Assembly: GCA_963674755.2 (NCBI GenBank) | Contig: CAXXVS010000001.1 | Span: forward strand, 160,001-224,000 | From: Desulfobacterales bacterium | GTDB taxonomy: Bacteria > Desulfobacterota > Desulfobacteria > Desulfobacterales > UBA5852 | DNA: 64,000 nucleotides | Reading direction: 5' to 3' | Part shown: positions 1-64,000 of the stretch, in pieces | Position numbering within the stretch: the stretch's first letter is position 1 | Layout of the letters: the number at the start of each line of letters is the position of its first letter | The notes under the pieces: generated by a model | Database searches by the model: none | What the model was told of the DNA's origin: nothing | Seen by the model: only the letters and a program-made list of their open reading frames with translations | Program-made: the position numbers and the translations under genes

Positions 1-822
1 GTGCCCTTCGGCGCCTTCGTGGAGCTGGTGCCGGGGGTGGAGGGCCTGGTGCACGTATCCGAATTGAGCTGGTCCCGGGTGGAGAAAGCCGGCGATGTGG
101 TCCGGGAGGGCGACCGGTTGACCGTCAAGGTCCTGGACATCAAGCCGGGCGAGGGCGGCAAACCGCCCAAGATCTCCCTGTCCCATAAGCAGGCCGGCGA
201 AGATCCCTGGACGACGACCATCGAACGCTTCCAGGCCGGCCAGGCGGTGCCGGCCAAGATCACCCGTTGCGCGCCCTTCGGGGCCTTTGCCGAGCTGGCC
301 CCGGGCATCGAAGGCCTGATTCACATCAGTGAACTCAGCTTTACCCAGCGGGTCCGCAAGCCCGAAGATCTGGTGACCCCCGGCGAGACCGTTTCCGTCA
401 TGATCAAATCCGTGGACCGGGCCCAGCGTAAACTCTCCCTGAGCCTGCGGGATGTGGCCGGCGACCCCTGGCAAACGCTTTCCGAAAAATACCGGGTGGG
501 GCAGGTCGTGGAAGGGACGGTGGAGAAAAAAGCGCCCTTCGGCCTTTTTGTGAGCATCACGCCGGGTGTCACGGGACTGCTGCCCAAGGCGCGCTGGAGC
601 GACGCCATCGAGCCCGGCCGTCTGGAAAACGCGCGGCCGGGGGAGAAGCTCGCCGTGGCCATCGAGAGCATCGACCTCGAACAGCGCCGCATCGGCCTGG
701 GGCCGGGGGAGCGGGCCGACGGCGGCGGGGACTGGCAGTCCTTCGCACCGACGGAGGACAGCGGCATGGGATCCCTGGCCGACAAGCTGCAAGCCGCCCT
801 GAAGGCCAAGAAAGACGATTGA
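1..822 (+). CDS. rpsA: 30S ribosomal protein S1-family protein (C-terminal part; runs in from window edge)
   Basis: Three tandem S1 repeats ([61 protein letters not shown]); could be an S1 paralogue. Confidence 0.8.
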
Positions 823-861
823 CGTCGAAGTCTAACGTGCCCCGGCAGGGTGAAAAATTCC

Positions 862-2745
862 CTACCGGGGGGCTTTGGCGGGCGATTCCGCAAAGGGCAG
901 ATTCAGTTCGTAGACCCCTTCGACCATGCGGGCCTCCACCGTCAGGCCGCTCTTCTCGAACACCTTGAGCATGGATTTGTTGGAGCTCAGGACGTCGGCT
1001 GTGAAGCCCCGCAGACCGCGTTCCCTGGCCAGCCGGATCAGCATTTTCAACATGAAGGTGGCGATGCCGCAGCCCTGGTATTGTTCGTCCACCACAAAGG
1101 CCACCTCGGCCACCGGCGCGTGGGCCTCCCGCACAAAACGGGCCTCCGCGATGAGGCTGCCTTCCCCCAGTTCCCGCACCAGCCCCACGATGGAAAGCGT
1201 CCGGCGGTAGTCCACGTTGACGTATTCCTGCATCTTGGCGTGGGGCATGGTCTTGATGGGGCTGAAATAGCGGTAGTAGACGGAGGTGTCGGAAAAGCGG
1301 TAGAACAGGCGGCGCATGTCCTCCACGTCCGAGGGCTTGATGGCCCGGAAGTCCACGGTCAGGTCGTCCTTGAAGGTGTGGCGGGTGGCGATTTCCGCCG
1401 GGTACAGGCGGGCGCTGTCCGCCAGATAGATCTGGTTGGGGTAGAGCATGTGCGCCTGCTTGGCCTGGGCCACCAGGGCTTCGCGGTCGTCCGGGTGGGC
1501 GATTTCGATCAGGGCCAGAGCCCGTTCGCGCACGGTGCGTCCCCGCAGATAGGCAACCCCGTATTCGGTGGCCACCATGTCCACGGATTCACGCAGGTTG
1601 AACTGATTCGGGAACTGCTCGACACTCAGGCGGATATTGGCCTCGCCCTTCCGATTGCGGCTGGGGAGGGCAAAAATGGATTTGCCCGCCGGGGACAGTT
1701 CCGCGCCGCTGACGATGTCCACCGCCTCCGCCGGTCCGGCCACCACGTTGCCCCGGCCGGCATGCAGGGCGATGCGGCCGGACAGGTCCACCTTGCGCAC
1801 CGGCAGGATGGAGACGAAATTGGGATTGCTGCCGATTTGCATAGGGTTCAGGACCCGGTCGGTGCCCTGGAATTCGATCAGGGGGTTGCGGTCCAGCCAT
1901 TTGAGGAGCTCCGGCGTGCCAAAGGCATAGGACGTCACCGATTTGCCCCGGAAGAGCCCTTTGCGGCGGTTGGTGACCGCCCCGCTTTGAACAAGCCGCA
2001 TGGCCGCATCCGTGAGGAAGGGCGTGTGAATTCCCAGGTTGCGTTTGTGGCGCAGATGGTTGCTCAGGGCCTCATAGAGCGGTCCGATGGAAAAGGCCAG
2101 GCAGCTGCCGTCCTCGACGTGGGCGGCCACATTGGCGGCGATGCGGTCGAAGACCTCGTCCACCGGCCAGCAGGGGAAATAAATCGGGGGATCGCCGGCC
2201 TCCACCAGGAGATCGAACTCGGACAGGTGGACGAAGGTATCCCCGTAGGTGTAAGGGGTCCGGGTGTTGATTTCGCCGATCACCAGAGAGGCGGCTTCCA
2301 GGGCTTGGCGCCCGGCATCCACGGCCACTCCCAGGCTGCAATAGCCGGCCTCGTTGGGCGGCGTGATTTGCAGGATGGCCACGTCGAAAGGAATCTGGCC
2401 GGACTCGATGAGTTCGGGAATCCGGGCGAAACGGGTGGGGATCAAATCCACCCGCCCGGTGGCAATGGCTTCGCTGGCGACCCAGCCGGAGAAAAACGTC
2501 CGCAGGCGGTATTTGTGGGACTGCAACTCCCGCACCGAGATGGCATCCCCGAAGCTTACGATCTGGGTCAGCTCCAGGTCCTGCAGATTGGCGGCACTGG
2601 AGGCCATCAGCGATTTGACCATGGTCAAAGGTTCCGCCACGCCGGTGCCGATGAAAATGCTCATGCCCGGCTCGATGCGCGCCAGGGCCTGGTCAGGGGT
2701 GACGGTGTGCTGCTGCCATTCGGCAGGGGTAATGGCGGTCATCAT
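862..2745 (-). CDS. Acetyl-CoA hydrolase/transferase family protein with C-terminal GNAT domain
   Basis: N-terminal CoA-transferase motifs (PPNEAGYCSLGVAVD, VATEYGVAYLRGRTVRERALALIEIAHPDDRE); C-terminal GNAT (AEVAFVVDEQYQGCGIAT). Confidence 0.85.
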   Translation of the reverse strand: MMTAITPAEWQQHTVTPDQALARIEPGMSIFIGTGVAEPLTMVKSLMASSAANLQDLELTQIVSFGDAISVRELQSHKYRLRTFFSGWVASEAIATGRVDLIPTRFARIPELIESGQIPFDVAILQITPPNEAGYCSLGVAVDAGRQALEAASLVIGEINTRTPYTYGDTFVHLSEFDLLVEAGDPPIYFPCWPVDEVFDRIAANVAAHVEDGSCLAFSIGPLYEALSNHLRHKRNLGIHTPFLTDAAMRLVQSGAVTNRRKGLFRGKSVTSYAFGTPELLKWLDRNPLIEFQGTDRVLNPMQIGSNPNFVSILPVRKVDLSGRIALHAGRGNVVAGPAEAVDIVSGAELSPAGKSIFALPSRNRKGEANIRLSVEQFPNQFNLRESVDMVATEYGVAYLRGRTVRERALALIEIAHPDDREALVAQAKQAHMLYPNQIYLADSARLYPAEIATRHTFKDDLTVDFRAIKPSDVEDMRRLFYRFSDTSVYYRYFSPIKTMPHAKMQEYVNVDYRRTLSIVGLVRELGEGSLIAEARFVREAHAPVAEVAFVVDEQYQGCGIATFMLKMLIRLARERGLRGFTADVLSSNKSMLKVFEKSGLTVEARMVEGVYELNLPFAESPAKAPR

Positions 2746-2764
2746 ATGTCCTTCGGTTTTTTAG

Positions 2765-2951
2765 CAGTGCCCATCCAGAAACGGCATCTTTGGGCTCCGG
2801 CTCCGCCGCCGGTGAGTAAATCCACCTTTGACGGACAAGTCGGCGTTCCCGCTCTTTGGAAATCCTCGCCGTAGCCCAAGCTGCGCCTGTGGTTTCCAAT
2901 TCGTTGCGGCTTTGAACGGAACCAAAAGCCACCATTTCCGGACGGGCACTG
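2765..2951. repeat. Long-hairpin intergenic repeat, family B copy 1
   Basis: Terminal IR CAGTGCCCATCCAGAAA / TTTCCGGACGGGCACTG; internal blocks GGCATCTTT, CGGCGTT, ATCCTCG, GCCTGTGGTTT, GAACCAAAA shared with other copies. Confidence 0.7.
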
Positions 2952-3226
2952 ATTTACGGGCAGCTGGTCTTGCCTTTCGAGGCAACCTTAATCCCTGAAT
3001 CGTGCGTTTAAAGGCCCGCGGGGGTTGGCTACCCGACGGCCGCCCTAATACGTAAAGCCGCCCCGCGCCGTTGCGTGAGGTTTGCGGGTTCCCCGGCATT
3101 GACAACCACAAAGGGTCGATGCAATTTAACTCTGTTGGTTCAACGACCGGCCGACGGAACGACAAACGCTTCAAGCACTCCGGATCGAGGGCACCTTGAT
3201 ACGGACTTCATGAGGACGACACCCCT

Positions 3227-4447
3227 ATGATGGATCGACGTGGCGGCATCTTACAACGGATGCCCTTAATTCTGGTCATGATCGCCCTGGTCAGCGGAGG
3301 GCTTGGGGGGACGACCCCCGGGCTGGCGGCCGACCGGCCTTTGCCCGAGACCATCCAACCGGCCCTGGATTATCTGCTGGAGGTCAACGGCAGTCTCGGC
3401 ACGGATACCGTCATGCCGGACAAACTGGCGCCCCTGGTGGCTTTCATCCTTCAGGACAAATCGGCCGACGCCCACTACATCGGCACCTCCCACGAGCTGC
3501 TGGATCCCCTTGTATACCACGAATTCGATGTACGGCAATCCCTGGCCAAGATTCTGGACTATGCTTTTAACCCTGTCATACCGTCCCATGTTTTGGCCTT
3601 GTCCTCGGTTCGTCTGGCCTATTGGAAGGAAGTCGAGGGCCAGCCCGGACCTTTCCCCAGGGCGCTTTCCGATCGGCTGGTCAACCTCGAGGCCCCTCTC
3701 GTGGTCCACGGTGTGGAGCACGAGGAGATCACCCCCGACCTGACTTCCGGCGCCTATTACAGCTACGACTTGAACCGGACCCTGATGCTTGTCCGGGTGG
3801 CGGACCGCCTGGTCTGGATCTCCCTGGCCCGGCAGATGGGTCCCTCCGATGTGGGCCGTAAAGGCTATGTCCTGGGACCGGATGATGCCTGGAACTACCT
3901 TTACAGCGGGGAAAAAGGCGTGAATCTGTTCGGGCTGGGCTGGGTCGAGACCTATATGTACGATGCCTTTTCGGCGCTGGTGTTCGTTCAGGAAAAGAAC
4001 AGCCCGTACCGGGTGCGTTGCGGCGCCTTCAAATGGCTGCGGGCCGGCTGGAGCAATATGAATTTCGTCCGGCCCGAGCATATCCGGCGCGGACTGGAGC
4101 GTTACGCCGACACGTTTAAGGCGATTATCGACGCCCCCGAACTGCCGGCCCCCTCCCAGATCGCCGCGGCGGTCGACACCATCGACGCCTTGAGCCCGGC
4201 GGAGATGCAGGTCCAGGCCCGCGAGCGGCTGGGGAAACTCGCGGTGCGCTATAGCGACGACGATCAGTTCCCGCGCGAATGGTACCAAGAGGATGTGGTC
4301 AACGGCCCTTACCTGAAAGCATTGACCCGCCGCCAACTGGAAGCCCTTATTTTCCTGGATTACATGAAAGAAGCCCTCGGCCGGCAGTCCGATCCGGGGC
4401 AGAAATTGGCCTGGACCGGGTACGGGACCGGAGACGCGATCCCGTGA
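3227..4447 (+). CDS. Hypothetical exported protein
   Basis: 406-aa ORF with hydrophobic N-terminal signal-like segment, GAGGA upstream, host-like codon usage. Confidence 0.75.
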   Translation: MMDRRGGILQRMPLILVMIALVSGGLGGTTPGLAADRPLPETIQPALDYLLEVNGSLGTDTVMPDKLAPLVAFILQDKSADAHYIGTSHELLDPLVYHEFDVRQSLAKILDYAFNPVIPSHVLALSSVRLAYWKEVEGQPGPFPRALSDRLVNLEAPLVVHGVEHEEITPDLTSGAYYSYDLNRTLMLVRVADRLVWISLARQMGPSDVGRKGYVLGPDDAWNYLYSGEKGVNLFGLGWVETYMYDAFSALVFVQEKNSPYRVRCGAFKWLRAGWSNMNFVRPEHIRRGLERYADTFKAIIDAPELPAPSQIAAAVDTIDALSPAEMQVQARERLGKLAVRYSDDDQFPREWYQEDVVNGPYLKALTRRQLEALIFLDYMKEALGRQSDPGQKLAWTGYGTGDAIP

Positions 4448-5133
4448 AGATCGCGCATCGCCTGGCGATACTCAACCATCTTTACGGCGTATACGACCGC
4501 TTCTGCAGCGACCTCGACGGTCTGGCCTGCCGCAAGTTTTGTGATAGCTGCTGCTCCCGCAATGTCACCCTGACGACCCTCGAAGGGCTGCATCTGCTCC
4601 AGGGATTGGCGGCGGACCGGCGCGAAAACTGCCTTGCCATCCTGGCCGGCGATCAAGGACCAAGCCACTTCCAACCGCGCTATACCACCAACCAGATCGC
4701 GACCCTCTGCCGGGAGGGGCACGAACCGCCGGATGACGCGGTGGACCATGACGGCTCCCGCTGCCCGTTTTTGGCGGATGGGGCCTGCGTCCTTTACGGC
4801 TTGCGCCCCTTCGGCTGCCGCGGCATGCTCTCCCGGCACCCTTGCGGCGACCAGGGCTATGCCGATCAGGACGACTGGCTGCTCACGGTCAATACGGTCT
4901 TTCTCCAAACCATCGAACACATCGACTGCCCCGGGGGGTTCGGCAATTTGCAGGACGTCCTTCTGGCCCTGGGGACGGAAGAGCGGCGGGCGGCCTACCG
5001 GGAGGGGCGGCCGCCCCTGGATGCGGAGGGCCTGATTCCCAACCAACCGGCCCCCATGTTGATGGTGCCGCCGGAGCACCGGGAGCGGATCCAGCCGCTG
5101 CTGGCAGAGATGCAGCGGGGGATGGAGGCGTGA
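4444..5133 (+). CDS. Cys-cluster protein (YkgJ/UPF0153-like, CxxCxxCC)
   Basis: CRKFCDSCC, CPFL...CVLYGLRPFGCR; GTG start overlaps upstream TGA (GTGA). Confidence 0.75.
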   Translation: MKIAHRLAILNHLYGVYDRFCSDLDGLACRKFCDSCCSRNVTLTTLEGLHLLQGLAADRRENCLAILAGDQGPSHFQPRYTTNQIATLCREGHEPPDDAVDHDGSRCPFLADGACVLYGLRPFGCRGMLSRHPCGDQGYADQDDWLLTVNTVFLQTIEHIDCPGGFGNLQDVLLALGTEERRAAYREGRPPLDAEGLIPNQPAPMLMVPPEHRERIQPLLAEMQRGMEA

Positions 5134-5207
5134 GGCTTGTCTGGGACATAGGCGGATAGGGATGCATTAGAACCGCGCCAAAGTTGTGAATCGTAACGGA
5201 TTGACGT

Positions 5208-5405
5208 GTTACTTTTCTTCCGGGCGGAAGAAAAGTAACCAAAAGAAGGCGCCCTGTCACGAGCCCTTCGGGCCCGCCCGGGTTTCGGAACCATGGCCGG
5301 ACGCGCCGAAACTCGCCCCGCCTTCGCTTTGGCTACGGCGGGACTCAGACAGTCGCCACGTCTTTATCGGCCCTGGATCAGAACCCCGGGCCTCGTGACA
5401 AAGGG
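5208..5405. repeat. Structured intergenic repeat, family A copy 1
   Basis: Hairpin GTTACTTTTCTTCC-GGGC-GGAAGAAAAGTAAC followed by nested stems; homologous to 13159-13360. Confidence 0.8.
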
Positions 5406-5514
5406 AACTGAACAACGCCTATCACAAACGGTCCCGGGGTCCGCCGGAAGTGAACATATCGATCGTGGGAAGGGTTTTAAAACTTTTAAGTTTTCATGTC
5501 GCTGTCGTTTTTCA

Positions 5515-5548
5515 CTTGGATCCTGGGCCCCCTGGATTCTTGAACCCT
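5515..5548 (-). repeat. Degenerate 8-bp tandem repeat
   Basis: CTTGGATC CTGGGCCC CCTGGATT CTTGAACC; reverse complement matches units at 20445-20476. Confidence 0.55.
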
Positions 5549-5558
5549 AAGGTTCTTG

Positions 5559-6407
5559 CTACGAAACCGCCAGACCCAGTACCCGCGCCGCATTGCCGCC
5601 CTTGATGAGCGCCTTGTCGTCTTCACTGAGGGGACGGGCGTCGATTTCGCGGAAGTAGCGGGAGGGTTTGAGCAGGGGGCAGTCGGTGCCGAAGAGGATT
5701 TTGTCGATGCCCACGAGGCCGGCCGCGGTTTCCCAGATAGCGGGATCGTAGAGGTAGGGCGAGGCGGCCGTGTCGAAGTAGACGTTGCGCAGGGTTTCGC
5801 GGACCTCTTTTTTCAGCAGGGCATAGAAGAACAGCCCGCCGCCCCAGTGGGCCAGGATGAGGCGGTTGTCGGGAAAGCGTTTGGCCAGGTTGTAGATCTG
5901 GCTCAGGGTGTTGGGGGATTTTCCGGGATACTGGTGCCCCACCGGCTCGTTGGTGTGGATCAGGACCAGGGCGTCCTTGGCGCGGCAGATGTCCATGATG
6001 GGTTCCAGGCGGTCCAGCTTATCGGGGGTGATGCCCGCTTCGTAGAAGGCCAGTTCGCCCACGCCGGCCAGCCCGCCTTCCAGGCAGCGCTGGGTCTCGT
6101 CAGGGGCCGCGGGGTGGTCGGCATCGAAGCAGGCCAGTCCGATCAGGCGGTCCGGATGGGCGGCCACGGCCTCCATGATATAGTCGTTCTGGCGCCGGAA
6201 GCGGTCTTCCGACTGCCAGGGAAAGCCGAACACCACCGAGCGGTCGACCCCCTCTTCGTCCATGATGGCAATCAGCTCCCGGGCACCGATCATGCAGGCG
6301 CGGGGATCGTTGTAGAGCTGGTAGAAGGCATCCTCGGAGACAAAGCAGGCACTGCGGTCCTGTCGGATTTCCGGGGGGAAGATATGGGTGTGGATGTCGA
6401 TGATCAT
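5559..6407 (-). CDS. Amidohydrolase family protein (Amidohydro_2-like)
   Basis: MIIDIHTHIF, GVGEL, LILAHWGGG, VYFDTAASP, KILFGTDCP. Confidence 0.9.
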   Translation of the reverse strand: MIIDIHTHIFPPEIRQDRSACFVSEDAFYQLYNDPRACMIGARELIAIMDEEGVDRSVVFGFPWQSEDRFRRQNDYIMEAVAAHPDRLIGLACFDADHPAAPDETQRCLEGGLAGVGELAFYEAGITPDKLDRLEPIMDICRAKDALVLIHTNEPVGHQYPGKSPNTLSQIYNLAKRFPDNRLILAHWGGGLFFYALLKKEVRETLRNVYFDTAASPYLYDPAIWETAAGLVGIDKILFGTDCPLLKPSRYFREIDARPLSEDDKALIKGGNAARVLGLAVS

Positions 6408-6511
6408 GGGGTCGGCTCCGTTAGATTTGTGAAAAAAGGAACAACAGCATAACGTCAAAAGCTTTCACTGGTCGCCATAGCGGTTGCCGCGACCTGAAGG
6501 AGGTCCACCAA

Positions 6512-7060
6512 ATGTATTTCGATCAACCAGGAAAAGTCAACACGCCACAGACGTTGAAAGCGGCCGCCCGACGGGGACGGGAACTGGGATTGGATGAGAT
6601 CGTCCTGGCCACCACCAGCGGCGATACGGCTTACGAGGCCTTGAAACGCTGTCCCGGATTCACGATTACGGCGGTGACCTACCATTATGGGTTCAAGAAA
6701 CCCTTCGAGCCCGTGATGAAAGATACGGTGCGGCAGGATCTGACGGATAAGGGTGTGCGTGTGGTGGCCGCCACCCACGCCCTCTCCGGGGTGGAGCGCG
6801 GCGTGGCCAAGAAGCACGGCGGGGTCTGCCCGGTGCTCTTGATGGCCGACACCCTCAAGCTCTTCGGACAAGGCCTCAAGGTGGCGGTCGAGGTGGCCGT
6901 CATGGCGGCCGATGCCGGGGCGTTGTCCGGGCGGGATGTGATCGCCGTGGGCGGTTCTTCCAAAGGGGCCGATGCGGCCCTGGTGATCAAACCGGCCCAT
7001 GCCGCATCGTTTTTCGATATGCGGATACGCGAGATCGTCTGCAAGCCGCGCGAGTTTTAA
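6512..7060 (+). CDS. Pyruvate kinase C-terminal (alpha/beta) domain-like protein
   Basis: IVLATTSGDTA, THALSGVER, GQGLKVAVEVAVMAADAG, GADAALVIKPAH; AGGAGG RBS. Confidence 0.8.
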   Translation: MYFDQPGKVNTPQTLKAAARRGRELGLDEIVLATTSGDTAYEALKRCPGFTITAVTYHYGFKKPFEPVMKDTVRQDLTDKGVRVVAATHALSGVERGVAKKHGGVCPVLLMADTLKLFGQGLKVAVEVAVMAADAGALSGRDVIAVGGSSKGADAALVIKPAHAASFFDMRIREIVCKPREF

Positions 7061-7062
7061 AA

Positions 7063-7202
7063 GGTCCGTCTGGAAACGGCATCTTTCGTCCCAGGCCGGC
7101 GTTCTCGCGATTTTGCAATCCTCGACGTAGCGCTGCTACGCCTGCGGTTTCAAAATCACTGCGGCCTTGGCCTGAACCGAAATCTACCCTTTCCGAATAG
7201 CC
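7063..7202. repeat. Long-hairpin intergenic repeat, family B copy 2
   Basis: GGAAACGGCATCTTT...GCCGGCGTT...ATCCTCGACGTAGC-GCT-GCTACGCCTGCGGTTT...GCGGCCTTG...GAACCGAAATC...TTTCC. Confidence 0.7.
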
Positions 7203-7278
7203 ATGCAATGCTGTCCATGTTGTGCCCAATCTTGAGCCGGGAACCCAACAATTTCTCTATTACGGCACTTAAGAATCC

Positions 7279-7797
7279 ATGGAATCCGAAGACTATATTC
7301 AACCTGAAAATCAGCCCACGACGCATCCCGAACGCCACGTGGTGCTGGTGGCGCCGGAGGTGCACTGGAACACGGGCAATGTGGGCCGCACTTGCCTGGG
7401 AGCCGATGCCGCCCTGCATCTGGTGCGGCCCCTGGGGTTTTCCCTGGACAGCCGCCAGGTGAAGCGGGCCGGGCTGGATTACTGGCCCCGGGTGAATCTT
7501 ACGGTCTGGGAGGATTTCGAAGCCTTCCTGGAGACCATGGCACCCGCCCCCCGCGAAGTCTGCCTGTTCACCAAAGGGGCTTCCCGTTCCTACCGCCGCA
7601 TGCCCTTGCTGCCGCGCATGTTCCTCGTGTTCGGATCGGAAACCCGGGGACTGCCGGAGAGCATCCTGACCCGGTTTCCCGCCGCCCATTTCCATGTTCC
7701 CATCAGCCGGGCGATTCGCAGTCTGAACCTCTCCACCACGGTGGGCATCGTCCTCTATGAAAGCCTGCGTGAAGCGCCTGGTTGGCATGCCTGGTAA
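7279..7797 (+). CDS. trmL: tRNA (cytidine(34)-2'-O)-methyltransferase
   Basis: PEVHWNTGNVGRTC, LHLVRPLGFSL, KRAGLDYW, FGSETRGLP, IRSLNLS (SPOUT motifs). Confidence 0.9.
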   Translation: MESEDYIQPENQPTTHPERHVVLVAPEVHWNTGNVGRTCLGADAALHLVRPLGFSLDSRQVKRAGLDYWPRVNLTVWEDFEAFLETMAPAPREVCLFTKGASRSYRRMPLLPRMFLVFGSETRGLPESILTRFPAAHFHVPISRAIRSLNLSTTVGIVLYESLREAPGWHAW

Positions 7798-7800
7798 ATC

Positions 7801-7884
7801 ATTACTAATAGTATAAACATTTATTTAGTAATGTTTATAAAACGGTTGACAGTCTACCAATAATGTCTACATTGGATCTGTCAA
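7801..7884 (+). promoter_or_regulatory. Candidate sigma70 promoter of clpB with overlapping inverted repeats
   Basis: TTGACA 7846-7851, TACATT 7868-7873; IRs TATAAACATT/AATGTTTATA (7812-7839), ATTACTAA/TTAGTAAT (7801-7832), TTGACAG/CTGTCAA (7846-7884). Confidence 0.55.
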
Positions 7885-7925
7885 TTCAGGCTTTTCAGAG
7901 CCCATTATTTTTTTAGGAGGAATAG

Positions 7926-10508
<2,583 letters not shown>

Positions 10509-10523
10509 CGGTTTGATACCGTT

Positions 10524-10563
10524 AAAAAGCCGCCGGGCGCTATCGCTCCCGGCGGCTTTTTTT
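10524..10563 (+). terminator. Rho-independent terminator
   Basis: AAAAAGCCGCCGGG-loop-CCCGGCGGCTTTTTTT right after the clpB stop. Confidence 0.85.
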
Positions 10564-10700
10564 ATTGCCGAGCTTACCGATATCTTGGACATAGTCCCTT
10601 CGTTCTGTTAAGTAGCGCTTCGGTGCGAGATGCCGGAGGGTGATGCCGCGTAGAAACGCATACCGCGGATGGATCGCTCCGATTAACCGGAAAAGAGGCG

Positions 10701-11849
10701 ATGTCCGAAAACAAAAATAAAATCCGACTTATTCTGATCATCACGCTGCTCCTCGCCGCCGGTTTTCTGGCAACCAGCCTGGCCAGCTACTATGTAGCCC
10801 GGGCGGCCTTGCGCTCAGAAATCGCGCGCAACGAACTGCCCCTGACCAGCGACAGCATCTACTCCGAAATCCGTCATGATCTGCTGCGGCCGGTATTCAT
10901 TTCTTCGTTGATGGCCACCGACACCTTCCTGCGGGACTGGGTGATCGGGGGCGAGATCGACAAAGACAGGATCGTCAAATACCTCAAAGAAATCCAGGTG
11001 AAGCACGGCACGTACACGAGTTTCTTCGTTTCCGAAAAATCCCGCATTTATTACCATGCGGACGGCATTTTAAAAAAGGTCTCACCGGATGAGGCGCGCG
11101 ACCGCTGGTATTTCCGGGTCCGGGAAATGGCGGATGATTATGAAATCAATGTCGATCCCGATATGGCCAACCAGGATGCCATGACCATTTTCGTCAATTA
11201 TCGCGTCTATGATTACGACCACCACTATATCGGCGCCACCGGGGTGGGGTTGACCGTGGGGGCCGTGAAGGCGCTGATCAAAACCTACCAGGAACGATAT
11301 AACCGCACGATCTATTTCGTGGATCGGCAAGGCGTTGTAAAACTGGCCGGATTCGGATTCGACCCCACGGCCCCAAACATCTCCCAGTTACCTTTTTTTA
11401 CACAGCTTAAGGAGGAGGGAAACGGCTCTCCTCATCGGTCGCTGCGCTACGAAAAAGACGGCCATGTGACGCACGCCTACATTCGCACCATCGATGAATT
11501 CGACTGGTATCTCGTCGTGGAGCAGCCGGAGACGGAAACCATCCGGCAGATCCATACGACCCTTCTCGCCAACCTGGGTGTTTGTATCGCCGTAACCCTC
11601 GTGGTCCTGGCCCTGATCAACGCCGCCGTGAGCGCCTATCAGAAAAGGATCGAAACCCTGCGGGGCATCGTCCCGATCTGCTCCTATTGCAAGCAGATCC
11701 GGGACGACAAGGGCTACTGGAACAAAGTCGAGGAATATGTCAGCCAGCATACCGACGCCAAGTTCAGCCACTCCATCTGCCCTGCCTGCCTGCAGGAGCA
11801 TTTCCCCCGGGAATACGAGGCGATTCAAGAAAAAAACGACCGGCCGTAA
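10701..11849 (+). CDS. Membrane sensor: Cache-like periplasmic domain with C-terminal CxxC...CPxC module
   Basis: Two TM segments flanking a Cache-like region (RDRWYF, IGATGVGL); C-terminus PICSYCKQIRDDKGYW...FSHSICPAC; no kinase or cyclase domain. Confidence 0.8.
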   Translation: MSENKNKIRLILIITLLLAAGFLATSLASYYVARAALRSEIARNELPLTSDSIYSEIRHDLLRPVFISSLMATDTFLRDWVIGGEIDKDRIVKYLKEIQVKHGTYTSFFVSEKSRIYYHADGILKKVSPDEARDRWYFRVREMADDYEINVDPDMANQDAMTIFVNYRVYDYDHHYIGATGVGLTVGAVKALIKTYQERYNRTIYFVDRQGVVKLAGFGFDPTAPNISQLPFFTQLKEEGNGSPHRSLRYEKDGHVTHAYIRTIDEFDWYLVVEQPETETIRQIHTTLLANLGVCIAVTLVVLALINAAVSAYQKRIETLRGIVPICSYCKQIRDDKGYWNKVEEYVSQHTDAKFSHSICPACLQEHFPREYEAIQEKNDRP

Positions 11850-12356
11850 GCGTTCTCATGCGATGCGTCGAAATCGATAGCGCCATCGGAACCTAAGCAT
11901 CAAGGAAGTCCTGCCTGTCTCCCCAAGCGCTTCAATTGCCGTATTTCTGTTGAGTTGCACCGCTCGGAAAAAGCTTTGGATCCATGGGGCATGCCTGCAA
12001 ATAAAGGCATAATGCCCTGCGGACAGTGCACCCGATCGACATTGTTCCCCGTAACATCTTGAAATAACGCTTTATGAGTTCACCCATAGGGCGCTTGCTG
12101 AAAAATACAAAGATCCTGAATTCATGGAAACAAAATGCCTTCGGAATCGCATTTCGTAAACTGGTCCTCAACATTCTGGATAAGCGTGATCAAATCAAAA
12201 AGTTAGATTCAAGCAATGTTAGCGGCACTGATTAGATCTCGGGACCGACATCCGGGATGATCAGGTTTCTATCTACCTGACGTGTTGTAACCCATCTTCC
12301 TTCCTCTGCCACATCGTTAGCATTACGCATTCCAGTTGGCCGCTGACGAATCCAAG

Positions 12357-12410
12357 TTGACAGCTTCCTGTTTGGCGTTATATTGGATTTAATTAATGAC
12401 CGACCGGTCA
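12357..12410 (+). promoter_or_regulatory. sigma70 promoter and candidate TetR operator
   Basis: TTGACA 12357-12362, TATATT 12379-12384, palindrome TGACCG-AC-CGGTCA 12397-12410. Confidence 0.65.
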
Positions 12411-12437
12411 GTATTGGTAATCACCGGAGGAAATCTT

Positions 12438-13061
12438 TTGGCGCGCAAAGCCGATCCCAACCGCCGAAAAGCCATCCTGGACGCCGCGGCCCGCGTTTTC
12501 GCCCAAAAAGGGTATGCCGCGGCCCGCATCATCGAAGTGGCCCAGGCCGCCGCGGTGGGCAAGGGCACCATCTATGCCTACTACCGCAGCAAGGAGGAAT
12601 TGTTCTTTGCGGTTTTCGAAAGCATGATGCTGGAGGCGGGAGAAACCATTGCCGCGGCGGCCGGGCAGTTGGAGGGTTCCTTTGCCGAGCGCATGCGAAC
12701 GCTCTCGGATGGCATCATCCGGTCCTGGCTCGGGCAGCTCGACATGTATGCTCTGGTCATGGAGTTCTGGTCGGCCACGGCCTCTTCTCCCAGCCGGGAG
12801 CAGTTCAAGACGGTTTTCCAAAAAGGTTATCGTCACTTGCGCACCGTGGTGGGCACTTTGATCACGGATGCCAAGGCCAGCGGCGACGTGGCGGCCCATT
12901 GCGATGCCGGCCGGATCGCCTCCGCCCTGGTGGGCACCTGGGATGCGCTCCTGCTGCAAGCCTGGCTGGACCCGGCCTTCGACGCCCTGACGACCTCGCG
13001 GGCCTTCATGGAGGTGATCTTGCAGGGGCTGCGTCCCGTGTCGAAAGCTAGTTCGTCATAA
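12438..13061 (+). CDS. TetR/AcrR family transcriptional regulator
   Basis: HTH ILDAAARVFAQKGY...VGKGTIYAYYRSKEELF; TTG start chosen because GGAGG lies 7 nt upstream. Confidence 0.9.
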   Translation: MARKADPNRRKAILDAAARVFAQKGYAAARIIEVAQAAAVGKGTIYAYYRSKEELFFAVFESMMLEAGETIAAAAGQLEGSFAERMRTLSDGIIRSWLGQLDMYALVMEFWSATASSPSREQFKTVFQKGYRHLRTVVGTLITDAKASGDVAAHCDAGRIASALVGTWDALLLQAWLDPAFDALTTSRAFMEVILQGLRPVSKASSS

Positions 13062-13158
13062 AATGTCTGCAAGCTACATTAGGTTTGATATTACAGTGTC
13101 AGCTTTGGCGGAAATCCTTAAATGCACGGGTGAAATGTAATTCCGATATGAAATAATA

Positions 13159-13360
13159 GTTCATTTTCTTCCTCGTGGAAGAAAACGAACCAAAAGAAGA
13201 CGCCCGTGTCCCGCGGCCCCTGCGGGGCTATCCTGCGCGTCGTCGACACGGCCGGAGGGCGCGGAAACTCGCCCCGCCTTCGCTAAAGCTATGGCGGGAC
13301 TCAGACAGTCCGCACCCTTTTGCCCGGCCGCATCGCCGATGCTCGGCGCGGGACAAAGGG
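13159..13360. repeat. Structured intergenic repeat, family A copy 2
   Basis: Same architecture as 5208-5405 with compensatory changes; shared core GAAACTCGCCCCGCCTTCGCT...GGCGGGACTCAGACAGTC. Confidence 0.8.
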
Positions 13361-13459
13361 GATCACTTCAAAACCATCAGGGCTTAATAAAGGCCCCTTT
13401 CCGGGTGCTGCCCAACTTCTTCCGGGAGACATTCCATTCGCCGGGAAAGAGAGTCGCCA

Positions 13460-14221
13460 ATGAGAATGCACGTCATCCTGACAGTCCTGAGCCTGATGCT
13501 GGCAACGCTGCCGCCGGCCTTCGCCGATACCCCGGATGCGGCCGCTATTATCGAGGCCAGTTTCAACCACTACCGGGGCAAGGCTTCGGTCTCCGATGTG
13601 GAAATGGTCATCCACCGCCCGAGCTGGGAGCGCACCATGCGCATGGACGCCTGGACCAAGGGCACGGACAAGAGCCTGATCCGCATTACGGCCCCGCCCA
13701 AGGACGAGGGCAACGGCACCTTGAAAAAGGGGTCCGAGATGTGGACCTACAATCCCAAGGTCAACCGGGTGATCAAACTGCCGCCGGCCCTGATGTCCCA
13801 ATCCTGGATGGGGTCGGACTTCTCCAACAACGATTTGGCCAAGAGCGACACCATCCTGAACGACTACATCCACACCCTGTTGCGCACCGAAACCCGGGAG
13901 GGCCACACCGTCTACGTGATCAAGTCCATGCCCAAACCGGCCGCACCGGTGGTCTGGGGCATGCAGATCCTCGAGATCCGCGATGACGACATCTTGCTTT
14001 CCGAGGAGTTCTTCGACGAGGATCTGGTGTCGGTCAAGAAAATGACCACCCGGGAAATCCAGATGATGGGCGGTCGCCTGTTCCCCAAGGTCTGGCAGAT
14101 GCAGGAAACGGACAAACAGGATCAGTACACCCTCCTGCGCTATCACGCCCTCGAGTTCAAGGACGATCTCCCGGAGCGCCTGTTCACCCTCAACGCCCTG
14201 AAGACCCAGCAACGGAGATAA
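13460..14221 (+). CDS. Outer-membrane lipoprotein-sorting protein (LolA-like family)
   Basis: Signal peptide; MWTYNPKVNRVIKLPP, MSQSWMGSDFSNNDL. Confidence 0.85.
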   Translation: MRMHVILTVLSLMLATLPPAFADTPDAAAIIEASFNHYRGKASVSDVEMVIHRPSWERTMRMDAWTKGTDKSLIRITAPPKDEGNGTLKKGSEMWTYNPKVNRVIKLPPALMSQSWMGSDFSNNDLAKSDTILNDYIHTLLRTETREGHTVYVIKSMPKPAAPVVWGMQILEIRDDDILLSEEFFDEDLVSVKKMTTREIQMMGGRLFPKVWQMQETDKQDQYTLLRYHALEFKDDLPERLFTLNALKTQQRR

Positions 14222-14225
14222 GACC

Positions 14226-15473
14226 GTGTCCATCGATATCAAGATGGCCTGGCGCAATATCTGGCGCAATCCCCGCCGGACCCTCCTTACGATCCTGGCC
14301 GTGGCCTTTGCCTGCGTGCTGCTGGTCTTCATGCTCTCCTTCCAGTTCGGCAGCTACGCCACCATGATCAACGCCTCGGTCAAGATTCATACCGGCCAGC
14401 TGCAGGTGCAGGCCCAGGGCTACCAGGACAATCACGACATGCGCCTGGTGATCGCCGACCCGCAACCCGTGGAAAAGGTCCTGGACGGGATTCCCGCCGT
14501 GCAGGCTTACGCACCGCGTGCCCGGGCTTTTGCCCTGGTCTCATCCCAGGCGCGCACCTACGGCGTGCTGGTGGAGGGGGTGGACCCGGCGGCCGAGGCC
14601 CGCGTATCCACTTTGAAGGAGATTGTCCGCCAGGGAAGCTATCTGGACAACGCTCATCCGGACATGGGACGACCCGATGCCCTGATCGGCCATTTGCTGG
14701 CACGCAACCTGAAGGTCGCCCCCGGCGACGAGCTTACCGTGCTGGGCCAGGGCTTCGACGGCTCCATCGCCGCCACGGTGGTGCGCGTCCGGGGGATTTA
14801 CAATTCGGGCCTGGACGATTTCGACCGCAGCGCTATCCAGATTCCCCTGGCCGCCTTCCAGGACATTTTTTCCATGGGGAAGGCGGTTCACGAGGTCGTG
14901 GTCATGGGACGCCATTTATCGGATGCGCCGGCCATCAAAGCCGCCCTGGCGGGCCCCCTGGGCCGCCTGAACGCCGACCCGCCGCTGGTGGTGCTGGACT
15001 GGGAAGAACTCATGCCGGGTCTGCGCCAGGCCATCAACATGGATCTCGTGAGCGGATCGGTGTTTTACCTCATTCTCGTGATGGTGGTGGCCTTCAGCAT
15101 TTTGAACACCTTCCTGATGGCCATCCTGGAGCGTACATACGAGTTCGGTATCCTGATGGCCATGGGCACCAAACCCGGACGGCTGACCCGGCTCGTGCTC
15201 ACCGAATCGGCCGGCATGACCTTGGTGGGGGTGGCCACGGGCATGCTGCTGGGGTGCCTGGTGACCTGGTATTTCATGCGGCACGGCATCCAATTGGGTG
15301 CATCGGAAGTCTCCCGCCAGTTCGGTCTGCCGGATACACTTTACCCGCAGCTCAGCCTGCTTTCGGCCACGGCCGGGCCGCTGGTGGTGCTGATCGTGAC
15401 CCTGCTGGCCGCGCTCTATCCGGCCCTTAAACTGCGCCGGCTGCAGCCGGTGGAGGCCATGCGGCAACGCTAG
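14226..15473 (+). CDS. ABC transporter permease (LolE/FtsX/MacB-like)
   Basis: MAWRNIWRNPRRT, ILNTFLMAILERTYEFGILMAMG, four TM segments. Confidence 0.9.
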   Translation: MSIDIKMAWRNIWRNPRRTLLTILAVAFACVLLVFMLSFQFGSYATMINASVKIHTGQLQVQAQGYQDNHDMRLVIADPQPVEKVLDGIPAVQAYAPRARAFALVSSQARTYGVLVEGVDPAAEARVSTLKEIVRQGSYLDNAHPDMGRPDALIGHLLARNLKVAPGDELTVLGQGFDGSIAATVVRVRGIYNSGLDDFDRSAIQIPLAAFQDIFSMGKAVHEVVVMGRHLSDAPAIKAALAGPLGRLNADPPLVVLDWEELMPGLRQAINMDLVSGSVFYLILVMVVAFSILNTFLMAILERTYEFGILMAMGTKPGRLTRLVLTESAGMTLVGVATGMLLGCLVTWYFMRHGIQLGASEVSRQFGLPDTLYPQLSLLSATAGPLVVLIVTLLAALYPALKLRRLQPVEAMRQR

Positions 15474-15664
15474 CAGACCGTGGATAAACGGCGCTTCAGG
15501 CCGAAATGCGGTGTTGTCCCGCGCTGCGGGAGTTCTCATCTGATTCTATGGGCTAAGGTGAGTCCCGCCCTCGCGAAACCGCCGCGGCAACCCTGATGGT
15601 TGCTGCGCATTTCGCATCGGACGGCGCCTTGCCTTTCGACCTGTTGGTTTTCAACAGCCTGCTA
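15471..15664. mobile_element. Putative MITE-like palindromic element between the two permeases
   Basis: Imperfect terminal IR TAGCAGACCGTGGATAAA / TTTTCAACAGCCTGCTA and inner IR CGAAATGCG/CGCATTTCG; begins at the TAG stop. Confidence 0.5.
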
Positions 15665-15700
15665 AACGCCGCAACCCGACGAAGGAGCGACAGAGGCAAT

Positions 15701-16930
15701 ATGGTGATGGATATCATGATGGCCTGGCGCAATATCTGGCGCAATCCCCGCCGGACCGCGGTGATCCTGACGGCCGTGGTCATCGGCGTGTGGAGTATGA
15801 TCTTCCTGGGGGCCCTCATGCGCGGGACCCTGGCGGGCATGATCAAAAACGGCATCGATACCCTCACCGGGCATATTCAGATCCACCAGCGCGGCTACCC
15901 GGACGATCCCTCCATCGACTACAATATTGACGACCCGGCGGCTATCGAGCGCGTCCTGGCCGATACCCTGCCTCCCGGCAGCCGATGGTGCCAGCGGGTG
16001 CGGGTGAACGCGGTGGCCAGCAATGCCCGCCACAACAGCGGCGTCACCATGGTGGGCATCGATCCGGCCGCCGAAGCCAAAATGTCCTTTATCGGCGGGG
16101 CCGTTCACCAGGGGCGCTACCTGAAGGCCGACGATGCCCACGGCATCCTGGTGGGGGCTGCCCTGGCGAAGCAGTTCGAAACCCGGCTGGGACACAAACT
16201 GATCCTGATGAGCGAGGATACGACCGGCCAGGTGGCTTCCCGGGCCTTTCGCATCGTGGGCATTTTCCGGGCCGAGATGGCGTCCACGGAGAAAGCCTAT
16301 GTGTTCGTCACCCGGCAGGCGGCCCAGGAGATGCTGCAAATGGGGCCGGCCGTATCGGAGATCGCCGTCATGCTGCCGAAAAACGATATGGCCGCACCGA
16401 TGGCCCATAAGCTCGCCGCCCGGCTGGCCGGACAGGATCTGGACGTGAGGCCCTGGCAGGAGGCGTTGCCCCTGCTGCAAGCCTATCTCCAGATGTACAA
16501 CAGTTTCATCCTGATCTGGTTCGTGGTCGTGTTCGTGGCCATGGGCTTCGGCATCCTCAACACCACCCTGATGGCGGTTTTCGAGCGGATGCGCGAGTTC
16601 GGCCTGCTCAAGGCGCTGGGCATGCGGCCCGGCCGCATCGTCAAAGGCATCCTGACGGAGGGCTTCTTCATCCTGGTCTGCGGACAACTGTTGGGCAACC
16701 TGCTGGGGCTGGCCAGCTGCTGGGCTTTGTCCTTCCACGGCCTGGACCTGTCCGGCCTGGCCCAGGGGGCCGAGTATGCCGGCCTCTCACGGGTGATCTA
16801 TCCGGACATCTGGCTCAAGGATGTGGTCAGCGCCAATCTGGTGGTGCTGCTGCTGGGGCTGGTGGTGTGCCTCTATCCGGCCGTCAAGGCGGCGCGGTTT
16901 ACGCCGGTGGAAGCGATGGCCCACAATTAG
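15701..16930 (+). CDS. ABC transporter permease (LolE/FtsX/MacB-like), paralogue
   Basis: MAWRNIWRNPRRT, ILNTTLMAVFERMREFGLLKALG; start set at ATG 15701 downstream of GAGG. Confidence 0.9.
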   Translation: MVMDIMMAWRNIWRNPRRTAVILTAVVIGVWSMIFLGALMRGTLAGMIKNGIDTLTGHIQIHQRGYPDDPSIDYNIDDPAAIERVLADTLPPGSRWCQRVRVNAVASNARHNSGVTMVGIDPAAEAKMSFIGGAVHQGRYLKADDAHGILVGAALAKQFETRLGHKLILMSEDTTGQVASRAFRIVGIFRAEMASTEKAYVFVTRQAAQEMLQMGPAVSEIAVMLPKNDMAAPMAHKLAARLAGQDLDVRPWQEALPLLQAYLQMYNSFILIWFVVVFVAMGFGILNTTLMAVFERMREFGLLKALGMRPGRIVKGILTEGFFILVCGQLLGNLLGLASCWALSFHGLDLSGLAQGAEYAGLSRVIYPDIWLKDVVSANLVVLLLGLVVCLYPAVKAARFTPVEAMAHN

Positions 16931-17119
16931 AAGCCAGCTCAAAAAAGTCTTTTGGCCCCATATCGGCGTTGGGCGCTCGCCTTGAGTCCTCGAAATACCG
17001 ATGTATTCCTGCGGCTCACACCCACCGCAAGGAATACATCAGACGGGAAGTCCCGCATAGCGGGAACACTCGCGTCCGCCTTGATCTGGAACCAAAATCC
17101 AGATTTTGAGCTGGCTTCT
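16929..17119. repeat. Long-hairpin intergenic repeat, family B copy 3
   Basis: Perfect 16-bp terminal IR AGAAGCCAGCTCAAAA/TTTTGAGCTGGCTTCT; shared blocks CGGCGTT, TCCTCG, CCTGCGG, GCCTTG, GGAACCAAAATC. Confidence 0.7.
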
Positions 17120-17124
17120 GGTGA

Positions 17125-17253
17125 CCCGTGCAGGAGCAGCATCTTTTGCCCCAAGCCGGCGTTCTCCACGGGTTTAGCGGCTGCGGCGTACTAGACGCCT
17201 TACCGCAATTGGGCGGCCTTGGCTTGGAACAAAATCTACTACTCCTGCACGGG
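17125..17253. repeat. Long-hairpin intergenic repeat, family B copy 4 (tandem with copy 3)
   Basis: 12-bp terminal IR CCCGTGCAGGAG/CTCCTGCACGGG; GCATCTTTTGCCCCAAGCCGGCGTT...GCGGCCTTGGCTTGGAACAAAATC. Confidence 0.7.
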
Positions 17254-17305
17254 CCACGTGATTTAGTGATGGAATCAAATAAATGATAGAAAGTGTAAGC
17301 TGACC

Positions 17306-17995
17306 ATGAACACGATCGTCGCATGCAACGGCGTTTCCAAGACCTATCGGCAGGGCAAGGTGCAGGTCCAGGCTCTGACGGATATCGACCTGACGGTGGA
17401 AAAAGGCGGGTTCATGGCCCTGGCCGGACCTTCGGGCTCGGGCAAGACCACCCTGCTCAATCTTATCGGCGGGCTGGATACGCCCGACCGCGGTCGGATC
17501 CAGGTGGACGGCAAGTCCTATGAGAACCTCAACGGCGCCGCCATGGCGGACTTGCGCCTGCATACCATCGGCTTCGTCTTCCAGGCCTACAACCTGATTC
17601 CGGTTTTATCGGCCATCGAAAACGTGGAATATGTCATGCTGCTGCAGGGCATCCCGGCCGCCGAGCGGCGGCGGCGGGCCCGGGAGATCCTCGATGTGGT
17701 GGGCCTGGCGGGCAAGCACGGCCGCCGGCCGGCCGAGCTTTCGGGCGGTCAGCAGCAGCGGGTGGCCGTGGCCCGGGCCATCGTGGCCCACCCCGCCATC
17801 GTGCTGGCCGACGAACCCACCGCCAACCTGGATTCGAAAACCGGCGAAAGCCTGCTGGAACTCATGCGGCAAATGAACCGCGAGCGGTCGGTGACCTTTA
17901 TCTTCTCCACCCATGACAAGATGGTGATGGATTACGCCCGCCGCCTGGTGCTGCTGCGGGACGGGCGCATTACCGATGACCATGCCAAAGACTGA
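17306..17995 (+). CDS. ABC transporter ATP-binding protein (LolD-like)
   Basis: Walker A GPSGSGKT, LSGGQQQRVA, LADEPTANLD, FSTHD. Confidence 0.95.
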   Translation: MNTIVACNGVSKTYRQGKVQVQALTDIDLTVEKGGFMALAGPSGSGKTTLLNLIGGLDTPDRGRIQVDGKSYENLNGAAMADLRLHTIGFVFQAYNLIPVLSAIENVEYVMLLQGIPAAERRRRAREILDVVGLAGKHGRRPAELSGGQQQRVAVARAIVAHPAIVLADEPTANLDSKTGESLLELMRQMNRERSVTFIFSTHDKMVMDYARRLVLLRDGRITDDHAKD

Positions 17996-19355
17996 CCCTT
18001 CACAAGCAGCTCTCAGGCGTCCATGCCGGATTCGGGACCGGACGGTTTACCTGATGCTATGCTTCCTGGTGGGGCTTCTTTTCTGTCGCGCAGTAGTCGG
18101 AGCCGAACCGGACAAGGGCCTGTTCGCCAATCTGGACATGGAATGGGGCGGCTACCTGCGGGCCATCGGCAACGTCAGCTGGCTGGAGGACGATACGATT
18201 TATCAGGTTGTGGGCCATGATCCCTATTACGACGGCCAGTTGGAATGGCGGCTGAAAAACACCCTGAACATGGGCACGCGCTGGTCGCTGGAAACCCACT
18301 ACGAGCTGGTGGCCCTGGGGGGCGATTTTTACGAAGACACCCGCAAGCTGGCCCAGACCCTGCCTTCCGCCGTCTCGGACCTGCTGGTTCCGGCCCAGGT
18401 CATCGAGGACGACTACCGCTTTTTCGATCTGAGCCGGGTGCTCACCGAAAAGGACCGCTACCTGGTCTACAACCGGCTGGACCGCCTCAACCTGACCTAT
18501 AACGCCGATTGGGGCACGGTGCGCCTGGGTCGCCAGGCCCTGACCTGGGGCAACGGCCTGATTTTCAATCCCATGGATCTCTTCGACCCCTTTGCGCCCA
18601 CCGCGGTGCAGCGCGATTACAAGATAGGCGAGGACATGGCCTTTGTGCAGGTTGCCATGGGCCAGGACGGACTGCAGGCGCTCTATATCCCCCGGCGCGA
18701 TCCTCAAACCGGCAACCTGGATGACGCGAATTCCGCATACGCCGCCAAATACCACCTGGTGCTGAGCGAACTGGAAATGGATGTCATGGCCGCCCGCAAC
18801 TTCGACGATCCGGTGGCCGGTCTGGGGGCCAGCGGCTATTGGGGCGGGGCCGCCTGGCGGATCGATGCCCTCTACACCCACCTGACAGGCGACGACAGCC
18901 GTAGCGGTTTCTTCCAGGTGGTGGCCAACATGGACTACGCCTGGATGTGGGGCGGGAAGAATGTCTACGGCCTGGTGGAGTTCTACTACAACGGACTGGG
19001 TCGCACCGGCGACTATGCCAAGGCCCTGACCGAGCAGGCCCTCGTGGAGCGGCTGTCACGGGGTGAGATGTTCACCCTGGGCCGCTACTACCTGGCCGGC
19101 CAGCTGCAGGTGGAGCTGCACCCCCTGGTGCAGTCGCAGACCACGGCCATCGTCAACCTTTCCGACCCCTCGGGCCTGCTGCAGCCCCAGTTCACCTGGA
19201 GCGTGACGGAAAACGTGCAGGCCATTTTGGGCGCCCAGTGGCACTGGGGCAGGCGCGGGAGCGAATTCGGCGGTTATCCGGTGACGGCGGACGGCCTCGA
19301 CATCACGGCGGCGCCCGCGGATCGGGTCTATCTCTGGCTCACCTACTACTATTAG
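17976..19355 (+). CDS. Putative outer-membrane beta-barrel protein
   Basis: Signal-like segment, LGRQALTWGNG, alternating beta-strand pattern, aromatic C-terminus (LTYYY); start uncertain. Confidence 0.7.
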   Translation: MTMPKTDPSQAALRRPCRIRDRTVYLMLCFLVGLLFCRAVVGAEPDKGLFANLDMEWGGYLRAIGNVSWLEDDTIYQVVGHDPYYDGQLEWRLKNTLNMGTRWSLETHYELVALGGDFYEDTRKLAQTLPSAVSDLLVPAQVIEDDYRFFDLSRVLTEKDRYLVYNRLDRLNLTYNADWGTVRLGRQALTWGNGLIFNPMDLFDPFAPTAVQRDYKIGEDMAFVQVAMGQDGLQALYIPRRDPQTGNLDDANSAYAAKYHLVLSELEMDVMAARNFDDPVAGLGASGYWGGAAWRIDALYTHLTGDDSRSGFFQVVANMDYAWMWGGKNVYGLVEFYYNGLGRTGDYAKALTEQALVERLSRGEMFTLGRYYLAGQLQVELHPLVQSQTTAIVNLSDPSGLLQPQFTWSVTENVQAILGAQWHWGRRGSEFGGYPVTADGLDITAAPADRVYLWLTYYY

Positions 19356-19429
19356 CGTCCAAATCCAAATCGGGATCGCATGCAACCGCTGCTGAATGAC
19401 ACCTATTTGGCAGCCGACGGGAAATCATC

Positions 19430-20437
19430 ATGAAACGCGCCATCATCATAAGTACCGGAAGATATCTTCCCGACAACCGCGTCACCAACGACGACCTGAC
19501 CAAACTGATGGACACCACCGACGAGTGGATCCGGCAGCGCACAGGGATCGAGGCCCGCTACTGGGTGAGGGAGGGCGACGATGTGGGCACGTCGGACCTG
19601 GCCCTGGGCGCCTCCCGGATTGCCTTGGAGCGTGCCGGCTGGCAGGCCGACGAGCTGGATTTGATCGTCATGGCCACCATGACCTCGGATACCTATATCC
19701 CGGGGGCCGGCACTCTCCTTCAGCACAAGCTGGGCGGTGGCTATATTCCGGCCCTGGACATCCGCCAGCAGTGCACCGGCTTTCTGCACGGCCTGGAAGT
19801 GTGCGATGCGTATATCCGCAGCGGCCTTGCCGGCAGAATCCTGCTGGTGGGGGCCGACTACCAGAGCCGTTTCATGGAGCATACTACCGAAAATCGCGAT
19901 ACGGCCGTGATCTTTGCCGACGGCGCCGGCGCGGTCTGCATCGAGGCGGCGGAGACCGATCCGGCGGTGGGGATTCTGGGATCGGTCTTCCATGCTGACG
20001 GCCAATACGCTCATAGCCTGCGGGTGGGCATTCCGGCGCGCAAAAGCGGCCATGCCATGGACCCCGAGGTGCTGGCCAACAAGGAATACTTCCCCTACAT
20101 GGACGGCCGGACGGTCTTCAAGATGGCGGTCACCCGTCTGCCGGAGGTGGCCGAGGAGCTGTTTCAAAAAACAGGCTTGCGCCTGGCGGACATCGACCTG
20201 GTGATTCCCCACCAGGCCAATCTCCGCATCAACGAGGCCTTTCGGGACCGCATGCAGCTCCCCCCCGAGAAGATCTACAACAACATCCAGGAATACGGCA
20301 ACACCACCAGCGCTACGATCCCCATCGCCCTGGACGAGCTGATGGAAAAAGGCATGCTAAAATCCGGGGACGATGTGTTGTTTATCGGCTTGGGGGCGGG
20401 GCTGACGTGGGGCGGGGTTTTGTACCGGCTACCATAG
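19430..20437 (+). CDS. fabH: 3-oxoacyl-ACP synthase III family (FabH-like)
   Basis: DTTDEWIRQRTGI, catalytic Cys (QQCTGF), PHQANLRI, YGNTTSATIP, GAGLTWG. Confidence 0.85.
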   Translation: MKRAIIISTGRYLPDNRVTNDDLTKLMDTTDEWIRQRTGIEARYWVREGDDVGTSDLALGASRIALERAGWQADELDLIVMATMTSDTYIPGAGTLLQHKLGGGYIPALDIRQQCTGFLHGLEVCDAYIRSGLAGRILLVGADYQSRFMEHTTENRDTAVIFADGAGAVCIEAAETDPAVGILGSVFHADGQYAHSLRVGIPARKSGHAMDPEVLANKEYFPYMDGRTVFKMAVTRLPEVAEELFQKTGLRLADIDLVIPHQANLRINEAFRDRMQLPPEKIYNNIQEYGNTTSATIPIALDELMEKGMLKSGDDVLFIGLGAGLTWGGVLYRLP

Positions 20438-20444
20438 GAAGAAA

Positions 20445-20764
20445 AGGATCCAAGGGGTCGAGGGCCCGAGGGCTGAAACCACTAAAACCTTTGCGGCCCT
20501 TCCCAAAACAAAAAATCCTCATTTTTTGTGTGGGCAGCACCCCGGATCGCCAAGAGGCATTGGAATATTTCTTCCGCCTTTTAATCCAGTACCAAGCTTC
20601 AACGTTTGATCCCGCATCGAGTATTCAGCATCCAGAAGCCCGTCATGCCCGACGTGATCGGGCATCCAGCGACCTTGAACCTTTCCGCCATCCTTGAACC
20701 CGACATCACGGATTAAGGGTTTCAATTTAGTTGCCAGCATCCGGCATCCAGTATCCGGTATCAA
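20445..20764. repeat. Cluster of short tandem repeats and a REP-like hairpin
   Basis: 8-mers AGGATCCA AGGGGTCG AGGGCCCG AGGGCTGA (20445-20476); 7-mers GCATCGA GTATTCA GCATCCA (20614-20634) and GCATCCG GCATCCA GTATCCG GTATCAA (20737-20764); hairpin ATGCCCGA-CGTGA-TCGGGCAT (20645-20665). Confidence 0.6.
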
Positions 20765-21040
20765 GCCACTACCACAGCGGGGCGAACATCTTACGTTTCA
20801 TCCCCCAAGTCCTTGTCATCGTGTCGTTTTTCTGGTAAGCGTTTTGGGAATCATCCTCTTGCCGGCTCTCTCCCAAACTCCGCGCAAAGCGGCGCCCAAC
20901 ATGATGCATCGATGCGGTCGCCCTATCGTTATGGCGGCCTGCAAATCCATAGCAAGTTTGCACGAAAAATAGGGCATCCTCCACAGGGAATTGTGCCAAT
21001 GGCCGGTTCAAAATGCCATAACCCATTGGATTTACGGTCC

Positions 21041-21499
21041 GTAACCGTGCTGCCGACAAGGTTAAAGCCGACGTTGCAGGCGCATCTTGAAAAGGTGCGC
21101 CGTCTTTATGATGATGATCGCCGGCGAGGCGCCAACGGCATCATGACGCCAGGGGCGCTGGAGAAGAAGTATCCGAATGCCGGCAAGGAGTGGCCCTGGT
21201 TCTGGGTTTTTCCGTTTCGAAGGGAATTGCGAGACCCGCGAAGCGGGATGTTAAGACGGCATCACATTTACCCCGGCAATTTACAAAGGGCGATAAAAGC
21301 GGCAGGGAACAGGGCCGGTATTCCAAAGCGCATAACCGTGCACACCCTGAGGCACAGTTTTGCGACCCACCTTTTGGAATCGGGCTACGACATTCGGACC
21401 ATTCAAGACTTATTGGGCCACTCGGACCTGCGTACGACAATGATCTATACGCATGTCATCAGCAAAAACAGACACGGTGTCGTGAGCCCCTTGGATTAA
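21041..21499 (+). pseudogene. intI: Integron integrase, 5'-truncated (C-terminal half only)
   Basis: IntI-specific insertion [73 protein letters not shown]; the in-frame sequence upstream of VTVLP shows no LLYGxGLR or GKGxKDR motif. Confidence 0.85.
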
Positions 21500-21625
21500 A
21501 TCTGTTTCAAGATAACACTTTATTGGAATTATCATGCAGCTTGATAATAATGATAATAAGCGCGAAAAGCTGCAATCGATGCACATAAAATTGGGCAGCA
21601 AGAATTGTAGATAATAGATAATCAA

Positions 21626-21653
21626 TTGATAGCCTTAGAATTTATGGTATCTT
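21626..21653 (+). promoter_or_regulatory. Candidate cassette promoter (Pc)
   Basis: TTGATA-16-TATCTT with TG extension, between the intI stop and attI, pointing into the array. Confidence 0.4.
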
Positions 21654-21699
21654 TGTCGAAGGTGATGAATAATTGTATCGTTTGTCTCTTAATACAATT

Positions 21700-21740
21700 A
21701 TTCGTTAAAAAACTGCAGCATGATAATATAATAGTTAGGC
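21700..21740 (+). other. attI: Candidate attI site (crossover in G/TTAGGC 21734-21740; left limit approximate)
   Basis: GTTAGGC is the exact reverse complement of GCCTAAC that opens the first attC; no attC-like hairpin upstream. Confidence 0.7.
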
Positions 21741-21751
21741 TCTTATAAGTC

Positions 21752-22765
21752 ATGGAATACCCACAACGAATCGACACACATATATCCGAAAGCGTTTCTT
21801 TTAATGCATTATCATCTGTATTGCCAAAGGAATGGATAGTAAGAGAATTAACTGAAAGGGATTATGGAGTTGACCTATATGTGGAATTAGTAGAAAAGAA
21901 AGGAAAAGTTACTGGTGACTTAGTCGCGTTACAAGTGAAGAGCGCTAACTCAGTACAATTTAATGACAAGGGAATTTTCACTTATGGCGGCATAAAAAAA
22001 TCAACTATTAACTATTGGCTAGGGCTTCCAGTCCCTGTTTTTCTTATAGTCGTAGATTTAAGTAATAAGCAAGTTTATTGGTCTAGTGTCGAAATAAATC
22101 AAAGAGAAGGAAAGTTTATTAAGAATAATAAAACGGCCTCACTTACCCTGACAAAAGATTCAGATTTTTCAGAAAGTGGCCTTGCTCTATTCAGAATGAC
22201 CTATATACGAGAAAAGAGATGGCCTGAAATTGAAAGTGCAATAGAAAAGTCAATTATGTCGTATAACTCTCTCGGCCCATTGGTTTTAATGTGTAAGCGA
22301 AAAGGCGATAACGAATTCTGCTCAACAAGCATTCAGTACATGCTCATTCAGCACTACGAATTCTTTACGCTCTTGTCGCGCTATTTGCTACTAAAGAAAC
22401 CGAAATATTTACCATATTGGTATGATAGGCATGTTGAATATCTTAAGAATAATAAATTAGAAGGATCTCTTACTTTTTCATACAAAGTAGTAAAGGATAT
22501 GGTTAAGTATTTTGTTTGGGATTACCGTGATTGCATAATAGCTAGTTATCAATTAGTAACCGAATCACAAAAAAGCTATTTTAGTAATAAACTCCCATAT
22601 TTATATATGCATCTTCAGCATCGACCGCACACCTTTGTTATGGATGATTGGGCGGCAAGATATTATTTTGACGAATATGAAAATGAAACGACAAACCCAG
22701 AACAGCTATTTTTCCAGGATTTTGAAGAATTCGACTGGATATTAAGTGATTTAACAAAAACATGA
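21752..22765 (+). CDS. Cassette 1: DUF4365-like PD-(D/E)XK domain protein
   Basis: WIVRELTERDYGVDLYVE...VALQVKS, TINYW...PVFLIVVD. Confidence 0.8.
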   Translation: MEYPQRIDTHISESVSFNALSSVLPKEWIVRELTERDYGVDLYVELVEKKGKVTGDLVALQVKSANSVQFNDKGIFTYGGIKKSTINYWLGLPVPVFLIVVDLSNKQVYWSSVEINQREGKFIKNNKTASLTLTKDSDFSESGLALFRMTYIREKRWPEIESAIEKSIMSYNSLGPLVLMCKRKGDNEFCSTSIQYMLIQHYEFFTLLSRYLLLKKPKYLPYWYDRHVEYLKNNKLEGSLTFSYKVVKDMVKYFVWDYRDCIIASYQLVTESQKSYFSNKLPYLYMHLQHRPHTFVMDDWAARYYFDEYENETTNPEQLFFQDFEEFDWILSDLTKT

Positions 22766-22862
22766 GCCTAACAAATAGCTCCAGCGGACAATTTAAAGCG
22801 TCACTTGTTCTGCATTCGCAAAAACGTGCCACTTTAAATTGCCGCTGAGCAAGGCGTTATGT
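22766..22862 (+). other. attC: attC 1
   Basis: GCCTAAC...GCTCCAGCGGACAATTTAAAG / CTTTAAATTGCCGCTGAGC...GTTATGT. Confidence 0.9.
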
Positions 22863-22881
22863 GAAAAATTAGAGGTCACTC

Positions 22882-23508
22882 ATGGCAGATATAGAGAAAC
22901 CATCGATGCTGGAAAAAATTTCCGGAAATTTAGGTACAGAAAGTGCCTTAACAGCCATTAGTGCACTTGCAGCATTTCCTCTCGCTCCCCTTTTGCCAGT
23001 ATTATCCAATTCACTTGCAAATAGACGCCACAAAGCAAGAGTAGAAAAAGCTCTTTATGAAATAAATGAGATATTAGAACAACACGAAAAAAAATTACAG
23101 AATTTGACTGATTCTCAGTTTAAAATCATAAATGAAGTAATACTAACAATACTTCAAACAACAGAAGATTTAAAAATCGAATACCTCAAAAATGCTATAC
23201 GGTCCAATGTTGAGAGTGAAAAAGTTGATATTTCCTATTCATCGCAGATATCTAGAATCCTCCGCGATATTTCGGCTGATGAACTTCGATTTTTAGTTGA
23301 AAATGCTCAGTATTCAACAATTGTATTTGATCTTGATAACGTTGGCAAAAACGAATTGAAAGTTGAGTCAGACTCTACCCAAGGAGCTTTAGTAGTCGGC
23401 TTGATCTCGATGGGAATAATCGTATGGGCAAGTTCATCATGGGATAGCATCGGGCGCTATAAATTTTCACCAATAGTTGAAAAACTTATCAATGCAATTG
23501 GCACATAA
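22882..23508 (+). CDS. Cassette 2: hypothetical protein
   Basis: 208-aa ORF, GAGG RBS, stop inside the attC R'' site. Confidence 0.8.
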   Translation: MADIEKPSMLEKISGNLGTESALTAISALAAFPLAPLLPVLSNSLANRRHKARVEKALYEINEILEQHEKKLQNLTDSQFKIINEVILTILQTTEDLKIEYLKNAIRSNVESEKVDISYSSQISRILRDISADELRFLVENAQYSTIVFDLDNVGKNELKVESDSTQGALVVGLISMGIIVWASSSWDSIGRYKFSPIVEKLINAIGT

Positions 23509-23575
23509 CCTTTTGCTGGAGTATACGACGCGAAAACGCTATCGCGTTTTGCGCGTCTCAGCTCAACCGTTGCAG
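23503..23575 (+). other. attC: attC 2
   Basis: ACATAAC...GACGCGAAAACGC / GCGTTTTGCGCGTC...GTTGCAG. Confidence 0.85.
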
Positions 23576-23591
23576 CAAAAAGAGGGCTTTT

Positions 23592-24995
23592 ATGTCAGAT
23601 AAGTTGGGTGAAAAACATCAGTTTACTATTATTCCGGGACAACCTATTGAAGCGCCAATAATGATTGAACCTCAAGACGCGGTCCCAACTGAGCAAGAAC
23701 CTATTTTGAAAAAAGTTGGTTCCACCGTCAAAGCCTATTTGAAGGCAGCTGAAGAATTATTATCGGGAAAGTACGCTCAGATTAAAGATTATACCCCGCA
23801 GCATTTAAAAGATCCGGGCTTTGTCATTGTAATATGCTGCAATGATGGCGTAATTATAAGGTATGATAAAAAAGTTGAAGCTAAAGGAATCGGTGTTGGG
23901 TGGAATGATGAAAACTTAGGCAATTTGGCGCCATTAATTTCTGAAAATGTAGTATATTGCCATTACCCAAACCAAGACGAGTGCTTTAAACCGAAATTTG
24001 GCCCGCAAATTACATTATCTGTGACTAATGGCAAAACAGGCACATCCCAATTGTTGTCCACTGTAAAAATTGGTTTCAACATCGCCATAAAAGAATCATT
24101 TGGAAAATTACCAAAGCCACCAGAGAAGCCATACTGTCTACTGTCTGTTCAAAATTCACTCGAATTGAATATTATTGGTGAATTGGTACAAGATGAAGGA
24201 AGTCTTAAAGCTGGGCAACGCTTTTTAACTCGAACGTTAATGAGATTACCAGTAGGGTGGGAATGTATTGAAGTTTTCCCATTTCAAGATTTTAATCATT
24301 GGGATCCCCAAAACGCAGAAATTTGGGCAGAAAGAGACATTTTGGCTTCTGTTTTAAGATATCAAATGCGGGAGTCAAAATTAAATAACCTTGATCCTAA
24401 TGCTGCAGCGAGGAAACAGTTCGGAGTTCTCTTAGACTCTTATAAAAGATTGCTTGATTCTGATCCTGATAAGGAAGAGCAATTACAATCATTTTTAACC
24501 GTAAATCCTATTCTTTTATTCCCCGCCTATGTAAAAATGTGGCCTAAACTACCCATAGGTGCAAACGTAACAGATTTTGTTTTTAAAGATGCGACAGGAG
24601 ACTATCTGTTAGTTGAGCTTGAGAAGTCTACAGATAAAGTGTTTTTGAAAAATGGGCATACATCTGCGAAGCTCAATCATGCTCACGGGCAAATATTGGA
24701 TTGGAAAAGATACATAGAGGACAATCTATCGACCGTACAGCGTGAATTAGGTTTAGAAGGAATTTCGTCTAACCCGAAATCTATTATAGTTATTGGGCGC
24801 ACCAAAACATTGACAAATGATAACAGGAGAAAGCTGATTTCATTTGAAAATAATTGTCCGAAATTAAAGATAATGACCTACGATGATATTTTGGAAAATG
24901 CAAAGGCTATAATAGAGAATTTGCTTGGACCCTTTTGGTCTGAGTCAGGTGCTACAGAAATATATTATATGCCTCAAAAGCTATTATCTATGTAA
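23592..24995 (+). CDS. Cassette 3: Shedu-like (DUF4263) nuclease with long N-terminal extension
   Basis: EEQLQSFL..NPILL, TDFV...LLVELEK, LNHAHGQILDW, PKSIIVIGR, IMTYDDIL. Confidence 0.8.
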   Translation: MSDKLGEKHQFTIIPGQPIEAPIMIEPQDAVPTEQEPILKKVGSTVKAYLKAAEELLSGKYAQIKDYTPQHLKDPGFVIVICCNDGVIIRYDKKVEAKGIGVGWNDENLGNLAPLISENVVYCHYPNQDECFKPKFGPQITLSVTNGKTGTSQLLSTVKIGFNIAIKESFGKLPKPPEKPYCLLSVQNSLELNIIGELVQDEGSLKAGQRFLTRTLMRLPVGWECIEVFPFQDFNHWDPQNAEIWAERDILASVLRYQMRESKLNNLDPNAAARKQFGVLLDSYKRLLDSDPDKEEQLQSFLTVNPILLFPAYVKMWPKLPIGANVTDFVFKDATGDYLLVELEKSTDKVFLKNGHTSAKLNHAHGQILDWKRYIEDNLSTVQRELGLEGISSNPKSIIVIGRTKTLTNDNRRKLISFENNCPKLKIMTYDDILENAKAIIENLLGPFWSESGATEIYYMPQKLLSM

Positions 24996-25001
24996 AAGTG
25001 C

Positions 25002-25059
25002 TTCTAACTATCGGCTGTTGACAGACTCGCTTTGCTCGCCGCAAAGCTGCACGTTATCG
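25002..25059 (+). other. attC: attC 3
   Basis: TTCTAAC...GGCTGTTG...CAAAGCTGCAC GTTATCG; short, imperfect stem. Confidence 0.7.
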
Positions 25060-25080
25060 CGATCTGAGGCAAAGAGATAT

Positions 25081-25566
25081 ATGAACAATATCAAACAAAC
25101 ATTAGAATCATTTCTAACGAGTGAGGAATATACCAACACCTCAATACACTATGATATTAATGCTATTAAAATTAGATTACACCAAAATCAGAGTGAAAAT
25201 AGGTATATCTATTTCTACATTTATCATCCTTGGAGAATATCCTTAAATCAAAAAATTCTAAATTCATCAGGAGATTGTCCTTATAAAGAGGATAATGAAT
25301 CTCAGAAAGATCATGAAATAAAATTTATACTCTATTGTAAAAAAACTAAATTCTTAGAACGATTTCCTATAAAAAAAATTGCAATTGACAGTATATCGAA
25401 TGATCTTTCAATTGTTTGGGAAAATGGTGCCATACTTGAATCATCTTCGCTTTCATCAGAAAATTGGTCATACCATATTTATGATTATATAAATGGTGTA
25501 ATGTACGATGTGTACTACAATAGGATAGAAAAAGACACCTTCGATGTTAGCGATAGAACCAATTGA
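25081..25566 (+). CDS. Cassette 4: hypothetical protein
   Basis: ATG 25081 downstream of the attC3 crossover and GAGG/AGAG; AT-rich. Confidence 0.75.
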   Translation: MNNIKQTLESFLTSEEYTNTSIHYDINAIKIRLHQNQSENRYIYFYIYHPWRISLNQKILNSSGDCPYKEDNESQKDHEIKFILYCKKTKFLERFPIKKIAIDSISNDLSIVWENGAILESSSLSSENWSYHIYDYINGVMYDVYYNRIEKDTFDVSDRTN

Positions 25567-25583
25567 ACAAAAGAGACAAAAAG

Positions 25584-25655
25584 CGATAACAAATCGCTGG
25601 AGAATCGACGGGTAAACGCTGGCGCGTTTCCCGCGTCTCATCTCCACCGTTATAC
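25584..25655 (+). other. attC: attC 4
   Basis: CGATAAC...GACGGGTAAACGC / GCGTTTCCCGCGTC...GTTATAC. Confidence 0.85.
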
Positions 25656-25663
25656 CGAGGTAC

Positions 25664-26167
25664 ATGATGTGGATTTGGGTGGTTCCTATTGCCATGCTTT
25701 TGGTTTTACTAAAGTGGTGGCTTCGCAGGCCTATTCTACACCGTGCTGCCTCAGATCAGTTCGAGCGCTATATTGATGGTTTAAATATTCAGGCTGCCTC
25801 CGGTAGCAAACTGTTGATTGATGATTCTACATGCAGCTATGGTATTTGGATTCTTATTCGTCGGTCAAGATATAAAAGTCCAACATTATTTTTCGAATTA
25901 CCAACTTTTCATTGGCCTCAAGAAACGACGGAATCCCTTAAAAGAATGTGCGAAAAATGGAATCTCGAATTTACTTCTAAACCCCAAAAGTCATCCAACT
26001 CTGAAAAATATTTCTCAGTCCGAATACCTAATGGCAGCCCAGTGCGCGCAGCGGAGTTAGCGAGATGCGCTTTTCGTTCTGTCGGTGGATCAAATGATTC
26101 AATATATAGACTAAGGTATGAAGGGGACCTTGATTTCGAGGCTATTAAAAAAGCTTATAAAAATTAG
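25664..26167 (+). CDS. Cassette 5: hypothetical protein with N-terminal TM helix
   Basis: MWIWVVPIAMLLVLLKWWL; GAGGT RBS. Confidence 0.75.
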   Translation: MMWIWVVPIAMLLVLLKWWLRRPILHRAASDQFERYIDGLNIQAASGSKLLIDDSTCSYGIWILIRRSRYKSPTLFFELPTFHWPQETTESLKRMCEKWNLEFTSKPQKSSNSEKYFSVRIPNGSPVRAAELARCAFRSVGGSNDSIYRLRYEGDLDFEAIKKAYKN

Positions 26168-26172
26168 GGCAA

Positions 26173-26236
26173 GTATAACCTGGCGCTTGAGAAATCGACG
26201 CGCAAAATCCCGCGCGTCTCAGCTTTGGCGTTAGCC
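26173..26236 (+). other. attC: attC 5
   Basis: GTATAAC...GCTTGAGAAATCGACGCGC / GCGCGTCTCAGC...GTTAGCC. Confidence 0.9.
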
Positions 26237-26265
26237 TAAAGCATGATGAGAGCTTATCAGAAATT

Positions 26266-26784
26266 ATGTGTTATTTTATAACTATTTCAATTCCAAAAAC
26301 CGGAATAAAATATGCTCAAGAAAAGATACCACGCGAAATCCATTTGAGTGAAACTTCAAATCCATCTCTTGAGAAATTTTTGCCAAAAGACTATGTGAAC
26401 TATCTGGTCATTACAGGTGGGTGCTCATGTGATCTATTTAATGAAGATGATCTTGAAGCTAATAAAGAAGACATAATTAATAAATTAACTCACAAATATA
26501 AAAAGAAGGGTTGGTCTGAAAATAAAATAAAAAAAGCAGTCTCACAATCTATTTCCAATTCAAACACCGGTGGCAATTCCGGTTTGCGTGATGACTTAAA
26601 ATTCTTTCTTTCTGATATTGCATTGCAATTAAAAGAAATAAGAATAATAGTTCATTGGTATGGTGGTGGTGCTGTTGATCAAGAGAAAATTAAAACTAAT
26701 GAAGGTCCTACAATATCACCCTACGAATTGAGGACACAAAATATAATAAAAGAAACAGATACAATCTATAAAATCAAAGGCTAA
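26266..26784 (+). CDS. Cassette 6: hypothetical protein
   Basis: 172-aa ORF (MCYFITI, GGCSCDL), stop inside the attC R'' site. Confidence 0.8.
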   Translation: MCYFITISIPKTGIKYAQEKIPREIHLSETSNPSLEKFLPKDYVNYLVITGGCSCDLFNEDDLEANKEDIINKLTHKYKKKGWSENKIKKAVSQSISNSNTGGNSGLRDDLKFFLSDIALQLKEIRIIVHWYGGGAVDQEKIKTNEGPTISPYELRTQNIIKETDTIYKIKG

Positions 26785-26846
26785 CAAAATGATCTACCCG
26801 ACTGGGCGATAAAACGCCGCCCAGCCGGTAAGCATCGGCGTTATGT
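26779..26846 (+). other. attC: attC 6
   Basis: GGCTAAC...CTGGGCG / CGCCCAG...GTTATGT. Confidence 0.85.
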
Positions 26847-26852
26847 ATTGAT

Positions 26853-27281
26853 ATGGATGAACCCAGAATTTTTAAACTAACATGGCACTATACTGCCGTT
26901 ATATTTCCTTTGATCTTATTGGTTGCGACTATAGGTAGTGTTGAATCAATAGATCATTACACAAACAAGACCCTATATTTTGGGCCAAGAGAAATTGGGA
27001 CTCTTTTATTTACTATCTATTTATGGTTAAAATGTCTATCAGTTTCATTTGAAGTAAGGGTGAAGGAAAATGGCGAGATTACTGCCCGAAGTATGCTTCG
27101 TAAAAAGAGATTGCCAATTTCAGAAGTATATAAAGTTAGACATGGATTTTTATGTTCCAAAATTTACTTTAAAAATGGATCTTTCCAAATAACCAATTTG
27201 ATGAATAATTATTCCCAACTAATATCGATCATATTATCACATAATTCAAATCTAATAGTCGAATATGTAACCAGAAAATGA
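26853..27281 (+). CDS. Cassette 7: hypothetical membrane protein
   Basis: Two hydrophobic segments followed by a soluble beta-rich part. Confidence 0.75.
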   Translation: MDEPRIFKLTWHYTAVIFPLILLVATIGSVESIDHYTNKTLYFGPREIGTLLFTIYLWLKCLSVSFEVRVKENGEITARSMLRKKRLPISEVYKVRHGFLCSKIYFKNGSFQITNLMNNYSQLISIILSHNSNLIVEYVTRK

Positions 27282-27295
27282 CTATTGACTGAAAT

Positions 27296-27368
27296 ACATA
27301 ACCTGTCGCTTGAGAAATCGACGCAAAAACGCTGGCGCGTTTTGCGCGTCTCAGCTTGGGCGTTAAAA
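27296..27368 (+). other. attC: attC 7
   Basis: ACATAAC...GCTTGAGAAATCGACGCAAAAACGC / GCGTTTTGCGCGTCTCAGC...GTTAAAA. Confidence 0.9.
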
Positions 27369-27372
27369 CTCT

Positions 27373-27771
27373 ATGAGTATGAAAAGTATCATTCATATCG
27401 TATTGGATAAAAAGGTTGTACTATATATTTTTCTGACTGTTCATTTGTTAGGTGTGATCTGGCTGTTGGTTACTGGTGGAAATCCAGATAATGAAAATAT
27501 TCCATATAAGAAACTGCTATTATTGAAATCTGTTTCGTTCCTAACTTATCTATTGCTCGTATACTTAACACTTAAGAATATAAAATTGGTAACTTGGCTA
27601 ATGACCGCGGTACTCCTATTGACTGGCGTAGGGTCTACAATTTTAGGGATCTTTCGAATCGATTGGGAACAATATGTTGTTAAACCATATTTTGTAATAA
27701 TGGGATTATACTTTATTTTTGGTAGTATTGCTCTATTACGTAAGCCAGTAATAAAGGAAGGGCGGTTTTAA
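27373..27771 (+). CDS. Cassette 8: hypothetical 4-TM membrane protein
   Basis: Four hydrophobic helices; stop inside the attC R'' site. Confidence 0.8.
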   Translation: MSMKSIIHIVLDKKVVLYIFLTVHLLGVIWLLVTGGNPDNENIPYKKLLLLKSVSFLTYLLLVYLTLKNIKLVTWLMTAVLLLTGVGSTILGIFRIDWEQYVVKPYFVIMGLYFIFGSIALLRKPVIKEGRF

Positions 27772-27835
27772 CATCGCTCTTCAGCTGACCCGAGGGCCTC
27801 GCGGCCCCCGGGTCAGCTGAGAGCGGGCGTTCTAC
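27766..27835 (+). other. attC: attC 8
   Basis: TTTTAAC...CGCTCTTCAGCTGACCCG / CGGGTCAGCTGAGAGCG...GTTCTAC. Confidence 0.9.
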
Positions 27836-27857
27836 GAGTTACAAGGAAAGGAAACGA

Positions 27858-28442
27858 ATGATAAATGTCCTTTTATTATTGGCCCAAGGCTTTGAAGAAT
27901 ATGAAGCCAGTGTATTTACAGACGTGCTTGGATGGAGCAGAGATATCGGAGACATTCCAGTAAACGTTACAACCGCGGCACGAAGAGCGCAAATTAAGTG
28001 CACTTGGAATTTCACGGTTACCCCAGAAGCTCAGTTGGATGAAATATCGGTTGATTCTTATGATGCACTGGCTATCCCCGGTGGTTTTGAAGAGGCTGGA
28101 TTCTACCAGGACGCCTATCATGAAGATTTCTTGCGAATCATTCGTCGATTTCATAAATCGGGCAAAATCATAGCATCAGTATGCGTTGGGGCGTTGCCTC
28201 TGGCTAAAAGTGGAATTTTGAAAAATAAAAAAGCAACAACGTATCATTTGTCGGATGGCAAACGAAGGAAGCAACTTGAAAGCTATGGAGCGAATGTGCA
28301 AGATCAGCGCATCGTTGTTGATGACAATATTATAACCTCAACCTCCCCCGCTACTGCCCTTGATGTTGCTTTTACTCTATTGAGAATGTTGACGTCTCCA
28401 GAAAATGAGGCAAAAGTAAAGGTGGGGATGGGATTCTTATAA
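27858..28442 (+). CDS. Cassette 9: DJ-1/PfpI family protein
   Basis: GFEEYE, YDALAIPGG, IASVCVGALPLA, IITSTSP. Confidence 0.9.
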   Translation: MINVLLLLAQGFEEYEASVFTDVLGWSRDIGDIPVNVTTAARRAQIKCTWNFTVTPEAQLDEISVDSYDALAIPGGFEEAGFYQDAYHEDFLRIIRRFHKSGKIIASVCVGALPLAKSGILKNKKATTYHLSDGKRRKQLESYGANVQDQRIVVDDNIITSTSPATALDVAFTLLRMLTSPENEAKVKVGMGFL

Positions 28443-28453
28443 AACGCAGTAAC

Positions 28454-28514
28454 GTAGAACAATCTCTTCCAGCGGAGCGCAAAAAAACCGCGCCCGCTGA
28501 AGAGCACGTTAGCA
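28454..28514 (+). other. attC: attC 9
   Basis: GTAGAAC...CTCTTCCAGCGGAGCGC / GCGCCCGCTGAAGAG...GTTAGCA. Confidence 0.9.
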
Positions 28515-28523
28515 GTAAAAATT

Positions 28524-28877
28524 ATGAATAAATTTTCGAAAATTATAGATGCTCACGGTACTCGAAATACCGGAGACAACCTGTTAGGATTTGAAATTGA
28601 TATGGAACACTATTTAGATGATAGTGACTTGTTCAAATCTGTATCAATAAACCGACCGGACTCCAATGAGTGTATGCTCCAAGCAATCTGTAAGGTAAAA
28701 TCAAATATTGAAATAGAAGATCTAAAAAAACAAATTGAAATGATTTGGCTAAACTATTTGAGGTACTCAGAGTTTGAAGATCATGAAATTATTGCTGATG
28801 AAAAGGTTATCAAGTTAAGTTTTGTTACAATTGCCTCTGGATTAGGGGTTATTGGAGAAATTCTTTGTGAGTACTAA
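28524..28877 (+). CDS. Cassette 10: hypothetical acidic protein
   Basis: 117-aa ORF between attC9 and attC10. Confidence 0.75.
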   Translation: MNKFSKIIDAHGTRNTGDNLLGFEIDMEHYLDDSDLFKSVSINRPDSNECMLQAICKVKSNIEIEDLKKQIEMIWLNYLRYSEFEDHEIIADEKVIKLSFVTIASGLGVIGEILCEY

Positions 28878-28880
28878 TAC

Positions 28881-28967
28881 TGCTAACCCATCACTGGACG
28901 AGACCGCGAGAAGCTCAGTCGCTTTTTTCAAGGGCTGTGGCGCGGCCCATCAGTTCAAACGTTAGGC
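28881..28967 (+). other. attC: attC 10
   Basis: TGCTAAC...ACTGGA...CCGCG / CGCGG...TCAGT...GTTAGGC. Confidence 0.8.
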
Positions 28968-28985
28968 ATAGGAATACCTCTGGAT

Positions 28986-29363
28986 ATGAAAAAATCAGCG
29001 CGATCCCCGGAATTCAGGTATTACTTCTTTACCTCGAAGTATTATGAGACAGTCGCCTTCTACAGGGATGTGTTGAAGCTTAAGGTCGAGCGCTCTTGGG
29101 ATCGCTCGGACCAAGAGCGCGGCACTGTATTTGTCTCTCCGAACGGCGTCGGTTTTATTGAGGTTGAACAGGGAGATGAACTTCCTCGGATTCGTGGAGG
29201 TTTCTATATCGAAGTTGATGATATCAATGGCTGGTATGAGCGGGCGCTTGCCTCGGGAGCCAAGGTCAAAAAGAGACTTGGTGTCACTGACTACGGACAT
29301 CTCAATTTCAAAATTCTTGACCCCAGCGGGGTCGAGGTTGGCTTTTTTCAATGCGTCACATAA
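28986..29363 (+). CDS. Cassette 11: VOC/glyoxalase family protein
   Basis: VAFYRDVL, FYIEVDDI, ERALASGA, YGHLNFKILDPSG. Confidence 0.85.
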   Translation: MKKSARSPEFRYYFFTSKYYETVAFYRDVLKLKVERSWDRSDQERGTVFVSPNGVGFIEVEQGDELPRIRGGFYIEVDDINGWYERALASGAKVKKRLGVTDYGHLNFKILDPSGVEVGFFQCVT

Positions 29364-29410
29364 GTTTAGGTGCCCCGATACGTGATTCGCAAAGTCATCG
29401 TATTCGAAGT

Positions 29411-29482
29411 CCCACACAATACGCTGCACCCGACCGCCCACCTGCTTCGCAGTCGGTCGGCGGCTGAGCTTTGGCGTTCTGC
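29411..29482 (+). other. attC: attC 11 (R'' site degenerate)
   Basis: CCCACAC (AAC lost)...CGCTGCACCCGACCG / CGGTCGGCGGCTGAGC...GTTCTGC. Confidence 0.7.
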
Positions 29483-29496
29483 GTACGAATATTTAT

Positions 29497-29835
29497 ATGA
29501 AAATAATCTTTAAGGCTGAAAAAGTAGATTACAGTGAAGCCCTTGATGGAGATTTAATTCAGGTCACATTTGAACAAAGAGACTCCGAAGACTATATAAA
29601 TGATCCTCCAATTTATGTGTCAATATCAGTTCTCTATGAATTTCCACCCTATGAGCCAAGCATAGAATGGTATGACGGCTCTGAATTTAATGGTGGGATA
29701 GAAATTGAAAGTTACGAACTAAAAAATGGTTATTTTGAAATTAATTTAGAAAATGGTGATTCCTTTGAAATCGACTTTGAAGTTGATAAAACCACTTTCA
29801 AAAATATTGAGTCTTTTTTGTCAGATATTCTTTAA
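29497..29835 (+). CDS. Cassette 12: hypothetical acidic protein (weak resemblance to Imm10-type immunity proteins)
   Basis: 112 aa, very acidic and beta-rich; family guess from pattern only. Confidence 0.65.
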   Translation: MKIIFKAEKVDYSEALDGDLIQVTFEQRDSEDYINDPPIYVSISVLYEFPPYEPSIEWYDGSEFNGGIEIESYELKNGYFEINLENGDSFEIDFEVDKTTFKNIESFLSDIL

Positions 29836-29847
29836 ATGAGTGAAATC

Positions 29848-29972
29848 AGAGAACCTGTCATTTCGCTGGTACTTGCTTACAGCGTCGCTTTTTGGAGGTT
29901 GCTGTTGTATAAAATTTTTTTGAATTCACATCTGTCGCTATCACCCACCAGCCCGTGAATTCATCGTTAACA
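29848..29972 (+). other. attC: attC 12 (long, imperfect)
   Basis: AGAGAAC...ATTTCGCTGGT / ACCAGCCCGTGAAT...GTTAACA. Confidence 0.65.
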
Positions 29973-29975
29973 CTT

Positions 29976-30440
29976 ATGAAAATCAATATTCAGATTCGAA
30001 AAGCCAGACCGGAAGATAATGAAGCGGTAACGGATTTTGCATTTGAAATAATGAGATCACTGGGCATTGAACCAGACCCTGAAAATATTGATTACGCTTT
30101 GGCCACATTTGGTCTAGAGCGAGGATTCCCCCTAAGTGAATTCGTCGCCGTGGATGGGGAACAGCTTGTAGGGTCCATAATCTTGAAGCCGATCTCTGCT
30201 TCTGTTGCAGAAATGACCGGCTTCTATGTGCGGTCCAATTATCGAGGGCAGGGAATTGGGCATAAACTAATTAGGACTTTGCTGTCCGCTGCTATTGAGA
30301 TCGGATATAAACATGTTGTATTGACAACAAACTGGAATATGACGACGGCCATAAGTTTATATGAATCTTTTGGATGGGTAAGACAGTCGAAGAAGCCCGA
30401 AAACGGAGCAGACTATCTCTATTCGTTAAGCTTGCCATAG
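29976..30440 (+). CDS. Cassette 13: GNAT N-acetyltransferase
   Basis: IRKARPED, FYVRSNYRGQGIGHKL, AISLYESFGW. Confidence 0.9.
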   Translation: MKINIQIRKARPEDNEAVTDFAFEIMRSLGIEPDPENIDYALATFGLERGFPLSEFVAVDGEQLVGSIILKPISASVAEMTGFYVRSNYRGQGIGHKLIRTLLSAAIEIGYKHVVLTTNWNMTTAISLYESFGWVRQSKKPENGADYLYSLSLP

Positions 30441-30443
30441 CGT

Positions 30444-30510
30444 GTTTAACCAATGCACCGGACCGTCATTCCGCTGCGCCCCATACCAACCTGTAACTGG
30501 CGACCGACGG
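30444..30510 (+). other. attC 13 remnant (R' site decayed; right limit approximate)
   Basis: GTTTAAC CAATGCACCGGACCGTCATTCCGCTGCG has an attC-like left arm; no GTT at the expected position. Confidence 0.5.
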
Positions 30511-30532
30511 TCGCCATATAAATCGATGAAAT

Positions 30533-30931
30533 ATGAAAATCAATACATCAATTGAACAGTATAATATCAATTTTGGCTTAAAGCGTGAAGAAGTAAGGGA
30601 TATACTTGGCGAACCTTCTTCCATCGATAAAATCAAAGTTACAGATTATTCGGATTTAGAATGCTGGACCTATGACGCACATCAAATTGAATTAATATTT
30701 GATTCTGAACATTATTATCAGCTTTCAAGCATATCGTTCGCCTCGAAAAATGTTAAAGTTGAAGGTGTTGCAATAATAGGTCTAAAGGAAAAAAAGCTTT
30801 TAAAGAAATTTCCTGAGCTTTACTGCCAGGATGAAAAGGATGAAATTGGGTATAATTATGAATACCCAGGTGAGAATATGATGTTTTGGGTCTCTGATGG
30901 CATTGTTAAGCTTCTTACTGTTTATGAATAA
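30533..30931 (+). CDS. Cassette 14: hypothetical protein
   Basis: INFGLKREEVRDILGEPS motif; AT-rich and acidic. Confidence 0.75.
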   Translation: MKINTSIEQYNINFGLKREEVRDILGEPSSIDKIKVTDYSDLECWTYDAHQIELIFDSEHYYQLSSISFASKNVKVEGVAIIGLKEKKLLKKFPELYCQDEKDEIGYNYEYPGENMMFWVSDGIVKLLTVYE

Positions 30932-30973
30932 TCAAGCGGAGGCACTTAGGACGCTTCTTCCTAATTAATTTCA

Positions 30974-31040
30974 CACCAACCTTCTGCAGGATAGCTGGCG
31001 CTAATAAGGCCTTATAAGTAAGCTGAATAGCGAGTTCGAA
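30974..31040 (+). other. attC 14 remnant
   Basis: CACCAAC...CTGCAG...CTGAATAG...GTTCGAA; weak pairing. Confidence 0.4.
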
Positions 31041-31045
31041 AATAA

Positions 31046-31345
31046 ATGATTGAATCCCTAAGAAAATCCATAGCCAATCAACTGAGAAATACGCCTCTGG
31101 GATTGCTGAGAATAAAAAGAAATCTTGGTCTCAGCGCTTGTTCAGATATCGAAACAGAAGATTTGTTGCGAACAATGATTTTGTCGACACCACTGGAGGG
31201 CATCGAAACGAAAGGCAAAAATCATTATTTCCGATGTGTTGCATTCAGTGCCGTATTGACGGTGAACTCAAATACGTTCACGGTTATTACCGCAAAGCGG
31301 ATCAGCAAAACGTCCGGCAGTGGAAGGGAAAACCCGATAGGATAA
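31046..31345 (+). CDS. DUF3781-like protein
   Basis: NTPLGLLRIKRNLGL, KGKNHY, LTVNSNTFTVITAK. Confidence 0.75.
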   Translation: MIESLRKSIANQLRNTPLGLLRIKRNLGLSACSDIETEDLLRTMILSTPLEGIETKGKNHYFRCVAFSAVLTVNSNTFTVITAKRISKTSGSGRENPIG

Positions 31346-31348
31346 AAT

Positions 31349-32761
31349 ATGCAGCAGATCATCAACCGTTCAGCGGCGACCCTCGCCAAAGCTATTCGTC
31401 ACAAGGAGATTTCCTCGAAAGAGGCTGTCGCGCTATTTCTGAATCGCATAGAAAAGGTTAATCCGCGCCTGAACGCGGTTGTGCAGTTATCAGCGGAATC
31501 CGCATATGAACAGGCTCTGAAAGCGGACAACGCCTTGGCACGGGGCGATCTGTTTGGCCCGCTGCATGGCGTTCCCATGACGATTAAAGACTCGTTCGAT
31601 ACGGAAGGATTGATTTCCACCGGCGGAACAAAGGGGCGACGGGATTTTGTTCCATCCCGGGATGCGACCGTGGTCAGGCGCTTACGTGCCGCAGGGGCGA
31701 TCCTGTTGGGCAAAACCAATACATCGGAATTGACGCTCACCTATGAATCGAACAATCTGATCTACGGGCAGACATGCAATCCTTATGATCTCGCGCGTTC
31801 CCCCGGCGGCAGCAGCGGCGGGGCCGCGGCCATCGTTGCCGCGGGCGGTTCCGCCTTTGATATCGGAAGCGATTACGGGGGCAGTCTGCGGTTTCCGTCA
31901 CATTGTTGCGGCGTGGCCACCATCAAGCCCACTTCCGGCTGCGTGCCGCGAACAGGGCATGTTTTCCCTTTTGGCGGCGTGCTGGATTCGTTTCAGCAAA
32001 TTGGTCCTATCGCCCGCTGGGTCGAGGACCTGCAAATGATTTTGCCGATCATCGCCGGCCCTGACCTTATCGATCCTGGTATTGTTCCGATGGTATTCAA
32101 GGACCCGAGCGAGGTGGACCTGAAAGGTCTCAGGGTTGCGTTCCATACGGACAATGGCATTATGGCGCCTTCCCCGGACATCGACCAAGTGGTGCGCCGG
32201 GCGGTCACACGCCTTGCCGGCGAAGGCGCCATCGTGACTGAAGCGCGCCCGACAGGCATCGAACAAACCTATGATCTGATGATGGCACTGTTGTCAGCGG
32301 ACGGCGGTACGTCGATCCGGCGCTTGCTGGCGGAAGCGGGGACGAAGGAACACACGCTTCCCTGGTTGGGACTTGCCGCGCCTCTCGATGCGGTTCGCTT
32401 CGATGAGCTAATGGTGAAGTGGTTCCGCTTTCGAAGCACGCTGCTGTCCTTCTTCAAGAGTTATGATGTGATCCTCAGCCCTGTGAACGCCTTTCCTGCT
32501 CTGCCGATAGGGGCTTTGGGCGCGCATTTGGAGGCCTTCAGCTATACGATGACGTACAACCTGACAGGGTGGCCGGTGACCGTCGTGCGCGGCGGCACCT
32601 CATTGGATAAGCTTCCCATCGGCGTACAGATTGCTGCCCACCCTGGGCGTGAGGACGTCGCTCTGGCCGTGGCCGGATATCTCGAAAAAACCCTTGGAGG
32701 ATTTCAAGCGCCTTCGCTAAGTGGATCGATCTGTCAGAAGGAAGATAAAAAGAAGTCCTGA
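31349..32761 (+). CDS. Amidase-signature family protein
   Basis: GPLHGVPMTIKD, SPGGSSGGAAA, IGSDYGGSLRFPSHCCG. Confidence 0.93.
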   Translation: MQQIINRSAATLAKAIRHKEISSKEAVALFLNRIEKVNPRLNAVVQLSAESAYEQALKADNALARGDLFGPLHGVPMTIKDSFDTEGLISTGGTKGRRDFVPSRDATVVRRLRAAGAILLGKTNTSELTLTYESNNLIYGQTCNPYDLARSPGGSSGGAAAIVAAGGSAFDIGSDYGGSLRFPSHCCGVATIKPTSGCVPRTGHVFPFGGVLDSFQQIGPIARWVEDLQMILPIIAGPDLIDPGIVPMVFKDPSEVDLKGLRVAFHTDNGIMAPSPDIDQVVRRAVTRLAGEGAIVTEARPTGIEQTYDLMMALLSADGGTSIRRLLAEAGTKEHTLPWLGLAAPLDAVRFDELMVKWFRFRSTLLSFFKSYDVILSPVNAFPALPIGALGAHLEAFSYTMTYNLTGWPVTVVRGGTSLDKLPIGVQIAAHPGREDVALAVAGYLEKTLGGFQAPSLSGSICQKEDKKKS

Positions 32762-32802
32762 GGATGATATCAACGCTTCGACTGCCAGCCTTACCGCACC
32801 CG

Positions 32803-32823
32803 TTGACACACAATTCAATGTGT
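32803..32823 (+). promoter_or_regulatory. Candidate TA promoter/operator
   Basis: TTGACA overlapping IR ACACA-ATTCAA-TGTGT, just upstream of AGGAGG and the antitoxin. Confidence 0.45.
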
Positions 32824-32839
32824 AAAAAGGAGGCGCATA

Positions 32840-33037
32840 ATGGCTACCAATTTAGCAATCGATGATGAATTGTTACATGAAGCCTTGCAGATCAGCGGAT
32901 TAAAAACAAAAAAGGACACGGTCAGCCTTGCCCTCAAGGAGTTTGTCGATAGGCGCAAACAGTTGGAGATTATAACTATATTCGGGAAAATGGACCCTGA
33001 TCCAGACTATGATTATAAACAGGGAAGAACGCATTGA
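32840..33037 (+). CDS. vapB: VapB-family antitoxin (no cognate toxin present)
   Basis: MATNLAIDDELL..A....GLKTKKDTV..AL.EFV; C-terminal DYDYK. Confidence 0.8.
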   Translation: MATNLAIDDELLHEALQISGLKTKKDTVSLALKEFVDRRKQLEIITIFGKMDPDPDYDYKQGRTH

Positions 33038-33159
33038 AGGGACGGGCCGCCTTGGTTTTGCATATTTATGCTGTAAACGCTCATTTATGAGTTCCGTGCA
33101 TGGTCTCATCTGTGGTAGCGGGCATTCGGCACAAATTATCAGGAAAGCGTAATTACGGT

Positions 33160-33558
33160 ATGGAAAAATACGATACATCCTGGGATTTGTCTGAAAGCGA
33201 AAAAGGGAATTTACCCCACAACGAAGAAGCTTTCGACCGAAAATATCAAGAATGGCGACAACGGTCATGGGAAACGTGGCTGAATGAAATGCTCAATTTT
33301 CCATTCATAGTGAAAAGGATGGAAGATGACGATGATGCTTATTTCACGGATATCGCAGACCATCAACCATTCAGGCTTGGTCATGAAATGAAAGTGATCG
33401 GTATCGATCAAGAAGATGATTTATACGGTATTTTGATAAAAGTAAGAGAGGGGCGCAAGGTTGGCTATGTTCCCCTTTGTGATGTTGAAGTACGGAATCA
33501 GGACGATCCGAATTTTTGGCCTGTCCGTGAATACGTTGTTTGGTTTGCCAATAGATGA
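33160..33558 (+). CDS. CcbP-like 'calcium-binding' protein, probable last cassette
   Basis: LNFPF, DDLYGILIKV, VPLCDVE, EYVVWFANR; bounded by ATTCGGC (33124-33130) and GCCGAAC (33569-33575). Confidence 0.75.
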   Translation: MEKYDTSWDLSESEKGNLPHNEEAFDRKYQEWRQRSWETWLNEMLNFPFIVKRMEDDDDAYFTDIADHQPFRLGHEMKVIGIDQEDDLYGILIKVREGRKVGYVPLCDVEVRNQDDPNFWPVREYVVWFANR

Positions 33559-33599
33559 GAAAGTCTTGGCCGAACCTTTCATAGAACACAACCATGGAA

Positions 33600-35540
33600 T
33601 CAGTTCTGGGGCAGGCTTAGCGTGATGGTGCAGCCGGGGCCATTGTTGTTGGCGGCGGTGGCGCTGCCACCCATGGCCAGCATGAACTTCTTGACGAGGG
33701 ACAGACCGATGCCCGTGCCGCCCGTGGTGCGGGTGAGCGGATCTTCAACCCGGTAGAAATCGTCGAAAACCTTTTTCAAGGCATGCCGGGGGATGCCGGG
33801 GCCGGTGTCGGCAACCTCGATGTCCACGTGGGCATCCCGCCTCGCGACGCTGACCGTGATCCGGCGCGTCTCGGACCGACGGCCGAATTTGAGGCTGTTT
33901 TCGATCAGGTTGATCAGGATCTGCACCATGACTTCCCGGTCGTAGGCAAAGTCAAACCCGTCCACGGGCGCCATGGTCAATGCAAATCCTTCCTGACGTA
34001 CCTTCTCACCCATGACCTCCCGCACGTCATCGAGCACGTCCTGGAAATTCCCGGGGCGCATATCGAAGTGGCGCTGCTTCTTCTCCAGGCGGGACAATTC
34101 CAGCACGTTGTTGATCAGCCGCGACAGGCGGGCGCTCTCTGAACTGACGACCCGCAGGTAGTCCTGCTCCCGGGCCGTATCCTTGGCAATGCCCTGCTCC
34201 AGCATTTCGATATAGAGGCGGATGTTGGTGAGCGGGGTTTTCAGTTCGTGGGTCACCGAAGAGACGAAGCGCGTCCGCCGCTCGGAGAGGTCCACCATAG
34301 CGTGGGCGCTGCGGTAGATGGCGCCGAGCCCCAGGAGAAAGACGGCGGCCAGGATGGCCAGCATGATATTGAGGGTTCGCCGCGAGGCGACCGGTGGGAT
34401 GGTTTCGCTCACGATGCGGGCATAGAGAAAATTGAAAGGGGAGGGAAATTGGCGGTCGAGGGCAAAAGCATCCTGTCGGACAATGGCGCCGGTCTGAACG
34501 ATGGTGGCGGGGTGAAGCCTGTCGGATACTTCCAGGCGCAGCTGGCTGAAACGGCTCATGGGCTGAGAGGCGAAATACCGATCGGCCAGGTAATCGAGAA
34601 AGGCCGAGGTATCGAGAATGAAGCCCTGTCGATAGATGCGCTGGTCGATCACGATGCGGCGAAAGATGAAGATGTGTTCGGCATCGATGAAGACCGACTG
34701 AAGAGGGGCCACCTCCACCTGAAAGCGAGCGGGCGATGCCGCCTCCGGCGCTTCGGCGTCCGCGGCAACCGCTCCGCCGGTGTGAACAGAGGGAAATGAA
34801 GGGGCCGCCGGAGCGGTCGCTTGAGGACGGTAGACGGAATCCGAAAGGCTTTGTGAGCGGCTTGCGGCAGCGCTTGATTTTTCCTTTTCAGGTCTGGCGT
34901 CATCCCGGCGGGCCACATTAAGGGCCTGCTGGGCCGTGATTTCTTCGGTACGCTGGGTTTTGCGCCCCAGGTAATCCTCCGGCACGCGTTTGCGGCTCAA
35001 CAGGAACTTGCCGGCGAAAGACGGATTCTCTTCCTTCAGCTGTTCTTCAGGGGTGTCCGGCGCTTTGGGGAGTGCTTTTACGGGCGGCCCGGACGCCGTC
35101 ATAGGCGGAATAGCGGTTTTCCGGCGGTTGAAGCGGCGATTGATGTCGTCAAGCTGTTGAACGATCTTCTGAACGTCGGGCGAGGTTTTCCGACCGTCGC
35201 CCACGAGAGGGGTTTGAAAGGAACCGTCCGGATTGTTTTGCAGATAGCCCAAAATATAGGGTTCCGACGGAAGTGCGGCCAGGGGGGATAGCTGCGGACC
35301 TCCCTTTTGACCGACGGGTGGTGCTTCGGTGTAGTGGTAGGCATCCACCGGCCGGTTTTCTTCGATCTGCACGCGCTCGGCCAGGGCCGCTTCGATATCA
35401 TCGAAGAGCGTCTCGGCGAAAAAACGCATGCGCGCGGTTTCTTCCTGGGCGATGCCCTGGTAGGTCCGAAAGACGACATAGGCCATGGGCAGGGTCGTGG
35501 CCACGGCGAACAGGATGATAAACAGCTTGAGACGCTTCAT
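33600..35540 (-). CDS. Sensor histidine kinase
   Basis: Two TMs, H-box FVSSVTHELKTPL, NLIENSLKF, DTGPGI, GGTGIGL. Confidence 0.95.
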   Translation of the reverse strand: MKRLKLFIILFAVATTLPMAYVVFRTYQGIAQEETARMRFFAETLFDDIEAALAERVQIEENRPVDAYHYTEAPPVGQKGGPQLSPLAALPSEPYILGYLQNNPDGSFQTPLVGDGRKTSPDVQKIVQQLDDINRRFNRRKTAIPPMTASGPPVKALPKAPDTPEEQLKEENPSFAGKFLLSRKRVPEDYLGRKTQRTEEITAQQALNVARRDDARPEKEKSSAAASRSQSLSDSVYRPQATAPAAPSFPSVHTGGAVAADAEAPEAASPARFQVEVAPLQSVFIDAEHIFIFRRIVIDQRIYRQGFILDTSAFLDYLADRYFASQPMSRFSQLRLEVSDRLHPATIVQTGAIVRQDAFALDRQFPSPFNFLYARIVSETIPPVASRRTLNIMLAILAAVFLLGLGAIYRSAHAMVDLSERRTRFVSSVTHELKTPLTNIRLYIEMLEQGIAKDTAREQDYLRVVSSESARLSRLINNVLELSRLEKKQRHFDMRPGNFQDVLDDVREVMGEKVRQEGFALTMAPVDGFDFAYDREVMVQILINLIENSLKFGRRSETRRITVSVARRDAHVDIEVADTGPGIPRHALKKVFDDFYRVEDPLTRTTGGTGIGLSLVKKFMLAMGGSATAANNNGPGCTITLSLPQN

Positions 35541-35543
35541 AGC

Positions 35544-36242
35544 TCAACCGTCTTTCGCAAGGCGGTAGCCCTCGCCGCGCACGGTCAGGAGGAAGGGTTT
35601 CTCCCCGATCAACCGGGCAATTTTCTTGCGCAGCTTGAGCATATGGATATCCACGGTGCGCGTTTCGATGTCGGCATCGGCGTAGTGCCAGACCTCGGTC
35701 AGCAGCTCTTTCTTCGATACGATGCGGTCCTGGTGGCGATGGAGATAGGTGATGATATCCATTTCCCGGCGGGTGAGCGCCAGGGTTTCTTTGCCTGCCA
35801 CCGCTTCCAGGGTCTTGCCCTGGAAGTGAACGCCCTGATGGCGGATATCCGCCTCCTCCGTAAGCTTGCCGGCCCGCCGCAGCAGAGCTTCCACCCGGAC
35901 CAGCAGTTCCCGCAGGGAAAAGGGCTTGCAAACATAGTCGTCCGCACCGGCCTGGAAGCCGGTCACCACGTCGTCCTCGGCGCCCTTGGCGGTCAGCATG
36001 AGAATCGCCTGGCCCGGCATGTCTTTCCGCACCCGGCGGCAGATGGTGAAGCCGTCCATGGAAGGCAGCATAACGTCCAGGATGATCAAATCAAAGACCT
36101 GGGCGAGGGCCCGCTGCAAACCTTCCCCGCCATCGGCCACACCCTCCACCGCATAGCCGTTGAAGACCAGGACATCCTGGAGGCCGTTTAAGATGGCCGG
36201 ATCGTCTTCCACAACAAGGATGTGCGCCTTTCCGGGTGACAT
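35544..36242 (-). CDS. OmpR-family response regulator
   Basis: ILVVEDD, LDVMLP, LTAKG, KPF, TRTVDIH..KLRKK, TVRGEGY. Confidence 0.95.
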   Translation of the reverse strand: MSPGKAHILVVEDDPAILNGLQDVLVFNGYAVEGVADGGEGLQRALAQVFDLIILDVMLPSMDGFTICRRVRKDMPGQAILMLTAKGAEDDVVTGFQAGADDYVCKPFSLRELLVRVEALLRRAGKLTEEADIRHQGVHFQGKTLEAVAGKETLALTRREMDIITYLHRHQDRIVSKKELLTEVWHYADADIETRTVDIHMLKLRKKIARLIGEKPFLLTVRGEGYRLAKDG

Positions 36243-36446
36243 GGGCTTGGGCTCCTCCTTCGGGTTCAGCGGGTTTTTTATACCTATAGGACCAATCTAC
36301 CTTATCACCGCTGAAATCCAAAGCAAAACTTATGTAAAAAAGACGGGTTTTCTTTTTGCTTTTGTTTGAATTGTCTTCATCGGAAGTCTTGTTAGGATGG
36401 CCTCTATCGAAGAACTTTCTGCCACGAAAAGCAAAGGAGGTCCATC

Positions 36447-37883
36447 ATGAAGAAGATCAATCGCAGTTCCTTGTTGGCCATCGTCGGCCTGATGCTGCTG
36501 ACCGGGGTGGCCATGGGCATTGCCGCCCATTTCGAAAAGGACGGCAGCGCGCTGCCGGCTGCGGGACAGCAGGTGGTGAAGCTTCCGGACGGCTCGATCG
36601 CGGTGGAAGCGCATCTGGTCCAGGACAAGGTGCTCCTCGGCTCGGACGGCCAGGCCACCCTGGCCCTGACGCTCCGGGCATCGGACGCTGGTGGGGCGGA
36701 GCGCGTGGCGCGGCCGGCCGTGGATCTGGTGGTGGTTTTGGACCGCAGCGGTTCCATGAACGGCCGCAAGATCCGGGATGCCCGCCAGGCCGTGCTGGCC
36801 CTGATCGATACCCTGTCCCCCGAGGATCGCCTGGGCATCGTCACCTACAGCAATTTCGCGGATCCGTTGAGCGACCTGGGCCCCATGACGGCCGCCCGCC
36901 GTCGCGAGCTGGCAACCCTCGTCCGGGAGATCCGGCCGGGGGGCGGCACCAACCTGGGCGGCGGACTCGAAGCGGGGCTGGGGCTCTTTGCTGCAAGCCC
37001 CGCTGATGACCATCACCGCAAGCTGGTACTGATCTCGGACGGTCTGGCCAATCACGGCATAACCGATCCCCATGTGCTGGGCCGCATGGCTGCCACCGGC
37101 CTGTCCCGGGATTGGGTGGTGAGCACGGTAGGGGTCGGGAATGATTTCAACGAGCACCTGATGACGACCCTGGCCGATTATGGCGGCGGCACCTACACCT
37201 ACATGGAAGACCCGGCGACCTTCGCGGCCGTGTTTCAACAGGAATACCGCCATGCCGCCGCAACGGCCGCCTCGGGACTGACGGTAAACGTTCCGTTGTC
37301 CCATGGCCTCCAGCTGATCGATGCCGGCGGCTACCCCATTGAGGCCAGGGACGGTCTGGCCCGCTTCAACCCGGGCAGCCTGCGTTTCGGCCAGACCCGC
37401 ACCCTCTATCTCACCTTCCAGGTTCCCACCGACGCCCCGGGGATGGCGCAGATCCAGGGCCTGCAACTGGGGTTTCAAAATCGCGACGGCCGCGAAACCA
37501 TTGGATTGGCAGACGTTTTTACCATCGCCTGCGTTGAAAACCCCGCCGATGTGACGGCTTCCATCCATCGGGACAGCTGGGCCGCCCAGGTTGTCCAGGA
37601 GGATTTCGGACGCCTCAAGGCCGCCGTGGCCGACGCGATTCGGGAAGGGGACGGGGAACAGGCCCGGGCGCACATCGAGGCCTATCGGAAGGAAAAGGAG
37701 GCCATCAACCAGGTGGTGGCCTCGCCCAAAGTATCCGCGAATCTCAGCAAGGATGTGGAGGCGTTAGGCGCCATGGTGCAGGACACCTTCACAGGTCGGC
37801 CTGAAGAGGTGATGTCCAAGCAGAAGAAAAATGCGAAAGTATTGCAGTATGAATCCTATCGGAAACGAAGGGATAAAAAATAG
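36447..37883 (+). CDS. Exported VWA-domain protein (YfbK-like)
   Basis: Signal/TM; MIDAS DRSGSM, GGTN, LISDGLAN; AGGAGG RBS. Confidence 0.9.
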   Translation: MKKINRSSLLAIVGLMLLTGVAMGIAAHFEKDGSALPAAGQQVVKLPDGSIAVEAHLVQDKVLLGSDGQATLALTLRASDAGGAERVARPAVDLVVVLDRSGSMNGRKIRDARQAVLALIDTLSPEDRLGIVTYSNFADPLSDLGPMTAARRRELATLVREIRPGGGTNLGGGLEAGLGLFAASPADDHHRKLVLISDGLANHGITDPHVLGRMAATGLSRDWVVSTVGVGNDFNEHLMTTLADYGGGTYTYMEDPATFAAVFQQEYRHAAATAASGLTVNVPLSHGLQLIDAGGYPIEARDGLARFNPGSLRFGQTRTLYLTFQVPTDAPGMAQIQGLQLGFQNRDGRETIGLADVFTIACVENPADVTASIHRDSWAAQVVQEDFGRLKAAVADAIREGDGEQARAHIEAYRKEKEAINQVVASPKVSANLSKDVEALGAMVQDTFTGRPEEVMSKQKKNAKVLQYESYRKRRDKK

Positions 37884-38016
37884 TTCCAACCCAATACGGG
37901 GTGAGTTTACGCATTATTCCTTTTCAAATCCCTCTCGAGGGTACCACCTGAGATCTTTTGCTCCACTGGAGGGGACTTTGATAGTGTTTGAATCACGACA
38001 AGCAACGGAGGTTACT

Positions 38017-38577
38017 ATGGGAATCCTGTCACGGGCAGTGCGGTTGTGCAAAGCAGATTTGCACGGTGTGATGGATCAGATGGAAGACAAGGATTTGCTG
38101 CTCAGGCAGCACCTGCGTGAGATGCAGGCCGCCATGACGGAAAGGCAGGTCCGCATCGACCGGCTCGAAGAAACCCTGAGGACCGGAAAGCGGAACCGGT
38201 CGCAGGCGGCCCAACAGCTTCAGAACCTGGAGGAGGATTTGGACCGGGCCGTGGCCCGGGGCCGGGACGATATCGCCCGTATGTTGATCCGCAAGGTGTT
38301 CCCCATGCGGAAAAGCGTGGCGCAGATGGACCAGCGCTTGGAGGAGACGGCCCAGTGTCTGGACGAGGAGCAGGATCGCCTGGGCGTTCAACGCCTGGCC
38401 TACGATGAGACCCGCCAGCGGGTGGCCGCCGCCCGGGAACGTGTCCGAAATGCGGCTCTGATGCCGGACATGGAGCCGGCGGAAGCGGGGGGACCATCAT
38501 GGGCGCCCAGCGAGGAGGAGATCGAATGGGAACTTTTGCAGCGCAAGGAAGCCGCGGGCTCCGGGAGGACGACATGA
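38017..38577 (+). CDS. PspA/IM30 family protein
   Basis: MGILSRAVRLCKADLHGVMDQMED..LLLRQHLREM, coiled coil, GRDDIAR; GGAGG RBS. Confidence 0.8.
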   Translation: MGILSRAVRLCKADLHGVMDQMEDKDLLLRQHLREMQAAMTERQVRIDRLEETLRTGKRNRSQAAQQLQNLEEDLDRAVARGRDDIARMLIRKVFPMRKSVAQMDQRLEETAQCLDEEQDRLGVQRLAYDETRQRVAAARERVRNAALMPDMEPAEAGGPSWAPSEEEIEWELLQRKEAAGSGRTT

Positions 38578-39119
38578 ATACGCCGCACCGGCCCATAAGA
38601 ACAACGATCATCCTGGGCGGCCTGGGAGGGCTGGCCTTTCTGCTGACGAGCCTGCCTGGCATTCCCATGGGGTTTCGCCCGTGGCTGTCCTTCGGCCTCG
38701 TCTGGGGTCTGACAGCGGTCTATGCCCTGATGTTGGCGCGCTGGAGCGGCCACGGTCTTGCGGACATCATCTTTCCCCTGCTGGTGTTGGGCGGGCTTGG
38801 TGCGGCCCTGCCCCGGGCCGGGGTGGTGTTCGGCCTGGCCCTGGCGATTTTAAGCTGGATCCGCAGCGGCATCTGTTATTCGCGCTCCGGTTTCCAGGCT
38901 CTTTTCAGGGAGGGGTTCCTGTGCGGCGGCGGGGGGCTGGTCCTGGCCCTCTGGGGGCTGTCGGCCCCGTTGTCCTGGGCGCTGGGGATCTGGCTGTTCA
39001 GTCTGGTCCAGGCCCTGTTTTTTGTGCTTTTCGAACCCGGGCCGCGATTGCCAGCGGGCCCGCCGGCCGACCCCTTCGAGCAGGCCCGGCGCCGCATCGA
39101 AGAACTCCTGGAAGGGTAG
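38574..39119 (+). CDS. Hypothetical multi-TM membrane protein
   Basis: ATGA overlap with the pspA-like stop; about six hydrophobic segments; C-terminal DPFEQARRRIEELL. Confidence 0.8.
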   Translation: MNTPHRPIRTTIILGGLGGLAFLLTSLPGIPMGFRPWLSFGLVWGLTAVYALMLARWSGHGLADIIFPLLVLGGLGAALPRAGVVFGLALAILSWIRSGICYSRSGFQALFREGFLCGGGGLVLALWGLSAPLSWALGIWLFSLVQALFFVLFEPGPRLPAGPPADPFEQARRRIEELLEG

Positions 39120-39218
39120 GCCGACCCTGACGTCCTAAAGTCGGTTGCCATGAGGCGGTGGCGGCCCCATTTTAAGGGCTACAACAGGCTAAAACCAGGG
39201 TCGGGAAAGGAGGCCGCC

Positions 39219-39521
39219 ATGGCAAAATGGCCGTTGATTGGCAGGCCGGACGCTGTTCAGGGGCATGGGCTGCATCGTCATCGTAAAGGCCTGCCCCTGT
39301 TTTACATGAACGATTATTCCCGTCTGGGGCTGCAGGTGGCTTCCTGCGAGGACGCCCGACGGGTCTTGGCGGAAAACCGCTTCGGGGTCGTTGAAGACGA
39401 TGACGGCCGCCATGTGGTCCTGGCCGACGCGGCCGAGGTGCAGGCCGCCGTGGCCCTGCTGAACCGACGGGGGGTGGCCTGCAATATCACGGACCTGGCC
39501 GATCAGATCTACCAGGGGTGA
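39219..39521 (+). CDS. Hypothetical protein
   Basis: AGGAGG RBS; 100-aa ORF ending DLADQIYQG. Confidence 0.7.
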   Translation: MAKWPLIGRPDAVQGHGLHRHRKGLPLFYMNDYSRLGLQVASCEDARRVLAENRFGVVEDDDGRHVVLADAAEVQAAVALLNRRGVACNITDLADQIYQG

Positions 39522-39649
39522 TGATGCGGTTCCTGCCGGTCCGGCAGGGGGATACCGGCGCGAGGCTTGACGGGCAATGCGGGTTGTGAAAAAGATGGCC
39601 ATCTTTTGGGAATGAAATTCCAACCATTTTACACAGGAGCTCGACCATC

Positions 39650-40249
39650 ATGCGCCGCAGTCAATGCGAGGTTACCGATCCAGCGGAGATCAACCGCATC
39701 CTGTCCGCCGCCACCATCGGCCGTCTGGCCACGGTGGGGGCGGACGGCTTTCCTTATGTAACGCCTGTCAACTACGTTTTCACCAACGACGGCATCTACT
39801 TCCACTGCGCCCTCAAAGGGGAGAAGCTGGACAACATCGCCCGGGACGACCGGGTCTGCTTCCAGGTGGACATCCCCCTGGCCTACCTCGATCTGGGCTA
39901 CAATCCCGCCGGGAGCAGCTGCAACGTGCACCAGTTTTACCACTGCGTGATCATCCGGGGCCGGGCCCGGGTGGTGCCGGACGGCGAACTCAAGACCATG
40001 GCCCTCAATGCCCTGGTGGCGGCCCATGAGCCGGACCGGAACCCGGCGCCCGTGCAGGAAGATATGCCGAATTACAAGGCCTGCGCCGTGGTCGAGGTCC
40101 GGCCGGAGACGATTTCCGCCAAGAGTGATCTGGCCCAGAAGAAAGCGCCCGAGGTGCGCGAAGGCCTGGCCCGTTACCTGGAAAAACGGGGGCGCCCCGG
40201 CGATCGGGAAACGGCGGCCGCCATGGGGTTTGGAAGCGGAGAAGAATAG
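39650..40249 (+). CDS. Pyridoxamine 5'-phosphate oxidase-like flavin-binding protein (NimA-type)
   Basis: MRR, GRLAT...PYVTPVNYV, IYFHCA..GEKLDNI...RVCFQV. Confidence 0.88.
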   Translation: MRRSQCEVTDPAEINRILSAATIGRLATVGADGFPYVTPVNYVFTNDGIYFHCALKGEKLDNIARDDRVCFQVDIPLAYLDLGYNPAGSSCNVHQFYHCVIIRGRARVVPDGELKTMALNALVAAHEPDRNPAPVQEDMPNYKACAVVEVRPETISAKSDLAQKKAPEVREGLARYLEKRGRPGDRETAAAMGFGSGEE

Positions 40250-40318
40250 GGCGGCTTAATTGCGCTCGTCCCCTAACCCCATCTGTGGGCGATTATTTTC
40301 TTCGTAAACTTTATGCGC

Positions 40319-40350
40319 GTTACTTTTCTTCCGCGTGGCAGAAAAGTAAC
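40319..40350. repeat. Family A first hairpin only (partial copy 3), between convergent genes
   Basis: GTTACTTTTCTTCC-GCGT-GGCAGAAAAGTAAC. Confidence 0.65.
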
Positions 40351-40424
40351 GGAGCGCGAAGGGGGCGCACACGCGTACGCCGCGGTGACGAGGAACGAAA
40401 CACAACGCCGCGGGATCATCCGAT

Positions 40425-41300
40425 TTACCCCCGGTAGCGTATCAGCCCCTCCTGGCCCACCGTGGCCACAAGCTTGCCGTCCTGGGTAAAGATTCGTCCG
40501 ATGGCCAGCCCCCGGGCCTTGCAGGCATTGGGGCTTTGCATGGCATAGAGCAGCCATTCGTCCATGCGGAAGTCCCGGTGGATCCACATGGCGTGATCCA
40601 GGCTGGCCACCTGCATGACCGGCTGCCAGAAGGTACGCCCATGGGGGTAGAGGGTGGTGCTCATCAGATTGAAGTCGCTGGCATAGGCCAGCAAATATTG
40701 GTGGGCGGCCGGGTCGTCGGGCATCTTGTCGATGGCCCTGAACCAGACGTATTTGACAGGGGGCTTTTTGTCCGGATGGAAAGGATCCACAGGGTTGACG
40801 TGACGGATCTCGATGGGTTTGCGGCACAAGATCATTTCCCGCAGACCGAGCGGTAGCCGGTCGGAAAGGCGCCGGGCGGCTTCCAACTCGTTTTCCAACC
40901 CTTCTGGGCCGGCCACTTGCGGGGCTTCATCCTGATGATCGAAACCGGGTTCGTCGATTTGGAAAGAGGCCGCCATGTTGAAAATGGCCCGACCCTTTTG
41001 GATGGCCACCACGTTCCGGGTGGTGAAACTACGGCCGTCCCGCAGGCAGTCGACATTATAGACGATGGGTTTGGTGGCATCCCCCGGCCGCATAAAGTAG
41101 GCATGCAAACTGTGGGCGCGCCGTTCGGCCGGCACGGTCTGGCTGGCGGCGGACAGGGCCTGGCCCAACACCTGGCCGCCGAAGACGTTGCCGAAGCCCA
41201 GGTCCTGGCTTTGGCCCCGGAAGATATTCTCTTCGATTTTTTCCAGTTTTAAAAGCTTCAGCAGTTCTTCTAGAACATTGCCATCGACGCATGTTCCCAT
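40425..41300 (-). CDS. tesB: Acyl-CoA thioesterase II
   Basis: VFGGQVLGQAL, HSLHAYF, RDGRSF, LAYASD, ASLDHAMW, QEGLIR. Confidence 0.95.
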   Translation of the reverse strand: MGTCVDGNVLEELLKLLKLEKIEENIFRGQSQDLGFGNVFGGQVLGQALSAASQTVPAERRAHSLHAYFMRPGDATKPIVYNVDCLRDGRSFTTRNVVAIQKGRAIFNMAASFQIDEPGFDHQDEAPQVAGPEGLENELEAARRLSDRLPLGLREMILCRKPIEIRHVNPVDPFHPDKKPPVKYVWFRAIDKMPDDPAAHQYLLAYASDFNLMSTTLYPHGRTFWQPVMQVASLDHAMWIHRDFRMDEWLLYAMQSPNACKARGLAIGRIFTQDGKLVATVGQEGLIRYRG

Positions 41301-41368
41301 GGTGTTGGATTCCTTTTTGATATGCTGTGGGCCGGCTTTTTATGTCATGGGCGCCGCCGGCGATCGTT

Positions 41369-41695
41369 TCACAATTGGTCAAGCAGGTTGTAATATTCCC
41401 TGATTATACGCAGAGATTCCACGGTCATCTGGAACAAGAGCCAACTGAGCACCAGGATGCCGATGGTGAGTACGATCTTCCAGGTCCGGCTCGTTTCCGG
41501 GCGCCACCAGATCAGGGGCAATGCCAAGGGGCCGATGCATGCAACCGCGAAAACAATAAAGGAAGTCCGGAAATACCATGGTATCCTGTCTTTTTCCAGG
41601 CGCGGGGGGGCGACGGCGGAAAGAAATTCGCCGCAGTGTTTACACTTGACGGCCCTGTCCTGAATGTCTTCCGCGCAAAATGGGCATTTTTTCAT
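41369..41695 (-). CDS. Zinc-ribbon membrane protein
   Basis: [23 protein letters not shown] followed by TM helices. Confidence 0.8.
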
Positions 41696-41833
41696 TCTTA
41701 TCCCGGGCGGCCATAACGCCTTGCCAAGAGGTGGGATCGTGTTGCACGAAGTTGCCTTTTCAAATGAAAGTTATGTCATTTTGCCCTCTATATCAATGCT
41801 TTATCAGGTTTTCCGCTAAATGGCGTCGATCCG

Positions 41834-41861
41834 TGTAACTTTTCAGGCAATCCCGGCGAAT
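41834..41861 (+). promoter_or_regulatory. Candidate ECF sigma promoter
   Basis: TGTAAC-17-CGAAT upstream of the spy/cpxP-like and ECF remnants. Confidence 0.4.
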
Positions 41862-41944
41862 TCGGGTTTAAGCGCGCGTCCCTGGCTCCCTGAGGCGGGG
41901 CTTGCAACCCCCCCCGCTTGAAAATTTTTGATCGGGAGGCCACA

Positions 41945-42128
41945 ATGACGGATCTGATTCGATCTGAAGGATATTCTGACGCCGGAGCAGATCGCGCCGT
42001 TGCAGGCGCGACGTCAAGTGGCCATGACACGCCGATCCCAACATGGGCGTTTCCGGCAGGACATGGTGACGACCTGGCGGCAAATGCCGATGGACGGAAC
42101 GGCGGCGGTCCCTGAGCCGGGCCGGTAA
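41945..42128 (+). pseudogene. Spy/CpxP-like gene remnant
   Basis: GGGAGG + ATG 41945, then out-of-frame DLKDILTPEQ (LTxxQ motif, 41961-41990) to stop 42128. Confidence 0.45.
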
Positions 42129-42159
42129 CCGCAAGCCAACCCGAGGGGGGGGTACGCTT

Positions 42160-42510
42160 TTGCGAATGCCCGAAGCGATGGCCAGGCGCGCTGATGGTGA
42201 TGACGACGATCGGCGGATCGTTCAAAGAATTCTGGCCGGCGAAGTGGATGCCTTCGCCATCCTGATGACACGCTACCAGAATTACGTGCTGGCCATCGTA
42301 AAACGGCACGCCCCCCACGACCAGGTCGAGGAGCTGACCCAGGAGGTATTCCTCAAAGCCTTTCAATCCCTGGCCGGTTGGCGGGGCACGGGGCGTTTTC
42401 AGTCCTGGCTGTCGGCCATTGCCGTGCGAACCTGCTACGACTTCTGGCGCCAACGCAAAGAGCGCAGCAAACACTTTCACGGACCCTGGCGGCCTGCGGA
42501 TGATAGCTGA
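42160..42510 (+). pseudogene. ECF sigma factor, truncated after region 2
   Basis: ILAGEVDAFAILMTRY, EELTQEVFLKAF, FQSWLSAIAVRTCYDFWR; no region 4. Confidence 0.75.
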
Positions 42511-42561
42511 ATATCACCCCGGGAATCCCCGGGGCTCATAAAATGCTAACCATTCATCCCG

Positions 42562-42927
42562 GTGGTGCATTGTTTTCTGTCCGACGGCACGCGGCGGGTG
42601 GACCTCACGGAAGGCAACCGTAACGGCAAGAACGGCCCCATCGACACCCTTCTGTTTACCGCCCGGGTTTCTCCGGACATCTCCGAGAAAGAAGAATACC
42701 GGCTCTATCGCCAGGCACTTACAAGCCATGGCCTGCGCCGGAACGACATGGCCGGTATCGACCTCAAAACCATCCTGAAGGCCCGCGAAGGGGCGCTTGC
42801 CCTGCTCAAGGTCAATATGGAGCGAGCAGCAGGCCGAAACCATCTGATCGGTTTTCCCGGCGCTAGGGGGCATGCCGGACCGGCCGTGCAACGGGGCTTT
42901 ATCAGGAGGGGGCTACGGCCGACTTAA
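42562..42927 (+). pseudogene. Hypothetical protein, probably a C-terminal fragment
   Basis: Host-like codon usage but no RBS; directly follows the sigma truncation. Confidence 0.4.
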
Positions 42928-44317
42928 CCTCCGTTACGAGTTCGCTAAAATTTAGGGCGATGTCGCGCTCCCGCTCCAGCCGTTTCATGTAGTAGTAAAC
43001 CGCCAGGCTTTCGTCCGGATGGGATTTCCAGGGATGGCAGTGCAGGCGGCCGGTCTGATGATAGAGGTAGGGGCAGCCGCCCATGCAGGTCGGCAGCAGT
43101 CGGCAGTCCGCGCATTCCAACCGGAAAATGTCGCGCGGGCGCCAGTTTTTCGCATTTCGGCGCATGCGGTTGTCTTCGGCCTGGATCAGGTGCCCCACGG
43201 CGGCTGACGCATCGGAGGCCTCGTTCCAGCATTTGAGAAGCCGGCCGTGCGGCGTGACCACAAAGGCATTGGCCTTTTCGGCCATGCAGTAAGTACTGAT
43301 GGCCCGGGGAGCGCGGTAGGCTGGGAACCCCTGATCGATAAATTTAAGCGTTGTTTCCAGTTCGAGCAGGGAGAAGTCCGCATCCGCCAGGCAATCGCCG
43401 GCCACGTCCAGGCAGACGCCGGTGTACGGGTAGGTCCGTCCGAGGTACGGGTGCACCGCACCGGTCAATCCCTTGTGCGCCACTTGCTGGAGAATGTCGG
43501 GGATGGCCTCGCGGTTGGTCTGGTCCACATTGATGCGCAGGTTGATGGGCACCAGGGGCGCGGCGGCTTCCATATTGGCCAGGATGGCATCGAAGGTGCC
43601 GCTTCCATCGGCCAAGGGCCGCCGTTGGTCGTGAACGGCCGGCGGACCGTCGAGGGTGACCTGGGCATGGTTGACCCGACAGGCCTTGAGCCGCTCGGCC
43701 ATGGGACGATCCAGCAGGTATCCGTTGGTGATGATGTGGGATGCATAGCGGGCCTTGTGTTGATCACATATCCGCCGAAAGGCGGCGGTGAGCCATTCGA
43801 TACGGTTGATCTGCAGCAACGGTTCACCGCCGAACCAGGTGACGGAGAGGGTACCGCCTTCGCCCAACCGTTTTTCGATAAAATGCAGCAGGGCGTCCTC
43901 GACCGCGGGACCTATGGTGGCGGACTGATGCTCCTGGTAGCAGTAGCGACAGCGGAAATTGCAGGCCAGGGTCGGGATAATGGTCAGGCTGAGATGACGG
44001 TTGGCTTGCCGGGCCCGGGTTTGCCCGTTTCGCAGGTAGTCTTTTTCTTGCACCCCGACAGGAATCAGAAACCCCTTTTCCAGGAGTTGTTGATGGAGTC
44101 CATGGAATCGGGGGACAATTGCTATGGCAGGGGCATCCAGCAGCGCTGCGGCCTGCCGTGCTTCGGATGCATCCAGGGCCATCAGGTTCAGGGTAAAGAA
44201 GTTGAAGAAGAGAACCGTGCCATCCGGCAGGGCGGTGCGAAAATTATAGGCCGATGGTTTCAGATGACGGCCGGCGTTTGTTTCGGGCGGCGCTTCGATG
44301 GTGGACCTCCCCCCCAA
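42902..44317 (-). CDS. Radical SAM/SPASM peptide maturase
   Basis: RRE-like N-terminus (PSAYN...FFN...LLEKGFLI), CNFRCRYC, WFGGEPLL, ITNGYLL, QVTLDG, SPASM YCMA...KCW and CADCRLLPTCMGGCP; start uncertain. Confidence 0.92.
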   Translation of the reverse strand: MGGRSTIEAPPETNAGRHLKPSAYNFRTALPDGTVLFFNFFTLNLMALDASEARQAAALLDAPAIAIVPRFHGLHQQLLEKGFLIPVGVQEKDYLRNGQTRARQANRHLSLTIIPTLACNFRCRYCYQEHQSATIGPAVEDALLHFIEKRLGEGGTLSVTWFGGEPLLQINRIEWLTAAFRRICDQHKARYASHIITNGYLLDRPMAERLKACRVNHAQVTLDGPPAVHDQRRPLADGSGTFDAILANMEAAAPLVPINLRINVDQTNREAIPDILQQVAHKGLTGAVHPYLGRTYPYTGVCLDVAGDCLADADFSLLELETTLKFIDQGFPAYRAPRAISTYCMAEKANAFVVTPHGRLLKCWNEASDASAAVGHLIQAEDNRMRRNAKNWRPRDIFRLECADCRLLPTCMGGCPYLYHQTGRLHCHPWKSHPDESLAVYYYMKRLERERDIALNFSELVTEVKSAVAPS

Positions 44318-44341
44318 AGAATTTCCGGGTTGGGGGCCCGA

Positions 44342-45103
44342 TCAATTGGTTTTAGGTTGTACATTGAGCGTCTTCGGCTGGACGGGCTTCCCGCCCATTA
44401 CCTGCTGGGGGGTGATGAAGCGTTTCTGGCGGAGCATGTTCTGCACCTGGAGACCCAATTGCTGGGTGTTGGTGGTGTGGAAATGCTCCATCAGGCCCTG
44501 GACATAGGGGTCGTTGCGGAATTGATTCAACAGGCCGGTTATGTCCGCCTTATTTTTGGCGCAGCCGCTGAGTTCCGGGCATGATTGCGACGTGCACTCA
44601 TTGTCACCGCAGGTATCAAGATTGCCGCATTCCTGACCGTTGCAGTCGTTCGTGCGGCATTCTCCGCCGGTCGTCCCCCCTTCGTCACCATAATCCTGCC
44701 CACTGCAAACATTGGTGGCGCAGGTATCCAAGGCCGGGCACGAATCACCGCCAAAGGCGCCGCAAATGGAAAATTGAGGACAACTGCTGGCGGCATTCGC
44801 ACCGGTGACGCCGCCCAGGGAATGGACGGCGCAACCCATACCCCGGGTGGCACCGGGTATCCCCATGCGGGCGGCCGGCTTCAAAGGGGTAATCCGTCCG
44901 AATTGGCTTTGAAAGACCTTGAGGTCGAAGCCGGACAACTGGACCTTGAGCATTTTTAATTTTGTTTGAGCGCTTTTGGGCAGGGTCCCGGCCTCGGCCG
45001 AGAGCAGGCGCCGGAGATCCAATACGCTGATGCCTGCGGCCAGGGCCACAGTTTTTAAAATATGGTTCAGGGCTTTGCGGCGGTCCATATTCTCGGTGAG
45101 CAT
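44342..45103 (-). CDS. Cys-rich repeat protein with twin-arginine-like leader; putative rSAM substrate
   Basis: MDRRKAL + hydrophobic stretch + AEA; 13 Cys in a central repeat region; immediately upstream of the rSAM. Confidence 0.8.
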   Translation of the reverse strand: MLTENMDRRKALNHILKTVALAAGISVLDLRRLLSAEAGTLPKSAQTKLKMLKVQLSGFDLKVFQSQFGRITPLKPAARMGIPGATRGMGCAVHSLGGVTGANAASSCPQFSICGAFGGDSCPALDTCATNVCSGQDYGDEGGTTGGECRTNDCNGQECGNLDTCGDNECTSQSCPELSGCAKNKADITGLLNQFRNDPYVQGLMEHFHTTNTQQLGLQVQNMLRQKRFITPQQVMGGKPVQPKTLNVQPKTN

Positions 45104-45196
45104 TGGTCATTTCCTTTCTTTTGTGCGGCAAGAATGATGATAGTCAGGTGCTTACCGTCAAGACATCCTTTCGATCTATTTCCCAAGAGCCATGGC

Positions 45197-46969
45197 CTAT
45201 TTGCGAAGCCTTGTGGCACTGAAAATTCCCAGCATGATGAAGATGGCAGAAAAAATATACGGCACGATAGTGAACCCGGTCCCGCCCGGGACCAGCACGG
45301 CCTGTTTGGGTCTGTCGGGATTGTAGTAGACTTGGACGGGTTTGCCTTTCGGGTAGCGGGCAACGATCTGTTGGGCATTGCCGGAGGATGACGAAAATGA
45401 AATTCGGGTATTTTTGTGGCTTTGCCCTCCAACCTGGTATTGATAGGCGATTTTGGGGTATTGCACCGCCTCGGTTTTTTTGCTGCCGTCACTGCCGGCC
45501 GTGCTATCGTGCGCCTCGATTTCTGATCGAACAATGACGCCCTCAGCCGTCGGCCACGTTTTGCTTTCCATGCGGGTTGCATAGGCGTTGTAGCTGAACA
45601 GGGCGATAACGATGCCGATGGCCGGGAAGATGACAGCCCCGGCAAGTTTTTCAGTGGCGGGGGCCATAAACCCGCCGATCAGGAAGAAAACCCCGAACCC
45701 CAGAATGATCAGGCCTGCCAGAACCGCATCCATAAGCAAAGTCACCACACAAATCAGTATGAGTAAAACTCCGGCAATCCGTTTCAACCACCGCTTGGCC
45801 GTTTGGATTTTGGGCGCCATGGCGCCGTCGGCTTTACTGACGAATTCTTTGAAAAGCGCCTTTGTCTCGTCTTCCGAGTAACGCTTCGGCCTTGCGGGAT
45901 CGGAGAAAGTCGGGGGGGCGGCTTCCTTGTTGGGTGTGGAATCGGCCAAAGCGGCATTGGCCGCCGCTACGCTTCCGGGTGCCGACGGACTTGGTTGGGT
46001 CCAGATCCGGGTGTTCATATTCAAATCGTCAACGAGGTCTATGGCCAGCTTCAGGTCGTTGTAATATTCCTGGACGTGGGCGATGTTGAGCAGGCTCTCC
46101 ATGATTTTGGGTTCGAACAACTCTTTTTCGAACGGAATGGCCACATGCAGTTTGGACGCGGAAAAGGAAAGCCGCATGTCTTTGCGGCTGCGGGTGCGAA
46201 ATTCAACGATGCGGCGCATCAGGCTGGTGGAAAGAATATAGCGGGCTTCCACCTGATCCTCGCCGTAGACCACAAATAATTTTTCGAATTCCGGGTCCTC
46301 CATTTTGACCAGTTGGCCGTTCGGAACGTTGAGGGCCTGAAGGGCCTGTCCTAAATCGCCGAACAGTTTCTGGGCCGTGTCCGGCAGGACAATGGTCGTC
46401 CCCTTGAAGGCTTTGTTGAAATCCGCCACAAAAAAGAGGCCTCTGAAAATGGGCGTGTATCTTTTTTTGGTTCGGTGGGTGTTGCTGGCACTTGAACTTT
46501 GCCGGATGATGTCCACCCGCTTGGCGTGAATCTCCGAGAATTGGACGGCGGTCTCTCCCAAGGTGCCGCTTACCAGGTCGTCCCCCCCATACTCACCGGG
46601 GCGGTCCTTGAACAAATGGCTGGCAATGAAATCTTCTTTGGGCACCCTCCCGGCCTTGTCGTATCGTAAGCGCTGATCGACAAAGGCGACGATCCTGGGG
46701 ATAATGGTTTCCTTGAAGCCGGCATGATAGTCCCGGTAATATTTAATGTGCCACGGGAAAAACGTAAAAATGGCGGAGACAATCAGAAACATGAGCAGGA
46801 AGATGGCATTGAGGCCGAATTGGCCGGCAATGAACAGAAAGACCAGATTGACACCCACCAGAAGACATATCGCCTGAATCAATTTTTTCTTTACGGTTAG
46901 CCGCTGGGCCTCCAGCTTCTCCAAATCCGGCAACAGATCGGATTGATAAAATGTTTCCAGCGATTTCAT
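45197..46969 (-). CDS. DUF3137-like membrane protein fused to a DUF3592-like domain
   Basis: FRGLFFVADFNKAFKGTTIV, EDPEFEKLFVVYGEDQVEARYILS; C-terminal WPTAEGVIVRSE...YQYQVGG...VYYNPDRP. Confidence 0.8.
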   Translation of the reverse strand: MKSLETFYQSDLLPDLEKLEAQRLTVKKKLIQAICLLVGVNLVFLFIAGQFGLNAIFLLMFLIVSAIFTFFPWHIKYYRDYHAGFKETIIPRIVAFVDQRLRYDKAGRVPKEDFIASHLFKDRPGEYGGDDLVSGTLGETAVQFSEIHAKRVDIIRQSSSASNTHRTKKRYTPIFRGLFFVADFNKAFKGTTIVLPDTAQKLFGDLGQALQALNVPNGQLVKMEDPEFEKLFVVYGEDQVEARYILSTSLMRRIVEFRTRSRKDMRLSFSASKLHVAIPFEKELFEPKIMESLLNIAHVQEYYNDLKLAIDLVDDLNMNTRIWTQPSPSAPGSVAAANAALADSTPNKEAAPPTFSDPARPKRYSEDETKALFKEFVSKADGAMAPKIQTAKRWLKRIAGVLLILICVVTLLMDAVLAGLIILGFGVFFLIGGFMAPATEKLAGAVIFPAIGIVIALFSYNAYATRMESKTWPTAEGVIVRSEIEAHDSTAGSDGSKKTEAVQYPKIAYQYQVGGQSHKNTRISFSSSSGNAQQIVARYPKGKPVQVYYNPDRPKQAVLVPGGTGFTIVPYIFSAIFIMLGIFSATRLRK

Positions 46970-47028
46970 GATTACTCCCTTTCCGGACGCCATGCTTTCC
47001 AAGACAGGTTGAGATGGGGTTTTCCTAT

Positions 47029-47586
47029 TCAGGTCTCAAAGAGTCGGCCGACATCGACGGGTTGTCCCTCCCGGGCGTCAATTTCGAAAAACACCTTTTG
47101 CTGGTATCGCATCAGACCGGCCACCAGATTGCTGGGAAACATTTCCAGCGCATTGTTGTAGTCTTTCACGGAAGCGTTGTAGGCTCGGCGGGCCGCTGAA
47201 ATTTGTTCCTCCACTTCGTTCAGGGAAGCCTGCAGGTTCAGAAAGTTTTCGCTGGCCTTGAGATCCGGGTAGTTTTCCACGGCCACCATGATCCGGCCCA
47301 GGGCGCTGGATACGGTTTTATCCAGTGCCACGGTTTCGGCCTCGCTCATCTGACCGGAGGTCGCCTTGGTGCGCATGTCGGTCACCTGGGTGAGGACATC
47401 CGCTTCGTGCTTCATGTAGCGCTTCACCATTGCGGTCAGGTTCGGTATGAGATCGAAGCGCTTCTTGAGCAGCACATCTATGCTGGAAAAGGCGTTGGCC
47501 ACCTGGTTTTTCTTGCCCACCAGATTGTTGTAGAGCAAAACAAGAACGAGTACGATCACACAGGCAATGACGATGGCGATAATCAC
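47029..47586 (-). CDS. lemA: LemA family protein
   Basis: YNNLV...IDVLLKKRFDLIPNL, VENYPDLKASENFLNLQ, ARRAYN, FPSNLVA. Confidence 0.93.
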   Translation of the reverse strand: MIIAIVIACVIVLVLVLLYNNLVGKKNQVANAFSSIDVLLKKRFDLIPNLTAMVKRYMKHEADVLTQVTDMRTKATSGQMSEAETVALDKTVSSALGRIMVAVENYPDLKASENFLNLQASLNEVEEQISAARRAYNASVKDYNNALEMFPSNLVAGLMRYQQKVFFEIDAREGQPVDVGRLFET

Positions 47587-47598
47587 AGTTTTCCTCCT

Positions 47599-48201
47599 CT
47601 ATTTAAAAATATCGTTGAAGAGGCTGCGCACGCCCTTGCGGACTTCCTGGATGGTGCTGTCCTTGGCTTCCTCCCGGGCGGCCTGGCCCACATCCTTAGC
47701 GTCATCGGTAACCGCTTCTCCAACCGCCGAGGGCTCCGTTTGCTTCTGGGGCGAGTTGGATGACGATGATGCGCTGGCCTGGCCACTGCAATTGCCGATC
47801 CGCCCGCCGGTGATGTGATTGGTGACCTGCATGTTGCTGCCTGCGATCGCCATGTGCATGGAACCTTCCATGGAATCACCATGATAGGTCACCTCGCCGG
47901 TACCCTCCATCTGACCGCCCTTGCCGCCGCAGACGATTTTCCATGAGATCGTGTCGCCGTTGGTGACAATGTCCGACACCTGGCATTCCTGAGAGGCGCC
48001 TTGACTCATGGGAACCAGATCGTCATTGGTGATGCACTGGGTATGGGTTTCGGGCGGTATCTGCATGTTGGCGGCACCCTGCATTTCAGTTTCGGTGGTA
48101 AATTCCCATTGGCCAGGATTGAGATTTGGTCCGGCCGTGGCAGTGCCGATCGCAAGGAGAATTGACAGCAGCAAAGCGTTCATAAGGTAGCATGTTTTCA
48201 T
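47599..48201 (-). CDS. DUF3617-like exported protein
   Basis: Signal peptide, LNPGQWEFT, TQCIT, WKIVC, GRIGNC; GGAGG RBS. Confidence 0.8.
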   Translation of the reverse strand: MKTCYLMNALLLSILLAIGTATAGPNLNPGQWEFTTETEMQGAANMQIPPETHTQCITNDDLVPMSQGASQECQVSDIVTNGDTISWKIVCGGKGGQMEGTGEVTYHGDSMEGSMHMAIAGSNMQVTNHITGGRIGNCSGQASASSSSNSPQKQTEPSAVGEAVTDDAKDVGQAAREEAKDSTIQEVRKGVRSLFNDIFK

Positions 48202-48226
48202 AGGGACCTCCTTCTGTAGTGAAGAA

Positions 48227-48637
48227 TTATTTACAGACATCCAGTTTGCAGGTTCTTTTGATGTCCTGCTTTTTTATGCGATCGCACAGTTTGCAATCTT
48301 TTTGCAGGAGGGCCAGCCGGTAATAGCACCATCCGTGGACGCCGTCGGCCTTGGGCCAGTAGGTGAGAATATTTTCGCACAGGTCCGGATCGCCGATTTT
48401 TTCAACTTCCTCCTGGTAACACCACGGTCCTGGTCTGTCCGTCTGGGATTGACACATGGCATAAATCGGGTCCTCTTCGGCATGAAATGTCGTTGCCGCC
48501 GCGAGAACCACTAGTATGGCAAGCGCCAGACAGATCCAGCCTGTTCTTCCGAGATTTGAAAACCCATTATGCACTTTTTGTTTAGGCATTTTCCCCACAT
48601 TGCTCCTTTTTTTTTTGGTTTTCCCCCGGTGTACCAC
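48227..48637 (-). CDS. Small Cys-rich membrane-anchored protein
   Basis: TM helix then repeated WCY...D..LC..I units; start uncertain. Confidence 0.65.
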   Translation of the reverse strand: MVHRGKTKKKRSNVGKMPKQKVHNGFSNLGRTGWICLALAILVVLAAATTFHAEEDPIYAMCQSQTDRPGPWCYQEEVEKIGDPDLCENILTYWPKADGVHGWCYYRLALLQKDCKLCDRIKKQDIKRTCKLDVCK

Positions 48638-48693
48638 CCCGCGTGGTCATCCCGGCGGCGGCCGGAAGTTTCACAAAAAGTTCAGCTTGTCTC

Positions 48694-49191
48694 CTAATAC
48701 TTCCCACTTGGCGTATTGCTGGCCGGCTTGGGAGTAATTGGGTCCATGGGCTTGGGGTAAGCCGGGTCCAAGGGCTTGGGGGTCTGCTGGGTTGTGGGCG
48801 TGAGCAAGCGTTTCAAGGTATCGGTATCGTTCCGATCGGGCCGCCCGCTGCTGTCGGTAAAGCGGGTGTGCGTTTTCACCACAAGCGCGTTGCCGGACAG
48901 GCTGATGGTGAGATCGCGCACACAGGAACTATTTTTATAGCAGGTCGCGAGGTGGCCATCCGTATAGGTGCTGGCCGGTTCCCATCCCCAGTCGTAATCC
49001 TTTTTGGGGCGAAGTGGACCCCAGGCATGGACGTGGGCTTTGGAATCAACGACACTGATCTCGATTTTGGTGATGGCTTGGGGGACGGAAGCGAGGTTGA
49101 TCCAGTTGCCGTTGTACAGGTTAAAGTTGGCGGCGAAAAGGGGGCCCGCCATCACGAATAGAATTGTTGCGGTGCTTACGAGATGCCTCAT
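48694..49191 (-). CDS. Hypothetical secreted protein with Pro-rich tail
   Basis: Signal peptide (LFA), GNWIN...ITKIEI...VHAWG...DWG, PKPLDP/PKPMDP repeats. Confidence 0.75.
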   Translation of the reverse strand: MRHLVSTATILFVMAGPLFAANFNLYNGNWINLASVPQAITKIEISVVDSKAHVHAWGPLRPKKDYDWGWEPASTYTDGHLATCYKNSSCVRDLTISLSGNALVVKTHTRFTDSSGRPDRNDTDTLKRLLTPTTQQTPKPLDPAYPKPMDPITPKPASNTPSGKY

Positions 49192-49243
49192 GCTTTTCTC
49201 CCTTCTCGCTGAATTTTAAACTATTGTCGGATTACACGTACGG

Positions 49244-49903
49244 TTACCATGAAGCGACACAGCGATTGTTCCCGCGGTGACGATTGGCTTCATGGAAGGT
49301 GTTATCGGGATCGACATCAACGATGAGTTTGACGTATTGAATCGTGCCGACTTTAAGGCCGTACTCCATTCGTGGAGACAAAACGACCCAATGGCGCTGG
49401 TCAATAGCGGTGCCATCGTTTTTGGCTGATATGACTTCTTGTTCAATCAGGGTGTTATTTTCCCTGTTGACCAACTCGATTCTGATAGGGATTTGTTTGC
49501 CTGGTTCAATGGGTTTTGTGCCGTTGTTTTTCAATGCAACGTTGAAGGAGAGTATCGTGAGCGTGTGCTTACCGACCGTTGTGATGGTGCGGTTGACAAC
49601 CTTTGTATCGTGCAGCTTTGCGGCGAGATCATATTCAGGTATATCCAATTTTTTGACGGGCGGTTTATCGACCTGCTGGTATTCCTTCGCGGGCGCCCCC
49701 GATGGCAAGGGCACGGTCTTGGTTGTTTCCCCTGGGAGAACTTTTCCCGCGGGGACAGTGGTTGTTTTCCCAGAGATGGGTTTGTCTGTGACGGTTTGGC
49801 TTGCCGCCAGGGCGGAGGAGACGATTACGCCGTTCAACAGGAAAAGCAACCCCGCCAGCGCGACCACGGGAAAATACTGCTTGATTAAAGATGGGTTGGA
49901 CAT
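49244..49903 (-). CDS. Secreted protein with CARDB/Ig-like domain
   Basis: Signal peptide (ALA); YDL, LKNNGT, VDVDPDNTFHEANRHRGNN; GGAGG RBS. Confidence 0.7.
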   Translation of the reverse strand: MSNPSLIKQYFPVVALAGLLFLLNGVIVSSALAASQTVTDKPISGKTTTVPAGKVLPGETTKTVPLPSGAPAKEYQQVDKPPVKKLDIPEYDLAAKLHDTKVVNRTITTVGKHTLTILSFNVALKNNGTKPIEPGKQIPIRIELVNRENNTLIEQEVISAKNDGTAIDQRHWVVLSPRMEYGLKVGTIQYVKLIVDVDPDNTFHEANRHRGNNRCVASW

Positions 49904-49915
49904 GGTTTCCTCCTA

Positions 49916-52099
49916 TCATTGACAATCCTCATCAAGGTCTTTCAAAAGACCGTCCATTTCTGTCCGGTAGGCCTCCAACTCCCAATCACCTAGCATGTCC
50001 ATGGTCTTCAATTCCCCCTGCACCTTGGTGTACTGCCGCACATGAACCCTTTCATGGCGGAGGGCATTGTCCAGCAAGGAGCGGCCGGCCCATTTGCCAT
50101 CGCAAGCTTCCCACTCCGATAGAATGGCATCGGGATCCACGCTTTGGGTCAATTTGCCGTTTGCGTCATATTTTTCCAATACGATGTCTTTACCGCCGAT
50201 CTGCGCGTGGATTTCCGTTCCCAGAAAGTGCTCGCTCTGCTTATCAAAAACCGGGCATGTCTGGAGCAACGTTTTGACCCTTTCATCTTTGAGGGTGGCG
50301 TCGGTTAGAGTGGTTTGGTCGGCGGGCATGGTTGTGGCGCTATCGACGATCTCATCAAGGGTGCCGGCTACGTCCGCCCTCGTAGCTTCTGCAACCATGT
50401 CGATTTTTTCCTGAATGGAAAGATCCGTGTTGTCAGCGGCGTCCGGCACCAGTGCTTCGATTACCTGTTGGTAAGCGTATTGGCGGCCGTTTTCATTCGT
50501 AACAAAATCTTTAACAGCATCCCGAATGGTCTGATTGCCGTAAGCGGCCCGGACAATTTGGATATAATTGACCCGGTTTTGCATGTTGGCGCAGTCCCGC
50601 TCCTTGTTTTCAACGGTTAGGAAATCTTCCTGGGGTTGGGATGTTGGATCGTTTTCCGATAGCTGCCAACTCACCGTATAGGTCACATTCATGTTGCCGC
50701 CGGCCGGCGGTTTCAATGGTTTTTGATTTTGAGTTGCGGCAATATCGAAGATAGAGATGCCCAATGAAGGCGGGCATAGCCCCTGATCGTCCGCCTGCCA
50801 GGTGCGGGACCCAATAAGACGTCCGGAAGCCTGTGGTTCGGCCCGGATGCCGATGCGGCATCCGGGAAAACCCCGATCCACCGTTGTGTAGGCGCACGCC
50901 GTTTTTCCCGCATCTTTTTTTCGGCCACGAATCCGCTTTCGATCCCCTCCCGGTCCTAGTACCAATTCATAGTAGTCCGGCAGCGCCATGGCGCCTTTAA
51001 GAGCGGATAAAAATTTTTGCTTGTCTGCCGACAGGTTTTGCAGATAGGGCGCGGCTGAAGCGGAATAACGATGAACTTTAAACAAACTTTCCTCGGATAG
51101 TGGTATACTGCTCCCGCCATGATATTCGACAATCAAAGGGTCCTGGCAGTGGCCGGATGGTATGGGCTTCAGGCTCGTTCGTTGTTCGTTGTAAACATAG
51201 GACACGGTGCCACCTTCGACCCTGTAGGTCGTTGCGGGTTGAACGGCGCCGTAGGCGCCTTGAATGGTGGGGCTGGCCTCTTCCCAAATTTTCATTTGTC
51301 CTAATAGGTGCAGGCTAATCGATCCGGTATACGCATATTCGTCCGGCTCGGTCACCCTCCAGCGGACGGTGGCCTGGATAAAAGCATAAAGCCTGTCCGG
51401 CAGATCGTCGTGGATATCAAAGGCGCTTTCAGACGGAAAAGCGTCGTCCGAGGACGGGTCTTCAGTGTTCGGATCGTCATCCTTGGGCGGCGGGGAAGGA
51501 TCATCCGGCAGGTTGCCGCCGTCTTTTTTCTCCATGACGGAGCCCTGGCGATGCGGGAATTGGTAGCGACGAATCAAGTCGCCTTTGCCGATGGGCGTCC
51601 CCTCGATGGTGACGCTGCTATTGGCGGAGAGCTTTTTCTCCTTTGGGGCCGCGACAGGTTTCGTGGAATTTTGATAGCGCTGGGCCGTTTGCGGATCCAA
51701 GGATTTCTCGATAGACGACTTCAGGATCACGGCAAGGGTGACATATGTTCGGTCACCTTTGTCTTCCGCTTTGATCGTAAATGTGTTCCCCTGATGCCGC
51801 AGCATTACGGCACAGATTTTGCCGGCGGACATGATCTGGCCAGCCGGCCATCCTTTGGCCTGCATGGCCTGATGGTAGAATTCGACGGCCTCGGCAGGCG
51901 TGATATCCACCTCGAATTCGAAGCGCCCGGAGCCCTCGAATTGCTTTTCCTTTATAATTCGGGCCCCCTCGATCAGGGGGATATCGGTGCCCGCAAGGGT
52001 GGCGGCCTGACCTATGACCGGCAGGCCTGTTAACACGATGGCCAGGATTGCAGCGGCCTGAAAGAAGAGACTGATTCGCTTTTCAAAAGAATACGTCAT
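49916..52099 (-). CDS. Large secreted multidomain protein with C-terminal HExxH motif
   Basis: Signal peptide, Pro/Asp-rich linker, LRHERVHVRQ...WELEAY. Confidence 0.75.
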   Translation of the reverse strand: MTYSFEKRISLFFQAAAILAIVLTGLPVIGQAATLAGTDIPLIEGARIIKEKQFEGSGRFEFEVDITPAEAVEFYHQAMQAKGWPAGQIMSAGKICAVMLRHQGNTFTIKAEDKGDRTYVTLAVILKSSIEKSLDPQTAQRYQNSTKPVAAPKEKKLSANSSVTIEGTPIGKGDLIRRYQFPHRQGSVMEKKDGGNLPDDPSPPPKDDDPNTEDPSSDDAFPSESAFDIHDDLPDRLYAFIQATVRWRVTEPDEYAYTGSISLHLLGQMKIWEEASPTIQGAYGAVQPATTYRVEGGTVSYVYNEQRTSLKPIPSGHCQDPLIVEYHGGSSIPLSEESLFKVHRYSASAAPYLQNLSADKQKFLSALKGAMALPDYYELVLGPGGDRKRIRGRKKDAGKTACAYTTVDRGFPGCRIGIRAEPQASGRLIGSRTWQADDQGLCPPSLGISIFDIAATQNQKPLKPPAGGNMNVTYTVSWQLSENDPTSQPQEDFLTVENKERDCANMQNRVNYIQIVRAAYGNQTIRDAVKDFVTNENGRQYAYQQVIEALVPDAADNTDLSIQEKIDMVAEATRADVAGTLDEIVDSATTMPADQTTLTDATLKDERVKTLLQTCPVFDKQSEHFLGTEIHAQIGGKDIVLEKYDANGKLTQSVDPDAILSEWEACDGKWAGRSLLDNALRHERVHVRQYTKVQGELKTMDMLGDWELEAYRTEMDGLLKDLDEDCQ

Positions 52100-52187
52100 T
52101 CGCTTGCGGCCTTTCGTCCTCTGGAAAAACACTATCGAAGTCACTGAGCATAGTTGACAAGTCAGACGAGCGTCTCCTTTCATATGA

Positions 52188-53699
52188 TTATTCCGCTAAG
52201 GGAAATGCCGCGCTAATGGTCTCGCTCTCTCCCGCGCTTATCGTAACCGCCTCGAATGTCAGAATCTGTTTCGTGTCACGGATATTGGTAATTTGCACCT
52301 GGTAAGTCCCTTCCGGCAGTTCGACGACGCGGGTACCATTCTTGGGCCAGTTGCTCCAGTTATCGAAAACCTTATTGCCGGCCGCGTCCTCGATTTTAAT
52401 CGGGGTCGCAAAGGGTTCCCCGTCGTGGGTCGCGACAATCGTCAGTTCGCCGGCCAGAAATTCGACGGTTTTTTCAACAGAACCGCCGGACGGGATTTCC
52501 ACATCTTCCATGACAACTTTGGGCTGACCGGCGATTCCACTGCCCCACACCTCGAAACGATAGATGCCGGGTACCAACCGCCTGTTCAACTTCCCCGTAG
52601 AAGAATTGGTATTTTCGTTGTGGAAGTGCTTTTTATCGCCCTGGTGATAATAGAAAACGTTCCCACTGAAAGGCTTACCGTTGAGCAGGGTGGTGATAAA
52701 AAAGGTGCCGTCCGAAAAATCAGCCGTGCGCTCCACCGTTTCGCCGGCCACGATGACAATCTCTTTAAAACGCACCGTCGGGGTCTGGCCGCCGCTGACA
52801 CCCGTGTCCTTAAGTTCCGCCGTATAGGTGCCGGGTTCCAGTCGTATCGCCACCCTTCCGGTTTCCCCGGATGTACTGTCCTTCGCCCATTGCTTGCCGC
52901 TTGCCGGATCGGTCAGGGTGATAAACGTACGGAAGGGCTTGCCGTTCTTGGTGGCGGTAACCTGGAGGATCCCGTAGGGCGGGGTGGCCTTTTGCACCAC
53001 CTCCTGAGCCGCCGCCAGGAATTCGCCGGCATTGCCGGCCGTGTAATATTGCCCGCCGCCTTCCCGGGCCATGCATTCCAATTGCTCCCGCTCTTCTTCG
53101 GTGACATCGAACCCGATGACATGCATGACAAACTGGATGCCGGCCGCCTTCAAGTCTTTCACCAGGCCGCAGGGATCCGGATCGCAGGTTTCCTTGCCGT
53201 CGGACACCAGAATGATGGTGGTCGTATCCTCCAGGTGTTTGATGCGCTCGGCGGTGAGCCGCACCGACCGGCTGATGGGGGTCTTGCCCTTGGGGCTCAG
53301 GGCCTGGATCCGGCCCACCATCTTCTCCTTGTCCAGCGGTCCCAGGGGGATCAGTTCCTCCACGTCGTCGCAGTCACCCTTGCGGCGGTGGCCGTAGGCC
53401 ACCAGCCCCACCACGGCATCGTCCGGCAGCTCTGTCACCAGACCGGTGAGCACTTCCTTGGCAATGGCGATTTTGGCCTGATCTTCCACCTGGCCCCACA
53501 TGGAGCCCGATGCGTCCAGGATGAAAACGATGTTCCCGGCCGTTGCGGCGGCCGCCCTGTTTTCGGAGCCGATGGCCTGGTCCTGGGCACTGGCGGCCGT
53601 ATCGGCTACCACCGTGCTTCCCGCTGCTGCAGAAGCGAGAGAGAACAGCAACGCGAACATTGCCGCGAACCCGGTCAGGATCATATGGCGTGTCAGCAT
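52188..53699 (-). CDS. Secreted VWA-domain protein with C-terminal beta-sandwich repeats
   Basis: Signal peptide; ILDASGSMWG, YGHRRKGDCDDVE, LVSDGKETC; repeats LEPGTY/LVPGIY/LPEGTY. Confidence 0.9.
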   Translation of the reverse strand: MLTRHMILTGFAAMFALLFSLASAAAGSTVVADTAASAQDQAIGSENRAAAATAGNIVFILDASGSMWGQVEDQAKIAIAKEVLTGLVTELPDDAVVGLVAYGHRRKGDCDDVEELIPLGPLDKEKMVGRIQALSPKGKTPISRSVRLTAERIKHLEDTTTIILVSDGKETCDPDPCGLVKDLKAAGIQFVMHVIGFDVTEEEREQLECMAREGGGQYYTAGNAGEFLAAAQEVVQKATPPYGILQVTATKNGKPFRTFITLTDPASGKQWAKDSTSGETGRVAIRLEPGTYTAELKDTGVSGGQTPTVRFKEIVIVAGETVERTADFSDGTFFITTLLNGKPFSGNVFYYHQGDKKHFHNENTNSSTGKLNRRLVPGIYRFEVWGSGIAGQPKVVMEDVEIPSGGSVEKTVEFLAGELTIVATHDGEPFATPIKIEDAAGNKVFDNWSNWPKNGTRVVELPEGTYQVQITNIRDTKQILTFEAVTISAGESETISAAFPLAE

Positions 53700-53736
53700 A
53701 ACGGTCTCCTTAGTATGGGGTTCCAGTTGCCGGTCC

Positions 53737-55803
53737 CTAACGCGTGTTTAAAGATTCCAGCATCTCGACGATGGCTTGGCGGTTTTTCTGTTCAAAAGGT
53801 TTCTCGCCGCGCTGCGGCGCCCGGGCCCAATCCAGGGCGGTCTGGCCGCTGCCATCCCGGGCGTCGATGTCGGCGCCGTGGTCCAGGTAGAATTTCAGCG
53901 GCTCAAGCCACGCTTTTTGGGCGGCGTGCATCAAAAGGGTTGTGCCGCTTTTGCTGATGGGCTTGTTGACATCCGCTCCTTTTGAAAAAAGGATTGCGAG
54001 GGTTTCCCGGACACCGGGTTCGAACATGCCATTCTTGGTTTTAAAGGCCAATTTCCAGACAGCGGTTTCCTCGTTGACCGGGGCGCCCGCCTCCACCAGC
54101 ACCGCGATCACCGCCTGCCAGTGTTTGCGGTTGCTCTGGGCCTGGGAAAGGGCGTCGTTGCCGGAACGGTCCCGGTAGGCCAGATCGCCGCCCCGGGCGA
54201 TGATCATTTTGACCATGTCGGCCGTGCTCAGATTGGCCGCTTTTTGCAGCAGGGGGGCGCCGTAGACCCGGGCATTGGGGTCCATCCCGTTGTCGATCTG
54301 TTCCCGGACGGTGGCGATGTCGCCATCGTTAAAGGCCTGGATAATGATTTTTGTTGCGGCCTTGTCGAGGCCGGCCGCGTTTGATCCCGGCGTGGTTTTC
54401 GAAGCGCGGCCGACGGAGGCGTTTGGCTGGGTGCGAACGATCTTCGGCGCTGAAGGCGGTTTGGCGGCCGCCGGGGGATCGTTTGCCGCACGTGCTTCTT
54501 TGGGGGCTGCGGCCGGCTGTTCGGCGCGATATGCGACCCCGTCGTTTTCTCCGGCAACACTGATTTCGCATGTCCGAATCTGCTGCTCTGCCGCAAACGG
54601 GAAGGTTTCGCTGACGCCATTAGCAATGCGGCACTTTTTTTCGAAGACCTGGTCCTGATAGTCGCGCCGAAAGCATTTGAGGGTCACCACGGACGCCGGT
54701 GCATCCTGGCTGTCGCCGGTTACCGTGATGGTCGTGGGCCGGGCGGGGTCGAGGCTGATCCCTGTGGCGCCCAGGATGCTCAGATGCAGATAGCCTTCTT
54801 GGATTTTTCGGCCCCTATCGAACGCGAACGGATCGGCTTCGTTGGTCACGGTGGCATAAACGAGCCCCTCTTCGACCTGAACGGACACCCAGGCGGTTTT
54901 TTTCGCCTTTTCGATCTCCAAACGTTTGGTTTGTCCTTTTTTGACGAGGTCCACTGGGTGGGGTGGGGCGGCATCCCAAGCGCCGTCTTCGGGGATGATG
55001 CGGTAGCGGCATATTGATCGATCGGTAAGGTTTTTAAGAACAAGTTTGAGCGGCCTGTGAGGGTCGACGGCCACCTGAATTTCTCCTCCCTTACCGATAC
55101 GGCGCCCCCAGGGTGCGGTGCCTTTGACGGTTCGGGTAATGGCCGGTTTGTCCTTCCTGGCCGGGGTCGGCCGTTCTTCCTTGGCGTATTCTTCGGGAAT
55201 TGCAAAAACCGATGCGTCGATCGATCCCGCCTCAATGTTGCTCAGTTCCAGGGTCACATCCCGGATATTGGTTTTGACCTCGAAGGCGCCATCTTTACGA
55301 CCGCTGATGATATGGGCTTTGACCGGGAAAGCGCCCAGCTCTCCGGCGAACCACACATCCGCCAGTTTGGCGTCCTGGTCGTAAAACCCATCGTGATCGC
55401 AGGCATAGCCCGCGATCGTGTCCGTGCCGATCCTCCGCCGGGTGACATTTTCCTGCAGGTAGGTGATGGCTTGAAAGGGATCTATCAAGTAGGCGCGCGG
55501 AGAGAAGTTTTCAAACGTGTCATAGGTGCGGTTATTGGGGTTGAGAAGCAGCGTTTCCCCTTTGGTGCGATCCACGAGCACGACGGGTCCTTTGGCAACG
55601 CTGTCACCCGCGACGGTCAAATCCATCAGGTAGCGACCATCGGTTGCGTAAATTTTGCCTGTCACATCGCTGTCGAAAATCCGTGCCGTAATGTCGGCCG
55701 TAAAATCCTTTCCCCAGGTGGATCGGCCGGCCAGCAAGATCCCTAAAAAGAAGAGAAAAAAACGACAACCGATTCGTATTCCCCCAGGTTTCGTTCGCGT
55801 CAT
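53737..55803 (-). CDS. Secreted protein: DUF4412-like N-terminus and C-terminal ankyrin repeats
   Basis: DFTAD...GKIY, GTDTIAGYACD, IDASVFAIP; ankyrin GADVN...TTLLMHAA, GADIDARDGSGQTALDWA. Confidence 0.8.
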   Translation of the reverse strand: MTRTKPGGIRIGCRFFLFFLGILLAGRSTWGKDFTADITARIFDSDVTGKIYATDGRYLMDLTVAGDSVAKGPVVLVDRTKGETLLLNPNNRTYDTFENFSPRAYLIDPFQAITYLQENVTRRRIGTDTIAGYACDHDGFYDQDAKLADVWFAGELGAFPVKAHIISGRKDGAFEVKTNIRDVTLELSNIEAGSIDASVFAIPEEYAKEERPTPARKDKPAITRTVKGTAPWGRRIGKGGEIQVAVDPHRPLKLVLKNLTDRSICRYRIIPEDGAWDAAPPHPVDLVKKGQTKRLEIEKAKKTAWVSVQVEEGLVYATVTNEADPFAFDRGRKIQEGYLHLSILGATGISLDPARPTTITVTGDSQDAPASVVTLKCFRRDYQDQVFEKKCRIANGVSETFPFAAEQQIRTCEISVAGENDGVAYRAEQPAAAPKEARAANDPPAAAKPPSAPKIVRTQPNASVGRASKTTPGSNAAGLDKAATKIIIQAFNDGDIATVREQIDNGMDPNARVYGAPLLQKAANLSTADMVKMIIARGGDLAYRDRSGNDALSQAQSNRKHWQAVIAVLVEAGAPVNEETAVWKLAFKTKNGMFEPGVRETLAILFSKGADVNKPISKSGTTLLMHAAQKAWLEPLKFYLDHGADIDARDGSGQTALDWARAPQRGEKPFEQKNRQAIVEMLESLNTR

Positions 55804-56015
55804 CAGGCGCCCTTTCCTGGCTTCTTCGGCCTGTTAGATTTGACCTTTCCCGGCGGGTCCTTTCTATTTGGACCCGTTGCCGAAACCGCCTGACACATCC
55901 CGGCCAGGCTGTTGAACGAATGCTGTTGGCCGGTATCGATATTCTCGACGATACCCACAAGGTTTTCCGGCTCATCCGGGCTACGTCGATAGATGCGAAT
56001 GAGGTAACTGTCCAT
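55803..56015 (-). CDS. Small conserved-looking protein, first gene of the operon
   Basis: MDSYLIRIYRR...LVGIVE...TG...F; stop overlaps the next ATG (TGATG). Confidence 0.7.
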   Translation of the reverse strand: MDSYLIRIYRRSPDEPENLVGIVENIDTGQQHSFNSLAGMCQAVSATGPNRKDPPGKVKSNRPKKPGKGA

Positions 56016-56073
56016 GGACTTGAAGACTTGCTAAATTTTTAAAATTGACCGAGTATCGATCCGATACCTTCAT

Positions 56074-56119
56074 AGGGTATCTGCCGCCTATCACGGCCGG
56101 GGTCACGGATCGGTCACCG
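56074..56119 (-). promoter_or_regulatory. Direct repeats upstream of a -10 box; candidate activator site
   Basis: Minus strand: CGGTGACC GAT CCGTGACC CCGG CCGTGATA, then 9 nt, then TACCCT. Confidence 0.5.
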
Positions 56120-56249
56120 ATGGCACGGGTTTGCGTTCTTTTTCGAAAGAATGGAACAGATTGACAATTGGCGTTACACTGAATGACGGGAGGCCATAGG
56201 AAGCATACGCTGGTTTCGTATCATAACTAAATCGAGGTAAAACCTGATC

Positions 56250-59200
56250 ATGGGAATGACGCGACCGCTCATCAGCAAGATCGCTCCCCCTGAACTGCCC
56301 GCAGTCGTTCGGCGGCAAGCGCTGTTTGAGGTGTTGGACCGGAAGGCCCACTATTCAGCGACCTGGATTTCCGGGGCCGCAGGGGCCGGAAAGACAACCC
56401 TTGTGGCCAGTTTTCTGGCGCGCCAAAAGCTTCCCTTTGTCTGGTATCGGGTCGATGCCGGTGACGGCGACCTGCCCACCTTCTTTTATTACCTCGGCCA
56501 GGCCGTCAAAAGGGTTTCCCCCCGAAAACGAAAACCCCTGCCGCTTCTCACGCCCGAGTATCTACCGGGCGCCGCTGTTTTTGCCATCCGGTTTTTTGAG
56601 AACGTGAGTACCCGGCTTGACCAGCCGCTTTACATGGTATTCGACGATTTCCAGAACGTGGAGCCCTTCCCCATTTTTCAGGAAGTCTTTAAAACCGGGC
56701 TGCTGAAGCTTGCCGCGAACATTCACGTGTTGATCATGAGCCGTTCAGACCCGCCCCTGGGTTTGGTTCCCCTGCTGGCCAATAACCGGATGCGCAAAAT
56801 CAATGCCGCCATGCTGCGGTTCAGTCTCAAGGAAACCGGTGCAATCCTCCGCCTGGAAACCGGCTGCTCCGTGACTTCCGGGATTACCCGCCAGTTGTAT
56901 GAAAAAACCAGGGGTTGGGCGGCGGGGATTGTTCTGATGGCCAAGAGCTTGCCGGACAGGCAATGGTCATCGGCCAGCCTGGCACCCGTTATACCATCCA
57001 CCATCTTCGACTACTTTTCCAGCGAACTGTTTGGTAAGTTGGAGGCGTCGGTCAGGGATTTTTTGCTGAAAACCTCCTTTTTGCCCTGGATGACCGCTGC
57101 CATGGCAAATGCCTTTACCGGAAATGCGGATGCCGACCGCATTTTAGCCTGCCTGCAGCGTAAGAACCTCTTTACGGAAAAGTCTTCCGACGATCCCCCC
57201 ACCTATCGGTACCATGCGCTTTTTCATCGCTTTTTGATCGCCCAAGCCGCGGATACGCTGGGGGCGGAGACCGGGGCGGAATTGAAACGCCGCGCCGCGC
57301 GGGTGTTGCAGGACGCTGGCCTGGTGGAAGAGGCGGCCTTACGGTTGGTCGATGTGGGCGACATCCCCGGTTTGGCCCGATTACTCCACGCGCACGCCTT
57401 GATGCTGTTCGATCAGGGGCGCCACAAGCCTATTGCCGACTGGCTGGGTCAAATTCCCGACCCTGTTATCGACGAGCATCCCTGGCTGCTCTATTGGCGG
57501 GGGACCGCCCGGCAGTATGCGGACGCGGTACGCGCACGAAAGGATTTGGTCGGTGCATTTGAGCGGTTCGAGCAGGGCCGTGACGAACGCGGGCTTTTAC
57601 TCGCCTGGGCCGGCATCGTGCAATGCATCATCAACGAATGGAACGACTTTCACGATATCGATCCATGGCTTGATTGGCTGGAACGCTGGATCCGGGTCGC
57701 CGGCGCTTATCCCTCCCCGCAGATTGAGGCGCAAATTGTGTACGCCAGGGCCGTGGCCGAATTGATCCGGCGCCCCACGTCGGAGACCATCCAACCGGGC
57801 TTCCAGAAAGCCCTGTCTCTGGCCCGCAAGTCCGGCGACGCTGGTCTTGAATTGCAGGTCATCGGCTGGGCCATGACCTATCAGGCGTGGATGGGCCGTT
57901 TTGACGAAGTCGAGGTCATCCGCAAGACGTCCAAAATGTTGGCTAAAAGGCGTCAGTCCCAGCCGGCCCAGGTGATTCAGTGGAAATGGATCGATATCGC
58001 CACCCGGCTTTACACGATGCGCGGCCGGGAATCCATCCTGGATGAGCTCGCCGAGGCGATCAATCTGGTCCGTAAGACCGGTCTTTATACGTGGGAGCAC
58101 AAATTTTTCATGCCGGGCATCTTTGCCGCCCTGCTGCTGTCCGATTTCAAAACCGCGGACAGGTTTTTAAAACGTTTCGAGGCGGTTCTCAATCCGGCCC
58201 ACTACCATGCCTATACGATCTATCACCACTTTGCCGGCTTGTATGAGCTGCTGACCGGCAATACGGCTCAGGCCCGAACCCATGCCGAAACCGCCCTTCG
58301 GATTGCCGACGAAACAGGATACAAGCTGGCATGTGTGATCTGCCGAATCCAATTGGCCTATATCCGCCATTTGCACGGAGACAGCGACCAGGCGCTGGAG
58401 ACGCTTGACGCGGCGGGTGACATGATGCGGCAGAGCCAAAGCGCGGTGTTCGTATTCATGGAAATGATTGTGCGGGCCCAAATGGCGTTTGATCGGGAGG
58501 ATGAGCGGGGGGGCCTTACGTATCTAGAACGTGCTTTCGGACTGGGACGCCGGCATCAATTCCTGACCATGGTCTGGTGGTGGCATCCCGGGCTGATAGC
58601 GTATTTGTGCGGACAGGCCCTCGTCCATGGCATCGAAACCGATTATGTTAAAACGCTCATCCAAACCCACCGGCTGGCGCCGGATCCACAGTTTGAAGGC
58701 CTTGTGGACTGGCCGTGGGCCCTTCAGGTGCGGACGTTCGGCAGCTTTCAATTGCGGCGCGACGGAAAGCCGCTGCCCTTCAGCGGCAAAGTCCAGAAGC
58801 GTCCCCTTGAATTGCTTAAATTTTTAAGCGCCAGGGGAGGGCAGGGGGTGCCCCTCGACAGCATTACGGATACCCTCTGGCCGGATGCCGACGGGGATAT
58901 GGCAGCCAGCGCGTTTTCATCGGCACTGAGCCGGCTGCGCAAATTGATCGGTGTCAAAGAGGCCATCACCCTGACCAACGGCCAGGTCTTTTTCAATCCC
59001 CGTTACCTGTGGGTCGACGTTAATGTTTTCGAAACGGCCATTCGCCGGGGACGACGTTTGAAGGGCCGCGCCAAGGGACGGGAGAGCCTTGAGTGGTTCG
59101 AAAGCGCGATTGACGCCTATCGCGGCCCTTTTTTGAACGATGAAAGTGGCGCCCCCTGGGTCATCGCCGCCCGCGAACGACTGAAAAACATGTTCCTGGA

Positions 59201-59474
59201 TGTATTAAAGGAGGCGGGCCGATCGCGTGAAGCGGCCGATGAATACGACCAGGCGATTGTGTGGTATCAAAAAGGCTTGGTCACCGATCCGCTGGAGGAG
59301 TATTTTTACCAACGGCTGATGACCTGCTATTATCGCCAGGGATGCTATGCGGAAGCGGCCCGCGTTTACGAACGCTGCCGGGTGGTGCTGAAAACCCATT
59401 TCGACGTCCCGCCGGCAAGGGCGACCTTGGATCTTTACCAACGCATACGGAACAGGGATCCCGTGCGTGCCTGA
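56250..59474 (+). CDS. MalT-like STAND ATPase/TPR regulator with C-terminal wHTH-BTAD
   Basis: KIAPPELP..VRR, GAAGAGKTT, VFDDF, TRGWAAG; C-terminal DTLWPD, LSRLRKL, WVDV..FE, YRGPFL, DPLEE.FYQRLM. Confidence 0.9.
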   Translation: MGMTRPLISKIAPPELPAVVRRQALFEVLDRKAHYSATWISGAAGAGKTTLVASFLARQKLPFVWYRVDAGDGDLPTFFYYLGQAVKRVSPRKRKPLPLLTPEYLPGAAVFAIRFFENVSTRLDQPLYMVFDDFQNVEPFPIFQEVFKTGLLKLAANIHVLIMSRSDPPLGLVPLLANNRMRKINAAMLRFSLKETGAILRLETGCSVTSGITRQLYEKTRGWAAGIVLMAKSLPDRQWSSASLAPVIPSTIFDYFSSELFGKLEASVRDFLLKTSFLPWMTAAMANAFTGNADADRILACLQRKNLFTEKSSDDPPTYRYHALFHRFLIAQAADTLGAETGAELKRRAARVLQDAGLVEEAALRLVDVGDIPGLARLLHAHALMLFDQGRHKPIADWLGQIPDPVIDEHPWLLYWRGTARQYADAVRARKDLVGAFERFEQGRDERGLLLAWAGIVQCIINEWNDFHDIDPWLDWLERWIRVAGAYPSPQIEAQIVYARAVAELIRRPTSETIQPGFQKALSLARKSGDAGLELQVIGWAMTYQAWMGRFDEVEVIRKTSKMLAKRRQSQPAQVIQWKWIDIATRLYTMRGRESILDELAEAINLVRKTGLYTWEHKFFMPGIFAALLLSDFKTADRFLKRFEAVLNPAHYHAYTIYHHFAGLYELLTGNTAQARTHAETALRIADETGYKLACVICRIQLAYIRHLHGDSDQALETLDAAGDMMRQSQSAVFVFMEMIVRAQMAFDREDERGGLTYLERAFGLGRRHQFLTMVWWWHPGLIAYLCGQALVHGIETDYVKTLIQTHRLAPDPQFEGLVDWPWALQVRTFGSFQLRRDGKPLPFSGKVQKRPLELLKFLSARGGQGVPLDSITDTLWPDADGDMAASAFSSALSRLRKLIGVKEAITLTNGQVFFNPRYLWVDVNVFETAIRRGRRLKGRAKGRESLEWFESAIDAYRGPFLNDESGAPWVIAARERLKNMFLDVLKEAGRSREAADEYDQAIVWYQKGLVTDPLEEYFYQRLMTCYYRQGCYAEAARVYERCRVVLKTHFDVPPARATLDLYQRIRNRDPVRA

Positions 59475-59484
59475 AGGAGAAACG

Positions 59485-59808
59485 ATGTTTAAAGCGCAAG
59501 AGGATACCGGTTATCGGAAGGTGATCGAGGGCATCCGCATGAAAACGCTGGTTTACGGGGCCAAAACCCTGATGGCGGAGTTCCGCCTGTCCCAAGGCGC
59601 CGACCTGCCGGCTCACCAGCACCCCCACGAACAGACCGGCTATCTCGTGAGCGGCCGGATCGACCTCACCATCGACGGCAGCGTGCATGCGGTGCGCCCC
59701 GGGGACAGCTGGTGCATCCCCGGCGGTGTGACCCATTCGGCCAAGGTGCATGAGGACGCCGTGGCGGTGGAGGTTTTCGCCCCGGTTCGTGAGGACTATC
59801 TTCCCTGA
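59485..59808 (+). CDS. Cupin domain protein
   Basis: PAHQHPHEQTGY, PGDSWCIPGGVTH; AAGGAG RBS. Confidence 0.9.
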   Translation: MFKAQEDTGYRKVIEGIRMKTLVYGAKTLMAEFRLSQGADLPAHQHPHEQTGYLVSGRIDLTIDGSVHAVRPGDSWCIPGGVTHSAKVHEDAVAVEVFAPVREDYLP

Positions 59809-60052
59809 AATAACCGAACGACGGCGGCCTTTCCCGATCACGACGGCGGCGCCCGCCCCGGTCCCTGCGGCCAGTTGCGTCGGGCGGCGTTACCGTACCA
59901 TGGATGCGTGCCGTGGCGGCCGCTTGGGCCAGGGACCGCATCGGCGGCGGGTGGCCCGGCCCACAAAAAAAGGTTCCCCTGGGCAGCACTTTCTGATATC
60001 GACACCCCTTCAAACCGACACAATCCGACCATCTTTCCGTCAGGAGTTCCGG

Positions 60053-60694
60053 ATGCCTTGCCCCGTTGATCCTGCAAATAACGATATTCTGCGCACGGTT
60101 CTGGATGCGATGCCATCGGCGGTTTTCGTGGTTGACGGCGACGTGCGCATCATTGACGTCAACCGGGCGGCGCGTGATTTGATCCGCTTGACCCGCCATA
60201 CGGCCCGGACCCCCGTGCGGGCCGGTGACGCCCTGCACTGCCTGAATGCCATCGATCATCCCGAGGGCTGCGGCCGGTCGGCCGACTGCGGCGACTGCGT
60301 CATCCGGGGGGCCGTGCAGGATGCCCTGACGGGCCAGCAAAGCTTCCGGCGGCGCACCCGCCTGCAGCTGCACCTGGAAGACCGGATCCAGGATGCTTAT
60401 TATCAGGTGACGGTTTCCGGCTTCCATTATCAGGGGCGCGATCTGGTGCTGCTGGTTCTGGAAGATATCAGTGAGTTTGCGGAATTGCGCAAGATCGTTC
60501 CCATTTGCGCCCAGTGTAAACGGATTCGTCAGGACGAGGACTATTGGCAATCAGTGGAAAGCTATGTCGGCCGCTTCATGGATCTGTCCTTCTCCCATTC
60601 CTACTGCCCGAGCTGTAAACAGGAGCTTCTGCGTTCCATCGATGCCGCCCATGGTGTTGCGCGACCCGATCCGATGGCGAGCCACGGCCGGTGA
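60053..60694 (+). CDS. PAS-domain protein with C-terminal CxxC...CPxC module
   Basis: VLDAMPSAVFVVD..VNRAA, GDALHC...GCG...CGDC; PICAQCKRIR...FSHSYCPSC; AGGAG RBS. Confidence 0.8.
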   Translation: MPCPVDPANNDILRTVLDAMPSAVFVVDGDVRIIDVNRAARDLIRLTRHTARTPVRAGDALHCLNAIDHPEGCGRSADCGDCVIRGAVQDALTGQQSFRRRTRLQLHLEDRIQDAYYQVTVSGFHYQGRDLVLLVLEDISEFAELRKIVPICAQCKRIRQDEDYWQSVESYVGRFMDLSFSHSYCPSCKQELLRSIDAAHGVARPDPMASHGR

Positions 60695-60766
60695 TGCACC
60701 CCGACGGGATGATCCGCGGCATCCAGGGGTGATCCCATTTGCGCCGCGGGAATAGCAGGGGAGCCC

Positions 60767-61681
60767 ATGATTACACTTCTAGCGTGCCCACAAATGGCGG
60801 CCATGGCGGAGCGCATCACGGCCGCCCATCCGGAGATCCATCAGGGACGGATCCGGTGGGATCGGTTCGACGACGGTTATCCGGACATGCTGATTGAAGA
60901 TATCGAGGTGATTCGCCATCACGATCTGGCCTTTTTGGCGTCCCTCGAATCCCCCGCCGACATTTTTCCGCAATTGTCCGCCTTCTACGAGATCCCCCGC
61001 TATGCCGTAAAATCCTTCAAGATCGTGCTGCCCTATTATCCCACCGGCACCATGGAACGGGTGGATCGCGACGGCCAGATCGCCACGGCGGCCACCTTGG
61101 CCAAGATGCTCTCGAACATCCCCATGACGCTTTCCGGGCCGGCCCAGATCATCATTTTCGATATCCACGCCTTGCAGGAGCGGTTTTATTTTTCCGATCA
61201 GGTGATCCCCCGGCTGGAATCCGCCGTTCACCTGGTGCGGGACCAGCTGCGCCGTCTGGACCGACCGGCCGTGGCGTTTCCGGATGAGGGCGCCCTGAAA
61301 CGCTTCCGCCGGTGGTTTGAAGAATTCCCGCTGATCGTGTGCCATAAAACCCGCGACGGGCGTCAGCGCAACGTCCGCATCCAGGAGGGGCATCCCCGGG
61401 ACCGGCATGTGGTCATCGTCGACGATCTTGCCATGAGCGGCGGCACCTTGCTGGAGTGTCGCCGGTGCCTGTCGGCGGCCGGTGCCCGGGAGGTCAGCGC
61501 CTATGTGACCCATGCCGTGTTTCCCCGGGAGGCCTGGCGCAAATTCACCGCGGCCGGATTCCAACGCTTCTGGGTGACGGATTCGGTTCCCGGACAGGCA
61601 AAGGCCCTGGCGGAGCAGCCCCCGTTTGAAGTCCTGTCCCTGGATGAAACCATTTCCGGCCTGCTGATGCGGTCGGTATAA
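60767..61681 (+). CDS. prs: Ribose-phosphate diphosphokinase, plant class II-like
   Basis: FDDGYP, LPYYPTGTMER, DIHALQERFYF, AFPDEGA, PRPP-binding loop VVIVDDLAMSGGTL, AYVTHAVFP. Confidence 0.85.
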   Translation: MITLLACPQMAAMAERITAAHPEIHQGRIRWDRFDDGYPDMLIEDIEVIRHHDLAFLASLESPADIFPQLSAFYEIPRYAVKSFKIVLPYYPTGTMERVDRDGQIATAATLAKMLSNIPMTLSGPAQIIIFDIHALQERFYFSDQVIPRLESAVHLVRDQLRRLDRPAVAFPDEGALKRFRRWFEEFPLIVCHKTRDGRQRNVRIQEGHPRDRHVVIVDDLAMSGGTLLECRRCLSAAGAREVSAYVTHAVFPREAWRKFTAAGFQRFWVTDSVPGQAKALAEQPPFEVLSLDETISGLLMRSV

Positions 61682-61748
61682 TGCCAGATGTGCCCGGCCT
61701 AATTTTTTAGAGCGTGAGGACTTCAGCGCCAACGAAAAGAGCAGCCTG

Positions 61749-64000
61749 ATGCCAGTTTTGACATGGATGCGAAACGCCCGCGAGCGGTTCCTTCAGGGAA
61801 CCTACGATCATTACAGCTGGCAGCTTCCGGCGCAGCTGGGGCCCATCCGGCGCTTCCTGCTGAAATTGCTCTTCGCCCACGTTTCCATCGAAGAAGACCA
61901 GCTGGAGCTCATCCGCAACCTGCCGGAAAATGCCGCCATCGTCTATGTCACCAAACACAAAAGCCGGCTGGAGCGGCTTTTCTTCCACTATTACATGCAG
62001 CGGCACGGGCTGTCCTGTCCGGAAATCGGTTTGTACTACCGCAGTTATATGTGGCAGCCCTTCCGGCGCCTGATGCGCATCGCGGTGGCCCGTCTGTCCT
62101 ATTTCCGGCGCCACTTCAAGCGTCCGAATCCGTTTGCGAGCGGCTACATCGCCCGTCAGATGGCCGCCGGCCAGCCGATCATGCTCTCCCTGGTGGAGAG
62201 CAACGAGTTTTACCGGCGCTACGTCCGGTCCCAGACCGATCCCCTGCGTTTTCTCGTGGAGCTGGAGAAGACCTTGGAGCGGCCCGTCTGGCTGGTTCCG
62301 CTGCTGATGTTCTTCCGCACCCGGCCGGTCTCGGCCCTTTCGGCACCCCTGGTGGGATCGGACCCCCGGGCGAGCCTGGCCCGCAAGTTGTGGAAACTGA
62401 TCCTCAATCCCGAAAAAGTGCTGGTGGAAGTCTCCGAACCCATCAATTTGCAGCGTTTTCTGATCAAGACCGGCCGCGAGGATAAATCCGCCGGGGCCCA
62501 GGCCATGGTTCTGCGGCACCGGCTCCTTGGCCAGATCACCCGGCACCGCCAGAGCATTACCGGACCCATCCTCAAGCCGGCCGAGGAAATCAAACAGCAC
62601 CTCCTGACCAACGAACGGCTGCGGGCCTTCATGGTGTCCTGGGCACGGCGTCGCAGCATGTCCATTCCCAAGGTTCAGCACGAGGCGCTCCAGTATGTGG
62701 AGGAGATTGCGGCGCGCCCCAATCCGTTGATGGTGAAGCTCGGCATGGGGGCGGTGCGCTGGATGCTGGACAACATGTTCGAAGGCCTGGATTTCAATCA
62801 GGACGGTTTCAACGCCGTGCGCCGGGCCTCCCGCAACGGCCCGCTGATCCTGATCCCCTGCCACAAAAGCCATGTGGACTACCTGGTGATTTCCTATCTG
62901 ATGCAGCGCAACAATCTGCCCTGCCCCCATACCTTCGCGGGCGCCAATCTCGCCTTCTGGCCCATGGGCCCCATCTTCCGGCGGGTGGGGGCCTTCTTCG
63001 TGCGCCGCTCGTTCAGCGGGGCTGTTTTCTACGCCAAAGTGTTTTCGGAATACATCCACATGCTTCTGGAACAGGGCTTCAACATCGAGGTCTTTATCGA
63101 GGGCACCCGCAGCCGCAACGGAAAGCTGCTGCTCCCCAAACTGGGGATGCTGTCGATTCTGCTCAACGCCATCCAGAACGGGGCCTGCCGCCATGTGACC
63201 TTCGTGCCGATCTATATCGGCTACGACCGGGTGCCCGAGATTGGCGCTTATGTCCAGGAGGTGGAAGGGGGCAGCAAGGAGCCGGAGAGTTTCTGGCAGA
63301 TGATCCGGGCCCGCAATATGCTTAAAAAGCGTTTTGGCAAGATTTACATCAAATTTTGCGACCCCATCGCCCTGCGGGACCTGGAAAACGAATACGGCTC
63401 CCCGGTGGTCGACATGCGGGCCAAGGATATCCGCACCCTGACCCGCGATTTGGGCGACCGGGTGCTGCGGGCCATCGACCGCCATACCGTCGTGACCCCC
63501 CAGGCCCTCGTGTCGGCAGCCCTGCTGAACAGTGCCCACAAGGTGGTCACGCGCGAGCAGATCGATTTCTGCGTGGACACCTACATGCGCTACCTGGAGA
63601 CCATGCAGATCGCCTGCGCAGAGACCCTGCTGTGGGATACCGGGCGGGCCGTTAGCCACATCTTAAACGGGTACATCCAGCAGAAGCTGCTGCGCCCGGT
63701 TTCCAAAAAGGACGACCCGGAAGGCCGCGAGACCCATTTCCATCTGGCTGTCGGCAAACGGCCGGACCTGGATTATTATAAAAACAGCGGCATCGGGCCT
63801 TTCGTGCCGGCCGCCATGACCGCCCTGGCAATTCTCTCACTGGATGCGTTTCAGTTCGCCTCCGACAATCTCCATGACCACTATCGGTTTCTGCGGCATC
63901 TTTTCCAAAACGAATTCTCTTCCGGTGGCGAAGCCGTCGATACCCGCGTCCGCAAGACGCTCAAGGGCTTTATGGCCGATGCCATCCTGGTGCCCCATCC
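61749..64000 (+). CDS. plsB: Glycerol-3-phosphate O-acyltransferase (runs off window end; absent from the ORF track)
   Basis: In frame from ATG 61749: PCHKSHVDYL (HxxxxD), AGANL, GAFFVRRSF, FIEGTRSRNGKLL. Confidence 0.88.
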   Translation, partial: MPVLTWMRNARERFLQGTYDHYSWQLPAQLGPIRRFLLKLLFAHVSIEEDQLELIRNLPENAAIVYVTKHKSRLERLFFHYYMQRHGLSCPEIGLYYRSYMWQPFRRLMRIAVARLSYFRRHFKRPNPFASGYIARQMAAGQPIMLSLVESNEFYRRYVRSQTDPLRFLVELEKTLERPVWLVPLLMFFRTRPVSALSAPLVGSDPRASLARKLWKLILNPEKVLVEVSEPINLQRFLIKTGREDKSAGAQAMVLRHRLLGQITRHRQSITGPILKPAEEIKQHLLTNERLRAFMVSWARRRSMSIPKVQHEALQYVEEIAARPNPLMVKLGMGAVRWMLDNMFEGLDFNQDGFNAVRRASRNGPLILIPCHKSHVDYLVISYLMQRNNLPCPHTFAGANLAFWPMGPIFRRVGAFFVRRSFSGAVFYAKVFSEYIHMLLEQGFNIEVFIEGTRSRNGKLLLPKLGMLSILLNAIQNGACRHVTFVPIYIGYDRVPEIGAYVQEVEGGSKEPESFWQMIRARNMLKKRFGKIYIKFCDPIALRDLENEYGSPVVDMRAKDIRTLTRDLGDRVLRAIDRHTVVTPQALVSAALLNSAHKVVTREQIDFCVDTYMRYLETMQIACAETLLWDTGRAVSHILNGYIQQKLLRPVSKKDDPEGRETHFHLAVGKRPDLDYYKNSGIGPFVPAAMTALAILSLDAFQFASDNLHDHYRFLRHLFQNEFSSGGEAVDTRVRKTLKGFMADAILVPH

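Follow-up and report, generated by a model that had tools for sequence, protein, structure and literature searches.

A Cys-rich protein and its paired radical SAM/SPASM enzyme in a Desulfobacterales bacterium: a candidate for sulfur cross-linking and folded export

The window analyzed here is a stretch of 64,000 nucleotides from a Desulfobacterales bacterium, and the two genes of interest lie on its minus strand. The gene for the putative substrate (44342..45103, minus strand) encodes a protein of 253 aa with 13 Cys and no Trp, and its family has no name in Pfam or NCBIfam. After an intergenic gap of 24 bases, it is followed by the gene for a radical SAM/SPASM maturase (42902..44317, minus strand), which is 471 aa long when read from TTG; this start codon is uncertain, and distant homologues start near residue 19. 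Both reading frames have the coordinates given in the original prediction. As was also predicted, no peptidase or ABC exporter was seen among the 11 neighboring ORFs scanned. Promoter and terminator scans of the locus gave results near the shuffle level. A search of the genome for QhpC (PF08992) was blank, and the control of the same search likewise gave no match.

The family of the 253-aa protein has 87 representatives at 50% identity. A radical SAM gene (46–77% identical) lies directly 3′ of the substrate gene in 20 of 25 loci, and at the other five the contig stops only 0–240 bases downstream of the substrate gene. One of these five contigs breaks off inside the first codons of the radical SAM gene, and another has a 37-base overlap with the radical SAM-bearing end of a contig from the same genome. 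The linkage is retained at locus L031, where the gene order is reversed, and locus L021 has two tandem substrate genes. Thus, the homologues keep the adjacency on which the original prediction was built, and the radical SAM enzyme and the Cys-rich protein form a dedicated pair that is inherited together. No third conserved gene was found at the compared loci, nor a conserved peptidase, transporter, or immunity gene, and many of the neighboring genes encode envelope proteins. Occurrence is patchy, at 2 of 12 congeners and 1 of 400 genomes of the phylum. A search for fused forms of 537–2000 aa found none, which is weak evidence.

The 13 Cys are in the central region of the protein, at residues 91, 108, 114, 122, 128, 133, 149, 154, 159, 165, 170, 175, and 181, and the predicted repeat of roughly 16 aa is seen in a Cys spacing of 6-5-5, giving the unit C-x2-L-x2-C-x2-N-x-C-x2-Q-x. 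All 13 are invariant in an alignment of 20 close homologues. The Cys core (residues 91–184; 44552..44833, minus strand), recognized by this invariance and by the conservation of Asn, Gln, or Leu at +3, is the proposed site of thioether cross-linking. It varies in length within the family, with 6–19 Cys, and 42 of 82 members have an odd number of them, so that a core held entirely by disulfides fits poorly. On either side of the core, alignments and models point to a conserved helical flank, one N-terminal (residues 43–75; 44879..44977, minus strand; K-x-LKV-x-L ... VF-x2-EFGR-x-TP) and one C-terminal (residues 185–235; 44399..44551, minus strand; DPYVQ-x-L-x3-F-x2-TT-x3-L), with conservation scores of 0.48 and 0.39 vs 0.36 for the core. 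The helices of the N-terminal flank are modeled with a pLDDT of about 81–83 in the 253-aa protein and 93–97 in the 185-aa member P0054. Residues 191–220 of the C-terminal flank have a pLDDT of 92–94 in the 253-aa model, and this flank is also recognizable in the distant L040 protein. The core of the 253-aa protein is modeled with low confidence. The protein is thus full size, with an internal core and long conserved flanks, as had been proposed. We think it likely that the two flanks fold together, with the core staying attached as an insert, although the predicted flank–flank contact comes from single-chain models.

Scans of the 253-aa protein against Pfam and NCBIfam gave no family match, and a Pfam scan of 72 relatives gave only scattered weak matches. 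Foldseek found nothing at E ≤ 0.001 for the substrate models, which does not imply a novel fold; the best Z values with VIA-align were 3.0 and 2.8, and the best fold matches across the Cys core are beta-solenoids, with Z of 3.0 or less. The best ESM Atlas scores, 0.86 and 0.88, are under 0.9 and are leads only, and mean-field DCA coevolution (102 sequences, Neff 81) gave noise. A guessed resemblance of the C-terminal flank to a Nif11/NHLP-like follower was unsupported by the Pfam, CefA-profile, and VIA-align searches.

Which residues might accept the Cys sulfur? The original prediction pointed to Asp or Glu in C-X3-D/E motifs, and six of these are indeed present (C122, 133, 149, 154, 159, and 165), together with the four C-X3-S sites also listed (C91, 108, 170, and 175). 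In the 253-aa protein alone, Asp/Glu is at +4 of 6 of the 12 core Cys (shuffle p = 0.008), whereas Asn/Gln is at +3 of 7 of the 12, a count reached by 0 of 20,000 shuffles. The difference is clearer in the 82 family cores, where Asn/Gln at +3 is found for 44.7% of Cys vs 15.8 ± 1.2% after shuffling (0 of 1000 shuffles), while Asp/Glu at +4 is found for 15.7% vs 13.6%, and 26 of 1000 shuffles reach it. Three of the +4 sites are kept in 19, 19, and 16 of 20 close homologues, but the other three are kept in only 8–13 of the 20. Thus, homologues keep the predicted spacing at only 3 of 6 sites, and the conserved spacing in these sequences is Cys-x-x-Asn/Gln, not Cys-x3-Asp/Glu. Asn/Gln at +3 reaches 73% in the context C-x-x-N/Q-x-C and 25% without a following Cys, and Asn/Gln at −2 of a Cys without a preceding Cys is at 18%, all against a background of 15%. 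Since most of the Asn/Gln lie between two Cys, these data say little about the donor direction, and a ladder of structural Asn/Gln would give the same picture. In the Cys-rich tail encoded next to the RefSeq TIGR04463 gene, each of the 28 Cys is followed at +3 by D, A, N, or E, and none has D/E at +4. Radical thioether formation with Asn as the acceptor is known from NxxcB (PMC9389541).

The enzyme has the radical SAM and SPASM regions that were predicted: a CxxxCxxC motif for the SAM cluster at Cys 119, 123, and 126 (residues 119–126; 43940..43963, minus strand) and a seven-Cys SPASM domain at Cys 344, 363, 402, 405, 411, 415, and 427 (residues 344–427; 43037..43288, minus strand). Pfam Radical_SAM matches it, and TIGR04085 scores over its cut-off. 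We infer an RRE at the N-terminus (about residues 19–100; 44018..44263, minus strand) from its coverage by the TIGR04463 and TIGR04334 profiles, each from its first positions onward, the TIGR04463 match beginning at profile position 6; PqqD/RRE models gave no match, and the corresponding region of CrpC has been assigned as an RRE (PMC13692751). The best of 69 families is TIGR04463 at 251 bits, yet this is under half of its cut-off of 525, and it is followed by Clo7bot (248, cut-off 600), geopeptide (182), and CefB (178, cut-off 600). PapB at 109 of 340 bits (32%) and QhpD at 59 of 453 (13%) place the enzyme away from both. In a tree, 16 substrate-paired enzymes form their own clade with support of 100/100, nearer to an uncharacterized Clo7bot enzyme and across a 99/95 branch from the RefSeq TIGR04463 enzyme, the one such reference in a tree that left out CrpC. 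The 471-aa enzyme is about 31% identical to this reference, and all 13 conserved Cys positions of the enzyme are common to both. Its six active-site-proximal residues are YFITWN, compared with FYVTWD in the RefSeq TIGR04463 protein, and only one of six matches CteB (FFTSHQ). We place it in the neighborhood of TIGR04463, Clo7bot, and CefB, in a subfamily of its own. The open iron site thought to serve thioether formers could be occupied here by two extra conserved Cys, 302 and 309.

The statement in the original prediction that this architecture is not a described class was too strong. The NCBIfam family TIGR04463 covers predicted maturases of large Cys-rich proteins. Within it, CrpC of Methanococcus voltae (2026) has been proven biochemically to form thioethers on the 28.8-kDa protein CrpA, in the motifs CAVD, CAGM, CPLV, and PCAGD, with C-X-X-Q/D repeats noted and at most 4 of 6 Cys modified in one fragment seen (PMC13692751). 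Our comparison, which draws on profile scores, residue numbers taken from the paper, and inspection by eye, finds in both systems a radical SAM domain and a seven-Cys SPASM domain with near-identical Cys spacing (gaps of 19-39-3-6-4-12 here and 19-38-3-6-4-19 from the published CrpC residue numbers), behind an RRE that is assigned in CrpC and putative here. Both also have an adjacent substrate of 25–30 kDa with a Cys repeat of 16–17 residues and C-x-x-Q/D motifs, and no dedicated protease is described. However, CrpA has an N-terminal domain and a Cys region reaching the C-terminus, and its listed sequence does not open with twin Arg. In the 253-aa protein, a twin-Arg segment comes first and the core is enclosed by the two helical flanks; its enzyme scores under the TIGR04463 cut-off and falls in a clade apart. 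By eye, 0 of 34 rows in the homologue table of the CrpC paper resemble the 253-aa family.

The ‘Cys-every-fifth’ system CefA/CefB (NF038108/NF038107) and Clo7bot (TIGR04334) are similar in having Cys at every fifth or sixth residue. CefA matches 9 of 70 substrate relatives weakly (best E 1.5e-5) and leaves the 253-aa protein itself unmatched, and the CefA example carries its Cys in a terminal tail, unlike the internal core here. The proximal residues of Clo7bot are YYVTWN, but its precursors are peptides of about 50 aa in arrays with an ABC transporter. A literature search on the names ‘Cys-every-fifth’ and ‘Clo7bot’ found no paper. In the cytoplasm, the radical SAM enzyme QhpD forms thioethers on QhpC, a protein subunit of quinohemoprotein amine dehydrogenase, which is then exported, and these replace disulfides (PMC7876137); QhpC differs in its cleaved 28-residue leader, ABC exporter, protease, and Trp-derived CTQ cofactor, for which the 253-aa protein offers no Trp. 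PapB/PapA (freyrasin) and NxxcB are similar in their small thioether rings, and in NxxcB the acceptor is Asn, but these act on short peptides, PapB uses C-X3-D, and the NxxcB motif puts Asn before Cys. Literature searches gave nothing relevant on FlmE/OhkG, no paper on a RiPP combining a radical SAM enzyme, a Tat-signal precursor, and the periplasm, and no mention of twin-arginine among the listed papers on radical SAM enzymes, thioethers, and ranthipeptides. What is undescribed in the searches made is the substrate family, the enzyme subfamily, and the layout of signal, flank, core, and flank.

The predicted twin-Arg-like leader is an atypical signal-like segment (residues 1–38; 44990..45103, minus strand; D-RR-K-A-L ... 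A-E-A, with a putative cleavage site). The RR at 8–9 and the A-E-A at 36–38 are in place, but the motif reads RR-K-A-L rather than RR-x-F-L, and an acidic residue shortens the hydrophobic stretch to an uncharged run of 11 residues. Of 70 family members, 64 have RR among their first 35 residues, and R8 and R9 are invariant in the close-homologue alignment. The consensus Phe position is Ala in 49 of 60 members and Phe in 6 of 60; the RR-x-F form is found in 9 of 87 representatives, and the distant L040 homologue, whose score is reached by 0 of 2000 shuffles, reads RRQFLK. A TATFIND-like rule, which asks for the consensus Phe plus at least 13 uncharged residues in a row, is passed by 27 of 70 relatives and failed by the 253-aa protein. 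Pfam TAT_signal gave nothing better than E 0.26 in 72 family proteins, and the best PDB sequence match of the family profile is weak, a nitrate reductase Tat signal peptide at E 0.15–0.26. The N-terminal profile did not retrieve the canonical Tat proteins of the genome or rank them highly. The genome has tatC (250 bits). On this sequence evidence, export of the 253-aa protein is likely, and export by Tat is plausible.

The most likely reading of these sequences is that the protein is cross-linked with sulfur bridges by its paired enzyme and is then exported in folded form. The family of the enzyme makes it very probable that it acts on the 253-aa protein and suggests that the bond formed is probably C–S; thioether chemistry on a substrate of this size is plausible. 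In the cytoplasm, the enzyme would bind the N-terminal part of the substrate, cleave SAM, abstract a side-chain hydrogen, and join the resulting carbon to a Cys sulfur. From the conserved spacing and by analogy with CrpA, we slightly favor an acceptor that is mostly the residue three after Cys, Asn, Gln, or perhaps Leu. The product would be a string of small four-residue rings, with some Cys possibly unused, and the helical flanks would co-fold and carry the retained core as an insert. The sequence also inclines us to the view that, once modified and folded, the protein is exported through Tat with the loss of residues 1–38. As a whole, we regard this explanation, a two-gene cassette making a thioether-stapled exported protein, as evenly balanced. 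The likeliest purpose is a rigidity that would withstand reduction, thioethers taking the place of disulfides in an anaerobic, sulfidic envelope and giving a binding surface. Given the rest, our first guess for what is bound, a tentative one, is a metal or mineral, held by spare Cys and amide or acid side chains.

The twin-Arg segment could instead be a leader derived from a Tat signal that now serves the RRE of the enzyme, giving the same cross-links in a product that remains in the cytoplasm or at the inner membrane. We consider this unlikely. In its favor are the frequent Ala and the short uncharged run, the slower Tat transport reported with a less hydrophobic Phe position (PMC7317946), and a segment conservation of 0.40, above that usual for signal peptides, with two helices at pLDDT 70–82. 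However, the nearly invariant RR is close to the N-terminus, canonical RR-x-F occurs within the family, and a hypervariable linker follows the A-x-A or L-x-A-Q site, as behind a cleaved signal. Many neighbors are envelope proteins, and Phe is not essential for Tat transport (PMC7317946). That both flanks are conserved and predicted to be folded, with no conserved cleavage motif seen at the core borders in the family alignments and no sign at the loci of a conserved gene for a peptidase, a transporter, or immunity, argues against an ordinary RiPP precursor with a long leader and follower, from which housekeeping proteases would free a polycyclic antibacterial or metal-chelating core after export. 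The variable core, the tandem substrates at L021, which are common in RiPP clusters, and the patchy distribution would suit such a precursor, but we judge it quite improbable.

It is fairly improbable that the enzyme makes something other than C–S bonds, such as C–C or C–N links, epimerization, or Asn/Gln modification, and that the Cys serve as metal ligands or pair as disulfides in a beta-solenoid that carries ladders of Asn/Gln. The Asn/Gln enrichment that peaks between two Cys, the beta-solenoid matches, proximal residues unlike those of CteB, the two extra Cys, and the partial modification by CrpC (PMC13692751) are consistent with this, while the odd Cys counts speak against it. Furthermore, the only characterized enzyme found in the neighborhood makes thioethers (PMC13692751), and the inspected substrates of the neighboring families (TIGR04463/CefA and Clo7bot) are Cys-rich. 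For the Cys-to-Asp/Glu links of PapB/QhpD type in the original prediction, the six motifs, the three well-kept sites, and the slight family excess would speak, but the PapB and QhpD profile scores, the three poorly kept sites, and a family-wide +4 Asp/Glu frequency near the shuffled level leave these acceptors unsupported, and we hold them to be improbable.

A bolder form of the preferred reading, cross-linking by the paired enzyme followed by folded export, is doubtful as it stands. It would make these proteins an exported class with up to a dozen thioether rings from Cys to Asn, Gln, or Leu in a variable insert on a previously unseen two-part helical scaffold, shipped folded by Tat with a signal weakened from Phe to Ala that would delay export until stapling is done, and replacing disulfide folding in the periplasm of anaerobes. 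The worked examples that we found of enzymatic thioether cross-linking on whole proteins are QhpC and CrpA. To these, the present family would contribute a bacterial system of two genes whose core is internal, whose acceptors are amides, and whose route is probably Tat, and it makes testable the question of whether thioethers are used instead of disulfides in the exported proteins of anaerobes. Protein engineering would also gain a tool in an enzyme able to staple an internal loop of a folded scaffold with no need for Asp or Glu. The smallest members of the family, about 185 aa with 7–8 Cys and a polar core, look easier than CrpA for mass spectrometry, and the flanks of the smallest member are modeled above pLDDT 90, with a pTM of 0.62.

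The substrate and its enzyme are a real, conserved two-gene system. Both reading frames exist as originally predicted: the gene for the 253-aa cysteine-repeat protein (44342..45103, minus strand) is separated by a spacer of 24 bases from that for a 471-aa protein (42902..44317, minus strand), which family scans identify as a radical SAM enzyme with a SPASM domain, and each is single-copy in the genome. An enzyme 46–77% identical to this one is the next gene after the substrate in 20 of 25 fetched loci, and the remaining five run out within 240 bases of the substrate. Several loci are near-duplicates (L005/L011, L016/L017, and L008/L019), so there are fewer independent cases than this count. 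One locus, L015, breaks off inside the first codons of the enzyme, and the contig end of L008 shares 37 bases with the end of a contig of the same genome bearing a 51% identical enzyme. A palindromic repeat lies between the two genes at the ends of L008 and L037 (G458), where the assembly breaks. The pairing is also seen in three more loci from whole genomes, with the gene order reversed in one. Enzyme matches at E ≤ 1e−45 were found in seven of the 400 phylum genomes. Among these, a 48% identical enzyme is accompanied by a family substrate and a 37% identical enzyme by a distant substrate homologue beginning RRQFLK, with a score reached by 0 of 2000 shuffles; no family member lies within 1.5 kb of the five other matches (30–37%). 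Locus L021 (1016–2620 and 191–739) has two tandem substrate genes followed by one enzyme; upstream, on the opposite strand, lies an Hcp-family protein whose start resembles a signal peptide. In L020 (1396–2417), the enzyme is split over two overlapping frames, reflecting a frameshift or an assembly error.

The 13 Cys of the 253-aa protein fall in residues 91–181, with gaps mostly of 5 or 6. A word-based search gave 20 proteins with 39–96% identity; with one fragment set aside, the other 19 were aligned with the window protein, and each of the 13 Cys proved invariant. Searching 1.84 billion representatives with a profile gave 87 family representatives at E ≤ 0.001. These share a four-part layout, comprising a twin-Arg segment, a variable linker with a conserved helical stretch, a core of 6–19 Cys, and a conserved C-terminal stretch, and one subgroup has a different N-terminal flank while retaining the core and C-terminal part. 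Among the named relatives, the nearest are from Desulfobacteraceae assemblies, and further named hosts are records labelled Deltaproteobacteria, Myxococcota, and Bacteriovoracaceae. The family is rare, occurring in two of 12 congeners and one of 400 phylum genomes, and in none of 48 other relatives. No model in Pfam or NCBIfam names it, and CefA is weakly matched by nine of 70 members. Longer members are P0031, P0096, and P0110 (345, 412, and 373 aa); the first two are extended at the C-terminus, and P0096 also combines 19 Cys with a Pro-rich tail.

AlphaFold2 predicts confident helices flanking a low-confidence Cys core for the window protein (pTM 0.53), and for the 185-aa member P0054 (pTM 0.62) both flanks exceed pLDDT 90. 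Structural alignments frequently cover both flanks, which suggests that the two predicted helical flanks pack together. Coevolution analysis of the family gave noise, and fold searches with the predicted substrate structures gave no match.

The original prediction took PapB and QhpD as its models, and this was not borne out, as their profiles reach only 109 of 340 and 59 of 453 bits, below the cut-offs. The top profiles (bits/cut-off) are TIGR04463 (251/525), Clo7bot (248/600), geopeptide (182/400), and CefB (178/600). A midpoint-rooted tree was built after six of 30 rows had been omitted, one of them a duplicate and the other five either long or from the outgroup. In it, the sixteen enzymes paired with a substrate group together on a long branch with 100/100 support, and the single RefSeq TIGR04463 enzyme and the single Clo7bot enzyme included fall outside this clade. 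Thus, the enzyme probably works like TIGR04463/Clo7bot-type enzymes yet belongs to none of these families. At the six active-site-proximal positions defined in the available text of PMC10288494, it has YFITWN, compared with FYVTWD in the TIGR04463 example, YYVTWN in Clo7bot, and FFTSHQ in CteB. Extra Cys 302 and 309, conserved in the clade and present in the TIGR04463 and Clo7bot examples, are a caveat for the thioether reading.

Which residues might accept the thioethers? The claimed +4 neighbours of Cys in the window protein were recovered (six Asp/Glu, four Ser), and C-X3-D, the Asp form of the proposed motif, is that used by PapB in the text available (PMC9413430). The acidic residue is kept at three of the six sites (19, 19, and 16 of 20 sequences) and wavers at the others (13, 11, and 8). 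Across the 82 cores that remain when five of the 87 representatives with fewer than six Cys are excluded, Asp/Glu follows at +4 for 15.7% of Cys versus 13.6% in shuffled cores (26 of 1000 shuffles reach this), while Asn/Gln is at +3 for 44.7% versus 15.8%, reached by 0 of 1000. At nine consecutive Cys (122–175), +3 is N, Q, or L in 16–20 of the 20 close sequences, and Cys 181 falls narrowly below (15 of 20). Asn is a proven thioether acceptor for NxxcB, according to the accessible part of PMC9389541. In the Cys-rich tail adjoining the RefSeq TIGR04463 gene, +3 is D, A, N, or E at 28 of 28 Cys, and by our own reading of the text available, the CrpA motifs CAVD, CAGM, and CPLV run from Cys to +3 (PMC13692751). 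However, the spacing may instead reflect a structural Asn/Gln ladder, since the N/Q usually doubles as the residue two before the next Cys, and it favours the upstream Cys only modestly (25% versus 18%, background 15%).

We consider it most probable that the enzyme introduces small thioether rings, chiefly from Cys to +3, into the internal Cys core of an entire protein, and that the folded, stapled product would exit through Tat. The sequences, their conservation, the gene linkage, the family neighbourhood of the enzyme, and the spacing statistics are established; we infer the chemistry, acceptors, intact product, export, and function of the system. The general kind is already known from the TIGR04463 prediction, CrpC/CrpA, and QhpD/QhpC. 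In the available text of PMC13692751, the TIGR04463 enzyme CrpC binds three clusters and cross-links the 28.8-kDa CrpA by thioethers that are probably ranthionines, with up to four of six Cys modified in the single fragment observed; its SPASM Cys gaps (19-38-3-6-4-19) are matched by those of the enzyme here (19-39-3-6-4-12). QhpC is a precedent for stapling in the cytoplasm followed by export, although by an ABC transporter rather than the proposed Tat route (PMC7876137, in the part available). Searches of the libraries and of the literature, where subscription journals are little covered, turned up neither the substrate family nor the enzyme clade nor the layout; the contents of supplement 3 and figure S3 in the Crp paper may be relevant here.

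Export by Tat is somewhat more likely than not. RR occurs within the first 35 residues in 64 of 70 members, and a TATFIND-like pattern matches 60, of which 27 additionally have 13 uncharged residues. The Phe position of the motif is Ala in 49 of the 60, and RR-x-F occurs in nine of the 87 representatives; the Phe is dispensable, but reduced hydrophobicity there lowers transport, according to the accessible text of PMC7317946. The best PDB sequence match of the family profile is a genuine Tat signal peptide, although weak (E 0.15–0.26), and tatC is present in the genome.

The genes beside the cassette vary by lineage and often encode envelope proteins, with no recurrent peptidase or exporter among the neighbours of the paired loci. 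In the window, the co-oriented upstream genes (45197–55803, minus strand) encode a DUF3137+DUF3592 membrane protein, LemA, DUF3617, several unnamed proteins with signal-like starts, a vWA protein, and a DUF4412+ankyrin protein. This run is retained in congeners; of its genes, distant loci share only DUF3617 or DUF3592 next to the cassette. At 42160–42927 (plus strand), a 116-aa ECF sigma factor ORF with region 2 only precedes a 121-aa ORF without a family; their counterparts in the congener locus L006 measure 214 and 234 aa and are separated by about 860 bases, so both ORFs may have been shortened by a deletion in the window. A low-GC stretch at about 20000–32000 (0.36–0.50 versus about 0.60) is probably an acquired island.

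Other radical SAM genes were also encountered. Two more SPASM-type genes, about 22% identical to the enzyme, lie close together at G000:C2 2262964–2266672 (L003, L004), with no family substrate nearby. At L045 257–1396 (G160), a frame of 380 codons whose short Ala-rich repeats contain 23 Cys, a different substrate family, immediately precedes a radical SAM gene whose product is 30% identical to the enzyme and groups with the TIGR04463 example. On the Methylomagnum plasmid NZ_AP019784.1 (L046, 1708–8667), a 679-aa protein annotated as CefA combines large domains at its N-terminus with a tail containing 28 Cys; after it come genes for a TIGR04463 enzyme, a radical SAM C-methyltransferase, and a 2OG-Fe(II) oxygenase.
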